A DNA stretch of 64,000 nt, taken from positions 134,508 to 198,507 of the forward strand of contig JAVJQW010000011.1 in assembly GCA_040218735.1 (NCBI GenBank), written 5' to 3'. The notes below the pieces were generated by a model. The model ran no database searches. It saw nothing but the letters and a program-made list of their open reading frames with translations, and was not told where the DNA came from. Positions 1 through 64,000 of this stretch are shown here, one piece after another. Position numbers and translations under genes: made by a program. Position 1 is the first letter of the stretch; each line of letters starts with the position of its first letter. This DNA is from Deltaproteobacteria bacterium. Its GTDB lineage: Bacteria > Myxococcota > Kuafuiibacteriia > Kuafuiibacteriales > Kuafuiibacteriaceae.

Positions 1-2419
1 CGGCGACGACTTCATCACGCCGACGTGCATTGCAACCCAGCTTGCGGGCGCCGAGTACTGCGGGCGCCGCAACGATCTCGAGCTCACCGAGACCCCCTGC
101 ACCCTCGACCGCGAGTGCATGCAGGGCCTCGTGTGCGTGAAGAGCGAGCCGTCCCTCCCGGGTGTCTGCGCGCCGCCGTGCGGCGCCGGCTGTGATCCCG
201 ACAAGACGTGCCGCACCACCCTCCGCGGCGACGTCTGCCTCAGCCGCGACTGCGCGTGCCACGGCGAGACGGTGCCCGAGGGGACGCGGAACCTGATGGC
301 CGAGGCGCTCGCGAACGTCGACATGACGAGGTGCAGCGCCATCTGGGACACCTTCGCGTTTGCGAACCTCCCGAAGGACCTCCTCCTCGACCCGTACCGG
401 CTCAGCTGGTTCGACGACATCCACAACGAGCCGCTCCGCGGACCCGACTTCGCGAAGGGGGTCGTGCGCGACCTCGACGCCGCCGCGGAGGACGACGGGA
501 TGGCGCCGCCGCGCCGCGCCGCGCGCATGGTGGAGCGGCTCGCGGAGCTGATCGACTTCCCCGCGAACGGGAGCGCCCCCGGGATGCTCGATCCGGTCGA
601 GCCGCTGACCGAGGCGATGGTGGATCTGATCAACGCTACCGGCGGCAACCCGGACCGCGCCGCGATCCTCGCCGACGCGGCGGACGTCCCGATGGATCTT
701 CAGCTCGCGCTCGCGGAGGTGCTCGACGCCATTCGTCGCGCGGACGCGAAGCAGAAGCTGGCCGTGCCGAACGCGAACAACCGCAACAACCTGTACGACT
801 TCGGCGCCGCCTTCATCGCGCCGCGCGCGGATCGGTTCGGCCTCAACGTCGCGACGCCCAACACCCAGCGGCTCCTCAACGAGGACATCCCGTACGGCGA
901 GTTGTACGGCGCGCAAGTCGACTTGCTCGACGCGATCGGCATGGCGGCGCTGCACCGCTTCGCCGCGACGCCGAGCACCACCGCGACCGCCGCGGCGACG
1001 TACGTGTTCGTCCAGGACACGCCGATCGGCCGCGTCGCGATCTCCGACGGCGAAAACGGCGTGCACACCGACGACGCCCCGGACGGCTGGGCGCTCCTCG
1101 TCGACCTCGGCGGCGACGACCTCTACCGAGTCCCCGCCGGCGGCAACGTGAACGCGACGAACTCGGTGTCGGTGCTCATCGATCTGAGCGGCGACGATCG
1201 CTACGGCTACGTCGAGGTCCCGCACCCGCTCGACGACATGCGCCTGGTGTCGGACGCGGGCGGCCGCTACACGCCCACCGCGGGCCCCGACGAGGACAAC
1301 GGCCCGACGAGCTTCTCCGAGACCCCGCGTCAGGGCGGCGGCCGCATGGGCACTGCGACGCTCGTCGACCTCGGCGGCGGCGACGACGAGTACCGATCGC
1401 TTCGGCTGTCGCAGGGCACCGGTGTGTTCGGCACCGGCGTGCTCGTCGACGACGACGGCGACGACCTCTACCTCGGCGAGGCCGCGATGCAGGGCGCCGC
1501 GGCGTTCGGCATCGGTCTGCTCTTCGACGGCGGCGGCAACGACGAGCGCCGCGCCTACCAGTTCGCGCAGGGCTTCGCGTACGCGCGCGCGGCGGGCGCG
1601 GTCTACGACGTCGCGGGCGACGACTTCTACTTCCTCGACCCCGGCGATCCGGACGCGGGCGGCGACCCGCTGTACTACTCGGCGCAGCGTCCCGGTCGCG
1701 CGAACTCTTCGCTCGGCCAGGGCTTTGCGTTCGGTCGCCGCGCGGACTTCACGGACCGCGCGTTCATGAGCGGCGGCGTCGGCATCCTCGTCGACGCGTC
1801 GGGGAGCGACCGCTACGACGGGAGCATCTTCGTGCAGGGCGGCGGGTTCTGGTTCGGCACCGGCATCCTCGCCGACCACGAGGGTGACGACGCCTACGAC
1901 GCGCTCTGGTACGCGATGGGGACCGGCGCACACTACGCGCTCGGCTTCCTGCTCGAGGGCGCCGGCAACGACACCTACGGCGGCGCGCTCCCGCGCGTGA
2001 ATGTGACGATCGCGGGCGCGCACGACTACACGGCGGCGTTCCTGATCGACGAGTCGGGCGACGACGTCTACAACGGCTCGCGCATCACGCTCGGCGCCGG
2101 CAACGTGAACGGCATCGGCTTCTTCGTCGACAACGCGGGCGACGACGAGTACCGCCCGCGTACCGCCTACGGCGTCGGCAACGCGGCCCTGTCGGAGAAC
2201 ACCGACGCGGGCAACGCGCGCCGCAAGGTCCGCAGCGTCGGTGTGTTCATCGACGCGGGCGGCACCGATCTGTACGAGGTGAACGGTATGCCGCCGGAGG
2301 CGAACCTCGGCAACGATCAGACCTGGCGCCAGGCGCAGAACATGGACCCCGCTATCAACCGGAACGAGCGCGGATCGGGCGTCGATGGCGTCGGGGAGTC
2401 CACGCTCCACGCCCGCTAA
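1..2419 (+). CDS. Secreted tandem-repeat protein, 5'-partial. The frame is open from position 2; the ORF track starts at 119. It has a Cys-rich N-terminal region followed by about 12 copies of a ~25-aa repeat built on hhhDxxG(D/N/S)DxY.
   Basis: Frame 2 has no stop from nt 2 to 2419. Repeats read directly in the translation: LVDLGGDDLYRV, LIDLSGDDRYGY, LVDLGGGDDEYRS, LVDDDGDDLYLG, VYDVAGDDFYFL, LVDASGSDRYDG, LADHEGDDAYDA, LLEGAGNDTYGG, LIDESGDDVYNG, FVDNAGDDEYRP, FIDAGGTDLYEV. Codon usage is consistent with the rest of the window. No family is recognised by eye. Confidence 0.6.
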   Translation, partial: GDDFITPTCIATQLAGAEYCGRRNDLELTETPCTLDRECMQGLVCVKSEPSLPGVCAPPCGAGCDPDKTCRTTLRGDVCLSRDCACHGETVPEGTRNLMAEALANVDMTRCSAIWDTFAFANLPKDLLLDPYRLSWFDDIHNEPLRGPDFAKGVVRDLDAAAEDDGMAPPRRAARMVERLAELIDFPANGSAPGMLDPVEPLTEAMVDLINATGGNPDRAAILADAADVPMDLQLALAEVLDAIRRADAKQKLAVPNANNRNNLYDFGAAFIAPRADRFGLNVATPNTQRLLNEDIPYGELYGAQVDLLDAIGMAALHRFAATPSTTATAAATYVFVQDTPIGRVAISDGENGVHTDDAPDGWALLVDLGGDDLYRVPAGGNVNATNSVSVLIDLSGDDRYGYVEVPHPLDDMRLVSDAGGRYTPTAGPDEDNGPTSFSETPRQGGGRMGTATLVDLGGGDDEYRSLRLSQGTGVFGTGVLVDDDGDDLYLGEAAMQGAAAFGIGLLFDGGGNDERRAYQFAQGFAYARAAGAVYDVAGDDFYFLDPGDPDAGGDPLYYSAQRPGRANSSLGQGFAFGRRADFTDRAFMSGGVGILVDASGSDRYDGSIFVQGGGFWFGTGILADHEGDDAYDALWYAMGTGAHYALGFLLEGAGNDTYGGALPRVNVTIAGAHDYTAAFLIDESGDDVYNGSRITLGAGNVNGIGFFVDNAGDDEYRPRTAYGVGNAALSENTDAGNARRKVRSVGVFIDAGGTDLYEVNGMPPEANLGNDQTWRQAQNMDPAINRNERGSGVDGVGESTLHAR

Positions 2420-2441
2420 TTGTGGTATTCATCCGCAGCCG

Positions 2442-2525
2442 GCCGGGATGGCGAAATTGGTCATACGCGGGGGCCTTAAAAGCCTCTGTCCTCTGGACGT
2501 CAGGGTTCGAGTCCCTGTCCCGGCA
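2442..2525 (+). tRNA. tRNA-Leu (anticodon UAA). Type II, long variable arm, CCA not encoded.
   Basis: Manual fold. Acceptor GCCGGGA pairs with TCCCGGC. D-stem GCG/CGC. Anticodon stem GGGGC/GCCTC with loop CTTAAAA, so anticodon TAA with U33. 14-nt variable arm GTCC..GGAC. T-arm CAGGG-TTCGAGT-CCCTG. Discriminator A. It begins 22 nt after the stop of the repeat-protein gene. Confidence 0.8.
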
Positions 2526-3762
2526 TGAACGCCACGTGGGATCCCTCGGCGGGGATCACCAGCGTGGTGTGGATCGTCGTACCGGCGCCCGGCGCCGACT
2601 GGACGTCGAACGTGCCGCGGAACTTCTGGGCACGCTCCTTCAGGTTCGTGAGCCCGTAGTGTCCGCTGCGGGAGGCGGTCGCCGCTTCGAAGCCCTTCCC
2701 GTCGTCGGTGACGATCAGCGAGACCATGTCGCCGTCGTACTTGAGCCGCACCTCGACGTTCTTCGCCTCTGCGTGTTTCGCCGTGTTGGTCAGGCACTCC
2801 TGCAGGATGCGGAAGATCGCGAGCTGCATCTCACTCGGGAGGCGCCGCGTCCGGCCGCGGACCTTGAACGCACACCACGAACGCGACCGCTCCTGGAACC
2901 GCATGCAGTAGTCCTCGAGCGCTTTGTGCAGGTCGAAGTCACGACGCATCATCGTGAGCGACCGTCGCAGCTCGTCGATCGCCTCCTCCGCCTGCGCCTT
3001 GAGCTCCTGGATCTCGTCGCGCAGCGGCGGGTCCTTCGCCATGCGCAGGATGAACTCCGACTGGATGATCAGCGTGGACAGCGAACCACCGAGCCCGTCG
3101 TGGATCTCGCGCGCCAGCCGCAATCGCTCCTCGGTGATGATCGCCGACTCCTGGCTCTTCGTGAGCTCCCGGAGCTGACTCGTCCGGCGCTCGTCGCGCG
3201 CCGACAGGTAGAGCAGGACGTACGCCGCGATCAGCGACAGCGTGGAGTACCACCCGACGAGGAACACCCCCTCGCCCAGCGCGCCGCCCGCGCCGAAGGT
3301 GCGGTCGAGGCTCGCGACGATCGGCAACACCAAGAGCGGCGGCACCAACGCAAAACGCTGCGGGAACAACAGCACGAAGAAGATCGCGAACAACACCTGC
3401 GCGCCCATCACCGGCGACTGCAGCCCGCCGCTCGGGAGGACCATCATCGTCAGCGCGCACAGATCCAGGCACAGCGTCGCAAACGTCAGCGGGCGACCGA
3501 GGGTGGGATGATCGATCAGCAGGAAGTTCGCGACCGAGTAGGCGATCACCGCGAAGTACACGACGAACGCGATCGAGCTCGTCGTCCCCAGGAAGCGCGA
3601 CCACGAGGGGACCGCGAGCACACACAGACCGATCGCGAGGAACGCGAGGCGCGCGTAGAACAGCGCCCGCGCCCGATCCGAGAAGCTCTCCGTGATCTGG
3701 AGGGCATCTTCCGTCGCCCCGTCCAGCGCGGCCGAGCCGCCGTAGGTGGGTGGCATCGACAC
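2500..3762 (-). CDS. Membrane sensor histidine kinase. Multi-TM N-terminus, HisKA_3 (NarX/DesK-type) H-box, HATPase_c.
   Basis: The ORF carries an H-box EIHDGLGGSLSTLIIQSE and HATPase motifs LIVTDDGKGF and GAGTTIHTTL. It has more than five hydrophobic helices at the N-terminus. Its last ~26 nt overlap the tRNA-Leu on the opposite strand. Confidence 0.8.
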   Translation of the reverse strand: MSMPPTYGGSAALDGATEDALQITESFSDRARALFYARLAFLAIGLCVLAVPSWSRFLGTTSSIAFVVYFAVIAYSVANFLLIDHPTLGRPLTFATLCLDLCALTMMVLPSGGLQSPVMGAQVLFAIFFVLLFPQRFALVPPLLVLPIVASLDRTFGAGGALGEGVFLVGWYSTLSLIAAYVLLYLSARDERRTSQLRELTKSQESAIITEERLRLAREIHDGLGGSLSTLIIQSEFILRMAKDPPLRDEIQELKAQAEEAIDELRRSLTMMRRDFDLHKALEDYCMRFQERSRSWCAFKVRGRTRRLPSEMQLAIFRILQECLTNTAKHAEAKNVEVRLKYDGDMVSLIVTDDGKGFEAATASRSGHYGLTNLKERAQKFRGTFDVQSAPGAGTTIHTTLVIPAEGSHVAFMPGQGLEP

Positions 3763-3817
3763 GTCCTAACACGAGTCGCTTGACCCCTCACGCATCAGGC
3801 GGGATGGACAAGGCACC

Positions 3818-5212
3818 GTGTGTGGCGTGTTCGGCATCTGGTCCCATCCGGAGGCCGCCAAGCTGGCGTACCTGGGCCTCCACGCCCTCCAGCACCGCGG
3901 CCAGGAAGCCGCCGGGATCGTCGCGGCGGGCCGTGAAGATCAGCGCTACGCCCGGCACCTCGGCCGCGGCCTCGTCGCCGACGTCTTCACCGAGACGACG
4001 CTCACCCGCCTCGCCGGACAGCACGCGATCGGGCACGTCCGCTACTCGACCGCGGGGGGCACCGGGCAGGAGAACGCCCAACCGTTCTCGGTCCAGACCA
4101 GCAAGGGCCCGCTCGCGCTCGCGCACAACGGGAACCTCGTCAACGCCAAGGAGATCCGCGAGACACTCGAACGCGAGGGCGCCATCTTCTCGACGCCCGG
4201 CGACTCCGAGGTCTTCGTCCACCTCCTCGCGCGGGCCCGCGCGCCGCGCCTCGTCGACCGCGTCCGCGAAGCCGCCGCGCAGGTCATCGGCGCGTACACC
4301 CTGATCATGATGCACGCGGGCGGCATGATCGGCGTGCGCGATCCGGAGGGCTTCAGGCCGCTCGTCCTCGGCGAGCTCAACGGCGCCCACGTCCTCGCGA
4401 GCGAGACCAGCGCGCTGGAGCTCATCGGCGCCACGTTCCTGCGCGAAGTGAAGCCGGGGGAGATCGTCTCCATCGACAAAAACGGCGTGCACAGCGAACG
4501 CCTCGTCCACGCGCCCGACGCCCGCCCCTGCTCGTGTGTCTTCGAGCTCGTCTACTTCGCGCGCCCGGACAGCTCGATCTTCGAGCGCAGCGTCTACGAA
4601 GCGCGCGTGAAGATGGGGAAGCACCTCGCCGAAGAGCAGCCCGCCGAAGCCGACCTCGTCGTGCCGGTACCGGACTCGGGTGTCCCCGCCGCGCTCGGGT
4701 TCGCGGAGGCCTCCGGCATCCCGTTCCGCCACGGCCTCCTGCGCAGCCACTACGTCGGCCGCACGTTCATCGAGCCCGAGCAGTCGATCCGCCACTTCGG
4801 TGTGAAGCTGAAGCTCAGCCCGATCCGCTCGGTGCTGGAGGGCAAACGCGTCGTGGTCGTCGACGACTCGATCGTGCGCGGCACCACCAGCCGCAAGATC
4901 GTCGGGATGCTCCGCAGCGCGGGCGCGAAGGAGGTCCACCTGCGGATCTCGTCGCCGCCGTCGCGCTACCCCTGCTTCTACGGCATCGACACCCCCACAC
5001 GCACCGAGCTCATCGCCGCGCAGAAGTCCGTCGAAGAGACGCGCGACTTCATCACCGCCGACAGCCTCGGCTACCTCTCGGAGGCGGGCCTGCACGCGGC
5101 GGCGAACGACGCCGAGCAGGAGCGCTTCTGCAACGCGTGTTTCACCGGTCGCTACACGTCGGGCCGCGAGCTCATCGAGCCGCGCCTCGTCCAGCTCCCG
5201 AGCAACGCGTAG
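3818..5212 (+). CDS. purF: Amidophosphoribosyltransferase (glutamine-PRPP amidotransferase).
   Basis: N-terminal (M)CGVFGIWSHPEAAKLAYLGLHALQHRGQEAAGIV with the catalytic Cys at position 2. GTG start. PRTase-domain motifs VVVVDDSIVRGTT. A C-terminal Cys cluster CNACFTGRYTS suggests the Fe-S type. Confidence 0.95.
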   Translation: MCGVFGIWSHPEAAKLAYLGLHALQHRGQEAAGIVAAGREDQRYARHLGRGLVADVFTETTLTRLAGQHAIGHVRYSTAGGTGQENAQPFSVQTSKGPLALAHNGNLVNAKEIRETLEREGAIFSTPGDSEVFVHLLARARAPRLVDRVREAAAQVIGAYTLIMMHAGGMIGVRDPEGFRPLVLGELNGAHVLASETSALELIGATFLREVKPGEIVSIDKNGVHSERLVHAPDARPCSCVFELVYFARPDSSIFERSVYEARVKMGKHLAEEQPAEADLVVPVPDSGVPAALGFAEASGIPFRHGLLRSHYVGRTFIEPEQSIRHFGVKLKLSPIRSVLEGKRVVVVDDSIVRGTTSRKIVGMLRSAGAKEVHLRISSPPSRYPCFYGIDTPTRTELIAAQKSVEETRDFITADSLGYLSEAGLHAAANDAEQERFCNACFTGRYTSGRELIEPRLVQLPSNA

Positions 5213-5215
5213 CCG

Positions 5216-8095
5216 TCACCACTCGAGCGGGTGGCCCGCGATGTCGTCCTTGGACGTGGTCACGAAGACCTGCGTCGCGCCGCCGAGGTAGGCGAGCATC
5301 TGGGCGAGGAGCTTGCGTTTCTTCGCCGAGAACTTCGTGAAGGGGTCGTCGAAGAGCACCGGGATGCGGCGCTCGCGCACGATGGCCTCCACGAGGCAGA
5401 ACCGCAGCGCGGCGTCGACGAGGTCGAGCTGCTCCCCCTCGAGCTGCGTGTACGCGGTGGATTCGTCGGCCGCGGTGTAGAGCGTGACCTCGCCGCGGGG
5501 GCCAAAGGAGGCCGTACGGAAGTGACCGTCGGTGAACGCGACGAGGTACTGCCCGAGGCGGCGCTCGATCGCCTGCCCGAGGTCGTCGACCTGGCGCTGG
5601 AGGACGTCGACCGCCGCCTGCATCAGGTCGCGCGACCGGTCGGGGATCATCGCGCCGCCCGAGCCGTCGTAGGTACCGACACCGTACCCGCCGCTTCCGC
5701 CGCCGCCGCCGCCGTAGCCGCCCACCGCGAAGTAACCGCTCGCGCCCTGCCCGCCCGACGAGTCGGACCGCCCCGACGACGACGCGCCGTAGCCGGAACC
5801 GTAGCCGTCTTCGTCGTCATCGTCCTCTTCGACCAACGATCCACCGCCGAAGTCGAACATCGCGCGCGCGTTGCTGTCGGCGTTGGGGATCGGCTGCTTC
5901 GGTACCGGCGGCGCGGGCTGCGGCTCGCCGGGGTACGCCTTCGTGATGATGCTCGGCTCGCGCGCGAGGGGATCGGCGGGCGCCGACTCGTTCGTCTGCG
6001 AGAACTCGCGCGGATCGATCGGCGTGACAAACGTCGAGAACGACCGCGGGCGCGCCGTGCGCAGCTCCGGGACGTCCGACGCGACGTCCGGTGCAGGCAG
6101 CGGCGGCGACGAGGGGAACGACGGGAGCTTGGCCCTGACCCCGGGCGAGCTCGCGAGGGGATCCGGGTTCTCGAAGTCGCCGGTGCGTACACCCGGGATG
6201 TCGTCGCTCTTGATCTTGCCGAGATCGTCCGTCGAGAACCGAGGCACGTCCCCGGTTCGCACGGGGAGGTCCCGCGTCGGCGGTGACGCGGGTGTGCCGA
6301 CGATCGATCCTCCGCGTGGACGCGGCACCGGTGCGCCGCTCGCCCCACGTGGCAGCGGCGCGCGGACTCCACTCGCCGCCCTCGGGATTGGCGTGCCCGG
6401 GACACTCGTCGCGCGCGGCGGCGCCCCGCCCGGGATAGGCGTGCCGACGATGGAGCCGGTCCGCGTCCGCTCCGGCGGTGGGAGGTCCGGCGTCCCGACG
6501 ATCGAGCTCGCGCGCTGCTTCGGTTCACCGAGATCCGTCGCGAGGCGATCGATGCGGCGGTTCAGCGTGTCGACCGAAAGCAGCGAGCCCGCCCCCGCCA
6601 TGACATCGGCCTCCAGCGCCTCGAGGCGCCGCTCGATCGCGGTGAGCTCCGCGGTCGCGGAGCTCAGCTCCGAGTCGCGCATGAGCGACGCGAGGGTCTC
6701 CTCCGCGATCATGCGTTGGTGCTGCACGCGCTCCTGCGCTTCGAGGCGTTCGAGGAGCGCGGCCGGGGAGTCGACGTCGAGCTTGGTCATCAGGCGCTTC
6801 GTCGCGCCGGTGTCGAGGTTGTGCTGTTTCTCCAGGCGCGTGAGTCGGTCCTTCGCGGCGGTGTGTCGGACGGCGCGCCGGGCGCGGCCCTCGAGGTCGG
6901 AGATGAAGCGCAGCGCCGAACCACCCACGACCAGCGCGCACGCGACATTGAGCAGCGCGAGCATCGGGGCGGCGAGCACCCCGGCCAGCACGAGGAAGCC
7001 GACGACGCCCAGCAGCCCGCCGAGGAAGTACGGATCCTTCTCGAGCGGTTGGATGAACGCGTTGCGCTCCTCCGCTTCGAGCGCGATCAGCTCGTCGTCG
7101 AGTCGCGCGCGGTCGTCCATGAACTTGGCTTCGAGCTCTTCGTAGTGCCGCAGGCGCTCGGTGAATCCGCTCGGGAGGTTCTGGAGGTCGTCGCCGGGGG
7201 CGTCCTGTTCGATGCGCTCGAGCTCCGCCTTCACGCGCGACACCCGCTCGACCTTCTCGGCGAGCTCGAACTTGCGGTGGTTGAGCTGGTCGATCTCGTC
7301 CTGCGCCCGCTCGGACCGCACCAGCGTCTCGAGCTGCCCCTTGAGCTTGGCGAGCTCGGCGCGCGCCTCCTCCTTGGAGGCCTTCTTCTTCTCGGGCGTC
7401 GGGGCCGCGGAGCCCGGATCCTCGAGCTCGGACTGCACCAGCGCGTTGGTGACGTTGAGCGAGGAGCCGAAGGTCCCCGGCATCACGCCGCTCATGTGGG
7501 AGAGCGCGCGCGGCGGCGCGGCGCCCAGCGCGCTGTCGGGGCGCGCCATGACGCCGGAGAGGTGGTGGTGCTGCATCCCCCCCGCGAGCCCCGGCGCGGA
7601 GGGTGCGGGGGCGTTCGACATCAGCGGCGCGCCGCTCTTGGTGCGCGCGCGCTCCAGCCTCGACGGCATCGACTCCGGCGAGAAGACGAAGAGGCGCTCG
7701 TAGGAGACCTCGTCCGGGAGGTGCTGCTGGACGCGTACGTAGTTGGCGGCGTCTTTCGTGACGTCGGTGAACAACGTGTACTGCTTCGTCGCCTGGTCGA
7801 ACTTGTAGAGCTTGATCGCTCCGCTGTCCGCCTCGCGGATCATTCGGTACGTGACCTTGTCGCGACCGAAGAACGTGAGCGCCGCGCGCGACCGGTCGGC
7901 GCGCGACATGACGAGGTGTGCGGTCGCGTTGTGCCGCGCGGGGTCCGCGAAGAGCGTGTGATAGAAGGCGTCGAACAGAGCGGTGCCCAGCGCGCGATCC
8001 GAAGGATGCGCGACGTTCAGCCCGGGCTTCATGCGAAGCCGGACCAGCTCCGGAAAGCCCTTGATGCCCTGGAGCGCGAGCTCGACGACGATCAT
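5216..8095 (-). CDS. Large membrane-anchored SMC/SbcC-like coiled-coil protein (959 aa). Walker A, ABC signature and Walker B are all degenerate. It carries Pro-rich and Gly/Tyr-rich low-complexity regions.
   Basis: The N-terminus MIVVELALQGIKGFPELVRLRMKPGLNVAHPSDRALGTALFDAF matches the SMC/RecF N-terminal pattern, but GPNGSGKS is replaced by AHPSDRAL. The C-terminus LEGEQLDLVDAALRFCLVEAIV...IPVLFDDPFTKF is a degenerate LSGGE/Walker B/D-loop. There are long coiled coils, one TM helix (FLGGLLGVVGFLVLAGVLAAPMLALL), SIVGTP repeats and a (GGYG)n tract. Confidence 0.7.
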   Translation of the reverse strand: MIVVELALQGIKGFPELVRLRMKPGLNVAHPSDRALGTALFDAFYHTLFADPARHNATAHLVMSRADRSRAALTFFGRDKVTYRMIREADSGAIKLYKFDQATKQYTLFTDVTKDAANYVRVQQHLPDEVSYERLFVFSPESMPSRLERARTKSGAPLMSNAPAPSAPGLAGGMQHHHLSGVMARPDSALGAAPPRALSHMSGVMPGTFGSSLNVTNALVQSELEDPGSAAPTPEKKKASKEEARAELAKLKGQLETLVRSERAQDEIDQLNHRKFELAEKVERVSRVKAELERIEQDAPGDDLQNLPSGFTERLRHYEELEAKFMDDRARLDDELIALEAEERNAFIQPLEKDPYFLGGLLGVVGFLVLAGVLAAPMLALLNVACALVVGGSALRFISDLEGRARRAVRHTAAKDRLTRLEKQHNLDTGATKRLMTKLDVDSPAALLERLEAQERVQHQRMIAEETLASLMRDSELSSATAELTAIERRLEALEADVMAGAGSLLSVDTLNRRIDRLATDLGEPKQRASSIVGTPDLPPPERTRTGSIVGTPIPGGAPPRATSVPGTPIPRAASGVRAPLPRGASGAPVPRPRGGSIVGTPASPPTRDLPVRTGDVPRFSTDDLGKIKSDDIPGVRTGDFENPDPLASSPGVRAKLPSFPSSPPLPAPDVASDVPELRTARPRSFSTFVTPIDPREFSQTNESAPADPLAREPSIITKAYPGEPQPAPPVPKQPIPNADSNARAMFDFGGGSLVEEDDDDEDGYGSGYGASSSGRSDSSGGQGASGYFAVGGYGGGGGGSGGYGVGTYDGSGGAMIPDRSRDLMQAAVDVLQRQVDDLGQAIERRLGQYLVAFTDGHFRTASFGPRGEVTLYTAADESTAYTQLEGEQLDLVDAALRFCLVEAIVRERRIPVLFDDPFTKFSAKKRKLLAQMLAYLGGATQVFVTTSKDDIAGHPLEW

Positions 8096-8267
8096 CGACC
8101 AGGTTCCTCGACCGCCCCGGACGAACGCGCCCGAGACACCTCGTCCGGGCTACGCTCGGGTCGAGGCGGACGCAGTAAAGCATCGATGCCGCCCGCCATA
8201 AACGGCGGACAGCGGCCTACACCGACGATGGGATGGTAAACGCGCCGTGCGCGGTGCGCGGCGGCGA

Positions 8268-8633
8268 TCAGGAGCGCTTCTGCCGGTGGTCGGTGCGCTC
8301 CTTGATGCGCGCCGCCTTACCGGAGAGGTTGCGGAGGTAGTAGAGCTTGGCGCGGCGGACCTGACCGTGGCTCTTGACCTCGATCTTGTCGATCGCGGGC
8401 GTCGCGAGCGGGAAGATACGCTCGACGCCGACGCCGTGGGAGACCTTGCGGACCGTGATGCTCGCCCGGACGCCGCCCTTGCGGTGGCGAATGACGATGC
8501 CCTCGAAGACCTGGATGCGCTCTTTGTCGCCTTCCTTGATCTTGGTGTGAACTCGAACCGTGTCTCCGATGCGGAGCGCCGGGTGGTCGTTGCGGATGTA
8601 GTTCTTTTCGATTTCGTCGATGACCGAGTTCAT
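8268..8633 (-). CDS. rplS: 50S ribosomal protein L19.
   Basis: [48 protein letters not shown]... ATG at 8631-8633. The 18 codons upstream in the ORF track look like a spurious extension. Confidence 0.93.
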
Positions 8634-8719
8634 GATCCAAGCTCCCTGGGAGAGAGGCGTTTTCTTCTCAGGCGGTCGTCGCGTCAAGAGAAAAAGTCCA
8701 TCGTCGGGCTTTCACGCCC

Positions 8720-9928
8720 TCACCGCTCCGACCGCAGCCGCTCCAGCTGACTCGCCATCGCCGCCAGCAGCGGGAGCCGGTTGAGGCGCGCCGTGCTCCG
8801 GACCGGCGGCAGCCAGCCCTGCACCGCGTCCTCGGGCGCCCCGAACGCCAAGACTCCCTCGCGAGGCGCCGCCACCGGCGCGGACCCGCGCGCCGCGCTC
8901 GAGCTGCCGTACAGCGGAGCGCCGATCGCCGCCCAGGTCGGCACGACCTCGATACGCCGCGACGTGACCAACCGCGCCCGCGGCGCCGGCCCACGGCGCT
9001 GACGGCGCGATCGCTCGTCCGGCACGTCCACCTCGATCGCCGGGAGCGCCGCGACCTGGTCGGGGTCGCCCCCCACCCAGATCAACCGCGACAGCTCGTA
9101 CGCGGCGGCGAGCCGCGCCAACGCGACCAGCGCCTCGGACGAGCGCGGCCCTGTGAAGGCCACCGCGGGACCCACGTCGGCGGTTGCACCGGGGAACGGG
9201 TCTTCGAGGCCCACCCCCTCGCGGCGCAACATCCGGCGCTCGTCTTTGGAGGCGCCGCGCGACACGAACAGATCGGGGCGCCGCGCCCGCGTCCGCCGCA
9301 GCGCCTCGGCGTACCGCCAGGCCTCGATGCGCTCGTGGTGCCCGGACGTGAGCACGTCGGGGACGTCGCGCCCCTCGAAGCTCGGCGGCCGGGTGTACTG
9401 CGGGTGCTCGAGGAGGCCGGCGGCGAACGAGTCGTGCTCGGAGGAGTCGGCGTTGCCGAGTGTTCCGGGGAGCAACCGCACGACGCCATCGATAATGGTC
9501 AGCGCCGCGTACTCCCCTCCGGTGAGCACGAAGTCGCCGAGCGAGATCTCGTCGTCGACGAAGTCACGAATCCGCTCGTCGAACCCCTCGTAGCGCCCGG
9601 CGAGCAGCGCGAGGTGGCCGCCGGCGGCCCACCGCGAAAGATCCTTCTGCGCGAGCGGCCGGCCCTGGGGCGACATCATCACCACCGGGCCCGCGCCCTT
9701 CGCGCGCACGGCGCGGATCGCCGCGACGAGCGGCTCGACCTTCATCACCATCCCGGCGCCGCCGCCGTAGGGGGTGTCGTCGACGGTGCGGTGTACGTCG
9801 GACGTGAAGGTGCGCGGGTCGATGAAGTCGACGTGCGCCGCGCCGCCCGTGATCGCCTTGCCCACCAACCCCGTCGCCAGCGGTCCGGCGAAGAACTCGT
9901 GGAACAAGGTGATGACGTCGATCTTCAT
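8720..9928 (-). CDS. trmD: tRNA (guanine37-N1)-methyltransferase TrmD, with an unusual ~150-aa Ala/Arg/Pro-rich C-terminal extension.
   Basis: MKIDVITLFHEFFAGPL...GGGAGMVMKVEPLVAAI...DFVLTGGEYAALTIIDGVVRLLPGTLG forms a SPOUT-knot TrmD core of ~250 aa. The same frame continues for another ~150 aa to the stop at 8720. Confidence 0.88.
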   Translation of the reverse strand: MKIDVITLFHEFFAGPLATGLVGKAITGGAAHVDFIDPRTFTSDVHRTVDDTPYGGGAGMVMKVEPLVAAIRAVRAKGAGPVVMMSPQGRPLAQKDLSRWAAGGHLALLAGRYEGFDERIRDFVDDEISLGDFVLTGGEYAALTIIDGVVRLLPGTLGNADSSEHDSFAAGLLEHPQYTRPPSFEGRDVPDVLTSGHHERIEAWRYAEALRRTRARRPDLFVSRGASKDERRMLRREGVGLEDPFPGATADVGPAVAFTGPRSSEALVALARLAAAYELSRLIWVGGDPDQVAALPAIEVDVPDERSRRQRRGPAPRARLVTSRRIEVVPTWAAIGAPLYGSSSAARGSAPVAAPREGVLAFGAPEDAVQGWLPPVRSTARLNRLPLLAAMASQLERLRSER

Positions 9929-10458
9929 TCGAGGTCCAGCAACCCCGGCAGCGGCGTGAGGCGGAGCCGCCCTTGTCCGTCGAGGCCGGCCACGAACACG
10001 TCGACGTACGGGACGAGCGCCTCTCCACCGTCCGGACGCTCGATCACCAGCATCGCCTGCGCGCCGTTGTCCCGTACGTCGGCGACGACGCCGAGGACGT
10101 CGCCGGTCTCGTCGTGGACGGCGGTCGCGCCGAACGCACGGTCCACGTCGTCGACGAGCGCGCCGGGGAGGTGGGCCGGATCGAGGTCGAGGAAACGACC
10201 GACGAGCGCTTCGGCGCGGCTCCGGTCGATGCCGTCGAGCCGCAGCACCGCGCGCGTCGGATCCACGAACCGCAGCGACGTGAGGACGAAGGTCTCCTCG
10301 TCACCCGCTTCGGTGGCGAGCGCGACGGACACCGGCCCGCGGACGCTCTTGGTCTTGTGGCTCTTGTCCCGGCGCGGCCGGAACAGGCGGACCGCCACGT
10401 GCCCTTCCAGGCCGTGGGGCTTACTGACGAGGCCCACCCGGTAGACGTAGGCGGACAC
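9925..10458 (-). CDS. rimM: Ribosome maturation factor RimM.
   Basis: VYRVGLVSKPHGLEGHVAVRLF plus a C-terminal PRC barrel. It overlaps trmD by 4 nt and sits in the canonical rpsP-rimM-trmD-rplS context. Confidence 0.88.
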   Translation of the reverse strand: MSAYVYRVGLVSKPHGLEGHVAVRLFRPRRDKSHKTKSVRGPVSVALATEAGDEETFVLTSLRFVDPTRAVLRLDGIDRSRAEALVGRFLDLDPAHLPGALVDDVDRAFGATAVHDETGDVLGVVADVRDNGAQAMLVIERPDGGEALVPYVDVFVAGLDGQGRLRLTPLPGLLDLE

Positions 10459-10470
10459 GGTCGGGGGGAG

Positions 10471-10701
10471 CTACTCGATGATCTCGAGCGTGGAGCGCTT
10501 CTGCACCTTCATGGCTGCGGCCGACAGGATCGTACGCATGGCCTTCGCGGTGCGGCCCTTCTTGCCGATCACCTTGCCGAGGTCTTCCTTCGAAACCTTC
10601 AGCTTGATGATCGAAGCCTCTTCGTCGCCGAACTCCGTGACTTCGACGGTGTCGGGGGCATCGACGAGCGCTTTGGCGATGTACTCGATGAGGTCCTTCA
10701 T
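10471..10701 (-). CDS. KH-domain RNA-binding protein (UPF0109/YlqC-like).
   Basis: 76 aa with GKVIGKKGRTAKAMRTIL (GxxG KH motif). Located between rpsP and rimM, as in many bacteria. Confidence 0.85.
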   Translation of the reverse strand: MKDLIEYIAKALVDAPDTVEVTEFGDEEASIIKLKVSKEDLGKVIGKKGRTAKAMRTILSAAAMKVQKRSTLEIIE

Positions 10702-10719
10702 CTCGTGTCGCCTCGCGCT

Positions 10720-11199
10720 CTACTCGGACTTCTCGGCGTCGGTCGCCTCGGGCGCGGCCTCGCCTTCGGGCTTGGCTTCGGCGGGCGCGGCCTCTTCGGC
10801 CTTCGCCTCGGCGGCGGGCGCGGCTTCGGCCGCAGCGGCCTCCGCCTTCGGCTCGTCCTTCGGCGCGTCGGCCTTGGCGGCCTCCGCCTTCGGCTCGTCC
10901 TTCTTCGCCGGTGCGGCTTCGACGGGCGGCGCCTCGTACTTCGGCTTCGCCTGCGGGAGGACGTTGCCCTCCTTCTTCGCCTTCTTGATGAGGCTCTTCA
11001 CGGTCGGTGACGTCTGCGCACCCACGCTCAACCAGTAGTCGATGCGGTCCTGCTTGAGGACGAGCACTTCCTTCGCGGGGATGTAGTAGCCGAGGTTCTC
11101 GACGAACCGGCCGTCACGGCGTGCACGCTGGTCGGCAGCCACGAGGTGGTAAACGGGGCGCTTTTTGGTACCGGCGCGCGCGAGTCTGAGGGTCAGCAT
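10720..11199 (-). CDS. rpsP: 30S ribosomal protein S16 with a Lys/Ala/Glu-rich C-terminal tail.
   Basis: MLTLRLARAGTKKRPVYHLVAADQRARRDGRFVENLGYYIP, followed by an AEAKPK-type low-complexity tail. Confidence 0.93.
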   Translation of the reverse strand: MLTLRLARAGTKKRPVYHLVAADQRARRDGRFVENLGYYIPAKEVLVLKQDRIDYWLSVGAQTSPTVKSLIKKAKKEGNVLPQAKPKYEAPPVEAAPAKKDEPKAEAAKADAPKDEPKAEAAAAEAAPAAEAKAEEAAPAEAKPEGEAAPEATDAEKSE

Positions 11200-11286
11200 T
11201 CAGCCCAGCTCCTTGATATCGAATCCTCCCCGAGATGTAGGACGGGGAGGGCGGTCAATCGCGAATGCAGCCCGAGATGTCAACAA

Positions 11287-12357
11287 CTATCGGAGGACGT
11301 CGAAGACCGACACCACCACGATGAGCGCGGCGAGCAGGACGAACCCTCCGCCGTGGACCCAGGCCTCCACCCGCGAGTCGACCGGACGCCGCCGGATCAA
11401 CCCGACGAGCAGGAACAAGAGCCGCGAACCGTCCAGGGCCGGGATGGGGAGGAGGTTGAAGATACCGAGCGCGATGGAGATGGCCGCCGCGAAGCTGAGG
11501 GCGTCGATCCAGGAGCGCTCGAACGCCCCGCCCATGGTCTTCACGATGCCGATCGGTCCGGAGACGTCGTCGATCCCGAAGACCCCGTCGATCATCCCGG
11601 CGATCATCTTGAACGGGCTCTTGGTCCACTCGACGGTCCGACTCCAGGACTTGGCGAGCGCGTCCCCCACCGACAGGGGCGCGGCCTTCTTCTCGGTCGG
11701 CGCGAAACCGACGCCGACGCGCCAGCCCTCCCCGACCTTCTGCGGCGTCACCGTCACGACCTTCGTCTCGCTCTCGCGCCGCACGTCGAACGCGATGGCG
11801 GCCCCGCCGGAGTCGTCGATGGCCTTCAGGAAGTCCTCGACCGTCTCGAACGGCTTCCCGGCCACGCCGGTCAACAGGTCGCCCTTCTGCAATCCGGCGG
11901 TCTCGGCGGGGGAGTCGGCGCTGACCGCGGTGACCTCGATCGGCGGCAGCGGCTCGTAGTTGAACGCCACCAGGAGGCCGAACCACAGCGTGAAGCCGAG
12001 TAGGTAGTTGGCGGCCGGGCCCGCGAGGATGGTCGCGAAGCGCTGGTGGAACGGGCGGCGCAGGTAACTCGTCGGGGCGTCGGGGTCCGTGCCGTCCTCC
12101 GGGTTCATGCCGTCGATCTGGACGAAGCCGCCGAACGGGATCGCGCAGATGGTGAAGGTCGTCTCGTTGCGCGTGACCTTCGCGATGATCGGACCGAACC
12201 CGATCGAGAAGCGGCTGACGTTCATCCCGCTCCACTTCGCGGCGAAGTAGTGCCCCGACTCGTGGATGATGATCAGCAGGCCGACGGCGACGATCGCGAG
12301 AGAGACGGAAACCGGATCCACGGGCCTAGTAGCCGATGCGTCTGTGCGAACAGTCAA
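11287..12357 (-). CDS. rseP: RIP site-2 metalloprotease (M50 family, RseP-like) with a PDZ domain.
   Basis: HESGHYFAAK (HExxH) in TM1, a central PDZ region, and a C-terminal LDGSRLLF-type motif. Multi-TM. Confidence 0.88.
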   Translation of the reverse strand: MTVRTDASATRPVDPVSVSLAIVAVGLLIIIHESGHYFAAKWSGMNVSRFSIGFGPIIAKVTRNETTFTICAIPFGGFVQIDGMNPEDGTDPDAPTSYLRRPFHQRFATILAGPAANYLLGFTLWFGLLVAFNYEPLPPIEVTAVSADSPAETAGLQKGDLLTGVAGKPFETVEDFLKAIDDSGGAAIAFDVRRESETKVVTVTPQKVGEGWRVGVGFAPTEKKAAPLSVGDALAKSWSRTVEWTKSPFKMIAGMIDGVFGIDDVSGPIGIVKTMGGAFERSWIDALSFAAAISIALGIFNLLPIPALDGSRLLFLLVGLIRRRPVDSRVEAWVHGGGFVLLAALIVVVSVFDVLR

Positions 12358-12413
12358 GCCTTGCCAGGTGCGCCGTTCGTGGCGGATATCCTGCCCCGCC
12401 CCCGGTCCGTCCG

Positions 12414-13718
12414 ATGCAGCTGCCGTACGAAGTCACCGTCGCGCTGAGGTACATGCGCTCGCGCAAGAAGGCGGGGATCTCGCTGACCAGCACCCTGACC
12501 ATCTCCGCGTTTGCGCTCGGGGTCACGGCGCTCACCGTGGTGACGTCGGTCTGGAACGGCTTCGAGGCGGAGTTCCTCGACAAGCTCCTCGGCATCAACG
12601 CCCACGCGGTCGTGCTCAAGCGCGGCGACTTCTTCCGCGACCACGAAGAGGTCGCGGACAAACTCCGCCAGGACCCGAACATCCAGCACGTCGCCCCGTT
12701 TGTGTTCAGCGAGGTCATCGGGCAGAGCGCCAAGGGGATCCAGGGCCTGCTCATCAAGGGCATCGACCCGCGCCACACCATCGGGTCGCCGCTGGCGAAG
12801 TACATCTCCAAGGACGTCGAGCAGCAGCAGGCGGTGCTCGACGCCCTCCCCGTCTCCACGTCGACGTCCGCGCACAAGAAGACGAACCTCCCCGGCATCC
12901 TGATCGGCAACGACCTGCAAGAGGTCTTGCACACGAAGCCGGGCGGCGTGGTGTCGATCGTCTCGCCCTACGGCGGCAAGGGCGGGCAGGCGCGCACGAA
13001 GAGCTTCGAGGTCGTCGGCATCTTCCACTCCGGGATGTTCGAGTTCGACTCGCGGATGGTGTTCATCGATCTGAACGAGGCGCAGGCCTTCTTCCGGCTC
13101 TACGAGAACGTCACCGGCCTCGAGGTGTGGACGAAGGACCCGTTCGAGTCGCGCAACACGGTGTTCGCCGCGGCGCGCACGCTCGACCCCGAGGACCCCC
13201 TCGCCTACGACGTGAAGGACTGGTCGGTGACCAACCGCGGCATCTTCGGCGCTGTGCGGAGTCAGAAGGTGCTGATCAGCATCGTGCTGTTCTTCATCGT
13301 GATCGTGGCGTCGTTCATGATCCTCGCGACGCTGATCCTCCTGATCCTCGAAAAGGATCGCGAAGTCGCGATCCTGAAGGCGCTCGGCGCGACCAACCAA
13401 TCCATCCGGCGCATCTTCCTGTTGGACGGTCAGATCATCGGCCTCGTCGGCTGCGCGTTCGGCGTGGGGCTCGGACTGGCCGTGTGCGCGGTGCTCGAAG
13501 AGTACGGGCTGAAGCTCGACCCGCGTGTCTACTACCTCGAGCACCTCCCGATCGTCGTGCGCACGCACGAGATCATCGGGGTGTGCGTCGGCGCGATGAT
13601 CCTCGCGACGCTCGCGGCGATCATCCCCGCGTGGGCGGCGTCGCGCATGCGGCCCGTCGACGGGCTGACCCGACGCGCGCAGGTGAAGGCCCCGGCGACC
13701 GAAGCGCCGAAGATCTGA
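12414..13718 (+). CDS. Lipoprotein-release ABC transporter permease (LolC/LolE, FtsX family).
   Basis: MQLPYEVTVALRYMRSRKKAGISLTSTLTISAFALGV... carries the FtsX/MacB architecture: TM1, a large periplasmic domain, and three C-terminal TMs. The ATG at 12414 is preferred over the upstream track start. Confidence 0.8.
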   Translation: MQLPYEVTVALRYMRSRKKAGISLTSTLTISAFALGVTALTVVTSVWNGFEAEFLDKLLGINAHAVVLKRGDFFRDHEEVADKLRQDPNIQHVAPFVFSEVIGQSAKGIQGLLIKGIDPRHTIGSPLAKYISKDVEQQQAVLDALPVSTSTSAHKKTNLPGILIGNDLQEVLHTKPGGVVSIVSPYGGKGGQARTKSFEVVGIFHSGMFEFDSRMVFIDLNEAQAFFRLYENVTGLEVWTKDPFESRNTVFAAARTLDPEDPLAYDVKDWSVTNRGIFGAVRSQKVLISIVLFFIVIVASFMILATLILLILEKDREVAILKALGATNQSIRRIFLLDGQIIGLVGCAFGVGLGLAVCAVLEEYGLKLDPRVYYLEHLPIVVRTHEIIGVCVGAMILATLAAIIPAWAASRMRPVDGLTRRAQVKAPATEAPKI

Positions 13719-13737
13719 TCTGCTACGGTCTCGGCCG

Positions 13738-14292
13738 ATGGGCCTGCTCTCAGACTTCAAACAATTCGTCCTCCGCGGAAACATCACCGACCTCGCGATC
13801 GGCTTCACGGTCGGCGCGGCGTTCACCACCGTCGTGAAGTCCGCGGTCGAAGACCTCGTGATGCCGCCGGTCGGATTGCTCGTCGGTGAGGTCGACTTCA
13901 CGCAGCAGTTCTGGGTCCTCGCGCCGGGCAAGAACGGCGAGGCCGCGTTCGAGACGATGGCGCAGGCGAAGGCCGCCGGTGCGGTGACGCTGAACTACGG
14001 CAACTTCATCAACAACTGCATCGCGCTGCTCGTCGTCGCGCTCGTGATGTTCGCGGTCGTGAAGTTCATCCGGCGTGTCGAGACGCAGATGGAGGAGGAA
14101 GCAGGCGGCGAGGCAAAGGCGCCCGAGGAGCCGGCGAACAAGAAGTGCCCCTTCTGCCTCGAGACGATCGCCTTCAAGGCGGTGCGCTGCCCCGAGTGCA
14201 CGAGTGAGCTCGACGGCTTCCGCGCGCGGCGCGACAAGCCTGGGGTCGCGCTCAACGAGATGGGTGCCGCGGCGGACCAAAGTTCTCCGTAG
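13738..14292 (+). CDS. mscL: Large-conductance mechanosensitive channel MscL fused to a C-terminal zinc-ribbon.
   Basis: MGLLSDFKQFVLRGNITDLAIGFTVGAAFTTVV is the MscL N-terminus, followed by two TMs. The C-terminus carries CPFCLETIAFKAVRCPECTSEL (CxxC...CxxC). Confidence 0.88.
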   Translation: MGLLSDFKQFVLRGNITDLAIGFTVGAAFTTVVKSAVEDLVMPPVGLLVGEVDFTQQFWVLAPGKNGEAAFETMAQAKAAGAVTLNYGNFINNCIALLVVALVMFAVVKFIRRVETQMEEEAGGEAKAPEEPANKKCPFCLETIAFKAVRCPECTSELDGFRARRDKPGVALNEMGAAADQSSP

Positions 14293-14812
14293 AGAACTTG
14301 AACACCGCGACGTCGTCGCCCAGGTAGGCGTCCTGCGGGAGGCCCGCCTTCTCGCAGGTCATCGCGGCGAAGGTGCGCGCCGACCATTCCCGCTCGGCGG
14401 CGACCTGAGGGAGCAAGAGCCCGCGGCGCCCGCGGCCCTCGACGACGAGGCCGTCGCGACCCACGCGGATCTCGTCGATCGATTCGATCGGCTCGAGCGG
14501 GTTCAGGACCGAGATCTCGATCTCGAGGTCGTCGACCTCGGCCTCCACGACCGGCTCGAACCGCGGATCACGCAGCGCCGCGGCGCGGGCCATGTCGGCG
14601 ACGGCTTCGTGGAGCGGCTTCGTCGCGGCGGTGGTCCCCACGCAGCCGCGCAGCGCGCCCTCGGCGGTGTGGAGCGTGACGAACACGGCGCGCGGTGCGT
14701 CGAGGATCGCGTCCCCGTCGGGGCGCGGGATCTGCGCGCCGTCCCCGCGCGCGGCGGCGGCGACGGACCGACGCGCGAGGTCCAGGAGCTGGTGGTGAAC
14801 CGCGGGCTCCAT
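14252..14812 (-). CDS. AMMECR1-domain protein.
   Basis: HTAEGALRGCVGTTAATKPLHEAVADMARAAALRDPRFEPV carries the conserved CxG of AMMECR1. Its 3' end overlaps the mscL 3' end by 41 nt in convergent orientation. Confidence 0.75.
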   Translation of the reverse strand: MEPAVHHQLLDLARRSVAAAARGDGAQIPRPDGDAILDAPRAVFVTLHTAEGALRGCVGTTAATKPLHEAVADMARAAALRDPRFEPVVEAEVDDLEIEISVLNPLEPIESIDEIRVGRDGLVVEGRGRRGLLLPQVAAEREWSARTFAAMTCEKAGLPQDAYLGDDVAVFKFSTENFGPPRHPSR

Positions 14813-14895
14813 CGTGCATTCGACCGTAGCGAATGGGGGCCGGTCCGACCAGGGATCGAACTTGGCGATCGGTTGCGGTATGAAGGGAGGGAGGC

Positions 14896-15828
14896 GTGCG
14901 CGACCAGCTCGATTTCGGTCTGGCGACGACCGACGCGCCCGCGGATCCGGATCGGACCGCGCGGCGACGGCGGCGGGCCCCCGTCGCTCGAACGGCGCCC
15001 CAGCTCGCGCTGCCGCTGCGGGCGAAGGTGCAGGTCGCGACGGTCGATCCCGCCGACGTCGCCGACGCGCCCGACGACGCCGACGCGCCCGACGGCGCCG
15101 ATCCGTCCGACGTGGCGGACCGTCCCGACGTGGCCGACCCGACGCCGACGCTCCGTGGGAAGGTCCGCATCGAACAGGTCGCGCGGCGGGTGCTCGGACC
15201 GCGGGTCATCGTCACGCTCACGAAGAACCGCTCGACGATGATCTCCTGCCGCTCGAAGAAGGGCGTGGTGTACCTCCGCATCCACGCGATCTTCGCGGAG
15301 GCCCCGGAGGACGTGCTCGTCGCAGCGGTCCACTACGTCACCGGCAACCGGACGTCGCCGCGCGACGAAGCGAAGATCGACGCGTACATCGAGAAACACC
15401 GCGAGGTCGTGAAGCGCCCGGCGAAGGAGGCGATCCTCCAGCCGCACGGCGAGGTGCACGACCTCGAAGCGATGTACGACGACATGAACGCGCGCTACTT
15501 CGACGGCCGAATCACCGCGCGCATCACCTGGTCGCGCGCGCTGAAGAACCAGAAGCGACGCTCGATGCGGCTCGGCTCCTACTGCGACGAGACGAAGATC
15601 ATCCGCATCCACCCGGCGCTCGATCAGGCGTTCGTCCCCGCCTACTTCGTCGCATCGGTGGTCTTCCACGAGATGCTGCACGAGGTGCACGGCGCCCCGG
15701 AGCACCCCGAGAGCGGCCGCCGCGAAGTCCACACCCCCGCGTTCCTCGCGGACGAACGTAAGTTCGCGGACTACGAGCGCGCGCGAAAGTGGGAAGCGAA
15801 GCACTTGTCGCGCCTGCTGCGCTACTGA
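14896..15828 (+). CDS. SprT-like/DUF45-type zinc metallopeptidase-domain protein with an acidic DxADxP tandem-repeat N-terminal region.
   Basis: HExxH motif VVFHEMLHEVHG near the C-terminus. The N-terminus reads DPADVADAPDDADAPDGADPSDVADRPDVADPT and is encoded by an imperfect tandem DNA repeat at 15040-15145. Confidence 0.65.
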   Translation: MRDQLDFGLATTDAPADPDRTARRRRRAPVARTAPQLALPLRAKVQVATVDPADVADAPDDADAPDGADPSDVADRPDVADPTPTLRGKVRIEQVARRVLGPRVIVTLTKNRSTMISCRSKKGVVYLRIHAIFAEAPEDVLVAAVHYVTGNRTSPRDEAKIDAYIEKHREVVKRPAKEAILQPHGEVHDLEAMYDDMNARYFDGRITARITWSRALKNQKRRSMRLGSYCDETKIIRIHPALDQAFVPAYFVASVVFHEMLHEVHGAPEHPESGRREVHTPAFLADERKFADYERARKWEAKHLSRLLRY

Positions 15829-15896
15829 CAACGCACCGACCTGCGAACCTTCTTACGGTTGTGCTTCACCAACCGGCGCTTCTACATTGCGCCGCG

Positions 15897-16571
15897 ATGT
15901 CCTGGACCACGATGGCCCTGCTCTCGATGCTCGCGACCGCCTACGGGGAGGCGGACGCCGGCAAGAAGGTCTTCCACGACGCGGGCCTCGGCACGCGCGG
16001 CGTCTCCTGCGCGCACTGCCACGCGACGGAGGAAGACGAGAACACCGGTGACGGGCTGATCCGCGCCGGGCACACGCTCTTCGGCGTCGCCAAGCGCGGG
16101 GCGTGGCGCGGGGACACCAAGCGGAAGAAGTTCGCCACGCTGAGCGAAGCCGTCGACGAGTGTGTGCGGCTCTTCATGGGCACCGACGGCCTGGAGGGCG
16201 CCGACAAGATCACACTCGCCGCGTACCTCAAGTCGATCTCCAAGAAGAAGAAGGCTCGCCCCGATCTCGACACCGGCCTCGTCCCCAACAACGACTACGA
16301 CCGCCCCGAGTTCAACAACGGCGACGCCGACCGCGGCCGACCGCTCTTCTTCGCGGCGTGCCACTCGTGCCACCCGAGCGCCAAGGCCGGCATCGCGCCG
16401 AGCCTCGAGAAGAGCAGCGTCGCGCTCGTCGCCCAGAAGGTTCGCGAGGGCAACGGTCTGCTCCGCGGCTCCCGCAAACCCGGCGAGTGGATGCCGTCCT
16501 TCGGACGCGAGCGCCTCACGGACCAGCAGGTCGCCGACATCGCGGCGTACGTGCAGACGACCCGCCCGTAA
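15897..16571 (+). CDS. Diheme c-type cytochrome, signal-peptide bearing.
   Basis: Two CxxCH motifs (CAHCH and CHSCH). N-terminal signal MSWTTMALLSMLATAYG. ATG at 15897 is in frame with the longer track ORF. Confidence 0.8.
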   Translation: MSWTTMALLSMLATAYGEADAGKKVFHDAGLGTRGVSCAHCHATEEDENTGDGLIRAGHTLFGVAKRGAWRGDTKRKKFATLSEAVDECVRLFMGTDGLEGADKITLAAYLKSISKKKKARPDLDTGLVPNNDYDRPEFNNGDADRGRPLFFAACHSCHPSAKAGIAPSLEKSSVALVAQKVREGNGLLRGSRKPGEWMPSFGRERLTDQQVADIAAYVQTTRP

Positions 16572-16572
16572 C

Positions 16573-17130
16573 TCACTCCTCGGTCGGTGTCCCCAGCCAA
16601 GCGTTCTTCACGCCCGCGGCCACGCACGCATCGAGCAGCTCTTCGAACGCGTCGACGGACGCCGAGCCGAGGTCGAGATCGATCTCCAGCGCCCCGTCCT
16701 CGACCGCCGGATCCGACATGAAGTGCACCACACCGTAAGGCGCGTCGCCCTCTTCGTCCGAGGCGAACCACCGCTCGAACCACGCGACGAACGGCTCCAC
16801 CTTCGCGTCGGCCGGCTCGAGGCGCAGCTTCACCGCGTCCCACATGAAGGGCGCGATCTCCACGACGAGGTTCTCGTACTCCAGCTCGCCCGGCTCGAAG
16901 TCGATCATCCGCTCGGAGTCGACCGCGTGCGTCGTGGCGTCTTCGCCGAGGACCGCGATGTCCACGCGCATCCCGAGCCCGTGAGGCCCCTCGCGCACGA
17001 GCGCCCCCGCTTCGTCGCGAAGCGCCGCCTCCATGCGAACGTCGCCCTGCCCCTTCAGCGCCGACGCCGCCGCGACGAGGTCGTCGACGTACATCGTGCG
17101 GATGTCTTCCAGTAACTCGTTCAGGTTCAC
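16573..17130 (-). CDS. Acidic hypothetical protein (185 aa), translationally coupled downstream of cca.
   Basis: ATGA overlap with the cca stop. Compositionally normal coding. No recognisable motifs. Confidence 0.55.
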   Translation of the reverse strand: MNLNELLEDIRTMYVDDLVAAASALKGQGDVRMEAALRDEAGALVREGPHGLGMRVDIAVLGEDATTHAVDSERMIDFEPGELEYENLVVEIAPFMWDAVKLRLEPADAKVEPFVAWFERWFASDEEGDAPYGVVHFMSDPAVEDGALEIDLDLGSASVDAFEELLDACVAAGVKNAWLGTPTEE

Positions 17131-18317
17131 GTCTTCACCATCGCCAGGGCGCCCTCGCGGTCCACGATGCGCCGCTCCAACACCGCGTCGTCGACCGCGC
17201 GCAGCAGATCCTTGAAGTGCGGACCGGGCGCCATCCCCAACGCCTTGAGATCGGCGCCCGTCAGCATCGGACGCGCCGGCAGCGGGTCCGCCGCGATCGC
17301 CGCGACCGCCGCGTCGAGGCGTCCGAGCGCCGTGGACTCGTTCGCGCTGACGAGGAAGACCCGCAGCCGCGCGACGTCCTCGTCGGCCGCGATGCGCACT
17401 ACGTCCGCGGAATCCGGCGAAGCCGCGTCACGCAACCGCGCCGCCTGCGCGTGCAACGTCATCGCGCCGCGGATCTGATCGCGGGAGAGCTTCAGCGCGC
17501 GCAGGTCGTCCTCGATCGCCGCCGAGTCGACCGACACGAGCGCCCACGCGACGACGTCACGAACGTCCTCGTCGAGCGGTTCACGCGCCGCCGCGAAACG
17601 ATCGAACGCCGCGGCGGAGGCGTCACGCACGAACGGCAACACGTGCGGCAGCAGCGTCGTCGACGCCAACATCCGCAGGCCGTCCCCCGGCCGCACGGAG
17701 CGAAAGATCCCCGTGAGCTCCTGGTTGATGCGCTCCGCGCTCACCGTCGAGATGTGCGGCGCGTTCGCGCGGATCGCCGCGAGCGTCGCGTCCTCGATTT
17801 CTAGCCCGAACCGCACCGCGAAGCGCACCGCGCGCAGCATCCGCAGGCGGTCCTCCGCGAAGCGCTGCGCCGGGTCCCCCACCGCACGCACCACCCGGCG
17901 ATCGAGGTCTTCGCGCCCCCCGACGTAGTCGAGGATCTCGTCGGTACGCGGGTCCATGAGCAGGCCGTTGATCGTGAAGTCGCGCCGCTTCACGTCCTCG
18001 ATCTTCGACTGCGAATAGGACACCGCGTCCGGCCGACGGCCGTCGGAGTAGTCGCCGTCCTCCCGGTACGTCGCGACCTCGTACTCCCGATCGCGCGGCC
18101 ACAGCACCTTCACCACGCCGAACGCCGCCCCGACCTGCACGGTGCGCCGGAACAGCTTCGACACCTGCTTCGGCGTCGCGTTCGTGACGATGTCGTAGTC
18201 CTTCGGCTCGACGCCGAGGATCGTGTCGCGCACGCACCCGCCCGCGAAGAACGCCTCGTACCCTGCGTCGCGCAGCACCGCGGCCACCTCGTCGGCGCCG
18301 GTCCTCAGGTGGGTCAT
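17127..18317 (-). CDS. cca: CCA tRNA nucleotidyltransferase / poly(A) polymerase family (class II NTase with HD-like C-terminal domain).
   Basis: AFFAGGCVRDTILGVEPKDYDIVTNATPKQV...RRDFTINGLLMD are NTase head motifs. Confidence 0.88.
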   Translation of the reverse strand: MTHLRTGADEVAAVLRDAGYEAFFAGGCVRDTILGVEPKDYDIVTNATPKQVSKLFRRTVQVGAAFGVVKVLWPRDREYEVATYREDGDYSDGRRPDAVSYSQSKIEDVKRRDFTINGLLMDPRTDEILDYVGGREDLDRRVVRAVGDPAQRFAEDRLRMLRAVRFAVRFGLEIEDATLAAIRANAPHISTVSAERINQELTGIFRSVRPGDGLRMLASTTLLPHVLPFVRDASAAAFDRFAAAREPLDEDVRDVVAWALVSVDSAAIEDDLRALKLSRDQIRGAMTLHAQAARLRDAASPDSADVVRIAADEDVARLRVFLVSANESTALGRLDAAVAAIAADPLPARPMLTGADLKALGMAPGPHFKDLLRAVDDAVLERRIVDREGALAMVKT

Positions 18318-19699
18318 CAGCGGCCGTAGACGATCGCCGCCGAGCGCGGCTGGTAGCGGCGACGCAAGACGATCTCGCTGTCGCGCTCCGTGTACGTGTC
18401 GACGGGGTCGGTCGGATAGAGCGACGTGCTCAACGCCGGCGCGTCGGTGATCGCACGACCGACGACGACGGTCAGACCCGGCGGCGATTCTTCACTCCCG
18501 CGCGCGGGGATCAGGACACTCGTGCCCGCGCCGTCCACGACCGCGGAGAGCGGGTTCTCGAGGGTGTCGCCGAGGACGTTCGACTGCACGCTCGGTTTGC
18601 CGTCGGTCTCCAGGTAGAGGAACAGCGCGACGACGCGGTCGAGGCGGCCCGTGGTCTCACGCACCGCGATGACCGAGGACAGGCCGTCGGCGTACGCGGC
18701 GACGTTCCCCGTCGCGTCCCCCCCCTCGTAGGAGATCGCGTTGCCGTTGCCGAGCTCGACCGCGGTCACGCGATTGCTGCCCTGCGAGGTGAAGTAGACG
18801 GTGTCGCCGCCGCCGCGCAGGCCGACCCCGCCCGGCTCCGCGACCACGTTGCGGGCCGAGACGTCCATGTCGCCGACGTCGATGAACAACGTCCCCGGCT
18901 CCTGGTCGATCACGAACACGGCGTCGTCTCCGTCCGCGGCCATCGCGCCGTCGAGGAAGCGCCCACCGACGCCCTGCGCGAAGCGGCCGAGGTTGGTCCC
19001 GGCGTCGACGTCGGCGAAGGAGATCAGGTTGCCGCCGCCGATGACCGCAACCGGGCTGCCCTCGGAGGCGAGCGCGAGCTCCTGCGGGCCGTCGAGCTGG
19101 ATGGACGTGAAGCCGTGGTCCGCCAGCGAGATGACCCCGAGGTAGCCGACCGCACCGATCTCGTAGGTGACGAGCATCTGTTTGCCACCCCGCGCGGAGA
19201 CCCCGCGCGCCACCGCGCCCGCGGGGAGCTCGTACTTCGACACCAGCGCGCGCGTCACGACGTCGACGACGTAGAGCACACTCTCGGGCGCCGGCACGCC
19301 ATCGTTGCGGTCTTCGCCGTTGGCGTAGTGCGCGATGTACGCGAGGTTCCTGTGGAGCGGGAACGACACCGAGACGTCGCCTTCGCCGTCGAGCCGAAGC
19401 CGCTCGCCGTACGCGACGACGTTGCCGACCTCGTCGTAGCCGTACGCGCGCACGTCCACCGTCGCCGACTCCGCCGAGATGCCTTCGAAGGTCGCGGTGC
19501 GCGTGGAGAGATCGAGGTCGCGGATGACGTCGTCACCCGTCGCCGACCCCTCCACCACGACACGCACCGAAGCGAGGTTCGCGGACTCGTACGGGTTCAG
19601 GATCGCGACGGCGGACGTCGTCAGCTCGACCGAGATCGACTTCGTCGACTCCCCGCACGCCGCGAGCGCCAACAGGGTCAACAGCGCGCAGCGTTTCAT
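18317..19699 (-). CDS. Lipoprotein with repeated beta-strand-rich units (possible beta-propeller).
   Basis: Signal and lipobox MKRCALLTLLALAACG. Repeated DG/VG-containing strands. It overlaps the cca start codon. Confidence 0.6.
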   Translation of the reverse strand: MKRCALLTLLALAACGESTKSISVELTTSAVAILNPYESANLASVRVVVEGSATGDDVIRDLDLSTRTATFEGISAESATVDVRAYGYDEVGNVVAYGERLRLDGEGDVSVSFPLHRNLAYIAHYANGEDRNDGVPAPESVLYVVDVVTRALVSKYELPAGAVARGVSARGGKQMLVTYEIGAVGYLGVISLADHGFTSIQLDGPQELALASEGSPVAVIGGGNLISFADVDAGTNLGRFAQGVGGRFLDGAMAADGDDAVFVIDQEPGTLFIDVGDMDVSARNVVAEPGGVGLRGGGDTVYFTSQGSNRVTAVELGNGNAISYEGGDATGNVAAYADGLSSVIAVRETTGRLDRVVALFLYLETDGKPSVQSNVLGDTLENPLSAVVDGAGTSVLIPARGSEESPPGLTVVVGRAITDAPALSTSLYPTDPVDTYTERDSEIVLRRRYQPRSAAIVYGR

Positions 19700-21279
19700 T
19701 CGGCCGGCCTCACGTAGATCTCGTCGATCCCCACGCTCGCGCCATCCGACAGCGCGGGCAAGAACCGGTAGCGGAACGTCGCCGTCTTCACGGCGTCCGG
19801 GATGGTCACCACGACGCGACCGGCCCGCCAGTCGAGTGTGCTCTGCGAACCGAGCGTCAGCCCGTTGTCACGCCGCGACGTCGGCGGGAAGACCGCACGA
19901 CTGCCGTCGACGAGCGTACCGTCGACCCAGCTCGAGTCCTGGCCACAGTTGGCGCCGCAGAACTGCACGACGACCTCCTGCGGGGCCGTCTCCCACTGCG
20001 CGGGATCCGTGCCCTGCTCCGCGACCTTGAACGTCACGCCGACGTTGAAGCCGACGTAGTCGAACCGCAGCTGCATCGGGCCGGCGGCGGACAGGTCGAT
20101 CGCCGGGGACGTCAGCGCCTGCTCCAGATCGAAGAGTTGCGCGCGGTCGTAGTTGCGCGGCGTCGGGTAGCAGCCGTCGTCGCCGAGCGCGAGGCAGCGG
20201 TTGCGGAAGTCCGCGCACTCCGCCGTGCTCATCATCGCCGCCCGACAGTTCGCCGACTCGCCGCAGGAGATGCAGTCGGTGCAGACGTTCGCGGTGAGGC
20301 ACATCGTGTCCACGCACATGCCGCACTCCGTCGAGTTGGGGTTCGCGCACGGCCCGCCGCAAGTCGTGTTGCGGCACATCGCCACCGAGGTGTCGCAGTC
20401 CTGGCAGACGGTGCACGCGCGCCCGGCCGCCTGGGCCTCACACGAGACGAGCCGGTCGCCGATCGTGTCGGGCGGCGCGTTCGGGCAGGCGTCACACGCC
20501 GTGCAGACGCTCGAGCACTCACTCGGCGGGGTCGCCGGGCACGACAACGGCTGCGGCAACGACCACAGCCGGTCCGGCGCGCCCGGGCACGTCGCGAGGG
20601 TGACGTTCTGTCCAGAGGGCGGCGGGTTCGCGAGGCAGTCGAGGCAACACGCGCACGCCTTGCAGGTGAACGACGTGTCCGCCTGTCCCTTCGGCGAAGC
20701 GGCGCGATACCGCAGCCACACGAAGTTGTTCCCGAGCGAAGCGGTGCCGGCGCAGCGCTCGTCACCGAGCGTGCACCCCGCGACACCGAGCGTCGCGATC
20801 TTGGTGAGCGGGTTCGCGATGTTGGGCTCGTTGGGGTCGGCCTGTGGGGCGACGAAGCCGAGCGTGGTGAGGTCGACGAACGTCTCCCCGTCCCGGATCT
20901 CGAAGCTCTCGTAGTGGAAGGCGCAGCGCCCCTCTACGCACTCCTGGCCGGCGCCGCACGCGTTGGTCGGGCAGCCCGTGCGGCAGCGGAGGTTCTCGCA
21001 GATCGGTATCTGCGGCTGAGGGTCGCCGACGTTGACACACGCCTCGTCCAGCTCGTCGCGGTCGATGACGCAGTCCGAGTCCTCGGTGCACGCGCGCAGG
21101 CATCGGCCGTCGAGGCACGTGAGGTTCGAGAAACCTTCGTCGATGCAGTCCTGCGCCGTCTGACACTCGAGCTCGGTGACGACGACCTTCGGCGCGCACG
21201 TCGGGTCGTCCGAGGAACAGCCGAGGAGCCCCGCGGTCAGGAGCGCGGCGAGAGGGACCGCGAATCGCATGGCGTTCAA
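19696..21279 (-). CDS. Cysteine-rich secreted lipoprotein (multiple CxxxC/EGF-like modules).
   Basis: MNAMRFAVPLAALLTAGLLGCSSDD, with more than 50 Cys in spaced modules (CQTAQDC, CLDGRC, CRTGC...). It overlaps the next gene by 4 nt. Confidence 0.6.
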   Translation of the reverse strand: MNAMRFAVPLAALLTAGLLGCSSDDPTCAPKVVVTELECQTAQDCIDEGFSNLTCLDGRCLRACTEDSDCVIDRDELDEACVNVGDPQPQIPICENLRCRTGCPTNACGAGQECVEGRCAFHYESFEIRDGETFVDLTTLGFVAPQADPNEPNIANPLTKIATLGVAGCTLGDERCAGTASLGNNFVWLRYRAASPKGQADTSFTCKACACCLDCLANPPPSGQNVTLATCPGAPDRLWSLPQPLSCPATPPSECSSVCTACDACPNAPPDTIGDRLVSCEAQAAGRACTVCQDCDTSVAMCRNTTCGGPCANPNSTECGMCVDTMCLTANVCTDCISCGESANCRAAMMSTAECADFRNRCLALGDDGCYPTPRNYDRAQLFDLEQALTSPAIDLSAAGPMQLRFDYVGFNVGVTFKVAEQGTDPAQWETAPQEVVVQFCGANCGQDSSWVDGTLVDGSRAVFPPTSRRDNGLTLGSQSTLDWRAGRVVVTIPDAVKTATFRYRFLPALSDGASVGIDEIYVRPAE

Positions 21280-21283
21280 ACTA

Positions 21284-22303
21284 TCACGACGCCATGAGGC
21301 GGAACACCAGGCGCTCCATGGCCCGCGTGTTGTCCAGCGCGCCGCCCTTGAGGTCGCGGTCGGTCGCGGTGACGGCCGCCAAGCCGCGCGCGAGGGTCTT
21401 CAGATCGTGACGCCGCGCCTGGGACAGCAGGTTGTCCATCACGAACGGGGGGACGCCGACCATCGCCTGGATCTCCCCCCGCGAAACCCCGGCATCCAGC
21501 GCGGCGCGCGCCTTCGTGAGGTTGCGATAGTGACGTGCGACCAACGCCAGCAGGCGAAGCGGGTGGTCACGGGCGACGCCGAGGATGCCGTGCAGGCCCT
21601 CCAGCACCGCGGCCCGGTTGCCGGTGCCGATCGCGTCCACGAGCTTGAAGATGTTCTCCTCCTTCGTGACCGCGACCACGGCCGCGACGTCGTCCGCGGT
21701 GATCTTGCGCGCAGGCTCGCCGACGTACAGCGACAGCACCTCCAGCGCCTGGCTGGCGGCGCCGACGTCCGTCCCCACCGCGTCCACGATCGCGCGCACC
21801 GCGCGGGCGTCCACGTCGATCTTCATCTTGCGCGCGCGCGCCCGCACGACGTCCGGCATCTCGCGCGCGTTGGGGCTGGAGAAGCGGACGGTGACCTTCG
21901 CCTTGGCGGCTGCCTTGTACGCTTTGCCGCGTCCGTCGAACTTGTCGGCGACGAACAGCACCGTCGTCGTCGGGCTCGGATCCTTCAGGTAGGCGAGGAA
22001 CGCGTCGAGGTTCTTGTCGAAGTCGAGTTTGTCCGCGTGCTGGCAGATCACCAACCGCCGCTGCGCGAACGCCGGGAAGGTCTGCGCGGCGTCGATCACC
22101 CGCGCGATGGAGGCGTCGCGCCCCGAGAACTGGTCGACGTTGAAGTCCCGCGCGTGTGGCGGCACCGCGGCGTCGCGAACGGCGGCGACGAACTCGTCGA
22201 CGAGCACACGCTCTTCGCCGTCGAGCACGTAGACGGGCTGCGGGCCCTGGTCGGCGAGGACCTGGTACGGATCGACCTTCGGCTTCTTCTTCCGCGGCGG
22301 CAT
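21284..22303 (-). CDS. holA: DNA polymerase III delta subunit.
   Basis: MPPRKKKPKVDPYQVL...PVYVLDGEERVLVDEF...LFVADKFDGRGKAYKA has delta/HolA architecture (339 aa). Its ATG overlaps the mreB stop (ATGA). The Arg-rich upstream part of the track ORF is rejected. Confidence 0.78.
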   Translation of the reverse strand: MPPRKKKPKVDPYQVLADQGPQPVYVLDGEERVLVDEFVAAVRDAAVPPHARDFNVDQFSGRDASIARVIDAAQTFPAFAQRRLVICQHADKLDFDKNLDAFLAYLKDPSPTTTVLFVADKFDGRGKAYKAAAKAKVTVRFSSPNAREMPDVVRARARKMKIDVDARAVRAIVDAVGTDVGAASQALEVLSLYVGEPARKITADDVAAVVAVTKEENIFKLVDAIGTGNRAAVLEGLHGILGVARDHPLRLLALVARHYRNLTKARAALDAGVSRGEIQAMVGVPPFVMDNLLSQARRHDLKTLARGLAAVTATDRDLKGGALDNTRAMERLVFRLMAS

Positions 22304-23322
22304 CAGAACAGCAGGCCGCGGTAACGTTCGAGGTCCTCGAGGACGATGCCGACGCCGTTCACCACGGCGAGCAGCGGGTCCTCCGCGACGATGGCCGGGA
22401 TGCCGGTCTCCTCGCGGAGCACGAGGTCGAGGCCCTTGAGCCCGGCGCCGCCGCCGACGAGGACGAGCCCCCGCTCGGCGAGGTCCGCGGACAGCTCGGG
22501 CGGCGTGCGCTCGAGGACGGAGCGGCACGCCTCGACGATCGCCTGGATGGTGTCGGCGAGGCCTTCGCGGACGTCCTCGCCCGTGATGTTGATCGACCGC
22601 GGCACCCCGGAGATCAGGTCGCGCCCCTTGAGGTCCATCGCGCCCGAAGGGCTGTCGCGGTGGACGTTGCCGATCTTCATCTTGATCGCCTCGGCGGTGC
22701 GCTCGCCGATCAGGATGTTCGAGCGGCGGCGCACGTACTGGATGATCGCGTCGTCCATCGAGTCGCCCGCGATCTTGAGCGTGCGGTAGGTGACGAGGCC
22801 GCCGAGGGAGATGACGGCGACGTCCGTCGTGCCGCCGCCGATGTCGATGATCATGCTCCCGCGCGCGTCGAGCACCGGGAGCCCGGCGCCGACGGCGGCG
22901 GCCATGGGCTGCTCGATGAGGAGCACCTCGCGGACGCCGGCCGAGAGCGCGGCCTCGCGGACCGCCTTGGTCTCGACGTCGGTGATGCCGGCGGGGATCG
23001 AGATGACGAGGCGCGAGCGGATCAGGTGGTTACGCTTGTGCGCCTTGCGGATGAAGTACTTGAGCATCGCCTCGGTGACGGCGAAGTCCGCGATGACCCC
23101 CTCGCGCATGGGGCGGATCGCGTCGATGTTGCCCGGCGTCTTGCCGAGCATCTCCTTGGCCTCGTGACCGACCGCGACGACCTTCCGGCTGCTCTTGGCG
23201 ATGGCGACGACGGAGGGCTCGTCCAGGACGATCCCCCGCCCGCGCATGTGTACGAGCGTATTGGCGGTCCCCAGATCGATCGCGATGTCCTGGGAGAACA
23301 TCCCGAGCAGGCCATCGAACAC
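22303..23322 (-). CDS. mreB: Rod shape-determining actin homolog MreB.
   Basis: MFDGLLGMFSQDIAIDLGTANTLVHMRGRGIVLDEPSVVAI...DIGGGTTDVAVISLGG. Confidence 0.95.
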   Translation of the reverse strand: MFDGLLGMFSQDIAIDLGTANTLVHMRGRGIVLDEPSVVAIAKSSRKVVAVGHEAKEMLGKTPGNIDAIRPMREGVIADFAVTEAMLKYFIRKAHKRNHLIRSRLVISIPAGITDVETKAVREAALSAGVREVLLIEQPMAAAVGAGLPVLDARGSMIIDIGGGTTDVAVISLGGLVTYRTLKIAGDSMDDAIIQYVRRRSNILIGERTAEAIKMKIGNVHRDSPSGAMDLKGRDLISGVPRSINITGEDVREGLADTIQAIVEACRSVLERTPPELSADLAERGLVLVGGGAGLKGLDLVLREETGIPAIVAEDPLLAVVNGVGIVLEDLERYRGLLF

Positions 23323-23344
23323 GGCGCGGGGAGTAGCAGGTTTG

Positions 23345-23800
23345 TTACTTGGGATCGAGGCGCTTCTTCACCTCTTTGAGCGCGTCGAGGTTCTGCACGT
23401 GCGCGAGGCTCCCGATGAGGAATTCCTTCGTCGCCTCGTTGAGCTGGGCGACCTCGTCGCGGCCCACACCGACGGCCTCGGCGTACTGGTGGATGAGGTC
23501 GTCCTCCTCCTGGGCGTACACGCCGTCGGCGAACGCGAGGAGGATGAGGCTCTTGACGTAGAGCGAGCGCAGCTCGGCCGTGGCGAAGAGGTCCTTGGCC
23601 GCGGCGGGGTCGAACTTGCCGCCGGCGAACTCCTCGAGCCGGGGGTCACCGGCGCGCGAGCAGCTGTCGTAGAACTGCCGAATCAGCTGCATCTCGTTGT
23701 CGTGAATGCCGTCGACCTTTGCGAGCGCCATGAGGGCGTGGGTGAGGCACTTGACCTGATCGAAGTCGAGGTCCTGATGGGAGAAGAACTCGGGGATCAT
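23345..23800 (-). CDS. TerB-like (tellurite-resistance TerB family fold) protein.
   Basis: MIPEFFSHQDLDFDQVKCLTHALMALAKVDGIHDNEMQLIRQFYD has the helical TerB-like signature. The internal ATG is preferred over the track start. Confidence 0.55.
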   Translation of the reverse strand: MIPEFFSHQDLDFDQVKCLTHALMALAKVDGIHDNEMQLIRQFYDSCSRAGDPRLEEFAGGKFDPAAAKDLFATAELRSLYVKSLILLAFADGVYAQEEDDLIHQYAEAVGVGRDEVAQLNEATKEFLIGSLAHVQNLDALKEVKKRLDPK

Positions 23801-23854
23801 GTTGCGGGTAGCTGTACCCACCGTCCGACCTGGCGACAAGGGGGACGGGTCGCT

Positions 23855-24889
23855 TCAGGGCGAAAGCGGGAAGACGGGGCCCCAGGCGGTGCGGATCGCG
23901 ACGGAGACGTTGCCGATTCCCGGCACGGCGACCTGCCCGCGGACCTCCTGATCGCGGCGGAGCTCGAGCGTCCAGGGCTGGGTCGGGTTCGCCGCTTGCC
24001 AGGCCTGCTGCGCGTCGAAGGGGATGTTGTAGCCGCCGTCGTTGAGCGGTGCGCACGTCAGCACGACCTCGCCGTCGGCGTCGGTCGCGACGACGGTGAT
24101 CGGCTGGTCGATCGGCATCGTGTTCCAGGAGATCGGGTTGTTGAGCGTGGTCGTCGAGCCGGGCGCGAGCACCGAGCCCGTGACCTCCGTCGGCACCGGA
24201 ACGGGGATCGGCCCCGGTGAAAACGCCCCGCCGCCCGCGCCCGCGACGAACGTGACCGTCGGGTTCTGAGCGGCGGCGAACATGCGGCGCGTGTACTGCG
24301 TCCCCGCCGCGGGTTCGTAGCGCCCGTCCGAGGTGTACTCGAGGTTGATCGTCGCGACGCTCCCGCCCAGCGCGACCTCGACGTGGTCCGTACGGATCGG
24401 GACCAGCGTCCCTCCGCTCTGGCGGCGCACGACGAGCTCGCAGTCGCCGTCGTTGTTCAGGAAGGTGTCGCTCGTCGTGTCGAACGAGGCCATCGACTCG
24501 TCGACGAGCTCCGCCGTCACGACGTACTCGGAGCTGTTCGCCCCCGAGGTCTGCTCGCGGATCCACACCGCGCCGCGGGCGCCCGGAACGGAGGCGTCGG
24601 GGAAGCCTGCGTCGCCGACGCCGCCGTCGCGGGGCGTCGACATGTCGCCGCCGTCGCGGTCCATGGTGTTGGTCGACGTCATGGTCCCGCCGTCCCGCAT
24701 CGGCAGGCAGCTCCCGGACGGCCCGGCGTCACAGCGGTCCGTCGGCACGAAGGGTTGCTCCGCGACGCACTCGCCGTCGTCGCACTTGAAGCCCCCACCG
24801 CAGTCCGCCCGATTCTCACACTCGCTGGAGCAAGCCGTCGCCCCCGCCAGCATCCCCGCCACGACACAGATCCCGAATACGCGCATCAC
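23855..24889 (-). CDS. Secreted lipoprotein, hypothetical.
   Basis: MMRVFGICVVAGMLAGATACSSECENRADCGGGFKCDDGEC signal and lipobox. Beta-rich C-terminal part. Confidence 0.6.
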   Translation of the reverse strand: MMRVFGICVVAGMLAGATACSSECENRADCGGGFKCDDGECVAEQPFVPTDRCDAGPSGSCLPMRDGGTMTSTNTMDRDGGDMSTPRDGGVGDAGFPDASVPGARGAVWIREQTSGANSSEYVVTAELVDESMASFDTTSDTFLNNDGDCELVVRRQSGGTLVPIRTDHVEVALGGSVATINLEYTSDGRYEPAAGTQYTRRMFAAAQNPTVTFVAGAGGGAFSPGPIPVPVPTEVTGSVLAPGSTTTLNNPISWNTMPIDQPITVVATDADGEVVLTCAPLNDGGYNIPFDAQQAWQAANPTQPWTLELRRDQEVRGQVAVPGIGNVSVAIRTAWGPVFPLSP

Positions 24890-24937
24890 GCCCGATTATG
24901 GCCCCAATCGACCCCGCTGCGTAGAATCGAGCCACGA

Positions 24938-26467
24938 ATGCCGAACTACGCGGACCTGGAACCGATCCCGGAGGCCGAAACGGCGGACCTCATGCCCGAT
25001 CTCGGCCTCGCCGCCGAGTCGGGGACCCTGGACCCGGCCGACCGCATCTACGTCAACCGAACGCTGCGCCTGGACCAGATCCGGCAGGTCGGCTTCGACA
25101 TGGACTACACCCTCGCGCCCTACGCGAAGCTCGAGATCGAGAGCCTGTCCTATCGCCTCACCGCGGAGCGCCTCGTGCGCGAGCTCGGCTACCCCGAGTC
25201 GATCCTCGACATCCAGTACGAACCGTCGTTCGTCCTGCGCGGGCTCGTCGTCGACAAACGCCTCGGCAACATCTTCAAGATGGACCGCTACAACCACGTT
25301 GGCCGCGTCTTCCACGGGCGACGTGAGCTCACGAAGGACGAGCGCCGCAAACACTACCGCAACGTGAAGATCCGCCTGTCGGCGTCGCGGTACCACTGGC
25401 TCGACACCCTCTTCGCGCTCCCGGAGGCGGCCCTCTACTCCGGCATCATCGAGCACTACGAGCAGGACCTTCAAAAACGCGTCGCGTTCCACAAGCTGTT
25501 CGACGACATCCGCAACTCGATCGACGCCTGCCACCGCGACGGCTCGCTCAAGACGATCATCAAGGCGGACCTGCAGCGTTACATCATCGCCGACCCCGAG
25601 CTGCCGACGACGCTGCACCGCCTCCGCTCCGCCGGCAAACGCCTCTTCGTCCTGACCAACTCCTACTGGGACTACACCAACGCGGTGATGAGCTACCTCC
25701 TCGACGATCGCCTCGCCGAGTACCCGCGGTGGCTCAACTACTTCGACGTGGTGATCGTCGGCGCGCAGAAGCCGGGCTTCTTCACCGGCAAGGCGCCGTT
25801 CCTCCGGGTCGATCCGCGGACGGGAGAAGTGTCCGACGAACCCGCGACGCGCTTCGAACAACGTGGCGTCTACCAGGGCGGCAACATCTCACGCTTCGAG
25901 AAGATCGCACCCGGCGGCGAGTCGGTGCTCTACGTCGGCGACCACATCTACGGCGACATCATCCGCTCCAAGAAGGACTCGCTGTGGCGCACCGCGCTGG
26001 TGCTCGAGGAGCTCGAGTACGAGCAGGCCCGCGCGCGCGAGATCCAGCACGCTCAGTCGGACCTCATCGAGCTCGAGGATCGTCGCCGCGCGCTCGACCA
26101 CGAGGTCCTCACGATCAAGCTCCGCATCAACGCCATCGAGCAGGCCTTCGACACCGCGAACATCTCCCGCGAGCGCACCACCGAGCTCGCGGGTGCGAAG
26201 CGACGGCTGCGGATGCTCCTGGACCGCAAACGGCGCAGCCTCAACACGGTGATCGAACGACGCGAGATCCTCACCGAGGAGATCGACCGCGCCTACAACC
26301 CGTACTGGGGGAGTGTCTTCAAGGAGGGCTCCGACGTCTCGCGCTTCGGCGAGCAGGTCGAGGAGTACGCGTGCATCTACACGAGCCGTGTGAGCAACCT
26401 GTCGAAGTACTCACCCACGCAATACTTCCGCGCCGTGCGCCACTGGATGCCGCACGAGAAGGCGTGA
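24938..26467 (+). CDS. Cytosolic-type 5'-nucleotidase (HAD-IG / cN-II-like family).
   Basis: DxDxT motif FDMDYTLAPY, plus VLTNSYWDYTNAVMSYLL and VLYVGDHIYGDIIRSKK. The ATG at 24938 is in frame with the longer track ORF 24383..26467, and the upstream part of that ORF is rejected. Confidence 0.8.
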   Translation: MPNYADLEPIPEAETADLMPDLGLAAESGTLDPADRIYVNRTLRLDQIRQVGFDMDYTLAPYAKLEIESLSYRLTAERLVRELGYPESILDIQYEPSFVLRGLVVDKRLGNIFKMDRYNHVGRVFHGRRELTKDERRKHYRNVKIRLSASRYHWLDTLFALPEAALYSGIIEHYEQDLQKRVAFHKLFDDIRNSIDACHRDGSLKTIIKADLQRYIIADPELPTTLHRLRSAGKRLFVLTNSYWDYTNAVMSYLLDDRLAEYPRWLNYFDVVIVGAQKPGFFTGKAPFLRVDPRTGEVSDEPATRFEQRGVYQGGNISRFEKIAPGGESVLYVGDHIYGDIIRSKKDSLWRTALVLEELEYEQARAREIQHAQSDLIELEDRRRALDHEVLTIKLRINAIEQAFDTANISRERTTELAGAKRRLRMLLDRKRRSLNTVIERREILTEEIDRAYNPYWGSVFKEGSDVSRFGEQVEEYACIYTSRVSNLSKYSPTQYFRAVRHWMPHEKA

Positions 26468-26577
26468 CGTCGTAGCGCCTGCGCCCCGCTGCGTCACGGT
26501 AGGGCGCGCTCGCCGACGGGTTTACGGACCTGACGGCCACCCCTTTCCCTTCGGTAAGGTGCGCGTCCAGGAGGGTC

Positions 26578-27312
26578 GTGGACGTGAAGAGGACTTGGTG
26601 GATCGCAGCGTTCTTGGGGGCGGGGGTTTCGGGGTGTGGTCTGGGTGCGCTGCTCAGCGCTCCGCGCATCGTCGACGCGGACAACGATGACGTCGTCTTC
26701 ATCGGCGACTCGATCTTCGCGCTGTCGGGGGAGATCCAAGCGAACCTCCACGTCCGCAACGGCGGGACGTTCCGCAACTACACCACGTCCGGCGCCGAGC
26801 TCACGGGTGGGCTGATCAACCCGTCCGTCGAGCAGCAGTTCGAGCTCGCGGTGACGGACCCGCCGAACAGCTCGATCGTGGTCATGGACGGCGGCGGCAA
26901 CGACATCCTCATCCCGGCCGTCGCGCTGTTCGATCCCTACGACTGCAAGACGCAGTGGTACGAGTTCGGGCGCCTCTCGCGCAGCTGCAAGAACTTCATC
27001 GACGACATCTACGTCGACGCGGTCGACCTGCTCGACGAGATGAGCGCAGACGGCATCGATGAGGTCGTCTACCTCGGGTACTACTACCCGAAGGCCGGCT
27101 TGCTCGGCGCCGACGACCTCGACGAAGCCGTCGACTACGGCGACATGCGCCTCGCGCAGGCGTGCAACAACTCGATCACGTCGTGTGCCTTCGTCGACCC
27201 GCGGGGCACGATCAAGAACCGCGACATCGTCGCGGACGGCGTGCACCCTTCGACGTCCGGTTCGAACAAGATCGCCGACCTCATCTGGCCGGTGCTGTCG
27301 CCGCTCCTCTGA
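26578..27312 (+). CDS. Secreted SGNH/GDSL-family lipase/esterase, lipoprotein.
   Basis: Signal peptide with a Cys lipobox (GVSGCGLG). Block I VVFIGDSIFA (GDS). GGND block II. DGVHP catalytic Asp/His block. Confidence 0.8.
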   Translation: MDVKRTWWIAAFLGAGVSGCGLGALLSAPRIVDADNDDVVFIGDSIFALSGEIQANLHVRNGGTFRNYTTSGAELTGGLINPSVEQQFELAVTDPPNSSIVVMDGGGNDILIPAVALFDPYDCKTQWYEFGRLSRSCKNFIDDIYVDAVDLLDEMSADGIDEVVYLGYYYPKAGLLGADDLDEAVDYGDMRLAQACNNSITSCAFVDPRGTIKNRDIVADGVHPSTSGSNKIADLIWPVLSPLL

Positions 27313-27980
27313 TGCGCGTCGCCCTGCTGCTGGTCGGCGCCGCGACGCTCGCTGCGCTGTTCGCGCTTCAGACGATGCACGAGGCCCCGGCGGTCGGTCC
27401 CGCCGAACGGGTCGAACGGGTCGAACGGGCTCACCGTGCCGCGGACGCAGCGCGCCCTGCGGCGCTCGTCGAACGTGCGCGCGACGCCGACCGCGACGAA
27501 GACGCGGCCCGCGCCGCGCTCCACGCGCGACTCGACGCCGCCGAAGGGTTCGATGCGCGCCTCGACGCACTGCTCGTCGCGACCTACGGCTCGACCGGAC
27601 GCATCCCGGAGCCGCTGCACCGTGGCCCGGTCGCGGAGTACTTCCTCCGCAACCCCGCCGTGCAAGCTGACTTGCAGGCCATGGCGGAAGTCGAACGGGC
27701 CGCCGCGCTCGCCCGGATGCGAACGCGCCTCGGGTTCGACGAGGAGCAGGTCGCCCGGCTCGCCGCGCGAGACCGGCGTCAGGCGGCCCGGTGGTCGAAC
27801 GGCCTCGCGTACACAGCCGCCCGCGCGAAGGTCGTCGACCGGGTCGACGACGGAGAACGCGACGCTGCGCTCGCGGCGCTCCGCACCGAATACTTCGGCG
27901 CACGCGCCGAGACGATCCGGCGGGAAGAGGAGAGCGGCTTCTTCCGGTTCGAGCGCCCGCGCATCCTCGGGCGCAACTGA
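27312..27980 (+). CDS. Membrane-anchored all-helical Ala/Arg/Glu-rich protein, translationally coupled (TGATG) to the GDSL lipase. Possibly a lipase-specific foldase (Lif-like).
   Basis: MRVALLLVGAATLAALFALQ is an N-terminal anchor, followed by long helical repeats (VERVERAHRAADAARPAAL..., EYFLRNPAVQADLQ). Its ATG overlaps the lipase stop. The assignment rests on composition and position, not on confident family motifs. Confidence 0.5.
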   Translation: MRVALLLVGAATLAALFALQTMHEAPAVGPAERVERVERAHRAADAARPAALVERARDADRDEDAARAALHARLDAAEGFDARLDALLVATYGSTGRIPEPLHRGPVAEYFLRNPAVQADLQAMAEVERAAALARMRTRLGFDEEQVARLAARDRRQAARWSNGLAYTAARAKVVDRVDDGERDAALAALRTEYFGARAETIRREEESGFFRFERPRILGRN

Positions 27981-27982
27981 CG

Positions 27983-29743
27983 TCAGCGCTGGCCGAGTCG
28001 CACGAGGCGACCGGGGCGCTCGCCGGTGAGCTCGCCGTCCTTCGCGATCTCGGTCCCGGCCACGAACGTCGACACGTACCCCTCGGCGAACTGCAGCAGG
28101 CGCTGCCCGCCCGCGGGGAGGTCGCGGCGCATCTCGGGGGAGCGCAGCTTCAGGCGATCGAAGTCGATGATGTTGACGTCCGCGCGCTGGCCGACTTCGA
28201 GCGTCCCGCGATCGTCGAAGCCGATGAACCGCGCGGTGTCGCGCGTCTGCTTCTTCACCAGCCGCTCCAGCTCGAAGCGGCCCCGTTCACGATCGCGACC
28301 CCAGTGGGTGAGCAGGAACGTCGGGAAGCTCGCGTCGCAGATCGTCCCGACGTGCGCGCCGCCGTCGGAGAGGCCCGGCAGCGACGCGGGGTGGTCGAGC
28401 ATCGTCCGTACGTTGTCGAGGTTGAGCTCGGTGTAGTTGTAGAAGGGGAAGTACAGGAGCGCCTTGCCGTCCTGGTCGAGGAGCGCGTCGTAGAGCACGT
28501 CGAGCATCCCGCGGTTTTCGCCCATCGCCTCCGCGAACAGACACGTCGTCGGGCCCGGCTCGTAGTCCGGCTCCTCGCCGAGGCGGTAGAGGCGCTTCGC
28601 GACGAGGTCGAGGTTCGCGAGGAAGTGATCCGCGATCGGCGGAATCGGGCTCCCGTCGCCGGAGACGCGCTCCGACTTCTCCGTGAGCATCTTCGCCTTC
28701 AGCGCCGGATCACGCATGCGCTTCACACGCTCTTCGAGCGGCAGGTGCGCGATGGCCTTGTAGCTCGGGAAGCCCATGAACGGCTGGAACGTCGCCTCGA
28801 GCCCGAGCAGCACACCGATCGCACGCGGCGCGACCTGCACGTGCATCGAGAGCCCGGACGCGTTGGCCTTCTCGACCCGCTCCAGGATGCGCCGCCACTG
28901 GTTCGGCTCCTGGTCGCGCTGCATCAAGGAGATCGACATCCTGTGCCCCGCGCCCGCGCGCGCCATCGACTCGATGATGTCGAACTCGGGATCGAAGCGC
29001 TCGGGCCCGACCGCCATGTCGAAGTCACTCACCGCCTGGAGCACGCCGTGGCCGAGGCCCTCGAACGCACCGGCGATCGTCATGAGTTCGCGCGCCGCCG
29101 CCTCGGAGGCCGGCGTCGCCTCCCCCTTCGCGCTGCGGTGGTTGTCGCTGCGGCCCGTCGAGAAGCCGACCGCCCCCGCCTGTAGCGAAGCGCGCACGTG
29201 GTTCTTCATCGCGGCGAGGTCGTCGTCGGTCGCCGCTTCGTTCGCCGCGCCGCGCTCACCCATCACGAACACCCGCAGCGCGTCGTGCGGAACCTGCACC
29301 GCGAAGTCGATCGCGTGCGCGAACGAGTCGATCTTGTCCATGTACTCGGAGAACTTCGACCAGCCCCACGTGAGCCCCTCGGAGAGCGCGGTGCCCGGGA
29401 TGTCCTCGACGCCCTCCATCAGCTCGATCAACCGGTCGTGGTCCGTGTCGCGCACCGGCGCGAAGCCGACGCCGCAGGACCCCATCACGCAGGTGGTGAC
29501 GCCGTGGATCGACGAGGGCGCGAGGTCCGCGTCCCAGGAGACCTGGCCGTCGTAGTGCGTGTGGATGTCGACGAAGCCGGGGGTCACGAGCGCGCCCTCC
29601 GCGTCGACGGTGCGCGCCGCCGACTCGGGCGCGTCGCCCACCGCGACGATCTTGCCGTCCTTGATGCCGAGGTCACCGGTGCGCCGGGTCGCTCCGGTGC
29701 CATCGATGATCGTGCCGCCGCGGATCTTCAGGTCGTACGCCAT
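27983..29743 (-). CDS. N-acyl-D-amino-acid deacylase (D-aminoacylase, amidohydrolase superfamily).
   Basis: [37 protein letters not shown]...[13 protein letters not shown]...[16 protein letters not shown]. Confidence 0.85.
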
Positions 29744-29823
29744 GAACGAGTCATCTCAGAATTTAACCGATCGGTCAAATCCGACATCGGGAGGACCGAC
29801 CCCGTGCGACACGGCGTCCCACG

Positions 29824-30396
29824 GTGCGGTATGCCAAGATGATGCAGAAGATCGCGTTCGTCGCCGCGCTGGTGCTCGTCGGTTGTAAGCCACCGCCTCC
29901 CGCGGCTTCGACTTCGACGCTGTCGCCTCAGCCCGTCGACCTCACGGCGCTGACCCGGCTGACGCGCCCCGAGAGCACCACGGGCGAGCTGGTGTACGTG
30001 CCCATCTACTCCAGCACACCGCCGCAGGTCGGCAACTCCCGCTTCCCGCTCACGGCGATTCTGAGCGTGCACAACGTCGCGCTCGAGGGGCGCCTCGCGC
30101 TCACCGCGGTCACGTACTTCGATACGGCCGGGCGCCGGCTGAAGGAGATGGTCGAAGCCGACACCGTCCTCGGCCCGCTCGAAACGAAGCAGTTCGTCAT
30201 CCCCGCCCGCGATCAGAGCGGCGGAACCGGCGCGAACTTCGTCGTGAAGTGGGAGGCCGAAGCCGAGACCCCGCGCCCCGTGATCGAGGCCCTCATGATC
30301 TCGACCACGTCCGCGCAGGGGGTGTCGTTCACGACCCAGGGCACGGTCATCCAGAAGCTCAGCCGCGAGGCCCCGAGCGACGGACGCGATGACTGA
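29824..30396 (+). CDS. Lipoprotein, DUF3124-like.
   Basis: MRYAKMMQKIAFVAALVLVGCKPPPP lipobox. 190 aa, beta-rich. Confidence 0.55.
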   Translation: MRYAKMMQKIAFVAALVLVGCKPPPPAASTSTLSPQPVDLTALTRLTRPESTTGELVYVPIYSSTPPQVGNSRFPLTAILSVHNVALEGRLALTAVTYFDTAGRRLKEMVEADTVLGPLETKQFVIPARDQSGGTGANFVVKWEAEAETPRPVIEALMISTTSAQGVSFTTQGTVIQKLSREAPSDGRDD

Positions 30397-30452
30397 AAAA
30401 ACGAAAGGCGCGCTACCTACCGGCAACGCGCCCTTCGAAATCCTCGCTGGAG

Positions 30453-30534
30453 TGCGGCGGGGGAGACTCGAACTCCCATACCTCTCGGCGCCACCCCCTC
30501 AAGATGGTGTGTCTACCAATTTCACCACCGCCGC
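30453..30534 (-). tRNA. tRNA-Leu (anticodon GAG). Type II, CCA not encoded.
   Basis: Manual fold of the reverse complement. Acceptor GCGGCGG pairs with CCGCCGC. D-stem GTG/CAC. Anticodon stem CCATC/GGTGG with loop TTGAGGG, so anticodon GAG with U33. 13-nt variable arm. T-arm GGGAG-TTCGAGT-CTCCC. Discriminator A. Lies immediately downstream of secG. Confidence 0.85.
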
Positions 30535-30583
30535 ATAGGCGAGGACCGGACCTTTACGAAGCAATTTTCTTTTCGTCAACGAT

Positions 30584-30922
30584 TCACTGCGCGGCAGTGG
30601 ACGATGCCGCAGGGGGCGTCGCCTGGTCACCCGAAGGCGTCGTCGTCGACTCGGTGGTCTGCTCGGTCTTGATGTCGCTGACGACCGAACGATCCCGCGA
30701 AGAGAGCCAAGACAGGCTCATGCTCGTCACCATGAAGACGACCGCGCAGCCCGTGGTCATCTTCGTGAGGAAGTTGCTCGCGCCGCGGCTGCCGAACACC
30801 GTCCCCGCACCGCCGCCGCCGAACACGGCGGAGACGCCGCCGCCCTTACCGGACTGCAGCAAGATGACGGGAAGCATCCCGATGCACACGAGCACGTGGA
30901 GGATGGTCAGCGCGGTCTCCAT
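30584..30922 (-). CDS. secG: Preprotein translocase subunit SecG.
   Basis: LPVILLQSGKGGGVSAVFGGGGAGTVFGSRGASNFLTK, with two TMs. Confidence 0.9.
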   Translation of the reverse strand: METALTILHVLVCIGMLPVILLQSGKGGGVSAVFGGGGAGTVFGSRGASNFLTKMTTGCAVVFMVTSMSLSWLSSRDRSVVSDIKTEQTTESTTTPSGDQATPPAASSTAAQ

Positions 30923-30964
30923 GGCGAGGGGGCGTTTTGCCCAAGGCCTCCTACGTTGTCAAGC

Positions 30965-31723
30965 TCAGGCCGCCGCGGCGCAGATCTCGGCGAACGAGTC
31001 CGCCTTCAGCGCCGCGCCGCCGATGAGGCCGCCGTCGATGTCGGGCTGCGCGAGCAGCTCCGCCGCGTTGGCGGGTTTCATCGAGCCGCCGTACTGGATC
31101 CGAACCGCCTGAGCGGTCTCGTCGCCCCACTTCTTGGCCAGCTCGGCCCGAAGGTGCGCGTGGACCTCCTGCGCCTGGTCCGGCGTCGCGGTGCGGCCGG
31201 TGCCGATGGCCCAGACCGGCTCGTAGGCCACCACCACGTTCGAGACCTGGCCCGCGTCGAGGTTGCCGAGGCCGACCAGCAGCTGCTCGGTGACGACCGG
31301 CAGGGTCTGGTTGCCGTCACGCTGTTCGAGCGTCTCCCCCACGCAGTAGATCGGCAGGAGGCCGCTCGCGAACAGCGCGCTGATCTTCTTCGCGCAGCTG
31401 TCGTTCGTCTCGCCGAACAGCGTGCGCCGCTCGCTGTGCCCGACGAGGCTGTACATGCAGCCCACGTCCTTCAGCATCCCGACCGAGATCTCCCCGGTGA
31501 ACGCGCCCTGCCCCTCGAAGTGGCAGTTCTGCGCGGACAGTCGGATCTTCGATCCGGTGATGCGCTTGCTGACGGCGTGCAGCGCCGTGAACGTCGGCGC
31601 GACGCCGACCTCGACGCCCGCGAGTGATTCGATGCGGGGCAGCAGCCCGTCGATCAGCTCGACGGCCTCGCCGACCGTCTTGTGCATCTTCCAGTTGCCG
31701 CAGATGAAGGGTGTACGCGCCAT
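30965..31723 (-). CDS. tpiA: Triosephosphate isomerase.
   Basis: MARTPFICGNWKMHKT...VGHSERR...AYEPVWAIGTG. Confidence 0.95.
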   Translation of the reverse strand: MARTPFICGNWKMHKTVGEAVELIDGLLPRIESLAGVEVGVAPTFTALHAVSKRITGSKIRLSAQNCHFEGQGAFTGEISVGMLKDVGCMYSLVGHSERRTLFGETNDSCAKKISALFASGLLPIYCVGETLEQRDGNQTLPVVTEQLLVGLGNLDAGQVSNVVVAYEPVWAIGTGRTATPDQAQEVHAHLRAELAKKWGDETAQAVRIQYGGSMKPANAAELLAQPDIDGGLIGGAALKADSFAEICAAAA

Positions 31724-31738
31724 CGTCTTGTCTTCCTT

Positions 31739-32914
31739 TCAGCCTTCCAGCGCCTTCACGCCGGGGAGGGTCTTGCCCTCGATGAGCTCCAGGCTCGCGC
31801 CGCCACCGGTCGACACGTGCGTGATCTTGTCCGCGAGGCCCGTCTTGTTGAGCGCCGCGACCGAGTCGCCACCGCCCACGACGGACGTCCCCGCGCTGTC
31901 CGCGACCGCCGCGGCGATCGCCTCGGTGCCCGCCGCGAAGCTCTCCCACTCGAACACGCCCATCGGCCCGTTCCAGAAGATCGTCTTCGCCTCGCGGATG
32001 ACCTGCGCGTAGCGCTCGCGGGTCTTCGGCCCGATGTCGAGCCCCATGAACCCGTCGCGGATCTCCGTGACCGTCTCGGGCGTCGCGTTCTCGTCGAACG
32101 ACGCCGCGACCACGTGATCCTCGGGCAACAACAGCTGCACCTTGCGCGCCTGCGCCGCCTTGATGATCTGCTCCGCCGACGTCAGCGCGTCGGACTCGAC
32201 GCGGCTGTTGCCGACGTTCTTCCCGCGCGCCTTCAGCAACGTGTACGCCATCGCGCCGCCGATCATCAGCGCGCTGCAGCGCTGCACCAGGCTGTTGAGG
32301 ACGCCGAGTTTGTCGCTGACCTTCGCCCCGCCGACGATCGCCACGAACGGCGCGACGGGGTTGTCGAGGATCTTCCCGAGGTGGTCGAGCTCGCGCTTCA
32401 TCAGCAGGCCGGCGCCCTTGTCGCGGACGAACCGCACCATGCCGGTCGTCGACGCGTGCGCGCGGTGCGCGGCGCCGAACGCGTCGTTCACGTAGACGTC
32501 CACGCCCTCGGCGAGCGCGCGCGCGAACTCTTCGTCGTTCTTCTCCTCCGCCGCGTGGAAGCGGAGGTTCTCGAGCACCAGGACGTCGCCCTCGCGGAGG
32601 TCCTTGATGTTCTTCTTCACGCCGTCACCGACGCAGTCGTCCGCGAACGTCACCTCCTTGTCGAGCAGCTCCGACAGCCGCGCGGCCGCCGGCTCGAGCG
32701 ACATGTCCGGGTCCCGCTTCCCCTTCGGCCGCCCGAGGTGCGACGCGATGACGAGGCGCGCGCCCTTGTCGATCGCGAGCTGGATCGTCGGCAGCGCGGC
32801 GCGGATGCGGGTGTCGTCGCTGACCTGCCCGTCGGGCGTCAGCGGGACGTTGAAGTCGACACGGATGAAGGTGACCCGACCCTGCAGGTCGAGGTCGGCG
32901 ATGGACTGGATCAT
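31739..32914 (-). CDS. pgk: Phosphoglycerate kinase.
   Basis: RVDFNVP...ASHLGRPKG...[10 protein letters not shown]...GGGDS. Confidence 0.95.
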
Positions 32915-32978
32915 GGGAGGCCTCTCGCAGCAGCGGGTCGGGGCCCCGCGGCGCGCGAGGCCCCGTTTCGAACAGCTT

Positions 32979-33998
32979 CTAGGACGACTGCTTCGCCATG
33001 TAGTTGGCGATGTCGACGACGCGGCTCGAGTAACCCCACTCGTTGTCGTACCAGGAGACGACCTTGACCATGCGCTTCTCCATGACGTCCGTGAGCGCAG
33101 AGTCGACGGTCGAGCTGTTGGCGTTGCCGATGAAGTCGATCGACACCAGCGGCTTGTCGCTCACGCCGAGCACACCCTTCATCGGGCCGTTCGCCGCAGC
33201 GTTGAGCGCCGCGTTGACCTCTTCCTTCGTCACGTCCTTGCTGACGTTGGCGACGAGGTCGACGAGCGAGACGTCCTTGGTCGGGACGCGCACCGCGAAG
33301 CCGTTCAGCTTGCCGGCGAGCTCCGGGAGCACGAGGCCGACGGCCTTCGCGGCGCCGGTCGTCGTCGGGATCATCGACTCGAACGCAGCGCGCGCGCGGC
33401 GGTAGTCCTTGTGCGGCAGGTCGAGGATCTGCTGGTCGTTCGTGACCGCGTGGATCGTCGTCATCAGGCCGTGCTCGATCCCGAACGAGTCGTTCAGGAC
33501 CTTCGCGACGGGCGCGAGGCAGTTCGTGGTGCACGACGCGTTCGACACGAGGAAGTGCTTCGAGGCGTCGAACGTCTCGTGGTTCACGCCGTAGGCGAGC
33601 GTCGCGTCGACGTTCTTGCCCGGCGCGCTGATCAGCACGCGCTTGGCGCCGGCCTGGACGTGCATCTTGGCCTTCTCGCCGTCCGTGAAGATGCCGGTCG
33701 ACTCGATGACGATGTCGACGCCCATCTCGCCCCACGGGAGCTTCGTCGGGTCGCGTTCGGCGAGCGTCTTGATCGACTTGCCGTCGACGATGATCTCGTT
33801 GTCACCCTGCGCGACGGTGCCGTCGTACTTGCCGTGCACCGAGTCGTACTCGAGCAGGTGCGCGAGCATCGCGTCGTCGGTCAGGTCGTTGATCGCGACG
33901 ACCTCCAGGTTGTGGTTGGTGCTCTTGTTCAGCGCCCGAAGGACGCAGCGGCCGATTCGGCCGAACCCGTTGATCGCAATGCGCGTCATCTCTCCCAT
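32979..33998 (-). CDS. gap: Glyceraldehyde-3-phosphate dehydrogenase.
   Basis: [12 protein letters not shown]...[12 protein letters not shown]...WYDNEWGYS. Confidence 0.95.
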
Positions 33999-34119
33999 AC
34001 CTCCAGGCAGCGTGGTTGCTCGGCGCGGTTGATTTAGCGCGGCGCGTCAGCCGAGCGCGCTGCCGCGCACCGTGTAAGAGATCGCTTCAGCCCCGTCAAG
34101 GTGTGGCGTTCGCACCGGC

Positions 34120-35760
<1,641 letters not shown>

Positions 35761-35767
35761 CGGGGCA

Positions 35768-36593
35768 TCACTCGGGGCGCGTGACGCCGGCCAGGCAACT
35801 GGCCGGCGTCGAAGCCGTCGTCATCCTCACCGGGAGCGCGTCGATTCCGCTGACCAACACGCGGTCGTCTTCGGTGCGGGGACCGCTCGCGGTCGCGCTG
35901 ATGTAACAGTCCTTCACCACGTCGACGGAGCTGAGCTCGGTCGGTCGGACGAAGTGCGTCGGCCACAGCACATCGGTGTTCGCCGACGCGCCCGACGGGA
36001 GGCGCGCGACCGCGAAGCGACCGTCGTGGGTCCAGAACCGGTGCGTGACGTCGTCCCTGGGATGGACCGCGATCTCGACGCTGTCGATCGTCGTGTCGTT
36101 CGCGGGGTCGACGAAGTGGACCGTGTACGACGACGCACCCCGAGAGACCTCCGCTACGAAGCGGCCGTCCCGGGAGGGGATGGCTTCGGTGTACGCGCCG
36201 AGCTCTGCGCGCCGCGCGAGGCGCCGCTCCCCGTTTGCGTCGACGACCAACGCGTGGTCACCGCCGGTCACCCCGCTCCACTCGAGGAGCAGATAACCGG
36301 CCGCGTGCATGTAGTAGAAGTCGCTCGGCGGCGACCCGGAACCGACGTAGAGCGTCTCGTCCTCGACGAACCCATCCGCGTCCACGCTGCCGGCGACGAT
36401 GGTGTACTCGGTGTCCTTCGAGTCCACCGGGCACCCCTCGTAGGTCACACAAACGCGCGTGCTCTCGATGTGCTCCACCATCACCGCGGCGCGGGTGCCG
36501 TCTTCCGAGAAGACCCCGGACACCACGGTGAGCGCGTGGCTCTCGCCGCAACCCGCCAGGAGCAGGAACAACCACGACCAACCTCTCGTCATG
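35768..36593 (-). CDS. Lipoprotein, hypothetical (275 aa).
   Basis: MTRGWSWLFLLLAGCGESHA lipobox at the internal ATG at 36591-36593. The upstream part of the track ORF is Arg-rich and is rejected. Confidence 0.55.
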
Positions 36594-36669
36594 GTGTTCA
36601 GCCTCGCTCGATCGCAAACCGCCCCGCAAGTCGGTACGGGCGGTGACCGCACGCACGGCTCGGCGTCGG

Positions 36670-38517
36670 CTACTTCGACGCCGTCGCCGCCTGCTTCGAC
36701 TGGATCCAGTCCTCGACCTGACGATCGAGGATCTCCAACGGCACCGCCCCGCCCTGCAGGACGGCGTCGTGGAAGCCGCGGATGTCGAAGTCGTCGCCGA
36801 GCGCTTCCTCGGCCTTCTTCCTCAGCGCCTGGATGCGCAGCATGCCGATCTTGTAGCTCGTCGCCTGCCCAGGCCACACGATGTAGCGCCGCACTTCGGA
36901 GCGCACCGACTCTTCGGGTTCGGGCGTGTTCGCCAGGAAGTATTCGATCGCCTGCTGCTCGTTCCAGCCCTTCGCGTGCAGGCCGGTGTCGACGACCAAC
37001 CGCACCGCGCGCCACATCTCGGAGGTCAGCCGGCCGAGCTCTGCGTAGGGGTCTTGGTACGTGCCCGGGATCTCCTTGGCGAGCCACTCGGAGTAGAGCG
37101 CCCAGCCCTCCATGTACGCGGTGAAGTGCGCCTGCGTTCGGAACTTCGGCACGTCCTTCAGCTCCTGCGCGATCGCGATCTGCATGTGATGGCCCGGGAT
37201 GCCTTCGTGGTACGCGATCACCTCGAGCATGTTCTTCGGCATCGCGGTCATGTCCGACAGGTGCACGTAGTAGACGCCGGGGCGCGAGCCATCGGGCGTG
37301 CCAGGGAAGTAGTGCTGCGCGGCGCCGTCACGCTCGCGGAACGGCTCGACGCGCTTCACGACGATGTCCGCCTGCGGGAGCAGACCGAAGTACTGCGGCA
37401 GCTGCTTCTTGATGTTCTCGACCGCCGCCTTCGCGTCGGTGAGGTACGCCGCGCGACCCTCGTCGGTGTTCGGGTAGTAGTTCCATTCGCCCTTGCGCAC
37501 GTGGTCGAGGAACTTCTCCAGGTCCCCTTCGAAGTCGACCTGCTTCATCACGCCCTTCATCTCTTCGCGGAGGCGCGCGACCTCCGACAGACCGAGCTCG
37601 TGGATCTGCTCGGCGTTCATGTCCGTCGTGGTGTTGGTCCACAGGCGGTACGCGTAGTACGCGGCGCCGTTGTCGCGGCTGCTCACGCCGGTAGCGATCT
37701 CGGGCGAGCGCTTCATCTCCTCCTTCGCCCACGCGATGACCTTCCCGTAGGCGGGCGCGACGTTGTCGACGAGCGCCTTCTTCGCGCGCTGCCGCATCGC
37801 TTCGGCCTCCTCGGCCGTGACCTTCTTCGCCTTCTCGAGCTTCTCGATCTCCGACTTCATGTCGGCCCACAGGCCCGAGTCGTCGCCCTCGCCGAATGGC
37901 TGTCCGGTGATGACGTTCTGGCTCTGTTCGATGACACCTTCCAGCGCGAACTTCGGGTACCGAACCCCGCGCTCGGCGGTGCCCTTCTTCGAGATCTCGA
38001 GCAGCTGATCGAACGCCGTCGGGATCGCCTCGACGCGTTTGATGTACGCGTCCATGTCCGACGCGCTCTCGACCGTGTGCACGCTGATCAGCACCGTCGG
38101 CAAGCCGCTCTGTGCGCCGTCCATCTGATGGAAGATCAAGCCGTCGTAGATGAACTTCCGCCCGCGCTCGGTGTCTTCGAGCTGGTGGACCCAGACGTCC
38201 CACGACTGCTGCTCGGCCGGCGAGAGCGCGTCACGATCGAACTTCGCCTTCATCGCCTCGACCGACTTCCGCTTCCACGCGAGGTGTTCGTCGTAACCCG
38301 CGACGGAGAAGTCGCCGAGCTCGTCGTAGCGGTCGCGGCGCCCCATGAACGTCATCTTGATCGGGCTGAACTGCAGCTCCTCTTCGAACTGCGCGTCGAG
38401 CCAACCGACGAAATCCTTCGAGACCTCATCGGTCGTGGTCTCGGCCACTCCGCCGGCGCGGCAGGCGACGACCAGGAACATCGTGACGAAGAGCGAAGCG
38501 CTGATACGGTTCTTCAC
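36670..38517 (-). CDS. DUF885-family lipoprotein (putative metallopeptidase-like fold).
   Basis: GTG start giving VKNRISASLFVTMFLVVACRAGG (lipobox). The C-terminal motif AYHEGIPGHHMQ is typical of DUF885. Confidence 0.7.
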   Translation of the reverse strand: MKNRISASLFVTMFLVVACRAGGVAETTTDEVSKDFVGWLDAQFEEELQFSPIKMTFMGRRDRYDELGDFSVAGYDEHLAWKRKSVEAMKAKFDRDALSPAEQQSWDVWVHQLEDTERGRKFIYDGLIFHQMDGAQSGLPTVLISVHTVESASDMDAYIKRVEAIPTAFDQLLEISKKGTAERGVRYPKFALEGVIEQSQNVITGQPFGEGDDSGLWADMKSEIEKLEKAKKVTAEEAEAMRQRAKKALVDNVAPAYGKVIAWAKEEMKRSPEIATGVSSRDNGAAYYAYRLWTNTTTDMNAEQIHELGLSEVARLREEMKGVMKQVDFEGDLEKFLDHVRKGEWNYYPNTDEGRAAYLTDAKAAVENIKKQLPQYFGLLPQADIVVKRVEPFRERDGAAQHYFPGTPDGSRPGVYYVHLSDMTAMPKNMLEVIAYHEGIPGHHMQIAIAQELKDVPKFRTQAHFTAYMEGWALYSEWLAKEIPGTYQDPYAELGRLTSEMWRAVRLVVDTGLHAKGWNEQQAIEYFLANTPEPEESVRSEVRRYIVWPGQATSYKIGMLRIQALRKKAEEALGDDFDIRGFHDAVLQGGAVPLEILDRQVEDWIQSKQAATASK

Positions 38518-38555
38518 GGGCGCCCTTTTGCCCCCGCTCGGGGCGCCGGGCAACC

Positions 38556-38945
38556 TCACCCGAGCGCGGCGTTCACATGTGCACGCATCGACTCCAGATC
38601 GGAATCCTTGTCGAGGAAGGCGTGTACGAAGTCGTGCGCGCGGGCGGCATCCGCATCGGCGGGCGCGATCGAGGACGTGTACATGAGCACCGCGAGGTCG
38701 GCGAGGTGGGCGTGGCGCTCGCGCAGGTCGGCGAGGCGCGGGAGGAGGTCCATACCCGAGACGATCGGCATGTTCACGTCGAGGAACACGACGTCGAAGC
38801 GACACGCTGAGTCCGCGAGGACGCGTTCGGCCTCGGCGGCGCTCGCCGCTTCCGTGATCGCGAACGATGCATCGATCTTCCGGAGGCGCCGACGCAGCAG
38901 GTAGCGTTCGTCTTCGCGGTCGTCGACGATCAGCATGTGGGTCAC
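38556..38945 (-). CDS. Stand-alone CheY-like response-regulator receiver domain.
   Basis: LIVDDREDERYLL...DVVFLDVNMP...LMYTSS...FLDKD carries the conserved receiver residues DD, D, T/S and K. ATGA overlap with the upstream kinase. Confidence 0.85.
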   Translation of the reverse strand: MTHMLIVDDREDERYLLRRRLRKIDASFAITEAASAAEAERVLADSACRFDVVFLDVNMPIVSGMDLLPRLADLRERHAHLADLAVLMYTSSIAPADADAARAHDFVHAFLDKDSDLESMRAHVNAALG

Positions 38946-40288
38946 GTCCGTTCACCTCGTTCGGGGATCGATACGACGAACCGCGTCCCCATACCGGGTT
39001 CGCTCTCGAGCGTGATCGTCCCGTTCAGCGCTCGGACGTGACGACCGACGATCGACATCCCCAAACCGGTGCCGTTGGCGCGCTCGGTGTGCAGGCGCTC
39101 GAACATCTCGAAGATGCGCCCGTGCTGCACCTTCGGGATGCCCAGACCGTTGTCCGCGACCGAGATTCGCAGCTCGGCGGCGTCGCGTTCGAGCGAAATC
39201 CGAACGAAGCGGTCGGCGCGATCCGGATCGCTGTACTTCACGGCGTTGGACACGAGGTGAGAGAGGATCTGAAGCAAACGACCCTGCTCGATTCGGAGCG
39301 CTCCGTGGCACGAATCCAACCGTAGCTCGACACCGGCCGCATCCGCCGACTCGGCGTGCGCGATGGCCACGTCGGCGAGCAGGTCATCGAGGTCCGTCGT
39401 CATCTCGGGTGTTTCGCCCTGGGTCGCGCTCGTCAGCTCGAGGAGGTCCGCGACGAGCTCGCTGACGTCGTTTCCGATCTCGATGATCCGCGCGACGTTC
39501 GCGCGCGCCTCCTCCTTCGCGTCGTCGTCGATGTCTTCGAGCGCCGTCTCGGCGAACCGACGCATCATGAGCACCGGGCTCTTCAGGTCGTGTGACACCC
39601 GGTAGGTGAACCGTCGCAGCTCCGCGAGCTCGACCGAGCGCTGCTCGAAGATGACCTCGAGCTGTTCCATCGTGAGCGCGAGCTCGAGCTGCGCGACGAC
39701 CTGGCTGGCCAGGGTCGTCAGGTGACGACGCTGCGCGTCGGTGAGGCATCGTGGGTGGTGGTCGATCGCGCACAGCGTGCCGAGGTTGTGTCCGTGCACC
39801 GACAGCGGCGCCCCCGCGTAGAAGCGAACGTGAGGCGGCCCCGTGACCAGAGGGTTGTCGAAGAAGCGCTCGTCCTCGAACGCATCCTCCACCTCGAACA
39901 GATCGTCGTCGAGGATGGCGTGGGCGCAGAAGGCGACCGCGCGGGGGGTCGACTCCACGTCGAGCCCGCAGGAGGCCCAGAAGACCTGACTCATCGCGTC
40001 GACCATGCTCACGAGCGCGATCGGCGTGCCGCAGATCTCCGCGGCGGTCCGGGTGAGCTGACGGAGGCTACCGGCGACCTTCTCGCGGACCGTCCCGCAC
40101 GACGCCAGGACCGCGAGCCGCTCGACCTCGTCCACCGCCTGGGGCGCTTCGATCAAACCGCGATGTCCTCCATGCGCACGGGGATCGGTTCGGACGGATT
40201 CCCCTACGCTTGAACGCGGCGTAGAACCCGGGGTCCACCGTGTTCCGGGAAGGAACAAATCTGTACGCCGACCACGGCCCAGGCACAC
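38942..40288 (-). CDS. Cytoplasmic GAF-domain sensor histidine kinase (HisKA + HATPase_c).
   Basis: The GAF region carries several Cys and His. H-box FTYRVSHDLKSPV. G-boxes VADNGLGIP and GTGLGMSIV. The exact start is uncertain because there is no internal ATG after the track start. Confidence 0.8.
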   Translation of the reverse strand: MCLGRGRRTDLFLPGTRWTPGSTPRSSVGESVRTDPRAHGGHRGLIEAPQAVDEVERLAVLASCGTVREKVAGSLRQLTRTAAEICGTPIALVSMVDAMSQVFWASCGLDVESTPRAVAFCAHAILDDDLFEVEDAFEDERFFDNPLVTGPPHVRFYAGAPLSVHGHNLGTLCAIDHHPRCLTDAQRRHLTTLASQVVAQLELALTMEQLEVIFEQRSVELAELRRFTYRVSHDLKSPVLMMRRFAETALEDIDDDAKEEARANVARIIEIGNDVSELVADLLELTSATQGETPEMTTDLDDLLADVAIAHAESADAAGVELRLDSCHGALRIEQGRLLQILSHLVSNAVKYSDPDRADRFVRISLERDAAELRISVADNGLGIPKVQHGRIFEMFERLHTERANGTGLGMSIVGRHVRALNGTITLESEPGMGTRFVVSIPERGERT

Positions 40289-40320
40289 CTAGCCGCGCCT
40301 CTGGCCGGTTTGGCCGACCC

Positions 40321-41781
40321 TCAGGATTTGGCGTTCTGCTTCCTCAGCCGCTCCGACAGCGTGCGCACGAACGTCTGGTACACGTGCAGCGCGATCCGCT
40401 CGTGCTCGAACATCAGCTGCTGGAGTCGATCCTTACGGATGAGGAGCGCCTTCACCGCGCCGACCGCAGTCACGCGCGCCGACGTGGGCGCGTCGTCGAA
40501 GAGCGACATCTCGCCGACGTACTTCCCGGCGGGGAGCTCCGCGAGGACGCTCTGTTTCCCGCCACCCTCGATCTTCGTGACACGGATCGAGCCTTCGCGA
40601 ACGATGAACAGCCCCTCGCCCGCGTGGCCCTGCTCGATCAGGATGTCGCCGTCGCCGAACGACACCTGATCACACACGCCGTACAGCGCCTTCATCTCGT
40701 CGAGCGTGAGGTCCTCGAAGATCGGCAGCTGCTTGAGCGCGTCGTAGCCGTCCATCCGCTGCACGTAGCCCACCGGCACCGTCTCGGCCGGAGCCGGCGG
40801 CCGCGGGGCGTCGGGGCGCGGCGCGAACGGGTTGCCGTCGAGCGCCGCGAACGGATCCGTGGCGCCAGCGGGCGGGATGCCTTTGACCGACGGGGCCGGC
40901 GTCCCCTTCACGGCGCGGAACGCACCGGAGTTGGCCGGCGCGATCGGCGCGGTCTGGTTCCCCTCCATCGAAGCGTACAGCCGCGCCGTGTCCTTGTAGT
41001 TCTTGTCGAACGCGAGCACGAGCTCGAACGCGTGGCGCGCGTGGTCGACCTGGTTCTGCTCCCACATCAGCCGGCCGAGTCGATAAGCGATCTCCGCCAT
41101 CATCTTCGACGTGAGCGGCTGCCCGCGCGGCAGCGCCATCGCGAGCCGCTGCGCCGCGAGGTCGCGGCGACCGAGCTTCACCAGCACCTCCGAAAGGAGC
41201 CCCACCGCCTGAACGAACTGCGGGTGGTTCGACGGCACCTGCGACAACGCACGCGCCGCGCCTTCGTCGTCACCGGCGCGCATGAAGAGCTGCCCGGCGC
41301 CGACGGCGTCACCCGACTTCGCGAGCTGGTCGGCGGCGTTCGTGAAGTCCTTCGCCTTGAAGAGGATCTCGGCCGCCTTCCGGTGGTCGCCGAGCTTCGC
41401 GAACATGCTCGCGGCCTTCTTCTGGTCCCCCGCGTTGAGGTGACACGCCGCGGCCTTGTCCCACTTGTAACTCGCCGCGTACGCACGCGCCGCCGCGTTC
41501 CACTCCTCCAGATCCTCACACGCCGCCGCGGCGCGCTCGTAGTCACGCGACCGGTAGAACAGGTTCGCGATGTTCTTCTTCATCTGGACCGAGGCCGCGG
41601 TGAACTCTTCCCACAGCTGCTTGCCGACCGTCTCCTGCACGCAGCTCTCGTAGAGCTTCACTGCGTCGTCGACCTCGTTCTTGGCCAGGTGGCGGCGGAG
41701 CTGCTCGATCACCTTGCCCGTCGCCATGAACTGTCCGCCCGACGATCCCGACTCGTCGAACTCCCATTCCATCAACGCCAT
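40321..41781 (-). CDS. TPR-like repeat protein with a C-terminal cyclic-nucleotide-binding (cNMP) domain.
   Basis: From the ATG at 41779-41781: MALMEWEFDESG. Repeated AAxxY/KA helical pairs, a Pro-rich linker, and a C-terminal cNMP motif GDILIEQGHAGEGLFIVREGSIRV...GEMSLFDDAPTSARVTA. Confidence 0.75.
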   Translation of the reverse strand: MALMEWEFDESGSSGGQFMATGKVIEQLRRHLAKNEVDDAVKLYESCVQETVGKQLWEEFTAASVQMKKNIANLFYRSRDYERAAAACEDLEEWNAAARAYAASYKWDKAAACHLNAGDQKKAASMFAKLGDHRKAAEILFKAKDFTNAADQLAKSGDAVGAGQLFMRAGDDEGAARALSQVPSNHPQFVQAVGLLSEVLVKLGRRDLAAQRLAMALPRGQPLTSKMMAEIAYRLGRLMWEQNQVDHARHAFELVLAFDKNYKDTARLYASMEGNQTAPIAPANSGAFRAVKGTPAPSVKGIPPAGATDPFAALDGNPFAPRPDAPRPPAPAETVPVGYVQRMDGYDALKQLPIFEDLTLDEMKALYGVCDQVSFGDGDILIEQGHAGEGLFIVREGSIRVTKIEGGGKQSVLAELPAGKYVGEMSLFDDAPTSARVTAVGAVKALLIRKDRLQQLMFEHERIALHVYQTFVRTLSERLRKQNAKS

Positions 41782-41835
41782 GGCTCGCGATGCTCGCACG
41801 AATCGACGGCGCAGGCATGGTAACGTTCGGCGTCG

Positions 41836-42372
41836 ATGTGGACCTGTGGCCTGTTCGTCCTGCTCGCGCTCGCGACACCCCAGGACTTCGACAAGGACGG
41901 CGTCGCGGACGTGGACGACGACTGCCCGACGGACCCGGGCAACCCGGCCAACAAGGGCTGCCCCGGGGACACGCCGCCTCCCCCGCCGCCGCCTCCCGCG
42001 ACGCCCGCGAAGATCGAGGTGTCGGGCGACCGCATCGAGATCGACGACACGATCGAGTTCAAGAGCGGGAGCGCCCGGGTCGATCCGAAGAGCTTTCAGC
42101 TCCTGGCGGAGGTCGCCGCCGCGATCCGCGGCCTCCCCGGTGCGCAGCGGGTCTCGGTCGAGGGCCACACCGACAACCGCGGAAGCGCCAAGCTCAACCG
42201 GCGGTTGTCGAAACAGCGCGCGCGCGCGGTCGTCGCCCACCTGGTGCGCAACGGGGTGGACCGGCGTCGCCTGAAGTTCGAAGGACACGGTGAGGATGAC
42301 CCGATCGCCACCAACGACACCCCCGCCGGCCGCAAGAAGAACCGCCGCGTGGATTTCCTCATCCTGCCTTAG
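41836..42372 (+). CDS. OmpA-family (OmpA_C-like) protein with a thrombospondin-type-3 Ca-binding motif and a poly-Pro linker.
   Basis: DKDGVADVDDDCPTDPGNP (TSP3), PPPPPPPP, and OmpA_C motifs VEGHTDNRGSAKLNRRLSKQRARAV...NRRVDF. Confidence 0.8.
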   Translation: MWTCGLFVLLALATPQDFDKDGVADVDDDCPTDPGNPANKGCPGDTPPPPPPPPATPAKIEVSGDRIEIDDTIEFKSGSARVDPKSFQLLAEVAAAIRGLPGAQRVSVEGHTDNRGSAKLNRRLSKQRARAVVAHLVRNGVDRRRLKFEGHGEDDPIATNDTPAGRKKNRRVDFLILP

Positions 42373-43072
42373 CCTCGCGGCGATCGGCTGCACGGCCCAG
42401 CCGCCCGAGATCCTCGACGCGATCGTCACCGGCTTGGAGCGGGGCGATCTGTCGCCGGCGAAGAAGTCGATCGACCCCGAATACGCCGATCCCCTCGGCG
42501 ACCGCGACGTGCTGCTCGAAGACCTCGCCGGCTTCGTCGAAAAGTACGGCAAGCGAAAGCTGGCTTTCACCGACCTGACGACCGGCGCCGACCCCAGCGC
42601 GCTGACGGCGACGCTCACGGGGCGCATGGACCTCGAGCTCGTCGGGCGCCCCACCTGGAAGGTCGTCGGGCCGGCGCAGCTGGAGTTCCGCCGGCAGGGC
42701 GCGTTCTTCGTGCGCAGCGGCCTGTTGTCCCACGTCCGCGACATCCAGCGGCTCATGGCGGCCCGCCGCGCCGCCCTCGAAGCCAACGATGCCGAGCAGA
42801 TGCGCCCCCTGCTGCACCCCCGCTACCGCGACCAAGACCTCGACGCCGACGACGCCGTCGAGCGCCTCGCCGCCGACCTGTCGGGGGTTCCCGTTCGACT
42901 GGAGGTGACGAACTACCGGGTCGAGCTGCGGGGCCCGACCGCCCACGTCGACGAGCACTACATCCTTTCGGTCAGGGACAAACGCATGCCGCCGAGCGTC
43001 GCCCGCTTCACGCTCGCCCGAACGGCGGGACGCTGGAAGATCATCGCCGGCCTGTACCCCGAACGGCCTTGA
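42296..43072 (+). CDS. Hypothetical lipoprotein. Its 5' end overlaps the 3' end of the OmpA-like gene by ~77 nt.
   Basis: Possible lipobox LSLAAIGC. No start codon exists downstream of the OmpA-like stop in this frame, so an overlap is required. The start is uncertain. Confidence 0.45.
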   Translation: MTRSPPTTPPPAARRTAAWISSSCLSLAAIGCTAQPPEILDAIVTGLERGDLSPAKKSIDPEYADPLGDRDVLLEDLAGFVEKYGKRKLAFTDLTTGADPSALTATLTGRMDLELVGRPTWKVVGPAQLEFRRQGAFFVRSGLLSHVRDIQRLMAARRAALEANDAEQMRPLLHPRYRDQDLDADDAVERLAADLSGVPVRLEVTNYRVELRGPTAHVDEHYILSVRDKRMPPSVARFTLARTAGRWKIIAGLYPERP

Positions 43073-43078
43073 ACCGGG

Positions 43079-44029
43079 GTGTCGTTCAGCATAGGGTCCG
43101 GCGAAATGCCGCAGGCGTACGCCCTGAGATTCATCTCCGGCAAGTACCAGGGCGGAGAGTTCCCGCTCACGAACGACCGCGAGATCGTCATTGGCCGGTC
43201 CTCGGAGCTGGACATGGTCCTCGTCGAGGACATGGTGTCGCGCAAGCACGCCAAGATCGCGACGCACACCGGACAGATCGTGATCATGGACATGGGGTCC
43301 ACGAATGGGACCTTCGTCAACGGCGAGAAGATCCGGAAGACCCGTCTCAAAGAGGGTGATCGCATCCTGATCGGGACGTCGATCCTCAAGGTCGTCGCTG
43401 CGTCCTCCAACGGCCCCGTCTCCCAGTCCGTCGCGCGGGAGCGCCTCGAAGAGGTCGGCAAGTCCGACGCGGGCAAGCAGTCCTCGATGAGCGGTACGCT
43501 CGAGGAGGTCCCGATCCCGGACCTGCTCCAGCTGTTCTCCACGTCGAAGCGCACCGGCGTCCTGCACATCAAGTCGGACCTCGGCTACGGCAAGATCTAC
43601 CTGCGCAACGGGAACATCTTCTACGCGTCGATCGACGACGACCACGACCTCGGTCCGATGAAGGCCCTGTGTCGCATCGTCGGTTGGGAAGAAGGCACGT
43701 TCGAGTTCGGACCGCCGGAGCCGGACGCCGAGTTCATGCTCGAGCTCGAAGACACCACGGAGTCCCTCCTCATGGAGGCGCTCCGCCAGCTCGACGAGTT
43801 CCGGCGCATCGCACCGAACCTCCCCGCGCCGCACGAGCGCCTCGCGCTCCCGCGCCCGCTCGAACCGCTCCTGTCGAACCTCAAGGCGCTCGAGCTCGAC
43901 GTCTTCCAGCTCATCCACAACCACGGGATGGCGCAGCACGTGTTCGATCAGTCCCCCGCGACGGACTACGAGACCGCCTCGGCGCTGCTGTCGTTGGTGT
44001 CGCAGGGTTACGTGCTTCGCGGCAGCTGA
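43079..44029 (+). CDS. FHA-domain protein with a C-terminal DUF4388 (PATAN-like) domain.
   Basis: FHA motifs GRSSELDMVLVEDMVSRKHAKI...TNGTFVNGEKI. DUF4388 motifs SGTLEEVPIPDLLQLFSTSKRTGVLHI. The start is at 43079 or at the ATG at 43106. Confidence 0.75.
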   Translation: MSFSIGSGEMPQAYALRFISGKYQGGEFPLTNDREIVIGRSSELDMVLVEDMVSRKHAKIATHTGQIVIMDMGSTNGTFVNGEKIRKTRLKEGDRILIGTSILKVVAASSNGPVSQSVARERLEEVGKSDAGKQSSMSGTLEEVPIPDLLQLFSTSKRTGVLHIKSDLGYGKIYLRNGNIFYASIDDDHDLGPMKALCRIVGWEEGTFEFGPPEPDAEFMLELEDTTESLLMEALRQLDEFRRIAPNLPAPHERLALPRPLEPLLSNLKALELDVFQLIHNHGMAQHVFDQSPATDYETASALLSLVSQGYVLRGS

Positions 44030-44059
44030 CGCGCCGAACCACGACGACGCGGATCGCGT

Positions 44060-44740
44060 CTACTCACCTTCACGCACGGGGTAGAGGCTCGGAGGGAAGT
44101 TCCCCGCGATGCCGCCGGACTGGTACTCGATGAAGTAGACGAGCGACCAGATGATCTCCTTCGAGAGGCGGTTCTCCCACGCGGGCATCTCGGAGTTGTT
44201 GCCGTTCACGACCTTCCCGCCCTTCGAGATCATTCGGAACATGTCCGCGTGCTGGCGCTGCTGGCCAAAGAAGAAACCTTGGCCCCCGCCCCAGTCGGAC
44301 GGCGGCGGCGGCATGCTGCGCGCGTCCGTCAGGCGACGCCGACCGCCGTGGCACTCGTTACAGAGCGCGGTCCACACCGACGCGGTCTCGATCGCGGTCT
44401 GCTCGTCCCAGAAGATCGCCGGGGCCCGGCGCTCGCTGATCTCCTCGTCGCGTTTCTTCGCCTGGACCAGGCTCAACCCCAGACGCTCACCGCGGAACTC
44501 GAACCACCGATCGCCGAGGTGCACGTCGAGCGCGCGGACGCGCTCCTCTTCCTTCCGCGTCAGCTCATAGGCCCGGCGGATCGGCGCGGGGTTCGACGCC
44601 CCCGGCTCCACGGTCGGCTCGATCGCGTCGGCGCCTGCGGGTTCGATCACCGCGCCCGAGTCGTTCTGGGCCGGTGCCGCGCACGCGGCGAACGCGAGCG
44701 CCGTCAGGAGGACCTGCCCCCTTCGACGACCGACATTCAT
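44060..44740 (-). CDS. Monoheme c-type cytochrome lipoprotein. Last gene of the kinase/cupredoxin operon.
   Basis: MNVGRRRGQVLLTALAFAACAAPAQ lipobox. CNECHGG heme motif. The C-terminal motif MPAWENRLSKEIIWSLVYFIEYQ is shared with the cytochrome at 53040-53558. ATGA overlap with the upstream gene. Confidence 0.75.
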   Translation of the reverse strand: MNVGRRRGQVLLTALAFAACAAPAQNDSGAVIEPAGADAIEPTVEPGASNPAPIRRAYELTRKEEERVRALDVHLGDRWFEFRGERLGLSLVQAKKRDEEISERRAPAIFWDEQTAIETASVWTALCNECHGGRRRLTDARSMPPPPSDWGGGQGFFFGQQRQHADMFRMISKGGKVVNGNNSEMPAWENRLSKEIIWSLVYFIEYQSGGIAGNFPPSLYPVREGE

Positions 44741-45645
44741 GGGTAGGAACCGTACGGCTTGCCGAACTTGTTCTTGTGCGTGCCCGTGCGCTTCGTCAGT
44801 GCGAGCTCGACGGACGCCGAACCGCTCCCGACGTTCGCCCACGCCGACGCGACCTCTGCGCCCGGCGCCCACGCGACGATCTTGCGCTTGCCCGTGGGCA
44901 CGCCGTCGATTCGGAACGTCCCGTCCGGCTGCACCTTCGCGAAGTGCCGGTTCGGGAGGATCAACACCGACGCCGCCATGCGCGGGTGGATGTTGCAGTA
45001 GAGGTCGACCACGCCCGGGCTCATGAAGCGGTACGACTTCGCGCCCTCGCCCGCGCGGTACAGACCGAGGTCGAACGTGTTGCCCGGCGAGAGGGAGAAG
45101 ACGTTGTGGTAGATCGCGTCGAGGTTCGGGAACTCGACCGTCGTCCCGCGCTCGATCACCGCCCAGTTCGGCGCGAAGCGTTTGTTCTGCTGTTTGATCG
45201 TGACGGAGCGGTTCTTCACCGCGCGACCGCGCACGTTCTCGATGAACACGTACGCGACGGGCTCGCCCTTCGGCACGCTCACCTTCCCCTCGACGGTGCC
45301 GCCGCCTCGGCTCGAGGTCGAACGACGCGAGGTCGTGGGTGGCGGCGCCTTGCGCGCCTTGGGCGGTGGAGGCGGCGGGGCCGAGCGCCCGTCCGTCTTC
45401 TCGGCGACCGCAGTCGAGCCCGCCGTTCGGTTCAGCAACCGACGCAGGACCTCCGAGCGACGTTTATCGAGCTCCGCGAGCTCGGACAGCGCCACGCGCA
45501 TGGATTCGAGATCGATCTTCAGCTGGCTGACTTCCCGTCGCAGCGCTTCCACGGTCTCGGCGGAAGCACCTTCCTCCTGAGCGAAGGTCCCGGCGGGGAG
45601 CGCAACACCGACCGCAGTCACCCAGGCGATCGTGGTCCTCTTCAT
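44737..45645 (-). CDS. Secreted type-1 copper (cupredoxin) protein with an N-terminal coiled-coil and a Pro-rich linker.
   Basis: Signal MKRTTIAWVTAVGVALPAGTFAQ. Ligand set H (YHNV) and C-x2-H-x2-M (YCNIHPRM), with amicyanin-like spacing. Pro-rich spacer PPPPPPKARKAPPP. Confidence 0.65.
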   Translation of the reverse strand: MKRTTIAWVTAVGVALPAGTFAQEEGASAETVEALRREVSQLKIDLESMRVALSELAELDKRRSEVLRRLLNRTAGSTAVAEKTDGRSAPPPPPPKARKAPPPTTSRRSTSSRGGGTVEGKVSVPKGEPVAYVFIENVRGRAVKNRSVTIKQQNKRFAPNWAVIERGTTVEFPNLDAIYHNVFSLSPGNTFDLGLYRAGEGAKSYRFMSPGVVDLYCNIHPRMAASVLILPNRHFAKVQPDGTFRIDGVPTGKRKIVAWAPGAEVASAWANVGSGSASVELALTKRTGTHKNKFGKPYGSYP

Positions 45646-46559
45646 CACGCCCTCCACGCGTACCACAGGAGCGCGATGCTCGCGACGCCGGTCAGAGCCA
45701 TCAAACCGATCAGCGCGATCACCACACCGAAGAAGTCCGGCGCCACGACGTGGTGGGGAACCAACCACACCACCCGCGCCGCAGCGCCGTCCGCGAGGTC
45801 TCGCACGATGAAGGCGTAGTCTGCGTCGGTGCTGTTCGCCAGCAGTCGCGCGACGACCGGCGACGGTGGTGCGCTCGCGCTCGCGGCCGAGACCTCCCGA
45901 CCGATCACCAACGCACCGTGTACGGAGAGCGCAGCCTCGATCGCCGTGAACGTCTCCGCGGGCACCGCGTTCCCGACGAGGAGCACGCCCGCGAGGCGGG
46001 GCCCGAGACGGACCCGCGCGGCGCCGATGTTCATGGCGCTGGTGCCGTAGGTCCACGACCCACCGGCCATGTCCTCGCCCCCGAGCAGTCGCTTGACGAC
46101 CTCGGAGGTCGACAGGTCGATCCCCTCGAGCTTCTGTTCCCCCGACGCCGCCGTCACCACCCCGGCCGGCGTCAGCAACGCGAGCAGCCCGGCGCCGCTG
46201 CTCGCCCGCACGTCGTCGAGGAGATCCCGCAGCGTCGCGGCGTCGATCCCCGGCGTCGCGAGCGTCGCGCGGACGCGACCGTCGTTGGCGATCACCGCGG
46301 CCTGCGACTCCAAGAGGTGATGCGCGGAGTCCTGCGACTGCTGGAACATGTGCTCCGCTGCCACGAGGCGGGCGTCGTCGATCGTTTGGTAACCGGCGCG
46401 GAGCCGCACCACACCGAAGAACGCAAACGCCCCGGCGGCCACGGTCAGCGCGACGGCGACCGCGATCCACCCCTTCGACGCCGACGGCGCCGGTTCGGGG
46501 GTCACGGTCCGCGTCGCGTTCGCTTCGAGGACCTGTAGATGCAACGGGGACCGAGTCAC
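45645..46559 (-). CDS. Bitopic/2-TM membrane protein with a ~230-aa periplasmic domain.
   Basis: TM1 WIAVAVALTVAAGAFAFFGVV. C-terminal TM FFGVVIALIGLMALTGVASIALLWYAW. Start and stop are both coupled by overlaps to the flanking genes. Confidence 0.55.
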   Translation of the reverse strand: MTRSPLHLQVLEANATRTVTPEPAPSASKGWIAVAVALTVAAGAFAFFGVVRLRAGYQTIDDARLVAAEHMFQQSQDSAHHLLESQAAVIANDGRVRATLATPGIDAATLRDLLDDVRASSGAGLLALLTPAGVVTAASGEQKLEGIDLSTSEVVKRLLGGEDMAGGSWTYGTSAMNIGAARVRLGPRLAGVLLVGNAVPAETFTAIEAALSVHGALVIGREVSAASASAPPSPVVARLLANSTDADYAFIVRDLADGAAARVVWLVPHHVVAPDFFGVVIALIGLMALTGVASIALLWYAWRA

Positions 46560-48328
46560 GTTCCCTCCATGACTTCGATCGTCTGCGTGCCGCTGAGCAC
46601 CTCGATCGTCTTGCTGGTCAGGATGTCGTCGGGCGTCTCGACGCGGAGGCGGTGTGCTCCGACCTCCAGCTCGACCGTCGCCCCGACCGCGACGGGCTCG
46701 TCGTCGATGAACAGGGTCGCGCCGTCCGGCACCCCCGCGAAGGACACGCGCCCCACGGTGGACTGCAACGCGAAGTCGAGGCGCTTCGACTTGTCACCGA
46801 CCTCGACCGTCGCGCTCTTCGGGACGTGCCCGGGTTTTTCGACGCGGATCTGTACGCTGCGCCCGCGCAGCAGATCGGAGAGCACGGTCGGCGTGAAGAC
46901 GCCGCGCGGCTGCCCGTCGACGAACACCATCGCGCCGGGCGGCGTCGAGGCGACCGCGACCGTTCCGTAACGCACGACCGGATTCGCGGGCGACTCCGAT
47001 TCGCCGCCGAGCACGAACGCGAGACCGCCGAACGCGAGGAGCACCGCGAGGCACACGCCGATGACCCAGCCCATCGAACGCCGCGGCGGGGCCGCTTCCG
47101 GGTTCACGGTCTCGGAGATGATCGACACGTCGACGAAGGATGCGGAAGGCTGCGCGGTGATCGACGAGCCCCCCGCCGCGGACGTCGACCACACCGGCCT
47201 CGAGTGCGTCACGGTCCGCACGGGCTCCGAGACGTCGAGCGCCGACTCGACCTGCGACCGCTTGGTGCGACGGCTCATTCGGATCGCGGCGGCGACGTTG
47301 CGCTCGAGATCCATCCCCTGCGCGACGGCGCGCTTCACGGCGGCGGCTTCGTCACCGAACAGCGACGTCAGCCACACGCCCGTCTCCCGCGCGCTGGGGC
47401 GGTTCGCGTGTAGCGCGAAGTACTCGTCGAGCGCGCTCGCGAGCGCCTCGGCGCTCGCGAAGCGTCGATCCGGATCGCGTTCCAACGCGCGCATCACGAT
47501 GCGGTCGACGATCTCGGGGAGCTCCGATCGTTGTCCGCTCGGCAGCGGGACGGCGGCGGTGCGCACCGCTTCGACCGTGAGCGCCTCCGCCTTCCGCTTG
47601 AAGAGCGGCTTCGTCATCAGCAGCTCCCACAGGAGTATGCCGAGCGCGAAGACGTCGGTGCGGCGATCGATCTTTCCGTCGACCAACTGCTCGGGTGCGG
47701 AGTGCGCGAGCTTGCCCTTGAAGCCACCGATGCGTGTGTCGCCGCGGTCGAGCATCGTCGCCTTCGCGATGCCGAAGTCGAGCACCTTCACGTCGCCGTG
47801 GTAGGTGACGATCACATTCGACGGGCTGATGTCTCGGTGAACGAGGTTCATCGGGTTGCCGTGCGGGTCCCGGAACTCGTGTGCGTAGTGCAGCCCTTCG
47901 GCGCACTGTTGGACGATCGCACACGCCATGCGGGTGGGCACGACGATCTGCTGCTTACGGCAACGCCGCAGGATCGACAGGACGTCCTCACCCGGCAGGT
48001 ACTCCATCGCGATGAAGTACTGCCCGTCCGACTCGCCGAGCTCGTGGGTCGCGACGACGTTCGGGTGGTGCAGCTGCGCTGCGATGCGCGCCTCGTCGAG
48101 GAACATCGCCTTGAAACGTTTGCTCTTCGCGAGGTGCGGCAGGACGCGCTTGAGCACGACGATCTTCGTGAACCCTTCGATGCCCTCCTGGACGGCGATG
48201 TAGATGTTCGCCATCCCGCCCTGCGCGAGTTTGCCGACGAGGCGGTAGCGGCCGATCGTGCGACCGGTCAGGCCTTCGTCCCAATCGCCCGTATCGGCCG
48301 CAGACCCATGTTCCCAACCCGTGCTCAC
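46556..48328 (-). CDS. Transmembrane Ser/Thr protein kinase with periplasmic PEGA domain(s).
   Basis: Hanks motifs LAQGGMANIYIAV, VVLKRV, HRDISPSNVIV, DFGIAKA, SAPE. TM MGWVIGVCLAVLLAFGGLAFVL. PEGA-like STPPGAMVFVDGQPRG. GTG start at 48328 is preferred. The longer Arg-rich N-terminal extension of the track ORF is rejected. Confidence 0.8.
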   Translation of the reverse strand: MSTGWEHGSAADTGDWDEGLTGRTIGRYRLVGKLAQGGMANIYIAVQEGIEGFTKIVVLKRVLPHLAKSKRFKAMFLDEARIAAQLHHPNVVATHELGESDGQYFIAMEYLPGEDVLSILRRCRKQQIVVPTRMACAIVQQCAEGLHYAHEFRDPHGNPMNLVHRDISPSNVIVTYHGDVKVLDFGIAKATMLDRGDTRIGGFKGKLAHSAPEQLVDGKIDRRTDVFALGILLWELLMTKPLFKRKAEALTVEAVRTAAVPLPSGQRSELPEIVDRIVMRALERDPDRRFASAEALASALDEYFALHANRPSARETGVWLTSLFGDEAAAVKRAVAQGMDLERNVAAAIRMSRRTKRSQVESALDVSEPVRTVTHSRPVWSTSAAGGSSITAQPSASFVDVSIISETVNPEAAPPRRSMGWVIGVCLAVLLAFGGLAFVLGGESESPANPVVRYGTVAVASTPPGAMVFVDGQPRGVFTPTVLSDLLRGRSVQIRVEKPGHVPKSATVEVGDKSKRLDFALQSTVGRVSFAGVPDGATLFIDDEPVAVGATVELEVGAHRLRVETPDDILTSKTIEVLSGTQTIEVMEGT

Positions 48329-48446
48329 GACGTCGTTCGTATCCGCCGGAAAAGGTAACGAGGTTCCGAGGTTCACGCCAGCAACTCGTGTGGACCGCGG
48401 GGGCGCGATTCGTATAGCAGTGAAGGCGGTGGCACGAAGTGACTCG

Positions 48447-49928
48447 ATGCTTCGCCGACTGACGCGCCTCGGAGGAGGCGGTGGTCGAAGTGCGCTCGAG
48501 AAGGCCCAACGCGCCATCGCCGCCAACGACCCGCGCACCGCAGCCGTGCACACCGAAGAGGCGTTTCGTCGCCTGTCCCCCGACGACGGCACCTCCTGGC
48601 TCCACCTGGGCGATCTCGTCACGATGCTGGATCGCCTCGAATCCGCCCAGCTCGCCTACGAACGTGCCGCACAGGACGCACGCGTTCGACCCACCGCGCT
48701 CGCGCGACTCGCGGCGCTTCACCTGCAGGAGGACCGCGGCGCGGACGCGGAGCAGGTCGCCACGATGGGGCTCGAAACCGCACCGCGCGACCCGATGCTG
48801 CGCTGGCTTCAGGCGCTCGGCGTGGAGAGGACCCGGGGGGCCGGTGCCGCACTGGAGCTGTTGCTCGACCTCGCACACGACGAACCGGAGTTCGTGCACG
48901 CGTACCGCGACGTAGGACGACTCTCGGCGAAGACCGACGACGTGTATGCATGCATCGAAGCCTGGCGCCGCGTGGTCGAGCTCGCGCCGGACGACTTGGA
49001 GGCGCAGACCGCGCTGGGGATCGCGCTGACGGAGGCCGGCGAGAACGACTACGGCGTGGAGGTGCTGGAGCGCGTCGTCGCGCGGAGGGGCGATCACCCG
49101 CCGTACGTCGCCAACCTCGGGCTCGCGCTGTTCCGGTCCCGGCGCCACGACGAAGCGCTCGACGTCCTGGAGCGAGCGACGGCGCGTTGGCCCGACGAAG
49201 CCCACGTGCTCGTCAACCTGGGCGTCGTGCTCGAGCAGCTCGAACACTACGACCGAGCGGTCACGGTGCTCCGTCGCGCCGTGGACGTCGCGCCGCACTT
49301 CGCACCGGCTCATTTCAACCTCGGCCACGCCCTGTCCGGCCGCGGTGAGACCGGCGCGGCCGCGCTCGCCTTCGCCCGGGCGGCGGAGCTGGCGCCCGAC
49401 GACCCCGAGATCCTGGCCGCGCGGCCCCCGGACGCGATGGAGGACAGCCTCACGGGGACGCTGTCTTCGTTGTCCTTGGATGCGCTCGTCGAGCTGATTC
49501 GCGCCCGGCGCACGAGCGGGCGCCTGATGATCGTGACGCCGGACGGCAACGCCTCGGCGCTGCACCTCGTCGAAGGCCAGGTGAGCTCGGCGCACGCGAC
49601 GGGCATCGATCTCGTCGACCGCATCGTTCGCAACGGTCTCGCGTCGCCGAACTTCCTCGATCGCATCGAAGACGACATCGACCCCCACCGTCACCCCGAG
49701 CGCGTGGGTGCCTTACTCGTAAGGAGGTTCGGCGCAGACCCGGCAGCTTGGCGTCGAGTCCTCCTGCAGCATACGGAAGTGTCTCTCGCGCGCATGCTCC
49801 ACCAGCGCGACGGGCGCTTTACGCTCGTCCACGAGTCGTTCCCGTCGTTCGGAATCGACGCCGATCCGCGATCGCTCATCGCGAAGATTCGCAGCGAGCA
49901 GACCCAAGACTTCGATCGGGATCGCTGA
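48447..49928 (+). CDS. TPR-repeat protein with a C-terminal DUF4388 (PATAN-like) domain.
   Basis: The ATG at 48447 gives MLRRLTRLGG. At least six TPR-like helical pairs. C-terminal LTGTLSSLSLDALVELIRARRTSGRLMI. Divergent from the kinase gene. Confidence 0.7.
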   Translation: MLRRLTRLGGGGGRSALEKAQRAIAANDPRTAAVHTEEAFRRLSPDDGTSWLHLGDLVTMLDRLESAQLAYERAAQDARVRPTALARLAALHLQEDRGADAEQVATMGLETAPRDPMLRWLQALGVERTRGAGAALELLLDLAHDEPEFVHAYRDVGRLSAKTDDVYACIEAWRRVVELAPDDLEAQTALGIALTEAGENDYGVEVLERVVARRGDHPPYVANLGLALFRSRRHDEALDVLERATARWPDEAHVLVNLGVVLEQLEHYDRAVTVLRRAVDVAPHFAPAHFNLGHALSGRGETGAAALAFARAAELAPDDPEILAARPPDAMEDSLTGTLSSLSLDALVELIRARRTSGRLMIVTPDGNASALHLVEGQVSSAHATGIDLVDRIVRNGLASPNFLDRIEDDIDPHRHPERVGALLVRRFGADPAAWRRVLLQHTEVSLARMLHQRDGRFTLVHESFPSFGIDADPRSLIAKIRSEQTQDFDRDR

Positions 49929-49961
49929 GTCAGAACGACCTCGTCGCCTTGCTGGCCTCTA

Positions 49962-51374
49962 GTGATTGAGCTATTCCGACCGTCGGTGAGAAGCGCGACG
50001 ATCGCGGTAGTCCTGCCCCTGCTCCTCCTCGCGTCCACGGCGCACGCTCAAGAAGACGACGACGGCGGGAGTGACATCGCGCCAAGCCTTCCTCCGATCG
50101 AAGACGAAGAGTCCGATCCGGCGCTCGACGAGATTTACGATCGCCTCGACGAGATCGAGGAACGCCTCAACGGTCCCGACCCGTCGACGTACGCGATCCG
50201 TGGAATCGAAGTGGACCTGAACGGCTACGTCGACTTCGGCTTCTTCGTTCCGATCGGCAACGACGGTGTCGGTTGGGTGCAGGACTTCGGCAACGCCGCG
50301 TTCCCCGAGTACCAAGGTCAGTACGGCTGGGTCTTCCTGGGCGACATCCTCGCGACGACCGTCAACTCACGCGGTGAGGCGGCGGACCTCGGCGACGCAC
50401 CGGGCGCGAACCGATTCGACTCGATCAACTCGCGCGGCGCGCCCGGCTTCGCCGTCAACGAGTTCAACCTTCGGCTCCAAGCGGAGCTCGGCGCCGACGT
50501 CGTGCTGCGCACCAGCGTCAACTTCGTCCCCCGCACCGGCAACGAGTTCGCGCTCGGCGACTTCGTCGAAGTCGACCTCGCGGAGATGGAGTGGATCCTG
50601 ACCGAGGACGGCGGCACTTCGATCTTCGTCGGCAAGTCGCTGCCGACGTTCGGCATCGAGTACAAGATTCGGAAGTCGGATCAGCGGCGCGGCGTCACGC
50701 CGTCCTTGATCCACCGCTACACGTCGGGCTCGCAGCTCGGCCTCAAGATTCGCAGCAAGCTGCTCGACGACTGGGTCGTGCTGGCGGCGTCGGTCACGAA
50801 CAACTCGATGACGACCGAGCAGTTCCACTTCTACGACGAGATCGACAGCAACATCGGCAAGACGCTCAACGGTCGCGCGGCGGTGCGCATCCCGATCGGT
50901 CGCTTCATCTCCGCCGCCACCGGGCACACGTTGGAGATCGGCGCGTCGGGAACGTTCGGCGCGCAGGACCGCGCGCTCGATAGCGAGGACAACATGTGGT
51001 TCGTCGGCGTGGACTTCGAGTACCGCGCGACGTCCTTCGGTGTGCGCGGCCAGTGGATCCGCGGCGGCGCCCCCGGCAACCCGGAGGACGGCGTGTGGAT
51101 GCTGGACCTGAACGACTCCGGGTACGTCGAGCTCGACTGGCTCGTGTTGCCGTTCCTCGGGCTCCACGTGCGCGGCGGGATGCGCGACGCGTTCGTCGCG
51201 CTCGGGACCGAGCGCGCCTATCTCACCAAGAACTACCGCGTCACGGCGGGTGCGCAGTTCGTGTTCACCCCGCAGATCACGCTGAAGACCGAATATCTCT
51301 ACAACGGAGAGTTTGGTGGCGTGGCATCCTTTACCAACGACATCTTCACTTCGTCGTTGCTGCTGAAGTTCTGA
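49962..51374 (+). CDS. Outer-membrane beta-barrel protein (porin-like) with an acidic N-terminal region.
   Basis: Signal MIELFRPSVRSATIAVVLPLLLLASTAHA. Alternating amphipathic strands. C-terminal ...SSLLLKF with a terminal Phe. Confidence 0.65.
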   Translation: MIELFRPSVRSATIAVVLPLLLLASTAHAQEDDDGGSDIAPSLPPIEDEESDPALDEIYDRLDEIEERLNGPDPSTYAIRGIEVDLNGYVDFGFFVPIGNDGVGWVQDFGNAAFPEYQGQYGWVFLGDILATTVNSRGEAADLGDAPGANRFDSINSRGAPGFAVNEFNLRLQAELGADVVLRTSVNFVPRTGNEFALGDFVEVDLAEMEWILTEDGGTSIFVGKSLPTFGIEYKIRKSDQRRGVTPSLIHRYTSGSQLGLKIRSKLLDDWVVLAASVTNNSMTTEQFHFYDEIDSNIGKTLNGRAAVRIPIGRFISAATGHTLEIGASGTFGAQDRALDSEDNMWFVGVDFEYRATSFGVRGQWIRGGAPGNPEDGVWMLDLNDSGYVELDWLVLPFLGLHVRGGMRDAFVALGTERAYLTKNYRVTAGAQFVFTPQITLKTEYLYNGEFGGVASFTNDIFTSSLLLKF

Positions 51375-51390
51375 AGCGAGGTCATTCGAG

Positions 51391-53040
51391 ATGAAGCGCG
51401 CATACAACATCCTCGGCGCCGCGATCGTCGCGAGCGCGTTCGGGTCGACGTCTTGTGACTCGCTGTGCGGAGACGCGAGCTGCCGAATCACCGAAGCGGA
51501 GTGGACCCGCATCAGCTCGCTCGCCGGGCTCGGCGATCCGATGCCGGACCCGGTGAACAAGTACGCGGGCGTCGGCGACGTCGCCGCGGAGACACTCGGG
51601 CAGCAGTTCTACTTCGACGGTCGGTTCTCCGGCGTGTCGAGGCAGCGCGACACCCTCGGGCGCTTCGTCGGTACGGGACGTGCGCCGCTCGGTGACCAGA
51701 TCAACACGTCGTGCGCGGACTGCCACGACCCGCGCAACGGCGGCACCGACCGCACCTCGTCGCCGGGGCACGTGTCGGTCGGCGCGGGCTGGTACGACGT
51801 CAACTCGCAGGCGACGGTGAACTCGGCGTACTACCAGGTGAAGTACTGGAACGGTCGCTACGACTCCCTCGTCTGGCAGATCCTCGCGGTGAACGAGAGC
51901 GGCGTGTCGCAGAACTCGACGCGCCTCAAGGACGCGTGGCTCATCCACGACCTCTACCTCGACGCGTACAACCAGGTGTTCGGCGACGACCACCCATTCC
52001 CGTTCGACTACCGCGACGACGGCCTCACACGTTCCTCGATGATCTCCATGCTGGAGCCGGACGGGACGTGCACGTTGGTCCAGACTTCGTCGACCGCGGA
52101 CCCGACCTGCCCGCTCGAAACCACGTCCGGCCAACCGCTCTGCCACGAGGTCGACAACGGCGGAACGACGCTCTGCCTCCCGCTATGGCCGCCGAACGGT
52201 AAGCCGGGGAACAAGATCAACGGCGACACGGACTGTGACCTCGCGGCCTTCTCACCGGGTACGGATCCGCAGTCCGACAACTTCGACGCGTTCGACTGCA
52301 TGCCCGACGACAACCAGAGCGACATCACGCGGGTGTACGTGAACTTCGCGAAGGCGATCGCCGCGTACGAGTACCTGCTCGTGAGCAAGAACTCGGCGTT
52401 CGACAAGTGGGTCGAAGAAGGCGCGGACTCGGAGCTCATCTCGGCGAGCGCGCGGCGCGGGGCACGGCTGTTCGTCGGCAAGGCAGCTTGCATCGACTGT
52501 CACAACACGCCGCTGATGTCCGACGACCTGTTCCACAACATCGGCGTTCCGCAGGTCGGCGCCGCGGTGCCGACGGAGGCGGACTGCCCCGAGGGTGCGA
52601 GCTGCGACTGTGTCACGCCGGACTCGAGGAGCTGTCGAGCGTGGGGCGCCTACGGCGGGCTGTTTGCGCTGCAGGGCGGCTCGAACCGCGGCGACAACTG
52701 CGACAACGCGTTCGTCGACGCGTGCAACGACACGCGCCAGCCCTACTACGACCTGGAGATCACCGACGCCTTCAAGGGCGCGTGGCGCACGCCGTCGCTG
52801 CGTTCGGTCGCGCTGACGGCGCCGTACATGCACAGCGGTGCGCTCCAGACGCTGCAGGACGTCGTCGAGCACTACAACTACGGAGGCACCCGCGACGGCG
52901 CGGCGACCGACCAGCTCTCGGTTCGAATCGCGCCGCTCGGCCTGACGGACCGCGAGATCCTGGACCTCGTGGCGTTCCTCGAATCCCTGAACGGCGAGGC
53001 GCTCCCGCTCGACCTCGTCACCTCACCCGAGTTGCCCTGA
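51391..53040 (+). CDS. Diheme cytochrome c peroxidase family protein (CCP/MauG-like), secreted.
   Basis: Heme motifs CADCHD and CIDCHNTPLMSDDLFHNIGVPQ, the canonical CCP second-heme block. Signal peptide present. Confidence 0.8.
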   Translation: MKRAYNILGAAIVASAFGSTSCDSLCGDASCRITEAEWTRISSLAGLGDPMPDPVNKYAGVGDVAAETLGQQFYFDGRFSGVSRQRDTLGRFVGTGRAPLGDQINTSCADCHDPRNGGTDRTSSPGHVSVGAGWYDVNSQATVNSAYYQVKYWNGRYDSLVWQILAVNESGVSQNSTRLKDAWLIHDLYLDAYNQVFGDDHPFPFDYRDDGLTRSSMISMLEPDGTCTLVQTSSTADPTCPLETTSGQPLCHEVDNGGTTLCLPLWPPNGKPGNKINGDTDCDLAAFSPGTDPQSDNFDAFDCMPDDNQSDITRVYVNFAKAIAAYEYLLVSKNSAFDKWVEEGADSELISASARRGARLFVGKAACIDCHNTPLMSDDLFHNIGVPQVGAAVPTEADCPEGASCDCVTPDSRSCRAWGAYGGLFALQGGSNRGDNCDNAFVDACNDTRQPYYDLEITDAFKGAWRTPSLRSVALTAPYMHSGALQTLQDVVEHYNYGGTRDGAATDQLSVRIAPLGLTDREILDLVAFLESLNGEALPLDLVTSPELP

Positions 53041-53558
53041 TGCGAAGAACATCCTGGCTCCTGTGCGCCGCCCTCGGGTGCGCATCGTCCTCCACCTCGA
53101 ACACGATCGAGCCGGACGCACCGCGCCCGAAGGTCGGTGCGGCGTGGTTCACGATGCGCGCGCAGCAGCTCGGCGTCTCCATGACGGACGCGAAGAAACG
53201 CGACGCGACGTTCGACCCGGGGACGGTGCCGACCGACTTCTGGAACCCGGCGACGGCGACGAACACCGGCGCGGTGTGGAACGCGCTGTGCGCGGAGTGC
53301 CACGGCGGCCAGATGGATCCGGGTGACGCCGCGAAGCTCCCCGCGCCCGCGGTGGGCTGGGGCACCGGCACGGGACGCATCTTCGCGGAGGACCGCCCGC
53401 TGCCGGCGGCGTACGCGAAGATCTTCGACGGCTCCGACGACCCGAAGAAGATGCCGCCGTGGAAGGACAGACTCTCGCGCGAGCAGATCTGGGCGCTCGT
53501 GCACTTCGTCGAGCAGCTCTCGAACACCGCCTCGGCGCGTGTGTACCTCGAAAAGTAG
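53040..53558 (+). CDS. Monoheme c-type cytochrome lipoprotein.
   Basis: TGATG overlap with the CCP gene. MRRTSWLLCAALGCASS lipobox. CAECHGG. The C-terminal motif MPPWKDRLSREQIWALVHFVEQ is paralogous to the one at 44060-44740. Confidence 0.75.
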   Translation: MRRTSWLLCAALGCASSSTSNTIEPDAPRPKVGAAWFTMRAQQLGVSMTDAKKRDATFDPGTVPTDFWNPATATNTGAVWNALCAECHGGQMDPGDAAKLPAPAVGWGTGTGRIFAEDRPLPAAYAKIFDGSDDPKKMPPWKDRLSREQIWALVHFVEQLSNTASARVYLEK

Positions 53559-53567
53559 TAGCCGCGG

Positions 53568-54332
53568 TCAGCCCGGCAGCACGCCGGTCTCGACCTGGAG
53601 CTGGTGAAGGCGCGTTTCGGCGTCGCCGTGGATGCGGACGTCCTTGGCGTTCGCTTCCGCGAGGGCGTGGACGAAGAACTCGTCGAGCGGGTGGGTGTCG
53701 CGTTCGTTCCACGCGTCGACGATCGCCTTGTGTCTCGCCCACCGCTCGAGCGCGAGCTCGACGTGCCCGAGGAACGCGCGCTCGTCTTCCGGTCGAATCG
53801 CGTAGGCGACCGGGCACGCCACCGAGCCGGGGCCGCCCCGTTGGGTGTCGGTCGCCCAGCCGACGGGGTACGTGCGGCACCCGGTCGGGCGCGCCGCGTA
53901 GACGCCGCAGCGCTGGTAGCCGCCGATGTCGACGAGCTGGTTGCACCGCCCGGTCTCGGGGTCATGGATCAGCTCGAGCTCGGCGTGGCCGGTCCAGCCG
54001 ACGGCGGCGTGCTGGATGCGGGGGTCCGCCTCGACGGCGAAGCTGTGTTCGTGCGGTGCGACGGTGCGGACGACGAGCGCCGCCGACAGGGGTACGTCGA
54101 TCGACCGACACAGCGCGACGGCGTCGTCCACGGCGACCTTCACGCGCAGGTGGCAGCAGTGCGCCGGGCACACGGCGCAGGGTTCGACGACGGGTCGGTA
54201 GGGCGCGATCTTCGTGGTGGGGACGCCGTTTTCGTCGCAGCGGGGCGTCAACGGGTGCGGCGTCAGGCGAAGCACGTCGGACACTCGGCCGAGGATGCCT
54301 GACTTCGCGCGCTTTTGCCGCAACCCGCACAT
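53568..54332 (-). CDS. YkgJ-family (CxxCxxCC) Zn/Fe-S cluster protein.
   Basis: CAVCPAHCCHLRV. ATG at 54330-54332. Confidence 0.65.
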   Translation of the reverse strand: MCGLRQKRAKSGILGRVSDVLRLTPHPLTPRCDENGVPTTKIAPYRPVVEPCAVCPAHCCHLRVKVAVDDAVALCRSIDVPLSAALVVRTVAPHEHSFAVEADPRIQHAAVGWTGHAELELIHDPETGRCNQLVDIGGYQRCGVYAARPTGCRTYPVGWATDTQRGGPGSVACPVAYAIRPEDERAFLGHVELALERWARHKAIVDAWNERDTHPLDEFFVHALAEANAKDVRIHGDAETRLHQLQVETGVLPG

Positions 54333-54458
54333 GGCCCCACCGATAACCACAATCAGCGCGGCGTGTCGCTTGTGTCCCTGCGACCCGCCCATCCCCCGCG
54401 ACGGACGACTGGGCCGGTCGTCCGTCGCGGATCCCAATTTCCTTCGTATCCTCGCGTC

Positions 54459-55343
54459 ATGCCGGAGCTACCGGACGTCACCGTCTACGTCGAAGCGCTC
54501 GCGGAGCGCGTGGTCGGCGAGGTGCTCGAGAAGATCCGCCTGAAGAGCCCGTTCGTCCTCCGCTCGGTGCGCCCGCGGCCGCGGGTGTTGGAGGGGAAGA
54601 CGTGCACGGGGATGCGGCGCATCGGGAAGCGCATCGTCTTCGAGTTCGAGGACGACCTCTTCCTCGTCATCCACCTGATGGTCGCGGGGCGTTTCAAGTG
54701 GGGGAAGAAGGGTGCCGCGGTGCCGGGGCGCATCGGCCTCGGTGCGTTCGACTTCGCGTCGGGCACGTTGTTGTTCACGGAGGCGAGCTCGAAGAAACGC
54801 GCGTCGATTCACGTGGTGGAGGGCGCCGAGAACCTCGCGGAGCACGACCGCGGTGGCTTGGAGGTCATGGGGGTCTCGCTCGCGGCGTTCAAGGAGCGAC
54901 TCACGCGCAAGAACCACACCCTCAAACGCGCGATGACCGACCCGCGCATCTTCTCGGGCATCGGTAACGCGTACTCCGACGAGATCCTCTTCCACGCGCA
55001 CCTGTCACCGATGAAACTCACGCAGAAGATCTCGGACGAGGAGATCGAGCGCCTGCACGCCGCGACGCAGTCCACGCTCGAACAGTGGACCCAGACGCTC
55101 CGCGACGAAGCGAAGGCCGGCTTCCCGACCAAGGTCACCGCGTTCCGCGACGAGATGGCGGTGCACGGGAAGTACAAACAGCCGTGCCCCGTGTGCGGGA
55201 ACAAGGTGCAGCGCATCGTCTACGCCGAGAACGAGACGAACTACTGCGCGACCTGTCAGAACGGCGGGAAGCTGCTGAAGGACCGGAGCCTGTCGCGGCT
55301 GCTGAAGGACGACTGGCCTAAGACGGTGGAAGATATGGAGTGA
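54459..55343 (+). CDS. Fpg/Nei-family DNA glycosylase/AP lyase (H2TH + zinc finger).
   Basis: N-terminal MPELPDV (catalytic Pro2/Glu3). C-terminal zinc finger CPVCGNKV...CATCQ. Confidence 0.8.
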   Translation: MPELPDVTVYVEALAERVVGEVLEKIRLKSPFVLRSVRPRPRVLEGKTCTGMRRIGKRIVFEFEDDLFLVIHLMVAGRFKWGKKGAAVPGRIGLGAFDFASGTLLFTEASSKKRASIHVVEGAENLAEHDRGGLEVMGVSLAAFKERLTRKNHTLKRAMTDPRIFSGIGNAYSDEILFHAHLSPMKLTQKISDEEIERLHAATQSTLEQWTQTLRDEAKAGFPTKVTAFRDEMAVHGKYKQPCPVCGNKVQRIVYAENETNYCATCQNGGKLLKDRSLSRLLKDDWPKTVEDME

Positions 55344-55347
55344 TCCG

Positions 55348-56388
55348 TCAGGGGTCGTACAGCTCGAGATCACCGGCGGAGATGTGGATCTCCTTCGCCT
55401 CGAACGGCGCCTCCAGCTCGGGCGCGGACTCGTCCAGGCGCTGAACCAACAACACCCGCTCCACCTTCTTGCGGATGCAGCCGATGCCCAGGAGCGCCTG
55501 CTCGCGGGCGGTACCGCCGGGGGCGAAGCAGCGGACGACGTCGACCTCCTCCGTGAGGCCGAGCATCGCGAGCTCGGTGAAGAGCTTGGCCTGGGCGCGG
55601 CGGCCGGACTGCCGGGTCCACTGCTCGTCCACGTGGATGATCGTGCGCCCCGTCTCGCTCTTGTAGCGGCGCACGAAGGCGCAAGCGTCGATGCCCTGCC
55701 CCGCGTTCTTTCGGTAGACCCACAGCTCGTAGTCGAAGCGCGGGTCGTCCTTGTAGCGCCACGTGAGCTGCTCGACGGACTTGTCGATGCCCAGCTCCAC
55801 GCGCTCCTCCGGGGCAGCCATCGCGCGGCCGAGCGTGGCGAGGATCGCGTCGTCGATCGGCACGGTCGTGATCTTCGTGCGGATGCGGCGCGCCTCCTTC
55901 GCGAGTTTCCTGAACGGCGAGACCGCGCGTCGCGACAGGCGCGACGAGAGCCCCTCCAACCCGATGTAGAGGTTGCGGGCGTTGAGCTCACAGACGAAGT
56001 CGAAGTCGAGCGACTCGAAGAACGGCTGCGCCCGCTCCGTCGCCGCGATGTAGACGTACGCGAGGCCCTCGTCGCGCGCGCGGCGGACGAGCGCGTCGAT
56101 GATCTCCGAGTCGACGTCGAGGTCGCCGCTCGAGCGCCCCAACGCCCCGGTGCCGATCTGCCCCGCCGCGTACTTCTCGCCGGCGACGATCAGGTCCCCG
56201 CGCACCAGGCTGCCGAAACCGCAGATGCGCTCCTGCTCCGCGACGAACACCGCGGGCGCCTCGAACGCGCCGGGCGCGTCGACGTAGCGCCACTTCCAGG
56301 CGTCCAAGAGGTTACGACGGGAGGAGCGGGTCTCGAAGAGCTCCGCGATCCCTTCCTCGTCGCCCGCGCGGTACTCGCGAACCTTCAC
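55348..56388 (-). CDS. GNAT-family N-acetyltransferase domain protein.
   Basis: GTG start at 56388 gives VKVREYRAGDEEGIAELFE. The acetyl-CoA fold motif lies around QIGTGALGRS. A C-terminal uncharacterised domain follows. Confidence 0.6.
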   Translation of the reverse strand: MKVREYRAGDEEGIAELFETRSSRRNLLDAWKWRYVDAPGAFEAPAVFVAEQERICGFGSLVRGDLIVAGEKYAAGQIGTGALGRSSGDLDVDSEIIDALVRRARDEGLAYVYIAATERAQPFFESLDFDFVCELNARNLYIGLEGLSSRLSRRAVSPFRKLAKEARRIRTKITTVPIDDAILATLGRAMAAPEERVELGIDKSVEQLTWRYKDDPRFDYELWVYRKNAGQGIDACAFVRRYKSETGRTIIHVDEQWTRQSGRRAQAKLFTELAMLGLTEEVDVVRCFAPGGTAREQALLGIGCIRKKVERVLLVQRLDESAPELEAPFEAKEIHISAGDLELYDP

Positions 56389-56390
56389 GG

Positions 56391-56442
56391 CGCACAGCGT
56401 ACACACTCGGGGCTCTGCATCGGAGCACCTTGTTCGCGAAAT
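56391..56442. repeat. Direct repeat copy A (~52 bp, ~88% identical to 57081-57133). A degenerate, frameshifted duplicate of the 3' coding end of the flavo-ferredoxin gene, sitting in the GNAT/lipoprotein divergent promoter region.
   Basis: cgcacagcgtacacactcggggctctgcatcgg-agcaccttgttcgcgaaat aligns with cgaacagcgtacacactcggggtcctgcatcgggagccccttgttcgcaaaat. Confidence 0.8.
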
Positions 56443-56488
56443 CAACACGAGCTTCTGACAAACGCCGTCAGATCCCGTGCCCTCGGAC

Positions 56489-56497
56489 TGAAGGAGG
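56489..56497 (+). promoter_or_regulatory. Shine-Dalgarno (GAAGGAGGA) 6 nt upstream of the lipoprotein ATG.
   Basis: ctgaaggaggagacATGaac. Confidence 0.6.
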
Positions 56498-56502
56498 AGA
56501 CA

Positions 56503-56939
56503 TGAACAGACTCCCACTCGTCCCTATCACCGCCCTGCTGCTGGCCTCGGCCTGCGGCGGCCCCGACGACACCTTCGAAACGGCCACGCATTCGTCGGCC
56601 CTGACCCGCGAGATGGCGTCCTACCGCGTGCGCGATGGCGACATCCTCGTCAAACGAGATCCATACCAAGTCGAGGTGCTGGAGCTCGTCGTCGTTCGGG
56701 GCGCCGTTTCGACGAACGACGTGCTGACCACGCAGGTGCCGACGCTCGAGTACACGTGCGATAACGACCCGCCGCAGGCCGGCGACGAGTGTCAGTGCGA
56801 CAACAACAAGCCGCCTATCTTCGGAGGTACCTCCTGGGATTGCGTGGAGCTACAACTCGACTGCAAGCCGAAGAAGTACGACAGCGGCACGCACGAGTGT
56901 TCTGACTGGGAGGGCCCGCCCGTGTGGCCGTTTCCGTAG
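56503..56939 (+). CDS. Small Cys-rich secreted lipoprotein (145 aa).
   Basis: MNRLPLVPITALLLASACGG lipobox with a strong RBS. Eight Cys in the C-terminal half. Flanked by the direct repeats. Confidence 0.65.
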
Positions 56940-56954
56940 CGCCCTCCAGCTCCC

Positions 56955-59330
56955 TTAGGACTTCGCCTTCGCCTCGCGGATCTGCGCCGCGGAGGCGAGG
57001 AGTGTGTCGTACGCGATCGTGTCGCCGCTGGTGTAGCGGCCGAAGCTCAGCACGCCGGTCGGACACATCTGCACGCACGCCGAACAGCGTACACACTCGG
57101 GGTCCTGCATCGGGAGCCCCTTGTTCGCAAAATTCATGATGTCGATGCCCTGGTGGCATACCGAGGTGCAGACGTTACAAGAGATGCACTTCTTCTTCTC
57201 GGGGAAGATCCGGAACTTCGTGAAGCGCGCGTAGATGTGCATCAGCGCCGCCAGCGGGCACGCGAAGCGGCACCACACCCGTCCGCTGAACCAGAAGTAG
57301 AAACCCACGCCGACGATGCCCGCGAGGAACAGATCCACCACGTGGTAGTAGTTGAGCTGCACGCCCGCGACCGACCACCCGGACAATAGGCCCTCGTAGA
57401 ACGTGCGCGCGGACCGCCCGAACGAAGAGTCCGGCATCCACCAGCTGATCGCACGCGCAGCGAACAGAACGAACGCCGCAAACAACACGACCTGCCCGAT
57501 CATGTTGAGGCGGTTCCACTTCGGGCCATGCGGCATCTTCGTGCGGTGGCGATCGCCGAGTGTCTCCGCGAGCGCGCCGCAGGAGCAGATCCACCCGCAG
57601 TACGCGCCCTTCCCCCAGCGCCGGATCATCAGCGGGATGATCACGAACGTCTGCACGCCGCCGATCACCAGCCACCACGTCATCGGCTCCGACGTGAAGA
57701 AGTTCCAGATGAACAATGGCCACGCGAGCACGAACCCGAACGCTCGCCAGTACTCGCGCCCGTGCGCGGACCACTGCGTCGCCGGGAACAGGTTGTCGGC
57801 GAACGTCTTGCCGAACCCGTCGTCGAACACCCCGTTGTGCCCGAGGTAGGGGAGGAGAATGTACGGCAGCAGGAACAGCGGAACGAGCTGCATCGCCATC
57901 AGCGTGAGTGTCTGCGTCTTCACATACGGCGTGCGCCGCCGCTTGATGCGGTCGATGCCGAACGCCACCACCGCGACCGAGTACGCAAGCGCGTAGTAGA
58001 AGCCGGGCTCGGTCGAGGTGATCGCAAACGTGCCGAACAACGTCTTGGGGTCCTTCGCCGCCTGGGAGATCGTCGACAAGAAGCCCTTCATCCCGAACGG
58101 GAACCACCCGTGGCTCGTGAAGTAGTCGTGGATGACGCCGCTGCCCGACTTCCAGTTGTAGACGAACACGCAGAACAGCATGAACGCCGCGAACGCCGCG
58201 ATGGACTTCGGCGTCCACTCGCCGCGGATCGGGATCTTGCTGCGGCGGAAGAAGTCGAGCGGCGCCTCGCGGCCGATCATCGCGAACACCACGTCGTTGG
58301 CGATCGTCTGCGCGTTGCCGTCGGCGTCTTGGATGCGCACGTCTTCGTCGCGCACCTCGAGGAGCTTGCTCGCCATCATCAGCTGGATGCCGCCGCGGTG
58401 CGTCCCGCCCGCGAGCCCGGCGCCCATCGCGGAGTTCACACGGTCGGAGACCGGGTTCTCGATGTCGACCTGCGCTTCCGGGTCGCGCCGGAACGTCTCG
58501 AGTTTTTCGATATTCTCCGGCTTGGGTCTGGAGAACTCAGGTTTTCGATAAGACAGCGTGACGTTCGCGCCGACCATCGCCAACGCGATCGCACTCTCCA
58601 ACGCAGAGTCACCGCCACCCACGATGAGTACGTTCTTGTCCGCGTACTCACGCGGGTCATAGAGCCGGTGATAGACCTTGTCCTTGTCCTGCCCGGGGAC
58701 GCCGAGGCGTCGGTAGTTACCACTGCGCCCGATACCGATGATAACCCGCTGCGCGCGCGTGACCTTCGCCTCGCCCTTACCACCGTGCACGACCTCGAGC
58801 ACGTCGCCCTTCTTCTCGACGCGATCGATGTGCGCCGCGACGGGCTCCACGCCCGCCTCCTCCTTCTGCCTCTCGAGCTCCGCGAGGAGGTCCTCTTTGA
58901 CGTCCGCCGTGAACTGCAGATCACCCGCCGGCGTCATGTCCGTCGGGTAGGTGAAGATCGGTTTGCCCTTCGGGAAGTTGACGATCGTGTTGAACGCCTC
59001 CGCGGCCTCGTAGACCACGAAGCTCAACCCCGCCTTCTTCGCCTCGACCGCCGCCGCGATCCCCGACACGCCCGCGCCGACGATCACGAGGTCCTTCACC
59101 CCCTTGCCGCCCTTCCCTTTCGAGAAGCCCGGCTCTTCGAGGATGGCCTGCACGGCGCGCGCGCCGGTGTGCGCGGAGAACTTCAGCAGCGGGATGCCGG
59201 TGAGATCGCCCACGATGCGCACGCCGGGCACCGCGGTCACGCCGTCCTCGCCGACCTCCGGCATCTTCTCCACGTGCCCCGCCGGCCAGCGGGTGTGGAG
59301 CCAGTGCATGTAACGCGCGAGGGGGTTCAT
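56955..59330 (-). CDS. Fusion protein. An N-terminal FAD/NAD(P)-binding pyridine-nucleotide-disulfide oxidoreductase-like domain is joined to a NapH/MauN/CcoG-type multi-TM polyferredoxin with two C-terminal 4Fe-4S motifs.
   Basis: Rossmann motifs VIVGAGVSGIAAAVEAKKAG and VLIVGGGDSALESAIALA. Membrane motifs YCGWICSCGALAE and WCRFACPLAALMH (CxxCxxxCP-type). Ferredoxin motifs CISCNVCTSVC and CVRCSACVQMCPTG. Confidence 0.7.
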   Translation of the reverse strand: MNPLARYMHWLHTRWPAGHVEKMPEVGEDGVTAVPGVRIVGDLTGIPLLKFSAHTGARAVQAILEEPGFSKGKGGKGVKDLVIVGAGVSGIAAAVEAKKAGLSFVVYEAAEAFNTIVNFPKGKPIFTYPTDMTPAGDLQFTADVKEDLLAELERQKEEAGVEPVAAHIDRVEKKGDVLEVVHGGKGEAKVTRAQRVIIGIGRSGNYRRLGVPGQDKDKVYHRLYDPREYADKNVLIVGGGDSALESAIALAMVGANVTLSYRKPEFSRPKPENIEKLETFRRDPEAQVDIENPVSDRVNSAMGAGLAGGTHRGGIQLMMASKLLEVRDEDVRIQDADGNAQTIANDVVFAMIGREAPLDFFRRSKIPIRGEWTPKSIAAFAAFMLFCVFVYNWKSGSGVIHDYFTSHGWFPFGMKGFLSTISQAAKDPKTLFGTFAITSTEPGFYYALAYSVAVVAFGIDRIKRRRTPYVKTQTLTLMAMQLVPLFLLPYILLPYLGHNGVFDDGFGKTFADNLFPATQWSAHGREYWRAFGFVLAWPLFIWNFFTSEPMTWWLVIGGVQTFVIIPLMIRRWGKGAYCGWICSCGALAETLGDRHRTKMPHGPKWNRLNMIGQVVLFAAFVLFAARAISWWMPDSSFGRSARTFYEGLLSGWSVAGVQLNYYHVVDLFLAGIVGVGFYFWFSGRVWCRFACPLAALMHIYARFTKFRIFPEKKKCISCNVCTSVCHQGIDIMNFANKGLPMQDPECVRCSACVQMCPTGVLSFGRYTSGDTIAYDTLLASAAQIREAKAKS
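57081..57133. repeat. Direct repeat copy B. The intact coding copy, encoding ...IMNFANKGLPMQDPECVRC of the flavo-ferredoxin.
   Basis: See copy A. Confidence 0.8.
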
Positions 59331-59383
59331 GGCGTACGCGGAGAGGTACCGCGACCCGGGTACGCCGTCGAGCGCCTACCAGA

Positions 59384-60010
59384 TCAGCGGTCGCCGCCGC
59401 GCGGGGTGAGCAGCTCGTCCTCGACGGACGTGCGCACCGTCTTGTCCCGCATCGAGACCACGCGGGGCTCCGGCTCCCGCACGTCGTCCGTGAGGTCCGA
59501 CGCGATGCCGGCGCGCGAGCGGTGACGGAGCAGCGAGTGCATCTGCGCCTCGCCGCTGCCCTCGCGCTCGCCCATCGCGTCGAGGAGCTTGCTGTGCGAC
59601 GAGATGATCGACCGGAGGCTCGCCTCGAACTGCGCCTTCTGGCGCCGCAGCTCGTCGATGTCCTCCATGATCCGCACGAGGCGTGTGTGGGCGTTCTGGA
59701 TGATCTGCTCCGCCTGCGACTCCGCCTGCGCGATGACGATCTCCGCCTCTTTGCGCGCGTTGTGTTTGATGTCCTCGGTGATCTGCGTCGCGGTGATCAT
59801 CGTCTCCTTGAGCGTGCGTTCACGCTCGCGGTGCTCGTGGATCTCCGCCTCCTTGCGCTTGAGGTCTTCGCGCAGGCCGTTGTTGTCACGCACCAGCCGC
59901 TCGACGTCGTTCGCGAGGACGTCCAGGAACGCGTCGACCTCGCGCGTGTCGAAGCCCCACAGCGTCGTCCGGAACTGCTGCTGCTGAATGTCCAGCGGGG
60001 TGAGCTTCAT
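59384..60010 (-). CDS. divIVA: DivIVA-domain protein.
   Basis: MKLTPLDIQQQQFRTTLWGFDTREVDAFLDVLANDVERL is the canonical DivIVA N-terminus, followed by a coiled coil. Confidence 0.8.
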   Translation of the reverse strand: MKLTPLDIQQQQFRTTLWGFDTREVDAFLDVLANDVERLVRDNNGLREDLKRKEAEIHEHRERERTLKETMITATQITEDIKHNARKEAEIVIAQAESQAEQIIQNAHTRLVRIMEDIDELRRQKAQFEASLRSIISSHSKLLDAMGEREGSGEAQMHSLLRHRSRAGIASDLTDDVREPEPRVVSMRDKTVRTSVEDELLTPRGGDR

Positions 60011-60061
60011 GGCGGCCAATGTAGCCGCGCGCGCCGGACCCCGCAAACTTCGTGCGCGCGG

Positions 60062-60724
60062 TCAGGTCTGACGCGCGCCGAACACCGCCGTCCCCACCCG
60101 CACGAGCGTCGCCCCCTCCTCGATCGCCGCCTCGAAGTCCGAGCTCATCCCCATCGAGAGCACCGGGAGGGGCGCCTGGACGCGGCCTTCCAGGTCCGCC
60201 GCCAACGCCCGTAACGCCGCGAACGCGGCCCGGGTCACCCCCCGCGGCGGGATGCACATCAGGCCCCTCGGGACCACGTTCGGGAGCGCCAGCGCGGCCC
60301 GGATCAGGGCTTCGGCCCCCGCCGGCGCGACCCCGGACTTGGCGTCCTCGCCCTCGGTGTTCACCTGGACGAGGACCTCCAGCGGGGCCCCCTCCCGGGC
60401 GTCCGAGAGGCGGCGCAGGAGCTTTTCGCTGTCGATGGTGTGAACGACGTCCGCCACCGCCGCGCGCTTCGCCTTGTTGGACTGCACGTTGCCGATCAGG
60501 TGCCACCGCGCGTCGTCCGGCAGGAGCGAACGTTTGCGCTCGAACTCCTGCACGAAGTTCTCCCCGAAGTCGCGCTGCCCGGCCGCGTACGCCGCCCTCA
60601 AGGACGCGTCCGGCTGGCGCTTGCTGACCGCGACGAGCGTGACCTCCGCCGCGTCCCGCCCCGCGCGCGCACACGCGTCGGCGATGCGCGCGTTCACCTC
60701 GGCGAGCGACGCCGCGACCGTCAC
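60062..60724 (-). CDS. yggS: YggS-family pyridoxal-phosphate homeostasis protein (alanine-racemase-N fold).
   Basis: VTLVAVSKRQP...WHLIGNVQSNKAK...LSMGMSSDFEAAIEEGATLVRVGTAVFG. Confidence 0.88.
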   Translation of the reverse strand: MTVAASLAEVNARIADACARAGRDAAEVTLVAVSKRQPDASLRAAYAAGQRDFGENFVQEFERKRSLLPDDARWHLIGNVQSNKAKRAAVADVVHTIDSEKLLRRLSDAREGAPLEVLVQVNTEGEDAKSGVAPAGAEALIRAALALPNVVPRGLMCIPPRGVTRAAFAALRALAADLEGRVQAPLPVLSMGMSSDFEAAIEEGATLVRVGTAVFGARQT

Positions 60725-61272
60725 ACCAACCCTCGCTTCGCGAGCAGCGCGAGGGTCTCCTCGAGCGGCAGCCCCACCACGTTCGTGTAGCTCCCGCGCA
60801 CTTCGGCGACGAGCGCGCCGCCCTCGCCCTGGATGCCGTAGGCGCCGGCCTTGTCCATCGGCTCGCCGGTCGCGACGTAGCGATCGATCTCCGCCGACGA
60901 CAGCACGCGAAACCGCACCGCGGTGGTGACCAAGAGCTCTTCGACCTGCCCGCCCACCGCGAGCACCACCGCCGTGTGGACCACGTGAGATTCGCCGGAG
61001 AGCTTCGCGAGCGTACGCTTCGCGTCGTCGATGTCCTCGGCCTTCCCGAGGATCGCGTCCCCCAGCGCAACCACGGTGTCGGCGGCGAGCACCGGCTGAG
61101 CGAGCCCGTGCGCGAGCGCCTTGTCGCGCGCGACGCGTAGCGCGTAGGCGTCCGGCGCTTCGCCCTCGCGGGGGGTCTCGTCGACGTCCGCCGGACGTAC
61201 CTCGATCGCCACGCCCGCCGCGGTGAGGAGGTGGCGACGACGCGGCGATGCGGAGGCGAGGACGAGGGTCAC
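60721..61272 (-). CDS. maf: Maf-family nucleoside-triphosphate pyrophosphatase (septum-formation protein Maf).
   Basis: GTG start gives VTLVLASASPRRRHLL. DTVVALGDAILGK. AGAYGIQG. Overlaps yggS by 4 nt. The Arg-rich upstream extension of the track ORF is rejected. Confidence 0.8.
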   Translation of the reverse strand: MTLVLASASPRRRHLLTAAGVAIEVRPADVDETPREGEAPDAYALRVARDKALAHGLAQPVLAADTVVALGDAILGKAEDIDDAKRTLAKLSGESHVVHTAVVLAVGGQVEELLVTTAVRFRVLSSAEIDRYVATGEPMDKAGAYGIQGEGGALVAEVRGSYTNVVGLPLEETLALLAKRGLV

Positions 61273-61365
61273 GCGTCCACGAAATCGCACCTTTTGTTCG
61301 TGCGCACCAGACGAGAATCCCGCGCGGGAGAACACAGCGAGGTTTCCTGCTACGTTCCCAGTCGC

Positions 61366-61719
61366 GTGAAGCGACTCGCGGTTCAGCTCGCCCTCCTCGT
61401 GGGGGTGCTCGGCGCCTGCGGCGAGCCTGCCGTGGACGACCTCGCGTGCCCCGCCGGCTACAAACAAGACGGTGGCGTCTGCTCCGACCCGTTCGAGATC
61501 TCGAAGACCCCGGCCGACGAGGACGCGTTGGTGTACACGTGTGTCTGCGAGTCGCTCTGCAACCGGCGCACGTTCGACGAGCAGACGTTGACGATGTGCT
61601 TCGAGCCTTCCATCGACGTCGCGGGGATCGCGTTCGACCGCTTCTGCGATCGCGGGGGCTGCCAGGGCAGCTTCAGCTGCACCTGTGAGTGCACGAGCGA
61701 GGGCGACCGATGCGACTGA
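61366..61719 (+). CDS. Small Cys-rich lipoprotein (117 aa).
   Basis: GTG start gives VKRLAVQLALLVGVLGACGEP. Twelve Cys. Confidence 0.5.
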   Translation: MKRLAVQLALLVGVLGACGEPAVDDLACPAGYKQDGGVCSDPFEISKTPADEDALVYTCVCESLCNRRTFDEQTLTMCFEPSIDVAGIAFDRFCDRGGCQGSFSCTCECTSEGDRCD

Positions 61720-62558
61720 GCACGCGCTTGACACGAGCGCTGATCGTCGGACTCGTCGCGGGCGCGTGGTCAGCCAGCCCGGCGAACGCGCAGGAGGAGC
61801 CGGGCGGCCCACGCATCCCCGAGCCGGGCGGCCCGCGCATCCCGGCGCCGCCTCCGTCGACCCCGGCCCCCGCACCGCCGCCGCCTTCCACGCCGACCAA
61901 GGCGCCCCCCGAGACGACGCCGCCCCAGGCCGAGTCGAAGGCGCCCACGTCGGCCGAGGCGACGGTCGAGCCCAAGACCGACTCGAAGCCCTTCCGAATC
62001 TACGCGGGCCTCGGGTCGCACTTCCCCGTCGCGCAACGCGGCGGCCTCCTCCCGGTCGACGAGATTGGCGGTGGCGTCGCGCTCGAGCTCGCCGGTGGAT
62101 GGCAGGCCACGGAGTCCATCCTGTTGGGGCTGCGCTTCGACCTCCTCTTCGCGTCGGCCCAAGGCGCCGGCTGGGCGAAGATCCTCCGCGCCGACGTCGG
62201 CGGCGGGCTCGGCCTCGACGTCGGTCCGACGCTGCAACTCACCTTTCACCCGTTCGAACACGCCACGCTTCGCGTCGGCGTCGACGGTTACCTCTCACGC
62301 GCGTCGACCAGCCAAGCCACGAGCGACGGCGTCCGCATCGGGACGCTCCGCGTCGCGCCCGGGGAAGAGATCGGCGTCGGGTACGGCGGCTGGTCGGCGG
62401 GCGGGACACTCGTCCTCGCGTACCGGGGCGTCACCGTCGACGTCCGCTACATCCGCACGCAGTGGGGCTCCGCGAGCATCGCGGGCCGCGAGCTCGACGC
62501 AAACGGGCTGTCGTCGGACCGCCTCAAGGTCGCGGCGGGATACACGCTGCATTTCTGA
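61710..62558 (+). CDS. Secreted beta-barrel-like protein with a Pro-rich N-terminal linker (OMP-like, C-terminal Phe).
   Basis: Signal MRLSTRLTRALIVGLVAGAWSASPANAQ. A tandem 24-bp repeat encodes EPGGPRIP twice. The C-terminus is ...AAGYTLHF. Confidence 0.55.
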   Translation: MRLSTRLTRALIVGLVAGAWSASPANAQEEPGGPRIPEPGGPRIPAPPPSTPAPAPPPPSTPTKAPPETTPPQAESKAPTSAEATVEPKTDSKPFRIYAGLGSHFPVAQRGGLLPVDEIGGGVALELAGGWQATESILLGLRFDLLFASAQGAGWAKILRADVGGGLGLDVGPTLQLTFHPFEHATLRVGVDGYLSRASTSQATSDGVRIGTLRVAPGEEIGVGYGGWSAGGTLVLAYRGVTVDVRYIRTQWGSASIAGRELDANGLSSDRLKVAAGYTLHF

Positions 62559-63057
62559 AGCAGCGGGCGCGCAGCGCCGTGCACGCTTCGACTTCCCATC
62601 GCTCTTCGGGCGCGACGAGCTGGCAGTTGAAGGCGTCGGACCAGCGCGCAATCTCCTCGACCTCCGCCTCCCAACACGCGACGACCTCGCCGACCGTCGC
62701 TTCGCACCCGCGATAACCGCCCGCGCAGCTGTCCGTCGGGCGATCGCAGGTCACCGTCGGGATCACGCCGACCTGTCGACGGCACTGATCGATCGGTTCC
62801 TGGCAGGTGTTCGCGGACGGTCCGAGCGCCCCACCCGGCCAGAACGGTACGAGCGGCCCGCCGACGCTCCAGTGACACTGGCGCGCGCGTGTGATCATCA
62901 GCTCCTGAAACTCGGCGTAGGCGCCACAGAGGTCGCGCTCGGCGTCGCTCTCGAGCGCGTCGATCAACGTTCCCGGCGCGAGTGCGTGCTCGATCTTCGG
63001 CGACGAACAGCCGCTGGCCAAGCACACCCCCACGACGAAGACGATTCGGGCCAACAC
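62524..63057 (-). CDS. Cys-rich lipoprotein, hypothetical.
   Basis: GTG start gives VLARIVFVVGVCLASGCSSP lipobox. Ten Cys. The Arg-rich upstream part of the track ORF is rejected. Confidence 0.5.
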   Translation of the reverse strand: MLARIVFVVGVCLASGCSSPKIEHALAPGTLIDALESDAERDLCGAYAEFQELMITRARQCHWSVGGPLVPFWPGGALGPSANTCQEPIDQCRRQVGVIPTVTCDRPTDSCAGGYRGCEATVGEVVACWEAEVEEIARWSDAFNCQLVAPEERWEVEACTALRARCFRNAACIPPRP

Positions 63058-63126
63058 GCGCGCGAGCTTAACAACAGCTCCACGAATTTGCTCGCCCGCT
63101 CCGATGCGAAGTGCTAGCGCGATCCC

Positions 63127-63945
63127 ATGCCGCTGAAGGACAAGACGATCGCAGTCATCGGGGTCGGGAACATGGGCGGCGCGCTGCTCGGCGGGCTCAT
63201 CGACAGCGGCGCGGTCGAGAAGGACCGCGTCGTCGTGCACAACCGGCGCGACGACAAGACCCAGGACATTGCGAAGCGCTTCGGCGTCCGCGGCGCCGCG
63301 ACCAACGCCGAAGCCGTCGAGGGGGCGGACATCGTGCTCGTCGCGGTGAAGCCGCAGATCTTCGAGAAGGTGCTCGGCGAGATCCGCGACGCCCTCTCGC
63401 CCGACGCGCTGGTGCTCTCCGTCGCCGCCGGCATCACCACCGCGAAGATGGAGGCGGTCCTCGGCGAAAAGGCGCGCGTCGTCCGCGCGATGCCGAACAC
63501 CCCGTCGCTGATCAAAGAAGGCGCAAGCGCGATCGCCCCCGGCACCAACGCAACCGCCGAGGACGTCGAGGTCGCCCGCGCGATCCTGTCCGAGGTGAGT
63601 CGCGTCGTCGTCGTCGACGAGATCCACCTCGACGCGGTCACGGGCCTCTCCGGCAGCGGCCCGGCGTACATCTTCCTGATCATCGAGGCGTTCGCAGACG
63701 CAGGCGTGAAGGTCGGCCTGTCACGCGAGATCGCGCAGGACCTCGCGGTGCAGACCATCCAGGGCGCCGCGCGCCTGCTCCAGCAGACCGGCGAGCACCC
63801 GGGCCGCCTCAAGGACATGGTGACCTCCCCGGGCGGCACCGCGATCGCAGGCCTGCACACGCTGGAGGCGGGCGGCCTGCGCACGACGATCATCAACGCG
63901 GTGGAGGCCGCGACGAACCGGGCGCGGGAGCTCGGGCAGAGCTGA
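63127..63945 (+). CDS. proC: Pyrroline-5-carboxylate reductase.
   Basis: IAVIGVGNMGGALLGGL...VLVAVKPQ...MPNTPSLIKEGASAIAPG...SGSGPAY. Confidence 0.93.
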   Translation: MPLKDKTIAVIGVGNMGGALLGGLIDSGAVEKDRVVVHNRRDDKTQDIAKRFGVRGAATNAEAVEGADIVLVAVKPQIFEKVLGEIRDALSPDALVLSVAAGITTAKMEAVLGEKARVVRAMPNTPSLIKEGASAIAPGTNATAEDVEVARAILSEVSRVVVVDEIHLDAVTGLSGSGPAYIFLIIEAFADAGVKVGLSREIAQDLAVQTIQGAARLLQQTGEHPGRLKDMVTSPGGTAIAGLHTLEAGGLRTTIINAVEAATNRARELGQS

Positions 63946-64000
63946 TCCGCTCGGTCCTGCGAAACAACCTAAAGAAGCTCCCCGGGCCGAGCGGCTCCTC

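Follow-up and report, generated by a model that had tools for sequence, protein, structure and literature searches.

Proteins of the Rad50/SbcC class (Mre11-Rad50, SbcCD) are built from a split head of N and C lobes, with a long antiparallel coiled coil between the two. The closest described precedent for the protein reported here is SbcE (YhaN, COG4717) of B. subtilis, which we compare by its published description: an SMC-like protein in which a hydrophobic, proline-containing, conserved central domain lies between two heptad-repeat regions, with a deviant Walker A retained and arms of about 300 aa (PMC2811018). Its gene adjoins the nuclease gene sbcF/yhaO; SbcE pairs with this nuclease, SbcF, and has a role in double-strand-break repair and competence (PMC2811018). 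Literature searches returned nothing on members of the family described below, the SbcE paper being the one relevant find.

The window (the whole stretch of DNA analysed, 64,000 nucleotides) encodes a protein of this general build within a ribosomal operon, made up of the following genes.

5216 to 8095, minus strand: complete coding sequence of a predicted membrane-anchored, Rad50/YhaN-like pseudo-ATPase, 959 aa plus stop (ORF list and translation)
8268 to 8687, minus strand: rplS (ribosomal protein L19), directly upstream on the same strand (Pfam Ribosomal_L19, E 2e-48; synteny)
8720 to 9928, minus strand: trmD (Pfam)
9925 to 10458, minus strand: rimM (Pfam)
10471 to 10701, minus strand: khpA-like KH gene (ORF read directly from the sequence)
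10720 to 11199, minus strand: rpsP (Pfam)
8720 to 11199, minus strand: the remaining upstream operon as a whole, that is rpsP, khpA-like, rimM and trmD (Pfam and sequence reading)

The first of these is a real gene under purifying selection: it has an SD-like GAGGAA 5' of its ATG, and its dN/dS against the closest ortholog is 0.08-0.31, deeper pairs being saturated and left out. A promoter and terminator scan of 5000-8800 found nothing exceeding the shuffle expectation. The family gene lies directly after rplS of the rpsP-rimM-trmD-rplS operon in all loci examined but one. This position is kept in the 12 window-like loci whose contig reaches far enough upstream (12 of 13 loci), as well as in Myxococcus and in five of six distant relatives, P-loop-intact ones included. 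Neighbours in relatives are rnhB, yraN and rsmI, and rnhB often comes next after the family gene; the window lineage has no adjacent rnhB, with a convergent purF in its place.

The protein can be divided as follows, from the N to the C terminus.

7616 to 8095, minus strand: N-terminal head lobe, aa 1-160, basic with pI 9.7 (AF2 pLDDT mostly >90; colinear with the Rad50 N lobe; dN/dS 0.077; charge calculation)
7382 to 7615, minus strand: disordered linker 1, aa 161-238, rich in Ala, Ser, Pro and Gly (AF2 pLDDT<50 over aa 163-238; composition)
7046 to 7381, minus strand: outgoing coiled-coil arm, aa 239-350, with helices 241-298 and 311-345 (AF2 secondary structure; rich in Glu, Leu, Ala, Arg and Lys)
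6905 to 7036, minus strand: hydrophobic two-helix hairpin, aa 354-397 (hydropathy; AF2 helices 355-374 and from 377 on; conservation)
6524 to 6895, minus strand: returning coiled-coil arm, aa 401-524 (AF2 helices 377-438, 444-473, 475-502 and 508-522)
5651 to 6523, minus strand: disordered linker 2, aa 525-815, Pro-rich (AF2 pLDDT<50; length and sequence vary among homologs)
6290 to 6514, minus strand: four copies of R-x-x-S-[IV]-[VP]-G-T-P, aa 528-602 (regex scan)
5654 to 5860, minus strand: conserved FDFGGG, an acidic run, GYGSGYG and then a Gly/Ser/Tyr tract, aa 746-814 (alignment columns 1180-1300)
5219 to 5650, minus strand: C-terminal head lobe, aa 816-959 (AF2 pLDDT >90; colinear with the Rad50 C lobe; dN/dS 0.159)

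Searches with the single sequence of the window protein against Pfam, NCBIfam and the PDB gave sub-threshold hints only. Pfam SMC_N (PF02463) scored 15.3 bits (E 0.014) against a gathering threshold of 40, and the top PDB match, protein A repeats, was set aside as a chance match over a short stretch of about 26 aa. A word-indexed search retrieved 27 homologs, and a Pfam scan of all of them found no family. The profile built from these homologs placed Rad50 heads at the top of the PDB matches, with the N and C stretches colinear (best 3aux, E 7.4e-5). Rad50 also gave the best fold matches: Foldseek with the AF2 model returned 39 matches at E<=1e-3, which are Rad50, SMC, MukB, JetC or Lamassu chains with the exception of 9a6c, an integrative model. 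On the model of the Myxococcus ortholog, whole Rad50 heads superpose with TM-scores of 0.60-0.71 (target-normalised), so that both of its lobes are assembled; this assembly is seen in the ortholog model, the full-length model of the window protein having a pTM of 0.43. Profile, fold search and ortholog superposition show a bipartite ABC-type head, with N and C lobes split by a long helical insertion. The earlier note on this DNA had recognised SMC-like termini of about 60 aa each; the likeness stands and extends over some 160 aa at the N terminus and 145 aa at the C terminus. The two lobes are also the parts of the protein under the strongest constraint, the other segments having dN/dS of 0.19-0.31.

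Within this head, the positions of the ATPase motifs are as follows.

7976 to 8017, minus strand: degenerate Walker A region, aa 27-40, NVAHPSDRALGTAL, facing GxxGxGK[ST] of Rad50 and of P-loop-intact orthologs (absent in 27/27 close homologs)
7688 to 7741, minus strand: nearly invariant YVRVQQxLPDEVxFERLF block, aa 119-136 (column check over 27 homologs)
5399 to 5443, minus strand: degenerate signature motif, aa 885-899, LEGEQLDLVDAALRF, opposite Rad50 LSGGE (family table)
5339 to 5365, minus strand: Walker B-like strand IPVLFDDPF, aa 911-919, with Asp replacing the catalytic Glu (alignment, homolog columns, family table)
5252 to 5275, minus strand: H-loop position TQVFVTTS, aa 941-948, without His, opposite Rad50 QmiiiTHh (family table)

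In the HMMER alignment, the Rad50 P-loop GeNGSGKSS stands opposite artsdaalrra of the family, and in the window protein the Walker A position is occupied by NVAHPSDRALGT, with no GxxGxGK[ST]. Similarly, LSGGE faces LeGee in the family and LEGEQ in the window protein, which lacks LSGG[QE], and ilDEP faces lvddP in the family and LFDDP here, so that the three replacements read from the sequence by the earlier note (P-loop, LSGGE to LEGEQ, Walker B DE to DD) were all recovered by alignment. The switch histidine is also absent, iiTHh standing opposite vlTek in the family and VTTS in the window protein, which has neither the catalytic Glu of a Walker B hhhhDE (VLFDDP) nor the H-loop His (TQVFVTTS). 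The RVQQ block of the N lobe sits where a Q-loop would be expected and may be its counterpart. ATP hydrolysis and nucleotide binding would, to judge from these residues, both be lost.

The missing motifs are the sole point in favour of taking the gene for that of a normal SMC-like ATPase, either in decay or distorted by an assembly or sequencing error, a reading already refuted and of practically no remaining probability. Indeed, the reading frame is intact, dN/dS is in the range given above, AF2 confidence is high in both lobes, and the 27 close homologs, which come from independent assemblies, show the same losses, as do hundreds of proteins across the family. The missing P-loop in particular is not a sequencing error, since it is absent from 27/27 close homologs, the check proposed with the original observation, and from about 135 of 157 family representatives. 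A second alternative, which we consider very improbable, is that the protein still works as a nucleotide-dependent machine, binding ATP or another nucleotide through non-canonical residues and cycling like SbcE or Rad50. The candidate residues would be those of the RVQQ block and the first Asp of Walker B, both kept, and an Arg that replaces the Walker A Lys in most of the clade; the head lobes are, moreover, the most conserved parts. However, nothing is left of the glycine-rich loop around the phosphates; the window protein, like its four closest homologs, has Gly even in place of this Arg, and there is no signature GG, catalytic Glu or switch His either.

The 27 homologs gave a misleading impression of a tiny family, as an exhaustive hmmsearch retrieved hundreds of members, with 269 cluster representatives at E<=1e-30. 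These proteins of 620-960 aa, for which Pfam and NCBIfam hold no model, range over Myxococcota and uncultured 'Deltaproteobacteria' MAGs, with a 633-aa version in cultured Myxococcus. They share a defining layout, also that of the window protein, in which one arm leads from the N lobe to the hydrophobic hairpin and another from there to the C lobe, and the gene lies directly 3' of rplS; this rplS-linked membrane Rad50-like family is undescribed. LSGG and the catalytic Glu are missing family-wide, P-loop-containing members included. The canonical P-loop is present in 22 orthologs at the same genomic position, and the ATPase has therefore decayed within one orthologous lineage; the UPGMA clustering used cannot give the number of losses. 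By hhalign, the window clade aligns end to end with the P-loop-intact group (probability 100, E 4e-97) and with the Myxococcus group (probability 100, E 5e-76), and the P-loop-intact group matches Rad50 at E 1.8e-20. Several P-loop-intact orthologs exceed Pfam gathering thresholds for SMC_N (P0083 at 44.0, P0139 at 49.6), AAA_23 or AAA_27. The PDB profile, the fold search and the hhalign comparison with P-loop-intact orthologs support the initial reading at its core: an SMC/SbcC-like protein, tethered to the membrane, whose ATPase motifs are dead.

The centre of the protein differs from its first description. Instead of an ~800-aa coiled-coil middle, helical arms cover only aa 241-345 and 399-522, with 163-238 and 525-814 predicted to be disordered, and the coiled coil amounts to about 230 aa. 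The supposed single TM helix is a hydrophobic stretch of about 45 aa (aa 354-399) at the coiled-coil apex, modelled by AF2 as two helices joined at a Pro that is kept in nearly all 27 homologs. Its order is DPYF, TM1, the Pro turn and TM2, the latter rich in small residues and bearing the invariant Asn383; a polar Asn/Asp is conserved near the start of TM2. Neither a hinge nor a CxxC zinc hook occupies the apex, and the window protein contains no CxxC at all. The length of the stretch, its mean Kyte-Doolittle hydropathy (>2, with no charged residue within either helix) and its flanks (the aromatic DPYF motif before, Arg/Lys after TM2) are features of a predicted transmembrane hairpin, although insertion and topology are predictions and a re-entrant hairpin that does not cross the membrane is also conceivable. 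Over 185 compact members of the family, the hydrophobic span measures 45+-5 aa, with near-equal flanking arms. Covariation of arm lengths was dropped as evidence of antiparallel pairing: the lengths are nearly constant across members (r = -0.11), and the comparison therefore shows near-equal lengths only.

A buried, soluble dimerisation core akin to an SMC hinge, in a protein that would act as a cytoplasmic filament or cytoskeletal element, is another way to read this segment. The published account of the SbcE central domain speaks of a hydrophobic, insoluble region without calling it membrane-spanning (PMC2811018), and the membrane localisation of the window protein is a predicted one. Against this stand the 45 aa of uncharged, strongly hydrophobic helix with its DPYF and Arg/Lys flanks, and their constancy over the 185 members, which make a soluble core quite unlikely. 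As SbcE/YhaN already has a hydrophobic, Pro-containing centre between heptad regions (PMC2811018), the unusual architecture claimed by the earlier note needs qualifying.

Compared with Rad50, then, the window protein lacks Walker A, LSGG, the catalytic Glu and the switch His, carries a hydrophobic hairpin in place of the zinc hook, has arms of only ~110-125 aa, and is encoded in the trmD-rplS operon without an adjoining Mre11/SbcD partner gene. It shares with SbcE a hydrophobic, Pro-containing centre between two helical arms (hydropathy, AF2, homologs), but differs in its short arms, two long disordered inserts, distinct conserved operon position and want of a nuclease neighbour. The P-loop-intact orthologs P0083, P0123, P0126, P0129 and P0139 reach 23-34.5 bits (cut-off 22) with AAA_27 (PF13514), which we take to be the YhaN-type domain, whereas the window protein has no AAA_27 match in Pfam; some members are named 'uncharacterized protein YhaN' by JGI.

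The disordered linkers, one at each head-to-arm junction, together account for about 370 aa, more than one third of the protein. Linker 1 is mostly missing from the 633-aa Myxococcus ortholog. The SIVGTP-type repeats noticed earlier were confirmed as the four copies listed above; three to six copies occur in the three closest homologs and none or one in more distant ones, and Tandem Repeats Finder found no DNA-level tandem array behind them. A GYGxGY motif is present in 26 of the 39 clade members retrieved. The Gly/Tyr tract that had been called prion-like exists (Gly/Ser/Tyr, aa 764-812), but with just four [GS]Y[GS] motifs over some 50 aa this wording is too strong.

Canonical bacterial SMC proteins have the same class of head fold and the same coiled-coil principle, and many Myxococcaceae members are named 'chromosome segregation protein SMC' by NCBI, which appears to be a misannotation. 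Canonical SMCs measure about 1,200 aa, against 620-960 aa for the family, which has no hinge domain and, in the window clade, no ATP motifs. The window protein has no NCBIfam SMC match, and the best score among its relatives is 45 bits, where the cut-offs are 567-729. SMC-like ATPases of defence systems (Lamassu LmuB, Wadjet JetC, Gabija GajA) are listed among the fold matches, and the P-loop regions of intact orthologs match the LmuB and GajA models weakly. A defence-system origin was nevertheless rejected: neither the window protein nor the Myxococcus ortholog P0268 matches any PADLOC model, LmuB, JetC, GajA and PtuA included, the operon is a conserved housekeeping one, and no effector genes adjoin.

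A DNA-repair factor of the SbcE/SbcC type, using a nuclease encoded elsewhere or RNase HII (rnhB, next downstream in many relatives) and an anchor that positions repair or DNA-uptake complexes, would fit Rad50 as the closest solved relative, the passing AAA_27 scores of P-loop-intact orthologs and the YhaN names. The hydrophobic central domain and nuclease partner of SbcE (PMC2811018) are further points in its favour, as is the family gene overlapping or abutting rnhB in four loci (L017, L020, L021, L022). We find it unlikely all the same. No Mre11/SbcD/YhaO-type (SbcF) nuclease gene adjoins the family gene in any locus examined, and a Rad50-like head with a dead ATPase would be unable to clamp DNA by the known mechanism. 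An rnhB gene after rplS is, moreover, a common arrangement in bacteria without the family gene, and in the window lineage the neighbour is the convergent purF, not rnhB.

We favour, with a probability of roughly 0.6, an inner-membrane-anchored protein of the Rad50/SMC class that is no longer an ATPase and most likely serves as an ATP-independent tether or scaffold between the membrane and a nucleic-acid-containing partner. A Rad50-type head would form jointly from aa 1-160 at the N terminus and aa 816-959 at the C terminus, and two helical arms of ~105-125 aa would run out from it and back. The two-helix hairpin at the apex, the site of the zinc hook in Rad50 and of the hinge in SMC, would insert in the cytoplasmic membrane, and would therefore keep the head about 15 nm deep in the cytoplasm; by conjecture, hairpins may also pair within the membrane and replace dimerisation through hook or hinge. 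With P-loop, LSGG signature, catalytic Glu and switch His gone, the head should run no ATP-driven cycle of engagement and release, and since no other part of the protein is under such strong constraint and the N lobe is basic, the head is most likely a static binding module. The tether's candidate partners are the nucleoid and the ribosome or RNA; genes of translation (ffh, rpsP, rimM, trmD, rplS) and of enzymes acting on nucleic acids (rnhB, yraN) occur together in the operon context, which therefore does not discriminate between these partners. In the window clade, the two long linkers would have been inserted at the head-to-arm junctions, and their RxxS[IV]VGTP repeats, acidic run and GYGSGYG/Gly-Tyr tract may provide reach, multivalent contacts or phospho-regulation. 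As for its origin, the protein would be a degenerate ortholog of a P-loop-containing YhaN/SbcE-like protein at the same post-rplS, often pre-rnhB, locus.

More tentatively, and still doubtful, Myxococcota and their uncultured relatives may possess a housekeeping membrane-anchored Rad50/YhaN-like protein, co-expressed with trmD-rplS and mostly converted from a nucleotide switch to a tether between inner membrane and nucleoid or ribosome, the disordered, phosphorylatable, Gly/Tyr-bearing linkers of the window clade (~370 aa) allowing it to assemble along the membrane into a multivalent layer or condensate. The database label 'chromosome segregation protein SMC' is probably wrong for this family and could mislead genome-based inferences on chromosome organisation in myxobacteria. 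If the tether reading is true, the family would represent a new class of organiser in bacteria, derived from the SMC superfamily and linking the membrane to the nucleoid or to ribosomes. The accepted view of SMC-class proteins is that of machines driven by ATP; this large and strongly conserved family keeps the fold while most members have no P-loop, and a membrane hairpin stands in for the hinge, suggesting that the scaffold can be reused without the motor. P-loop-containing and P-loop-less orthologs at one locus form a natural series on non-cycling SMC heads and, as the family occurs in the genetically tractable Myxococcus xanthus group, the proposal is directly testable.

The ends of the window protein form a Rad50-type head without ATP motifs, and the chain between them carries two near-equal helical arms with a hydrophobic hairpin at their apex.

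5216-8095, minus strand: gene under study, an ORF of 959 aa (ORF list and translation)

As a single sequence, the protein scores 15 bits with Pfam SMC_N (gathering score 40) and reaches Rad50 chains in the PDB at E ~1. The profile of its 27 close homologs (A1) has Rad50 heads as its top matches in the PDB, the best being M. jannaschii Rad50 (3aux, E 7.4e-5) and the next six further Rad50 sequences; profile positions 1-98 (N) and 755-841 (C) match the two half-heads of Rad50 colinearly. An AlphaFold2 (AF2) model with the A1 alignment as input has pLDDT >90 over most of aa 1-160 and over aa 820-959, and Foldseek returned 39 matches to it at E<=1e-3, all of them Rad50, SMC, MukB, JetC or Lamassu chains except the integrative model 9a6c. 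The earlier note had read the termini as SMC-like and three ATPase motifs as degenerate, and the profile alignment (table below), the model and the Foldseek matches bear out both points; the terminal regions, put there at ~60 aa each, are lobes of ~160 and ~145 aa.

ATP-related motifs in the A1/Rad50 alignment (Rad50; family consensus; window protein)
P-loop: GeNGSGKSS; artsdaalrra; AHPSDRALGT
Signature: LSGGE; LeGee; LEGEQ
Walker B: ilDEP; lvddP; LFDDP
H-loop: iiTHh; vlTek; VTTS

When Walker A was checked in the close homologs (37-100% identity), the P-loop was missing in 27/27, as in the window protein, and a sequencing error as the cause of the missing motifs is therefore excluded. An exhaustive hmmsearch with A1 retrieved, as cluster representatives, 1,856 sequences at E<=1e-3, of which 526 reach <=1e-10 and 269 reach <=1e-30; the relatives among the matches listed are 600-1,000 aa long and match in three stretches, namely the N lobe, the hairpin with its arms, and the C lobe. 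The canonical [AG]xxxxGK[ST] is present in 22 of 157 full-length representatives and absent from the remainder (motif table). In hhalign, the P-loop-containing group (A3) matches A1 over the full length (probability 100, E 4e-97, 682 columns), as does the Myxococcus group (A2; probability 100, E 5e-76). The A3 profile matches Rad50 (E 1.8e-20), SMC (4e-10), RecF (1e-4) and RecN (1e-3), and several A3 members score above the Pfam gathering cut-offs of SMC_N, AAA_23 and AAA_27; judged from these profiles, A3 links the window protein to Rad50. Since even A3 members have LSPATQD in place of LSGGE and LDDP in place of LDEP, the canonical signature motif and the catalytic glutamate are missing from the whole family, and in most lineages the P-loop has been lost as well.

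The finding of the earlier note is real and its core interpretation right, with the anatomy corrected: in place of one TM helix interrupting ~800 aa of coiled coil, hydropathy gives a single hydrophobic stretch of ~45 aa (aa 354-399), which AF2 folds into one helix at 355-374 and another from 377 onward, linked by a Pro found in nearly all 27 homologs. An invariant D-x-Y-F precedes this stretch and basic residues follow it, and Asn383 in the second helix, invariant in A1, gives way to Asp ('ALLDIP') in A2 and A3. The hydrophobic span measures 45+-5 aa in 185 compact members of the family, and the segments between it and the lobes 143+-14 and 152+-12 aa. From the hydropathy, the AF2 helices and these near-equal flanks, the predicted anchor is a hairpin of two helices where the arms meet at their apex, the site of the zinc hook or hinge. 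In the model the helical arms are confined to aa 241-345 and 399-522, and at the head-to-arm junctions lie two inserts (aa 163-238 and 525-814) that are predicted to be disordered, vary among homologs and are largely missing from the 633-aa Myxococcus version. The SIVGTP repeats recorded earlier are present in the second linker as four copies of R-x-x-S-[IV]-[VP]-G-T-P; the count is 3-6 among the three nearest homologs and drops to 0-1 at greater distance. This linker also has a conserved FDFGGG, an acidic run and a GYGSGYG motif (GYGxGY in 26/39 clade members); its Gly/Ser/Tyr tract exists as claimed, and the label of phase separation given to it is possible, with just four [GS]Y[GS] motifs as its slender basis.

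The Myxococcus ortholog P0268 was modelled from 64 sequences with a mean pLDDT of 87, its elements following the same order as in the window protein. Foldseek gave 102 matches at E<=1e-3, nearly all SMC-class among the matches listed, and both lobes align to whole Rad50 heads with target-normalised TM-scores of 0.60-0.71. At the level of predicted models, this compact ortholog confirms the global fold.

Selection was estimated by region as dN/dS between the window gene and its closest ortholog (L001), giving 0.077 for the N lobe, 0.159 for the C lobe, 0.19-0.31 for the arms and hairpin, and 0.24-0.31 for the disordered linkers. The head, strongly constrained and devoid of ATP motifs, is the part of the protein under the strongest constraint, so it does something. 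By charge calculation its N lobe is basic (pI 9.7, net +6) and the linkers are near neutral; the acidic regions are the arms, the C lobe and the Gly/Tyr tract.

In the window (~69% G+C), GAGGAA precedes the ATG at 8095 (minus strand), and the start sequence 'M(I/L)xVELALQG' is common to almost all retrieved homologs in the A1 alignment. The neighbours are as follows.

5' of the gene, minus strand: rpsP, a KH-domain gene, rimM, trmD and rplS (Pfam; KH gene read from the sequence)
3' of the gene: convergent purF, then a HisKA_3 histidine kinase

This operon position is conserved. The 13 related loci examined come from MAGs of uncultured Myxococcota or 'Deltaproteobacteria' that serve as species representatives; rplS lies directly 5' of the gene in all 12 whose contig reaches that far (L012 begins inside the gene), and the common order where contigs suffice is rseP, rpsP, rimM, trmD, rplS and the gene under study, with purF convergent downstream. 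The Myxococcus order is rlmN, rpsP, KH, rimM, trmD, rplS, ortholog, yraN, rsmI; in M. xanthus the 633-aa gene next to rplS would be about MXAN_3550, judged by how far it lies from the encapsulin gene. Six relatives further out, among them four with an intact P-loop, show the order (ffh), rpsP, KH, (rimM), trmD, rplS, ortholog, (rnhB, yraN, rsmI), rplS not being seen upstream of the ortholog in one of these six (L022). As every locus examined but one keeps the post-rplS position, even between groups with only ~25% identity in their heads, the genes found there are orthologs, and the ATPase motifs decayed inside one orthologous lineage. In distant relatives the ortholog's stop meets or overlaps the rnhB (RNase HII) start (L017 at 9082, L021 at 7060-7094, also L020 and L022), which suggests translational coupling; rnhB does not adjoin the gene in the window lineage. 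With translation and ribosome-biogenesis genes on the one hand and nucleic-acid enzymes on the other, the gene neighbourhood does not pick out a ligand.

Several other features of the window were recorded.

119-2419, plus strand: ORF of 766 aa with many repeated 'GGxDxY' or 'G.DD.Y'-type motifs; nothing in Pfam at E<=1e-3
8096-8267, minus strand: 172-bp spacer between rplS and the gene under study; G+C-rich inverted repeat at ~8190-8222 without a following T run; no promoter or terminator called by consensus scan
8720-9928, minus strand: TrmD, 402 aa; Pfam tRNA_m1G_MT domain stops at ~aa 218, no Pfam match in the C-terminal ~180 aa
10720-11199, minus strand: ribosomal protein S16, 159 aa; Pfam domain at aa 8-64, then a long Ala/Glu/Lys/Pro-rich tail
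18317-19699 and 19696-21279, minus strand: adjoining, overlapping ORFs of 460 and 527 aa with lipoprotein-like N termini (…LAACGES, …LLGCSSD), the second very Cys-rich; no Pfam match in either

Alignments by tblastn of 373-431 aa suggest that the TrmD extension is conserved in five related loci; just ~235 aa align in L002, L007 and L008.

No model in Pfam or NCBIfam covers the family, PADLOC gave no match for the window protein or P0268, and searches of the literature turned up nothing on the family itself. Members are called 'hypothetical protein', 'chromosome segregation protein SMC', 'AAA family ATPase', 'ATP-binding protein' or 'uncharacterized protein YhaN' (JGI). The SMC name is borne in NCBI and UniRef by Myxococcaceae orthologs of 620-635 aa (P0268, P0261, P0271, P0278, P0283, P0290 and others); these have neither hinge nor ATP motifs, which makes the name look like a misannotation that has been propagated. 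Among otherwise myxobacterial matches, P0282 is filed under a non-myxobacterial name, 'Comamonas sp. JC664'. The label 'twin-arginine translocation signal domain-containing protein' on a P-loop-intact family member (P0069 / P0169) looks spurious, as the NCBIfam TAT_signal_seq match falls at aa 348-369, where the mid-protein hairpin starts. The sole described comparable layout, likened here by published description, is that of B. subtilis SbcE/YhaN; this SMC-like protein has a central domain that is conserved, hydrophobic, insoluble and Pro-containing, and it partners the nuclease SbcF in competence and in repairing double-strand breaks (PMC2811018). By the same description, the family differs from SbcE in three respects, as SbcE keeps Walker A and has arms of ~300 aa and an adjacent nuclease gene (PMC2811018).

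The hairpin may hold the apex of the arms in the inner membrane, with both protein ends cytoplasmic, and hairpins may pair with one another by way of small residues and the polar Asn/Asp, taking over the dimerising role of the hook or hinge. The head would then be a static binding module ~15 nm off the membrane, to which the linkers could add reach, multivalency and possibly phospho-regulation; nucleoid DNA and the ribosome or RNA are the leading candidates for its partner. On the sequence comparisons, the family appears to be a novel form of the Rad50/YhaN kind in which most members are ATP-dead; it is sizeable, undescribed and experimentally tractable in Myxococcus.

What the first reader, a model, noticed from the sequence alone, without database searches (positions are those of the whole stretch)
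44060..48328. Translationally coupled operon: PEGA-domain Ser/Thr kinase -> 2-TM periplasmic protein -> blue-copper cupredoxin -> cytochrome c, bracketed by FHA-DUF4388 and TPR-DUF4388 genes
Four minus-strand genes are chained by 4-nt overlaps: stop/start shared at 46556-46559, 45645 and 44737-44740 (ATGA/TGATG).
- A Hanks-type kinase whose extracytoplasmic part carries PEGA motif(s).
- A membrane protein with a large periplasmic loop.
- A secreted type-1 copper protein with H/C-x2-H-x2-M, amicyanin-like spacing.
- A monoheme cytochrome c lipoprotein.

Immediately flanking are an FHA (phospho-Thr reader) protein fused to DUF4388 at 43079-44029, and a divergently transcribed TPR-DUF4388 protein at 48447-49928. 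Coupling a periplasmic two-carrier electron-transfer pair to a eukaryote-like kinase plus FHA reader suggests a redox/copper-sensing phospho-signalling module. I am not aware of such a module being characterised.
Basis: partly seen in the sequence, partly recalled or inferred. Interest (0 to 1): 0.72.

Follow-up and report, generated by a model that had tools for sequence, protein, structure and literature searches.

The report
Blue-copper protein wired to Ser/Thr signalling
The four overlapping genes are real and belong to a larger, uncharacterised cell-envelope module, conserved in two bacterial phyla, in which a blue-copper protein always sits beside a membrane sensor that controls serine/threonine phosphorylation.

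Summary
Four minus-strand genes are chained by stop/start overlaps, and the same overlaps recur in 18 related loci.

- **Products.** An intact Hanks kinase with a periplasmic PEGA part. An amicyanin-like type-1 copper protein with a coiled coil and a transthyretin-like domain. A monohaem cytochrome c lipoprotein.
The divergent operon belongs to the unit: TPR-PATAN, a BBP2-type porin, a MauG/MbnH-type di-haem enzyme with the Tyr ligand, and a paralogous cytochrome c.
- **Conservation.** In 70 of 76 informative loci from Myxococcota and Acidobacteriota, the copper protein lies within 3.5 kb of a same-strand Ser/Thr kinase or PP2C phosphatase domain. Chance expectation is about 0.1.
- **Fusions.** The sensor domain that is free-standing here is elsewhere fused to a kinase, or to HAMP-PP2C.
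- **FHA-PATAN.** This neighbour is not conserved.

Best reading: the copper protein is the periplasmic partner of the sensor and reports redox, oxidant or copper status. The stimulus and the physical contact are inferred. I found no published description.

The parts
46556..48328 (-). Hanks-type Ser/Thr kinase: cytoplasmic kinase domain, one TM helix, periplasmic PEGA part. The start may instead be GTG 48376.
   Evidence: Pkinase 1.8e-34 and PEGA 4e-11. VLK, HRD164, DFG184 and APE211 intact; the hydrophobic stretch MGWVIGVCLAVLLAFGGLAFVLGG (my reading as the TM helix) precedes the PEGA part. Orthologues with the same Pkinase-PEGA order in 17 related loci; the kinase part is cut off in L005.
45645..46559 (-). 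Stand-alone double-Cache (dCache) extracytoplasmic sensor flanked by two TM helices, with no output domain.
   Evidence: AF2 pLDDT 80. Foldseek hits to the DctB, KinD, Tlp3 and LuxQ sensor domains, best E 4.5e-9. Homologues carry PF14827 or PF17203. The family HMM hits the N-terminal sensor of Cache-(HAMP)-SpoIIE and Cache-HAMP-Pkinase proteins next to the copper protein elsewhere, with E from 1e-20 to 1e-6.
44737..45645 (-). Secreted type-1 copper protein: signal peptide, coiled coil (residues 28-75), Pro-rich linker, amicyanin-like cupredoxin domain (H180, C217-x2-H220-x2-M223), transthyretin-like domain, and a conserved H-x-N-K-x-G-x-x-Y-G-S-Y tail.
   Evidence: The family has more than 4199 clusters and 579 hits in species-representative genomes.
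44060..44740 (-). Monohaem class-I cytochrome c lipoprotein (cyt c-1).
   Evidence: Cytochrome_CBB3 27.1 bits against a cutoff of 27. One CNECH. 40% identical (E 1e-35) to cyt c-2. Present with one CxxCH in all window-type loci.
48329..48446 (.). 118-bp divergent intergenic region between the two operons.
   Evidence: Read directly from the sequence. No sigma-70-like match. The divergent arrangement recurs in 12 of 14 window-type loci with enough upstream sequence.
48447..49928 (+). TPR + PATAN (DUF4388/PatA_N) cytoplasmic protein, first gene of the divergent operon.
   Evidence: TPR families plus DUF4388 2.7e-10. Conserved in position in window-type loci.
49962..51374 (+). Outer-membrane beta-barrel porin (BBP2/OmpL-like) with an N-terminal acidic and coiled-coil segment. 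No cysteine; ends in Phe.
   Evidence: No hit for the window protein itself. Its relatives (33-66% identical) hit PF07642 BBP2 at 46.5 and 28.5 bits. Found in 61 of 82 loci, directly upstream of the copper protein in types B and C.
51391..53040 (+). MauG/MbnH-type di-haem enzyme (two CxxCH; Tyr in the position of the MauG Tyr294 haem ligand).
   Evidence: CCP_MauG 1.5e-17. MauG and MbnH NCBIfam models about 120 bits, below cutoff. The C-terminal part best matches MbnH 6e1c at 8e-13, and an ungapped alignment places the window Tyr on MauG Tyr294. The H+14 Tyr is present in 50 of 56 cluster-linked enzymes.
53040..53558 (+). Second monohaem cytochrome c lipoprotein (cyt c-2), a paralogue of cyt c-1, with a TGATG overlap on the di-haem gene.
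   Evidence: Cytochrome_CBB3 39.9 bits. Also present in L084.
43079..44029 (+). FHA + PATAN protein, convergent neighbour. Not a conserved part of the module.
   Evidence: FHA 1.8e-20 and DUF4388 2.2e-23. Adjacent only in L084, the 94%-identical relative. Absent next to the operon in all other loci.
44046..44060 (.). GC-rich hairpin GACGCG-ATC-CGCGTC in the 30-bp gap between the convergent cyt c-1 and FHA-PATAN genes.
   Evidence: Read from the sequence. It has no T-run and was not called by the terminator scan.

Best explanation
This is a cell-envelope sensory module built around a blue-copper protein.

**The two operons.**
- One operon makes, in fixed proportion: a Hanks Ser/Thr kinase with a periplasmic PEGA part, a stand-alone double-Cache membrane sensor, a secreted amicyanin-like type-1 copper protein (CUP), and a cytochrome c lipoprotein.
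- The divergent operon makes a TPR-PATAN protein, an outer-membrane porin, a MauG/MbnH-type di-haem enzyme and a second cytochrome c.

**Proposed mechanism.**
1. CUP docks on the dCache sensor, in the way LuxP docks on LuxQ.
2. The sensor, acting together with the kinase in the membrane, converts the state of CUP into Ser/Thr phosphorylation in the cytoplasm.
3. The state reported is most likely Cu(I)/Cu(II), that is, periplasmic electron supply versus oxidant.
4. The cytochromes c feed electrons to CUP. The di-haem enzyme withdraws them when peroxide or another oxidant enters through the porin.
5. PATAN-domain proteins are candidate downstream partners.

**Shown.** Gene structure, folds, ligand conservation, synteny, domain fusions.

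**Inferred.** The CUP-sensor contact, the direction of electron flow, the stimulus, the output.
For: 1. The operon is translationally coupled, and the coupling is conserved in 18 loci.
2. 70 of 76 informative loci have a same-strand Pkinase or SpoIIE domain within 3.5 kb of CUP. Background is about 0.11 kinase domains per 7 kb.
3. Rosetta-stone evidence. The sensor domain that is free-standing here is fused N-terminally to the kinase in Polyangia type B (hhalign 77.5%, E 1.9e-5). It is fused to HAMP-Pkinase in Acidobacteriota, and to HAMP-SpoIIE with RsbW- and STAS-like genes following (seen in L078) in Kofleriaceae, Nannocystis and Polyangium. In each case the gene lies next to CUP.
4. The sensor has a dCache fold, like the LuxQ and DctB periplasmic domains.
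5. CUP has an intact and invariant type-1 copper site with the short amicyanin loop C-x2-H-x2-M.
6. A porin is part of the neighbourhood in both phyla. It is BBP2-like in Myxococcota and Porin_5-like in nine Thermoanaerobaculia loci.
7. Redox partners accompany CUP in Myxococcota. These are the di-haem enzyme in 51 of 82 loci, monohaem cytochromes here, and 4-5-haem cytochromes in 23 of 27 type C loci.
8. Established knowledge: cupredoxins and cytochromes c donate electrons to bacterial di-haem peroxidases, and amicyanin works with the MauG-matured MADH.
Against: - No experiment and no complex prediction links CUP to the sensor. Adjacency cannot tell a co-sensor from a co-regulated electron carrier.
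- dCache domains usually bind small molecules, so the sensor may have a ligand of its own.
- The di-haem enzyme carries the MauG-type Tyr ligand, which points to protein oxidation rather than simple peroxide reduction.
- In Acidobacteriota neither a cytochrome nor a di-haem enzyme lies nearby, so the redox partners are not part of the universal core.
- The kinase substrate is unknown, and the FHA protein is not conserved.
- The Pfam cupredoxin models do not reach threshold on CUP.
Confidence: 0.45

Rival explanations
1. Copper-status sensing or copper handling. CUP reports copper availability through its apo or holo state rather than its redox state. The porin admits copper. The MauG/MbnH-like enzyme and the cytochromes serve copper acquisition or detoxification, as in MbnH-MbnP or MopE/CorA-CorB, or as in the M. 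xanthus curA/CorSR cluster.
For: - The C-terminal half of the di-haem enzyme is closest to MbnH (6e1c, 8e-13). It also matches the MbnH-family NCBIfam model at 119.6 bits.
- MbnH matures a copper-binding partner protein (PMC11951088).
- The M. xanthus curA operon combines a cupredoxin-domain protein, a PF13442 cytochrome c and a sensor kinase, and it confers copper tolerance (PMC3707914).
Against: - None of the ten cluster and flanking products scanned is an MbnP, MopE or CorA homologue, a copper ATPase, a multicopper oxidase or a Cus/Cop component.
- The MbnH score is far below the family cutoff of 362.
- CUP has a classical buried type-1 electron-transfer site, not a chaperone-type site.
- The signalling is through an STK or PP2C, not a CopS/CusS-type histidine kinase.
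Confidence: 0.2
2. A periplasmic oxidative or electron-transfer pathway that is merely regulated by the kinase. The dCache sensor binds the small-molecule substrate or inducer that enters through the porin. CUP and the cytochromes are ordinary electron carriers, comparable to amicyanin and cytochrome c551i, and the di-haem enzyme is the catalyst or maturase.
For: - dCache domains characteristically bind small ligands; the top structural matches are DctB with succinate or malonate, KinD with pyruvate, and Tlp3 with amino acids.
- The cupredoxin is amicyanin-like and is accompanied by a MauG-like enzyme and a cytochrome c, as in mau clusters.
- Type C loci carry penta-haem cytochromes with weak MtrC/c7-like matches.
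Against: - No dehydrogenase or oxidase is encoded in either operon or conserved in the relatives. There is no MADH, quinoprotein or terminal oxidase.
- In Acidobacteriota the conserved set is only CUP, sensor-kinase and porin, which leaves no enzyme for CUP to serve.
- CUP is translationally coupled to the sensor rather than to an enzyme.
Confidence: 0.2
3. The MauG-type enzyme installs a protein-derived modification on a cluster partner, and that modification is what makes the sensor functional. Possible targets are CUP, with its invariant Trp and Tyr residues and H-x-N-K-x-G-x-x-Y-G-S-Y tail, or the PEGA or dCache ectodomain.
For: - The Tyr-His type haem ligand is conserved in 50 of 56 cluster-linked enzymes.
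- This ligation distinguishes MauG, BthA and MbnH, which form bis-Fe(IV), from Met-His peroxidases (PMC6405878; PMC11951088).
- In type B the genes for the di-haem enzyme, porin, CUP and sensor-kinase are contiguous on one strand, and in L024 successive ORFs overlap by a few bases.
Against: - The CUP tail and core are just as conserved in Acidobacteriota, where no di-haem enzyme is nearby.
- No target residue can be nominated from sequence alone.
- BthA-like Tyr-His enzymes keep peroxidase activity.
Confidence: 0.1
4. Fortuitous adjacency of unrelated genes, or mis-called starts that create spurious overlaps.
For: Overlapping stop/start codons and long spurious ORFs are frequent at 69% G+C. 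An example is the 577-aa ORF at 44737-46470, which runs through the sensor gene.
Against: - The gene order and the -4 junctions are conserved in 18 loci at 25-55% protein identity.
- The CUP-signalling linkage holds in 70 of 76 loci across two phyla.
- Independent gene calls on public contigs give the same genes.
Confidence: 0.02

Closest known systems
LuxP-LuxQ and TorT-TorS type sensors that read a periplasmic partner protein
   Same: A double-PDC/dCache periplasmic sensor domain; LuxQ is among the structural matches. It is encoded next to a soluble periplasmic protein.
   Different: The partner here is a type-1 copper redox protein, not a solute-binding protein. The output is a Hanks kinase on a separate polypeptide, or a fused STK or PP2C elsewhere, rather than a histidine kinase. 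The contact itself is not shown.
Methylamine utilisation (mau) system: MADH, amicyanin, cytochrome c551i, MauG
   Same: A cupredoxin with the amicyanin C-x2-H-x2-M loop, a c-type cytochrome, and a di-haem enzyme with the MauG Tyr ligand.
   Different: There are no MauA/MauB dehydrogenase genes or other mau genes. CUP carries an extra coiled coil and a transthyretin-like domain. Scores are far below the NCBIfam cutoffs for amicyanin (18.7 vs 110) and MauG (121.7 vs 444). The cluster is linked to Ser/Thr signalling and a porin.
MbnH-MbnP (and MopE/CorA-CorB) copper-binding protein maturation pairs
   Same: A MauG-family di-haem enzyme encoded with a periplasmic copper protein. The window enzyme's C-terminal half is closest to MbnH 6e1c.
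   Different: There is no MbnP, MopE or CorA homologue. The copper site of CUP is a canonical His2-Cys-Met type-1 site. MbnH family score is 119.6 against a cutoff of 362.85.
Bacterial di-haem cytochrome c peroxidase with cupredoxin or cytochrome c donors (pseudoazurin, azurin)
   Same: A periplasmic di-haem CCP_MauG-family enzyme together with a small cupredoxin and monohaem cytochromes c.
   Different: The six-coordinate haem ligand position carries Tyr, not the Met of canonical peroxidases. The enzyme is about 550 aa with large inserts.
Myxococcus xanthus curA/CorSR copper-tolerance operon (PMC3707914)
   Same: A Myxococcota cluster that combines a cupredoxin-domain protein, a PF13442 cytochrome c and an envelope sensor kinase.
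   Different: curA uses a Cupredoxin_1 His-rich protein, a multicopper oxidase, a P1B ATPase and a histidine kinase with a sigma-54 regulator. None of these is present here.
Cyc2-rusticyanin and porin-cytochrome (MtrAB/PioAB) electron conduits
   Same: An outer-membrane barrel encoded with a cupredoxin and c-type cytochromes. Type C relatives carry penta-haem cytochromes.
   Different: The porin has no cysteine and no haem motif, so it is not Cyc2-like. The window has no deca-haem MtrA-type cytochrome.

Membership tests
Hanks-type (eukaryote-like) Ser/Thr protein kinase | Pkinase fold with the catalytic Lys (VAIK), HRD, DFG and APE motifs | tested here: met
   Pkinase 1.8e-34. VLK, HRD164, DFG184 and APE211 present; the Gly loop is degenerate.
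PEGA domain | Match to PF08308 above the gathering score, on the extracytoplasmic side of a TM helix | tested here: met
   43.1 bits against a cutoff of 20.8, at residues 455-521, C-terminal to the hydrophobic stretch read as the TM helix.
dCache (double PDC) extracytoplasmic sensor domain | A long N-terminal helix followed by two PDC lobes between two TM helices | tested here: met
   AF2 secondary structure. Foldseek hits to DctB, KinD, Tlp3 and LuxQ down to 4.5e-9. PF14827 or PF17203 on homologues.
dCache (double PDC) extracytoplasmic sensor domain | A defined small-molecule ligand pocket | not testable with these tools
The conserved residues (D93, R95, R97, D106, T109, D112) lie in helices of the distal lobe.
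Type-1 (blue) copper cupredoxin, amicyanin/plastocyanin class | Greek-key cupredoxin fold | tested here: met
Type-1 (blue) copper cupredoxin, amicyanin/plastocyanin class | His ... Cys-x2-His-x2-Met ligand set conserved | tested here: met
   H180, C217, H220 and M223 invariant in 29 sequences. The pattern is found in 80 of 83 loci; the three misses are in Vicinamibacteria loci, at least one of them (L059) cut at the contig end.
Type-1 (blue) copper cupredoxin, amicyanin/plastocyanin class | Curated profile score (Pfam Copper-bind or Cupredoxin_1; NCBIfam amicyanin) | tested here: not met
   No Pfam cupredoxin hit at E<0.01. TIGR02657 gives 18.7 bits against a cutoff of 110.2. This is a divergent cupredoxin, not an amicyanin orthologue.
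Type-1 (blue) copper cupredoxin, amicyanin/plastocyanin class | Binds copper, with blue absorption and the EPR signature | not testable with these tools
   Requires purified protein.
Class I cytochrome c | A single CxxCH, a distal Met, and a profile match | tested here: met
   CNECH and an MPAW motif. PF13442 gives 27.1 against 27.0. The paralogue cyt c-2 scores 39.9 bits, and the two share 40% identity.
MauG-type di-haem enzyme (as opposed to canonical bCCP) | Two CxxCH in a CCP_MauG fold | tested here: met
   PF03150 1.5e-17. Two haem motifs.
MauG-type di-haem enzyme (as opposed to canonical bCCP) | Tyr rather than Met as distal ligand of the six-coordinate haem | tested here: met
   An ungapped alignment places the window Tyr (VVEHY) on MauG Tyr294, and it aligns with Tyr in MbnH and BthA. 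Conserved in 50 of 56. Ligation itself is inferred from the alignment.
MauG-type di-haem enzyme (as opposed to canonical bCCP) | Orthology to MauG or MbnH (NCBIfam cutoffs) with the cognate substrate gene (mauA/mauB or mbnP) nearby | tested here: not met
   121.7 bits against 443.85 and 119.6 against 362.85. None of the ten products scanned is a MauA/B or MbnP family member.
BBP2/OmpL-like outer-membrane porin | Profile match, signal peptide, C-terminal aromatic residue | tested here: inconclusive
   The window protein has no significant hit. Relatives 33-66% identical score 46.5 and 28.5 bits on PF07642 against a cutoff of 26.2. A signal peptide and terminal Phe are present.
FHA phosphothreonine-binding domain | Profile match with the conserved Gly-Arg, Ser-x-x-His and Asn-Gly residues | tested here: met
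   PF00498 1.8e-20. GR, SRKH and NG are visible in the sequence. Membership of the module is not met, because the adjacency is not conserved.
PATAN (DUF4388/PatA_N) domain | Match to PF14332 above the cutoff | tested here: met
   83 bits for the FHA protein and 40.8 bits for the TPR protein, against a cutoff of 25.
Cyc2-type fused cytochrome-porin | A CxxCH haem motif at the N-terminus of the barrel | tested here: not met
   The 470-aa porin contains no cysteine.

The most novel reading that the evidence does not exclude
A blue-copper protein serves as the extracytoplasmic receptor subunit of eukaryote-like Ser/Thr signalling. Its Cu(I)/Cu(II) state is set by cytochromes c and by a MauG-type di-haem oxidant sensor fed through a dedicated porin. 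That state is read by a specialised dCache domain and transmitted to a Hanks kinase, or to a PP2C partner-switching module. In this lineage it may pass on to PATAN-domain proteins, which in cyanobacteria act on the type IV pilus motor. This would be a redox- or oxidant-guided behavioural circuit in gliding Myxococcota. It would be the first case of a cupredoxin used as a signalling input.
Probability: 0.3. Interest if true: 0.8.

Novelty: new variant of a known kind. Interest (0 to 1): 0.62.

Why it matters
- **Ser/Thr kinase inputs.** Myxococcota encode many Hanks kinases, and to my knowledge the inputs of most are unknown. This module offers a defined and widely conserved candidate input pathway: a copper redox protein, a specialised dCache sensor and a porin. 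It can be tested in cultured carriers.
- **Cupredoxins.** It would extend the roles of cupredoxins from electron carriers to signalling partners.
- **MauG-type enzymes.** It gives a large orphan branch of Tyr-ligated MauG/MbnH-like di-haem enzymes a conserved genomic context, which helps the search for their substrates.
- **Sensor evolution.** The same sensor domain occurs free, fused to a kinase, or fused to a PP2C phosphatase. That makes it a clean natural experiment in how one periplasmic input is rewired to different outputs.

Tried and rejected
- A single-sequence homology search for the sensor found only 3 relatives. It had to be repeated with an alignment of orthologues taken from the fetched loci.
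- Foldseek against afdb50 was not available, so no UniProt names or model-organism orthologues were obtained.
- The promoter and terminator scan was uninformative. It found 0 promoter-like sites, and terminator-like sites at chance level.
- Six literature searches found no description of the module. The first attempt failed on syntax.
- Considered and rejected:
  - Cyc2-like cytochrome-porin: the barrel has no Cys.
  - A genuine mau or Mbn cluster: no MauA/B or MbnP, and scores are far below the cutoffs.
  - A canonical peroxidase: Tyr sits in place of Met.
  - The FHA-PATAN protein as a module component: it is not syntenic outside the 94%-identical relative.
  - The CUP C-terminal tail as a MauG- or porin-specific feature: the tail is equally conserved in Acidobacteriota, which lack both.

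Full report
**Setting.** The window is about 69% G+C. It carries housekeeping genes on both sides of the region, read from the product sequences: ribosomal and tRNA-modification genes, glycolysis genes, mreB-like. The locus is therefore chromosomal. The closest public relatives are Myxococcota/Polyangia metagenome-assembled genomes.

**Check of the observation.**
- The ORF table and junction sequences confirm four co-directional minus-strand genes.
  - Kinase, 46556-48328. The alternative start is GTG 48376.
  - 2-TM protein, 45645-46559.
  - Copper protein, 44737-45645.
  - Cytochrome c, 44060-44740.
- The junctions are GTGA, TGATG (or GTGATG) and ATGA. GGAGG-type ribosome-binding sites precede the second and third genes.
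- At this G+C content long spurious ORFs abound. One 577-aa ORF runs in the copper-protein frame through the sensor gene. The starts were therefore checked against orthologues. In 18 related loci the same four genes occur in the same order, and nearly every junction is again a 4-nt overlap. Independent gene calls on public contigs agree.

**What the four products are.**
- *Kinase.* Pkinase 1.8e-34 and PEGA 4e-11. The catalytic Lys, HRD, DFG and APE motifs are intact. A hydrophobic stretch that I read as a TM helix precedes the C-terminal PEGA part.
- *'2-TM protein'.* It has no Pfam hit.
  - An alignment-based search found a family of about 300-aa proteins, some carrying dCache_3 or sCache_3_2.
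  - The AF2 model (pLDDT 80) is TM, long helix, two PDC lobes, TM.
  - It matches the DctB, KinD, Tlp3 and LuxQ sensor domains, with best E 4.5e-9.
  - An exhaustive profile search gives only 542 representative clusters, most of them about 300 aa. This is a narrow, specialised sensor family.
- *Copper protein (CUP).*
  - It misses the Pfam cupredoxin thresholds. NCBIfam amicyanin scores 18.7 bits against a cutoff of 110.
  - It matches a NirK C-terminal cupredoxin domain at 5e-6.
  - H180, C217, H220 and M223, with the short amicyanin loop C-x2-H-x2-M, are invariant. The pattern is found in 80 of 83 loci.
  - CUP also has an N-terminal coiled coil, a Pro-rich linker and a universally conserved C-terminal H-x-N-K-x-G-x-x-Y tail.
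- *Cytochrome c.* It is at the Pfam threshold (27.1 vs 27.0). It has one CNECH, a Met motif and a lipobox. A 40%-identical paralogue scores 39.9 bits.

Neighbourhoods of CUP homologues that are 46-54% identical show a larger conserved unit.
- Diverging from the kinase operon is a second operon:
  - TPR-PATAN, 48447-49928.
  - A 470-aa outer-membrane protein, 49962-51374.
  - A di-haem CCP_MauG protein, 51391-53040.
  - In the window and in L084, a second cytochrome c lipoprotein, 53040-53558, which overlaps the di-haem gene by TGATG.
- The 470-aa protein has no cysteine, an N-terminal coiled coil and a terminal Phe. Its relatives score above threshold on the BBP2 porin family.
- The di-haem enzyme is not a canonical peroxidase.
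  - Its C-terminal half is closest to MbnH, at 8e-13.
  - An ungapped alignment places its Tyr (…VVEHY…) on MauG Tyr294.
  - That Tyr is present in 50 of 56 cluster-linked enzymes.
  - Tyr-His ligation is the hallmark that separates MauG, BthA and MbnH from Met-His peroxidases (PMC6405878; PMC11951088).

**Comparative genomics.** A scan of species-representative genomes found 579 CUP relatives. The best 80 loci come from Polyangia, Kofleriaceae, Nannocystaceae and Haliangiales, and from the acidobacterial classes Thermoanaerobaculia and Vicinamibacteria. Mapping window proteins and domain profiles onto them gives four layouts.

| Type | Taxa | Layout |
|---|---|---|
| A (window) | Polyangia-like | di-haem <- porin <- TPR-PATAN <-> kinase-PEGA -> dCache -> CUP -> cyt c |
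| B | Polyangia | di-haem -> porin -> CUP -> [sensor-TM-kinase] |
| C | Kofleriaceae, Nannocystis, Polyangium | di-haem … porin -> CUP -> 4-5-haem cytochrome -> [dCache-HAMP-SpoIIE/PP2C]; RsbW-like and STAS genes follow in L078 |
| D | Acidobacteriota | CUP -> [dCache-HAMP-kinase] -> Porin_5-like porin |

- In type B, successive ORFs in L024 overlap by a few bases.
- In type C, the 4-5-haem cytochrome is present in 23 of 27 loci.
- In type D, the porin follows in nine Thermoanaerobaculia loci.
- A profile built only from the free-standing sensors detects the sensor part of the type C proteins at 1e-20 to 1e-10, and of some type D proteins at about 1e-6.
- The type B N-termini align to that profile by profile-profile comparison, with probability 77.5% and E 1.9e-5. 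They share the motif (V/I)D(G/A)ATL(V/R)DL.
- Overall, 70 of 76 loci with enough flanking DNA have a same-strand kinase or PP2C domain within 3.5 kb of CUP. The background is about 0.11 kinase domains per 7 kb in the same loci.
- The porin family is present in 61 of 82 loci and the di-haem enzyme in 51 of 82.
- The FHA-PATAN gene is adjacent only in the 94%-identical relative L084 and nowhere else. TPR-PATAN is conserved in 12 of 14 type A loci with enough upstream sequence.

**Interpretation.**
- *Shown.* CUP, a specialised dCache sensor, a Ser/Thr phospho-signalling output and an outer-membrane porin form a conserved unit across two phyla. In Myxococcota this unit is joined by a Tyr-type di-haem enzyme and by c-type cytochromes of variable haem number.
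- *Strong inference.* The fusions are Rosetta-stone evidence that the free-standing sensor in the window works with the adjacent PEGA kinase.
- *Weaker inference.* CUP is translationally coupled to, or directly adjacent to, the sensor in every layout. The most economical reading is that CUP is the sensor's periplasmic partner, comparable to LuxP with LuxQ. The sensed quantity would then be the state of its copper site, either redox state or occupancy. The cytochromes would act as reductants. The di-haem enzyme would act as an oxidant-dependent electron sink, or as a maturase. The porin would be the access route.
- *Alternatives that the data cannot exclude.* They are scored separately in the rival explanations.
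  - Copper-status sensing.
  - A regulated electron-transfer pathway in which the sensor binds a small ligand.
  - A MauG-installed protein modification.
- *Against a purely metabolic role.* No dehydrogenase or oxidase is present in any layout. The acidobacterial minimal set is only CUP, sensor-kinase and porin.
- *Candidate outputs.* PATAN domains are known from cyanobacterial regulators that act on the type IV pilus motor (title of bioRxiv 10.1101/2021.06.11.447907). The TPR-PATAN protein is therefore a candidate output in type A. This is speculation.

**Comparison with known systems.** Each part belongs to a known superfamily. The cluster fails the membership tests for the following:
- a mau cluster: no MADH genes, and sub-threshold amicyanin and MauG scores;
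- an MbnPH pair: no MbnP;
- a canonical peroxidase chain: Tyr in place of Met;
- a Cyc2-type conduit: no haem motif in the barrel;
- the M. xanthus curA/CorSR copper operon (PMC3707914).

I found no paper describing a cupredoxin linked to a Cache sensor and a Ser/Thr kinase or PP2C. The library does not cover subscription journals.

**Verdict.**
- The sensor identity and the porin/MauG-type operon are essential additions.
- The FHA protein should be dropped.
- The stimulus is still unknown.

I rate this a new variant of accessory-protein-dependent envelope sensing, of solid interest (0.62). About 0.45 confidence attaches to the co-sensor mechanism, and near-certainty to the genes forming one functional unit.

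Noticed in passing
window 49962-53558 (+): Outside the given coordinates, a porin, a Tyr-type MauG/MbnH-like di-haem enzyme and a second cytochrome c lipoprotein form an operon with the TPR-PATAN gene. The last two genes overlap by TGATG, as in the kinase operon.
   Followed up: yes
window 44737-45645 (-), residues 290-301; all CUP loci: The C-terminal motif H-x-[NR]-K-x-[GN]-x-x-Y (HKNKFGKPYGSY here) is conserved in every CUP, including the short acidobacterial forms. Its role is unknown: an extra metal ligand, a docking peptide or a modification site are all possible.
   Followed up: partly
L033-L083 (type C), e.g. L078:10762-11727 and L078:13582-14450: In Kofleriaceae, Nannocystis and Polyangium a 4-5-haem cytochrome sits between CUP and a dCache-HAMP-SpoIIE phosphatase. 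It gives weak MtrC/c7-like matches. In L078, RsbW-like and STAS genes follow, so the same input appears to feed a partner-switching module.
   Followed up: partly
L053, L054, L062, L063, L067, L070, L071, L073, L077: Thermoanaerobaculia carry a minimal version, CUP -> dCache-HAMP-kinase -> Porin_5-like porin, with no di-haem enzyme or cytochrome found near CUP. In L067 a small, unannotated 134-aa ORF follows the porin.
   Followed up: partly
window 49962-50200 and 45430-45565: Both the porin and CUP begin, after their signal peptides, with a coiled-coil segment. The two might pair in the periplasm. JGI names some CUP homologues 'Lpp-like' for this stretch.
   Followed up: no
window 44046-44060: A perfect GC-rich hairpin (GACGCG ATC CGCGTC) fills half of the 30-bp gap between the convergent cytochrome c and FHA-PATAN genes. 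It may be a bidirectional terminator without a T-run.
   Followed up: no
window 40321-41781 (-), 41836-42372 (+), 42290-43072 (+): Beyond the FHA-PATAN gene lie a TPR + cyclic-nucleotide-binding protein, an OmpA-family protein and a possible DUF4440-like protein (sub-threshold match). The same genes are present in the 94% relative L084 but not in more distant loci.
   Followed up: partly
L001:10146-12405: In one type A relative the cytochrome c is followed by an MshEN-domain protein and a PAS-GGDEF-EAL protein. This hints at a link to c-di-GMP and pilus-type ATPase regulation in that genome.
   Followed up: no
window 44737-46470 (-) and many others: Longest-ORF calling badly over-extends genes here. 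A 577-aa ORF in the CUP frame spans the whole sensor gene, and the kinase ORF extends 98 codons upstream of the likely start. Automatic annotation of the 94% relative (L084) gives the kinase orthologue 552 aa, which in window coordinates would correspond to a start inside the Gly loop.
   Followed up: partly
window 53568-54437 (-) and 54315-55343 (+): Next to the module lie a Cys-rich protein and an Fpg/Nei-type DNA glycosylase. In L084 the orthologue of the first gives a faint CxxCxxCC match. The glycosylase is an oxidative-damage repair enzyme. Conservation with the module was not examined.
   Followed up: no

Follow-up and report, generated by a model that had tools for sequence, protein, structure and literature searches.

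We describe a single polypeptide in which a cytoplasmic FAD/NAD(P)H oxidoreductase is fused to a NapH-type membrane polyferredoxin, encoded by a complete open reading frame in the window (the whole stretch of 64,000 nucleotides analysed here; Table 1). This architecture, proposed in a first-pass annotation of the same DNA, is fully supported by Pfam, NCBIfam, AlphaFold2 and Foldseek. The flavoprotein part is circularly permuted, and the whole protein is very probably a reductase that would carry electrons from NAD(P)H through iron-sulfur clusters to a site at the membrane. The gene is intact: no frameshift or stop divides it, and the same 791-aa protein is called in three independent assemblies (a JGI 11.5-Mb contig, NCBI GCA_040216985.1 and Logan), which, together with thousands of full-length homologues, rules out an assembly artefact. 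Domain searches with Pfam returned Pyr_redox_3 (residues 82-367, 8.5e-30) and Pyr_redox_2, followed by two Fer4_5 stretches and by Fer4_21, Fer4_10 and Fer4_7 at residues 711-760. Among the NCBIfam models we found YpdA at residues 80-267 (1e-35) and NapH/MauN at residues 534-763 (2e-15), while none of the curated models attains its cutoff with the fusion protein.

Table 1. Features of the fusion gene and its product, with positions counted from the first nucleotide of the window
Feature	Position	Strand	Residues	Remarks
Flavoprotein-polyferredoxin fusion, complete ORF	56955..59330	(-)	791 aa + stop	
Invariant N-terminal motif W10-L-H-T-x-W-P-A-G18	59268..59312	(-)	7-21	invariant in 50 homologues
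Displaced FAD-binding GD element	59133..59243	(-)	30-66	VPGVRIVGD42 strand + helix 49-65
YpdA/TrxR-like two-dinucleotide-binding flavoprotein core	58215..59099	(-)	78-372	
TM1-TM3	57837..58211	(-)	374-498	helices 374-394, 442-464, 468-498; periplasmic loop 395-441
Conserved aromatic-rich periplasmic or re-entrant loop	57681..57836	(-)	499-550	
TM4-TM6 of the NapH-like core	57291..57680	(-)	551-680	cytoplasmic loop 573-608; periplasmic loop 632-660
Cys motif 1 (CxxxCxC)	57552..57602	(-)	577-593	Y-C578-G-W-I-C582-S-C584-G-A-L-A-E-T-L-G-D
Cys motif 2 (CxxxCP)	57240..57281	(-)	684-697	R-V-W-C687-R-F-A-C691-P-L-A-A-L-M
2x[4Fe-4S] ferredoxin domain	57036..57200	(-)	711-765	C715/718/721/725 + C746/749/752/756

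The YpdA/thioredoxin reductase (TrxR)-like FAD/NAD(P)H module spans residues ~22-372. Both Rossmann motifs seen at first pass are present in its core, the FAD motif at residues 85-90 (G85-A-G-V-S-G90) and the NAD(P)H motif at residues 238-243 (G238-G-G-D-S-A243), followed by S260-Y-R262...R268, and the N-terminal part has a flavin-binding fold, which Foldseek matches to YpdA (E 1e-15). In flavoproteins of the TrxR fold the FAD-binding GD element normally occupies a C-terminal position. Here it stands ahead of the first Rossmann motif, and the module is circularly permuted. When the sequence was de-permuted in silico, coverage rose to 305/305 for Pyr_redox_3 and to 281/291 for Pyr_redox_2, and scores increased by 4-18 bits on five profiles, with no gain for the single shuffled control. 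Independent support comes from distant fused relatives, which carry a canonical GD motif ahead of GxGxxG. Residues G36, G41 and D42 of the element are invariant among 50 homologues, and AlphaFold2 models it as a strand (37-41) and a helix (49-65) with a pLDDT of 87-90; the N-terminal residues 7-21 are modelled badly (pLDDT 41-54). It should be noted that the permutation is revealed only by the de-permutation test and the distant relatives: phmmer with the N-terminal peptide alone found no match in the PDB, and neither did Pfam match residues 1-77.

The flavoprotein is not a TrxR-type dithiol reductase, because it has no redox-active cysteine (none occurs in residues 1-386), which corrects the earlier label of pyridine-nucleotide-disulfide oxidoreductase. 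The model for low-Mr thioredoxin reductases, TIGR01292, reaches 66 bits against a cutoff of 343, and CxxC is absent from the NADPH domain. The nucleotide used is probably NADPH, judging from the NADPH-type signature S-Y-R262...R268, which aligns with the YR/HRR of NADPH-dependent YpdA and of 2zbw. Relatives in the PDB, by sequence and fold, include the TrxR-type ferredoxin-NADP+ reductases 2zbw, 3ab1, 5twb and 6gas; by analogy with these enzymes, electrons from NADPH probably pass to an iron-sulfur protein. A transfer to the in-cis ferredoxin is also favoured by the ferredoxin-NAD+ reductase-type partner found in the split relatives described below.

YpdA/Bdr is nevertheless the nearest family by both sequence and fold, and the fusion might be a membrane-anchored low-molecular-weight (bacillithiol-type) disulfide reductase working directly at the flavin, as has been suggested for YpdA, with the iron-sulfur and membrane part as an alternative electron source or regulator. 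The lack of cysteine would be compatible with such chemistry, since Cys14 of YpdA has been argued to be non-catalytic (bioRxiv 10.1101/2020.12.02.408641), and stress-type genes are found nearby, namely a Fpg/Nei glycosylase gene divergent from the fusion in 14 loci, ECF sigma/anti-sigma genes, and an AhpC/Redoxin gene adjoining the split form described below. However, the YpdA model TIGR04018 gives 123-134 bits against a cutoff of 339.9, the topology is permuted relative to YpdA, the flavoprotein partner in the split relatives is of the ferredoxin reductase and not of the YpdA type, and three invariant FeS/Cys sites and six membrane helices would be left without a role. We consider a disulfide reductase very improbable.

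Concerning the membrane part, the AlphaFold2 model, hydropathy and the positive-inside rule converge on six TM helices, in line with the minimum of six first counted; they leave both termini inside and place the Rossmann domain in the cytoplasm. A seven-helix topology drawn from the hydropathy profile was discarded, as residues 527-545 form two short helices in the model and the positive-inside rule favours six. The TM1-TM3 region is additional to the four-TM NapH core, the extra N-terminal helices with respect to NapH being two. The periplasmic loops are conserved as strongly as the cofactor sites; in the loop at residues 499-550 the conserved residues are G500...D512, R525-E-Y-W-R529 and A536-W-P-L-F-x-W-N543. 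The TM helices hold no conserved bis-His pairs, and no cofactor for carrying electrons across the membrane is evident in them. Profile searches returned no solved structure for the membrane module, only matches to the ferredoxin domain.

Both membrane-proximal cysteine motifs are cytoplasmic, the first immediately after TM4 and the second immediately after TM6; motif 1 is invariant, matches Fer4_5 and is common to unfused relatives. The first-pass annotation was right about the presence of this pair but not about its form, which is CxxxCxC (CGWICSC, without Pro) and CxxxCP rather than CxxCxxxCP. Likewise, of the two CxxCxxCxxxCP ferredoxin motifs it had listed, the second (C746...C756-P) is canonical, but the first ends in C725-H and not in C-P. 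All 14 cysteines, Cys584 and Cys387 included, are invariant in the 50 homologues. No additional TM domain or twin-arginine motif follows Cys motif 2; by the topology argument made for NapH (PMC5449189) the ferredoxin domain should be cytoplasmic, and a Tat-exported periplasmic domain, as in NapH-NapG fusions, was rejected on this basis. Every cofactor site lies on the cytoplasmic side in the predicted topology; AlphaFold2 models neither the ferredoxin domain nor the geometry between FAD and FeS well.

The same kind of polyferredoxin is found in CcoG, a specific cupric reductase with two [4Fe-4S] clusters, homologues of which occur in species without cbb3 oxidase (PMC7558416). The fusion could then resemble CcoG and reduce Cu(II) or another metal on the cytoplasmic side, with a built-in electron donor: the superfamily is the same, with membrane-proximal cysteine motifs and a 2x[4Fe-4S] domain, the donor of CcoG is still to be named (PMC7558416), and the invariant Cys584 and Cys387 could add to a metal site. 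Against this, no CcoG/FixG model is among the NCBIfam matches of the membrane half at E<=1e-5, the protein stops 26 residues past the ferredoxin domain and lacks the C-terminal periplasmic Ig-like domain of CcoG, and ccoNOQP, ccoHIS, copA and copZ are absent from all neighbourhoods examined. A metal reductase of this kind seems to us improbable.

The phylogenetic distribution was also evaluated. Full-length relatives with 58-67% identity are present in at least 549 species-level genomes of at least 11 phyla, and relatives with only 31-46% identity are still fused. The fusion is an ancient and widespread family, neither rare nor peculiar to the source genome. Its hosts are soil and sediment bacteria. 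We found no description of a flavoprotein-NapH-type fusion in the literature. The idea that NapH-like proteins are not normally fused to flavin reductase-like modules stands for the cytosolic NAD(P)H/FAD module, which is the undescribed element, but fusions of NapH-like modules as such are frequent: they occur with a periplasmic FMN domain in NosR and RdhC (PMC5928378, PMC8238504), with NapG (PMC5449189) and with an Ig-like domain in CcoG (PMC7558416).

Several homologues are named "NosR/NirI family..." by JGI, and a NosR model weakly matches the region of the first cysteine motif with 28-31 bits, as if the protein were of the NosR/NirI type and served N2O or nitrite reductase as a regulator or accessory factor. 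The cutoff of that model is, however, 1000 bits, the periplasmic domain FMN_bind of Pfam is not matched, and nos, nir and rdh genes are absent from all neighbourhoods examined, so that this identity is effectively refuted.

Unfused relatives of the membrane half also exist (32% identity, E 2e-40), with the same CxWxCxCGxLAETLGD motif. There, the NapH-like gene is translationally coupled to a flavoprotein gene that overlaps it by 1-4 bp, and this flavoprotein is of the ferredoxin/rubredoxin-NAD+ reductase type, unrelated to the fused one. This membrane module has therefore acquired a pyridine-nucleotide flavoprotein as its donor on two occasions. The split relatives were discarded as an ancestor of the fusion, their flavoprotein being non-homologous, and are read as an independent recruitment.

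We propose, as the best explanation and with about an even chance of being correct in full, that the fusion is a self-contained, membrane-anchored reductase leading from NAD(P)H through FAD and iron-sulfur clusters to a membrane site, with quinone as the likeliest acceptor. Cofactor loading and the direction of electron flow are those that we infer from sequence and model. NAD(P)H, probably NADPH, would reduce FAD in the permuted YpdA/TrxR-fold module, acting much like a TrxR-type ferredoxin-NADP+ reductase; from FAD, electrons would move one at a time into the in-cis ferredoxin domain with its two [4Fe-4S] clusters, and onward to the site that both membrane-proximal cysteine motifs build at the cytoplasmic face of the NapH-type helix bundle. 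The final acceptor would be bound either within the membrane or at it and is most likely the quinone pool, in which case the fusion would be a non-canonical NAD(P)H:quinone oxidoreductase. The coupling of cytoplasmic NAD(P)H to a membrane acceptor, already suggested at first pass, is indirectly supported by the one-sided redox topology and by the flavoprotein coupling in the split relatives. Quinone itself, chosen by analogy with NapH as a proposed quinol/quinone-reactive module, is the leading candidate but falls somewhat short of an even chance: the quinone site of NapH-type modules is itself only proposed (PMC5928378), and the strong conservation of the periplasmic loops, not obviously needed by a simple quinone reductase, may point to a periplasmic partner.

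Gene neighbourhoods were compared in 80 related loci. No constant operon partner was found among them, which fits a stand-alone enzyme. A link with the neighbouring DivIVA/YggS/Maf or CCP_MauG/cytochrome c genes was dismissed, its recurrence being limited to a 91%-identical relative. In 21 of the ~80 fused loci, from at least seven phyla, at least one of DUF547, an AglJ-like GT2, a GH15-like, a GT87-like, ArsS and TIGR04282 gene lies within 10 kb, and ArsM genes are also among the genes that recur, with DUF547, GT2, ArsS and TIGR04282, in about a quarter of loci. This linkage suggests a more specialised acceptor, in some lineages at least. The fusion could be a supplier of low-potential electrons for biosynthesis associated with the membrane or periplasm, its target being a radical-SAM/ArsM/TIGR04282-type (organoarsenical, "rSAM-selenodomain") and polyprenyl-phosphate-sugar glycosylation system or, with delivery at the membrane or across it, the periplasmic CxxxxCP protein DUF547. 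Consistent with this are the same-strand strings GH15-like - DUF547 - fusion - GT2 in Thermodesulfobacteriota and ArsS ... DUF547 - fusion - GT2 - GT-C - TIGR04282 in Chitinophagales, and the split-form locus L090, where GH15, a 1012-aa rSAM+ArsM-like protein, the flavoprotein, the NapH-like gene, GT87, GT2 and DUF547 occur together. The neighbouring ArsS and TIGR04282 pass their NCBIfam cutoffs (447 against 300 and 205 against 134), and in the DUF547 neighbours an invariant CxxxxCP motif accompanies the export leader. However, three quarters of the loci, the window included, have no gene of this set nearby, and in four loci of Acidobacteriota/Eremiobacterota ArsS is convergent to the fusion and therefore not in the same operon. 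Furthermore, the ArsS reaction can be redox-neutral (PMC13598754), the "arsenosugar" names trace back to one cyanobacterial enzyme and are putative for these phyla, and it also speaks against this role that no trans-membrane electron carrier is evident. We regard such a supply role as rather unlikely.

Membrane polyferredoxins of the NapH, NosR, CcoG and RdhC type are widespread, and their donors, the role of CX3CP and their quinone reactivity are still debated. A hard-wired NAD(P)H/FAD donor makes the fusion a convenient single-polypeptide model for electron movement through a NapH-type module. The family keeps 58-67% identity across phyla, in bacterial groups that dominate soil and sediment and whose biochemistry has received little study. 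Once its function is defined, hundreds to thousands of genomes would gain an annotation, and a so far unrecognised route by which NAD(P)H electrons enter the membrane could come to light; moreover, the recurrent linkage with DUF547, GT2 and ArsS/ArsM/TIGR04282 makes several "domains of unknown function" more approachable. It is possible to hypothesize, although the chance is small, an unrecognised class of NAD(P)H dehydrogenase built on an FeS-only NapH-type module, which either feeds the quinone pool or supplies extracytoplasmic reductant. In the former case Acidobacteriota, Verrucomicrobiota, Planctomycetota, Gemmatimonadota and Myxococcota would possess a respiratory NAD(P)H:quinone oxidoreductase of a third or fourth kind. 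In the latter, with DUF547, the exported CxxxxCP protein, as one example of a partner, the family would be a functional counterpart of the DsbD route of reductant export that is based on FeS, and in some lineages it would be connected with the biosynthesis of organoarsenicals or glycolipids.

Comparing the fusion with known systems, NapH/MauN, with NapH as the membrane quinol dehydrogenase subunit of periplasmic nitrate reductase, is the best-scoring named family for residues 534-763. The NapH module (PMC5928378, PMC5449189) has a four-helix core, with each helix pair followed by a cytoplasmic CxxxC(P), and a C-terminal cytoplasmic 2x[4Fe-4S] domain, and the fusion has the same elements in TM3-TM6, C578x3C582, C687x3C691P and two CxxCxxCxxxC. 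Four membrane segments with two CX3CP motifs form the module of NapH, NosR and RdhC, for which reaction with quinol has been proposed (PMC5928378, PMC8238504), and in canonical NapH the clusters lie at the cytoplasmic face (PMC5449189). However, the fusion scores 56.8-57.5 bits on TIGR02163 against a cutoff of 213 and 41-43 on PRK09477 against 234, its first motif is CxxxCxC, with an extra Cys and no Pro, instead of CxxxCP, and no nap or mau genes, nor a NapG partner, the periplasmic polyferredoxin with which NapH works, were found within +/-10 kb of it or in the 80 related loci. It differs further in its cytoplasmic FAD/NAD(P)H module of 372 residues, which makes NAD(P)H rather than quinol the probable source of electrons.

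The closest flavoprotein is YpdA/Bdr (PDB 7a76, 7a7b; family model E 1e-35, 7a76 4e-24, besides the fold match), which shares the two Rossmann domains and the NADPH-type YR signature. On TIGR04018, however, the fusion reaches 123.2 bits (133.8 after de-permutation), the part that aligns without a break being limited to profile positions 1-188 of 316. Cys14 of GGGPCG in Firmicutes YpdA corresponds to Ser89 of GAGVSG; YpdA uses NADPH, and its Cys14 is replaced in other phyla (bioRxiv 10.1101/2020.12.02.408641). Moreover, YpdA is soluble and stands alone, whereas the fusion, with its N-terminal GD element, is tied to a membrane FeS module. The TrxR-type ferredoxin/flavodoxin-NADP+ reductases (YumC of B. 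subtilis, 3lzw; Chlorobaculum FNR, 3ab1; T. thermophilus, 2zbw) have in common with it a TrxR fold without CxxC, but the fusion differs in carrying its ferredoxin in cis, anchored to the membrane, in its permuted flavoprotein and in the apparent lack of their typical C-terminal FAD-stacking extension.

CcoG/FixG/RdxA and NosR/RdhC(PceC) belong to the same membrane-polyferredoxin superfamily, with two CX3CP-type motifs (PMC7558416, PMC5928378, PMC8238504). CcoG differs in its periplasmic Ig-like domain, which the fusion family does not have; NosR and RdhC carry a periplasmic, covalently flavinylated FMN domain, whereas the fusion has a cytoplasmic module predicted to bind FAD and NAD(P)H non-covalently, and no [S/T]G[A/S]TX[S/T] flavinylation motif is conserved in its periplasmic loops. 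NQR/RNF-like systems (PMC8238504) and NOX/FRE-type enzymes, such as the eukaryotic Fre/Steap-type reductases (PMC7558416), likewise place a cytosolic NAD(P)H-oxidising flavin domain on a membrane redox module, with folds and cofactors unrelated to those of the fusion; they rely on haems or NqrB/RnfD-type domains and on the FNR fold (PF00175), whereas the fusion relies on predicted FeS clusters and a TrxR fold.

The first-pass annotation had proposed that a single polypeptide joins a flavin oxidoreductase to a NapH/CcoG-type membrane polyferredoxin, and this was borne out. The ORF runs without interruption from an ATG start, the G+C content around it (~65-67%) is on par with the remaining window, and, because the identical 791-aa protein is called in three independent assemblies (a JGI 11.5-Mb contig, NCBI GCA_040216985.1 and a Logan assembly), a sequencing frameshift joining two genes is ruled out. 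Domain searches recovered both halves, with Pyr_redox_3, Fer4_5 and NapH/MauN matches, and curated NCBIfam cutoffs were reached by no family model for the fusion protein.

Features of the fusion gene, its product and its surroundings (w, window nucleotides; r, residues of the fusion protein)
Feature	Position	Strand	Remarks
Fusion gene	w 56955-59330	-	791 aa
W-L-H-T-x-W-P-A-G motif	w 59268-59312 (r 7-21)	-	N-terminal; invariant in 50 homologues
Maf, YggS (PLP-binding), DivIVA	w 59384-61335	-	directly upstream; DivIVA-fusion gap 53 bp
Small Cys-rich lipoprotein-like ORF	w 56430-56939	+	convergent with fusion; 169-aa ORF, 145 aa called
Fpg/Nei-family DNA glycosylase	w 54459-55343	+	1.6 kb from fusion; under NCBIfam Fpg cutoffs
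Porin-like (470 aa, signal peptide), CCP_MauG-type di-haem peroxidase-like lipoprotein (549 aa), cytochrome c (172 aa)	w 49962-53558	+
Pyr_redox_3	r 82-367		Pfam, 8.5e-30
Pyr_redox_2 and Pyr_redox	flavoprotein module		Pfam
YpdA/Bdr	r 80-267		top NCBIfam model of flavoprotein part, 1e-35, far under curated cutoff
NapH/MauN	r 534-763		top NCBIfam model of membrane half, 2e-15, far under curated cutoff
Fer4_5	two stretches		Pfam
Dicluster ferredoxin domain	r 711-760		Pfam
Six long helices	r 374-394, 442-464, 468-498, 551-572, 609-631, 661-680		AlphaFold2 model
Seventh hydrophobic stretch	r 527-545		two short helices in model
Cys motif 1	C578x3C582xC584		directly after TM4
Cys motif 2	C687x3C691P		directly after TM6

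The distribution of the fusion proved to be broad. Among 5.8 billion proteins, word-indexed searching matched 3703 at E<=1e-10, and the best 120 of these are all full-length (747-839 aa, 62-81% identity). With one genome per GTDB species scanned, the fusion was present in at least 549 genomes at 58-67% identity, in Myxococcota, Acidobacteriota (including Thermoanaerobaculia), Verrucomicrobiota, Planctomycetota, Gemmatimonadota, Latescibacterota, Thermodesulfobacteriota, Bacteroidota, Ignavibacteriales, Caldithrix and Eremiobacterota. When only the membrane half served as query, an exhaustive HMMER search yielded 169 representatives at E<=1e-30, rising to 523 at E<=1e-10, and the Pyr_redox_3 N-terminus is retained in relatives of just 31-46% identity. 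In one relative of 680 aa (P0126) the membrane half is N-terminal (residues 1-386) and followed by ~290 unexplained residues; this is either another architecture or a mis-called gene. The family is visible in databases under generic names (at NCBI only 'NAD(P)-binding domain-containing protein', at JGI 'thioredoxin reductase/polyferredoxin' or 'NosR/NirI family...'), yet is uncharacterised. The fusion is ordinary insofar as it is not unique to its source genome; what makes it of interest is a permuted family of ancient origin, very wide distribution and unusual conservation.

Concerning this permutation, the Pfam Pyr_redox_3 and Pyr_redox_2 matches end before the C-termini of the profiles, where the FAD-binding GD motif sits, and ~78 residues stand ahead of the first GxGxxG. 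Residues 30-66 (VPGVRIVGD42LTG...HTGARAVQAIL; G36, G41 and D42 invariant in 50 homologues) form a strand and a helix with high confidence in the AlphaFold2 model, and residues 30-47 aligned weakly in HMMER to the GD motif of 2zbw (residues 275-292). We therefore re-scored the profiles on a sequence in which residues 22-77 had been relocated in silico to follow residue 372; all five scores rose, and the control, a single composition-matched shuffle (n=1), brought no gain on any of the five. In distant fused relatives a more canonical GD motif is found before GxGxxG, e.g. SSVRGVYIIGDLA. Given this order and the de-permutation gains, the fusion is no mere end-to-end joining, and circular permutation characterises the whole family.

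Profile scores in bits, with profile coverage where available, before and after de-permutation
Profile	Core	De-permuted	Shuffled
Pyr_redox_3	109.4 (1-279/305)	113.5 (1-305/305)	108.5 (1-279/305)
Pyr_redox_2	74.0 (1-187/291)	84.8 (1-281/291)	73.8 (1-187/291)
YpdA (TIGR04018)	127.7	133.8	127.1
TrxR (TIGR01292)	70.9	77.1	70.1
Lipoamide DH (TIGR01350)	38.4	56.4	38.3

A YpdA/TrxR-like flavin-binding fold was found for the N-terminal part in the AlphaFold2 model (Foldseek E 1e-15; mean pLDDT 73.9, with the ferredoxin domain poorly modelled). By sequence and Foldseek fold search, the closest solved structures are YpdA/Bdr 7a76 and 7a7b, followed by low-Mr thioredoxin reductases and TrxR-type ferredoxin-NADP+ reductases. 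Of cysteines there are 14, all invariant across 50 homologues; one, C387, lies mid-TM1. Because none falls within residues 1-386, TrxR-type dithiol chemistry is ruled out for this module. YpdA Cys14 (GGGPCG) is replaced by Ser89 (GAGVSG) in the alignment; since Cys14 has been argued to be non-catalytic (bioRxiv 10.1101/2020.12.02.408641), disulfide reduction directly at the flavin would still be conceivable. A YpdA-like enzyme of this kind, bound to the membrane, is a minor alternative. Just after the NAD(P)H Rossmann motif, S260-Y-R262...R268 aligns with the YR/HRR segment of NADPH-dependent relatives, from which we infer that NADPH is preferred.

The model and the K+R distribution support six TM helices, where at least six had been claimed, and a cytoplasmic Rossmann domain. 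Because K+R per residue is 0.13-0.67 in predicted cytoplasmic segments versus 0.06-0.07 in predicted outer loops, the flavoprotein, both Cys motifs and the ferredoxin domain are all placed on the predicted cytoplasmic side, the siting established for NapH. For export, polyferredoxins require an additional TMD that is Tat-dependent and bears a twin-arginine motif (PMC5449189); the fusion protein lacks such a segment. The most economical reading is that of a self-contained NAD(P)H-dependent reductase: the permuted YpdA/TrxR-fold module would act as a TrxR-type ferredoxin-NADP+ reductase on the in-cis 2x[4Fe-4S] domain, which would in turn hand electrons on to the site of the Cys motifs, on the cytoplasmic side of the NapH-type helix bundle. 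With NAD(P)H as donor, electron flow would be exergonic toward quinone, so that quinone is favoured as acceptor and we tentatively suggest a putative NAD(P)H:quinone oxidoreductase. NapH, NosR and RdhC have in common a module in which four membrane segments are combined with a pair of CX3CP motifs; reaction of the NapH module with quinol has been proposed, the CX3CP chemistry being unassigned (PMC5928378; PMC8238504). A CcoG-like metal reductase carrying its own donor module is a minor possibility, CcoG itself having no known donor (PMC7558416). A role like that of NosR is effectively ruled out.

P0240 and P0259, two relatives in which the membrane half stands unfused (31-33% identity), have the unusual motif CxWxCxCGxLAETLGD in common with the fusion (E 2e-40), and an upstream flavoprotein gene (435-448 aa) overlaps each of them by 1-4 bp. 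This flavoprotein was rejected as a homologue of the window's module (BLASTP E 0.12) and is of the ferredoxin/rubredoxin-NAD+ reductase class (top models PadH, AndAa, HcaD and NorW). Being non-homologous and of this class, it suggests that a pyridine-nucleotide flavoprotein of the FeS-reducing kind was gained twice independently in the NapH-like clade, which is the strongest indirect support for a flow from NAD(P)H through flavin to the polyferredoxin. An AhpC/TSA-Redoxin family gene lies ~100 bp upstream of the split pair on the same strand (L088/L089:5100-8047).

Gene context was evaluated in the 80 best-matching loci, the majority being MAG contigs, with some truncated; no constant partner gene emerged across 82 loci. 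Co-transcription with Maf-YggS-DivIVA is possible, an order that, besides the window, only L008 (a relative of 91% identity) shows next to the fusion. The porin-like/CCP_MauG/cytochrome c string likewise recurs only there and was rejected as a partner, and for the small Cys-rich ORF neither a significant Pfam family nor a homologue at the other loci was found. The Fpg/Nei glycosylase adjoins the fusion divergently (38-670 bp) in 14 Acidobacteriota/Thermoanaerobaculia loci and stands 1.0-1.6 kb away in the window and L008, which could reflect a shared stress-responsive promoter region or mere lineage synteny. ECF sigma factors with putative anti-sigma factors occur at 10 loci, hinting at envelope- or oxidative-stress regulation; in Chthoniobacteraceae and Thermodesulfobacteriota they are upstream on the same strand (L054, L079, L083, L057, L043, L051, L055). 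DUF3179 is present at six loci, 39-217 bp upstream on the same strand (L042, L053, L056, L062, L065, L072; Latescibacterota and Gemmatimonadota), its product combining a signal peptide with a C-terminal sorting domain of the T9SS.

DUF547 genes occur at 12-13 loci of at least six phyla, mostly adjoining the fusion or split pair on the same strand (L025, L036, L044, L051, L055, L056, L058, L063, L072, L075, L076, L078, L090). Their products carry signal or lipoprotein leaders for export and share the invariant motif R-[IV]-H-x-A-[LI]-x-C-A-x-x-x-C-P (CxxxxCP), which would fit a candidate periplasmic dithiol or metalloid-binding site. An AglJ/Dpm1-like GT2 is found at 9-11 loci and ArsS, above its NCBIfam cutoff, at six; a Chitinophagales fused locus additionally encodes a GT87-like GT-C together with an 'arsenosugar' transferase that scores above the TIGR04282 cutoff, and GH15, an rSAM+ArsM-like fusion, GT87, GT2 and DUF547 are found at the split locus L090. 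At L090:557-11966 and L076:6484-15055, a radical-SAM enzyme (ArsS, or a 1012-aa rSAM+ArsM-like+MbdU-like fusion) and the flavo-polyferredoxin, fused or split, stand in one string with TIGR04282 transferase, AglJ-like GT2, GT87-like GT-C, GH15 and DUF547 genes; these strings appear to make up an extended 'arsenosugar/rSAM-selenodomain' neighbourhood that is so far undescribed. Of ~80 fused loci, 21 have one or more genes of the DUF547/GT2/ArsS/TIGR04282-type set, and the 64-kb window has none. The DUF547/GT2/ArsS context and the very strong conservation of periplasmic loops (e.g. R525-E-Y-W-R529 and A536-W-P-L-F-x-W-N543, invariant in 50 homologues) leave room for a more specialised or extracytoplasmic acceptor instead of quinone; we regard it as unlikely, and since conserved His pairs suggestive of haems are absent from the family (50 homologues), an extracytoplasmic acceptor would have no obvious trans-membrane electron route.

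In membership tests the protein fell outside all five families considered (NapH, CcoG, NosR, YpdA and TrxR), and no curated NCBIfam model exists for the fusion family. NapH modules are documented in fusion with NapG (PMC5449189), periplasmic FMN domains (PMC5928378, PMC8238504) and Ig-like domains (PMC7558416); in the literature searched, no description was found of one fused to a cytosolic NAD(P)H/FAD module. The protein would function as a TrxR-type FNR with a NapH-type polyferredoxin attached, and, being one polypeptide, it provides a way into a class of membrane redox modules that is still unsettled.
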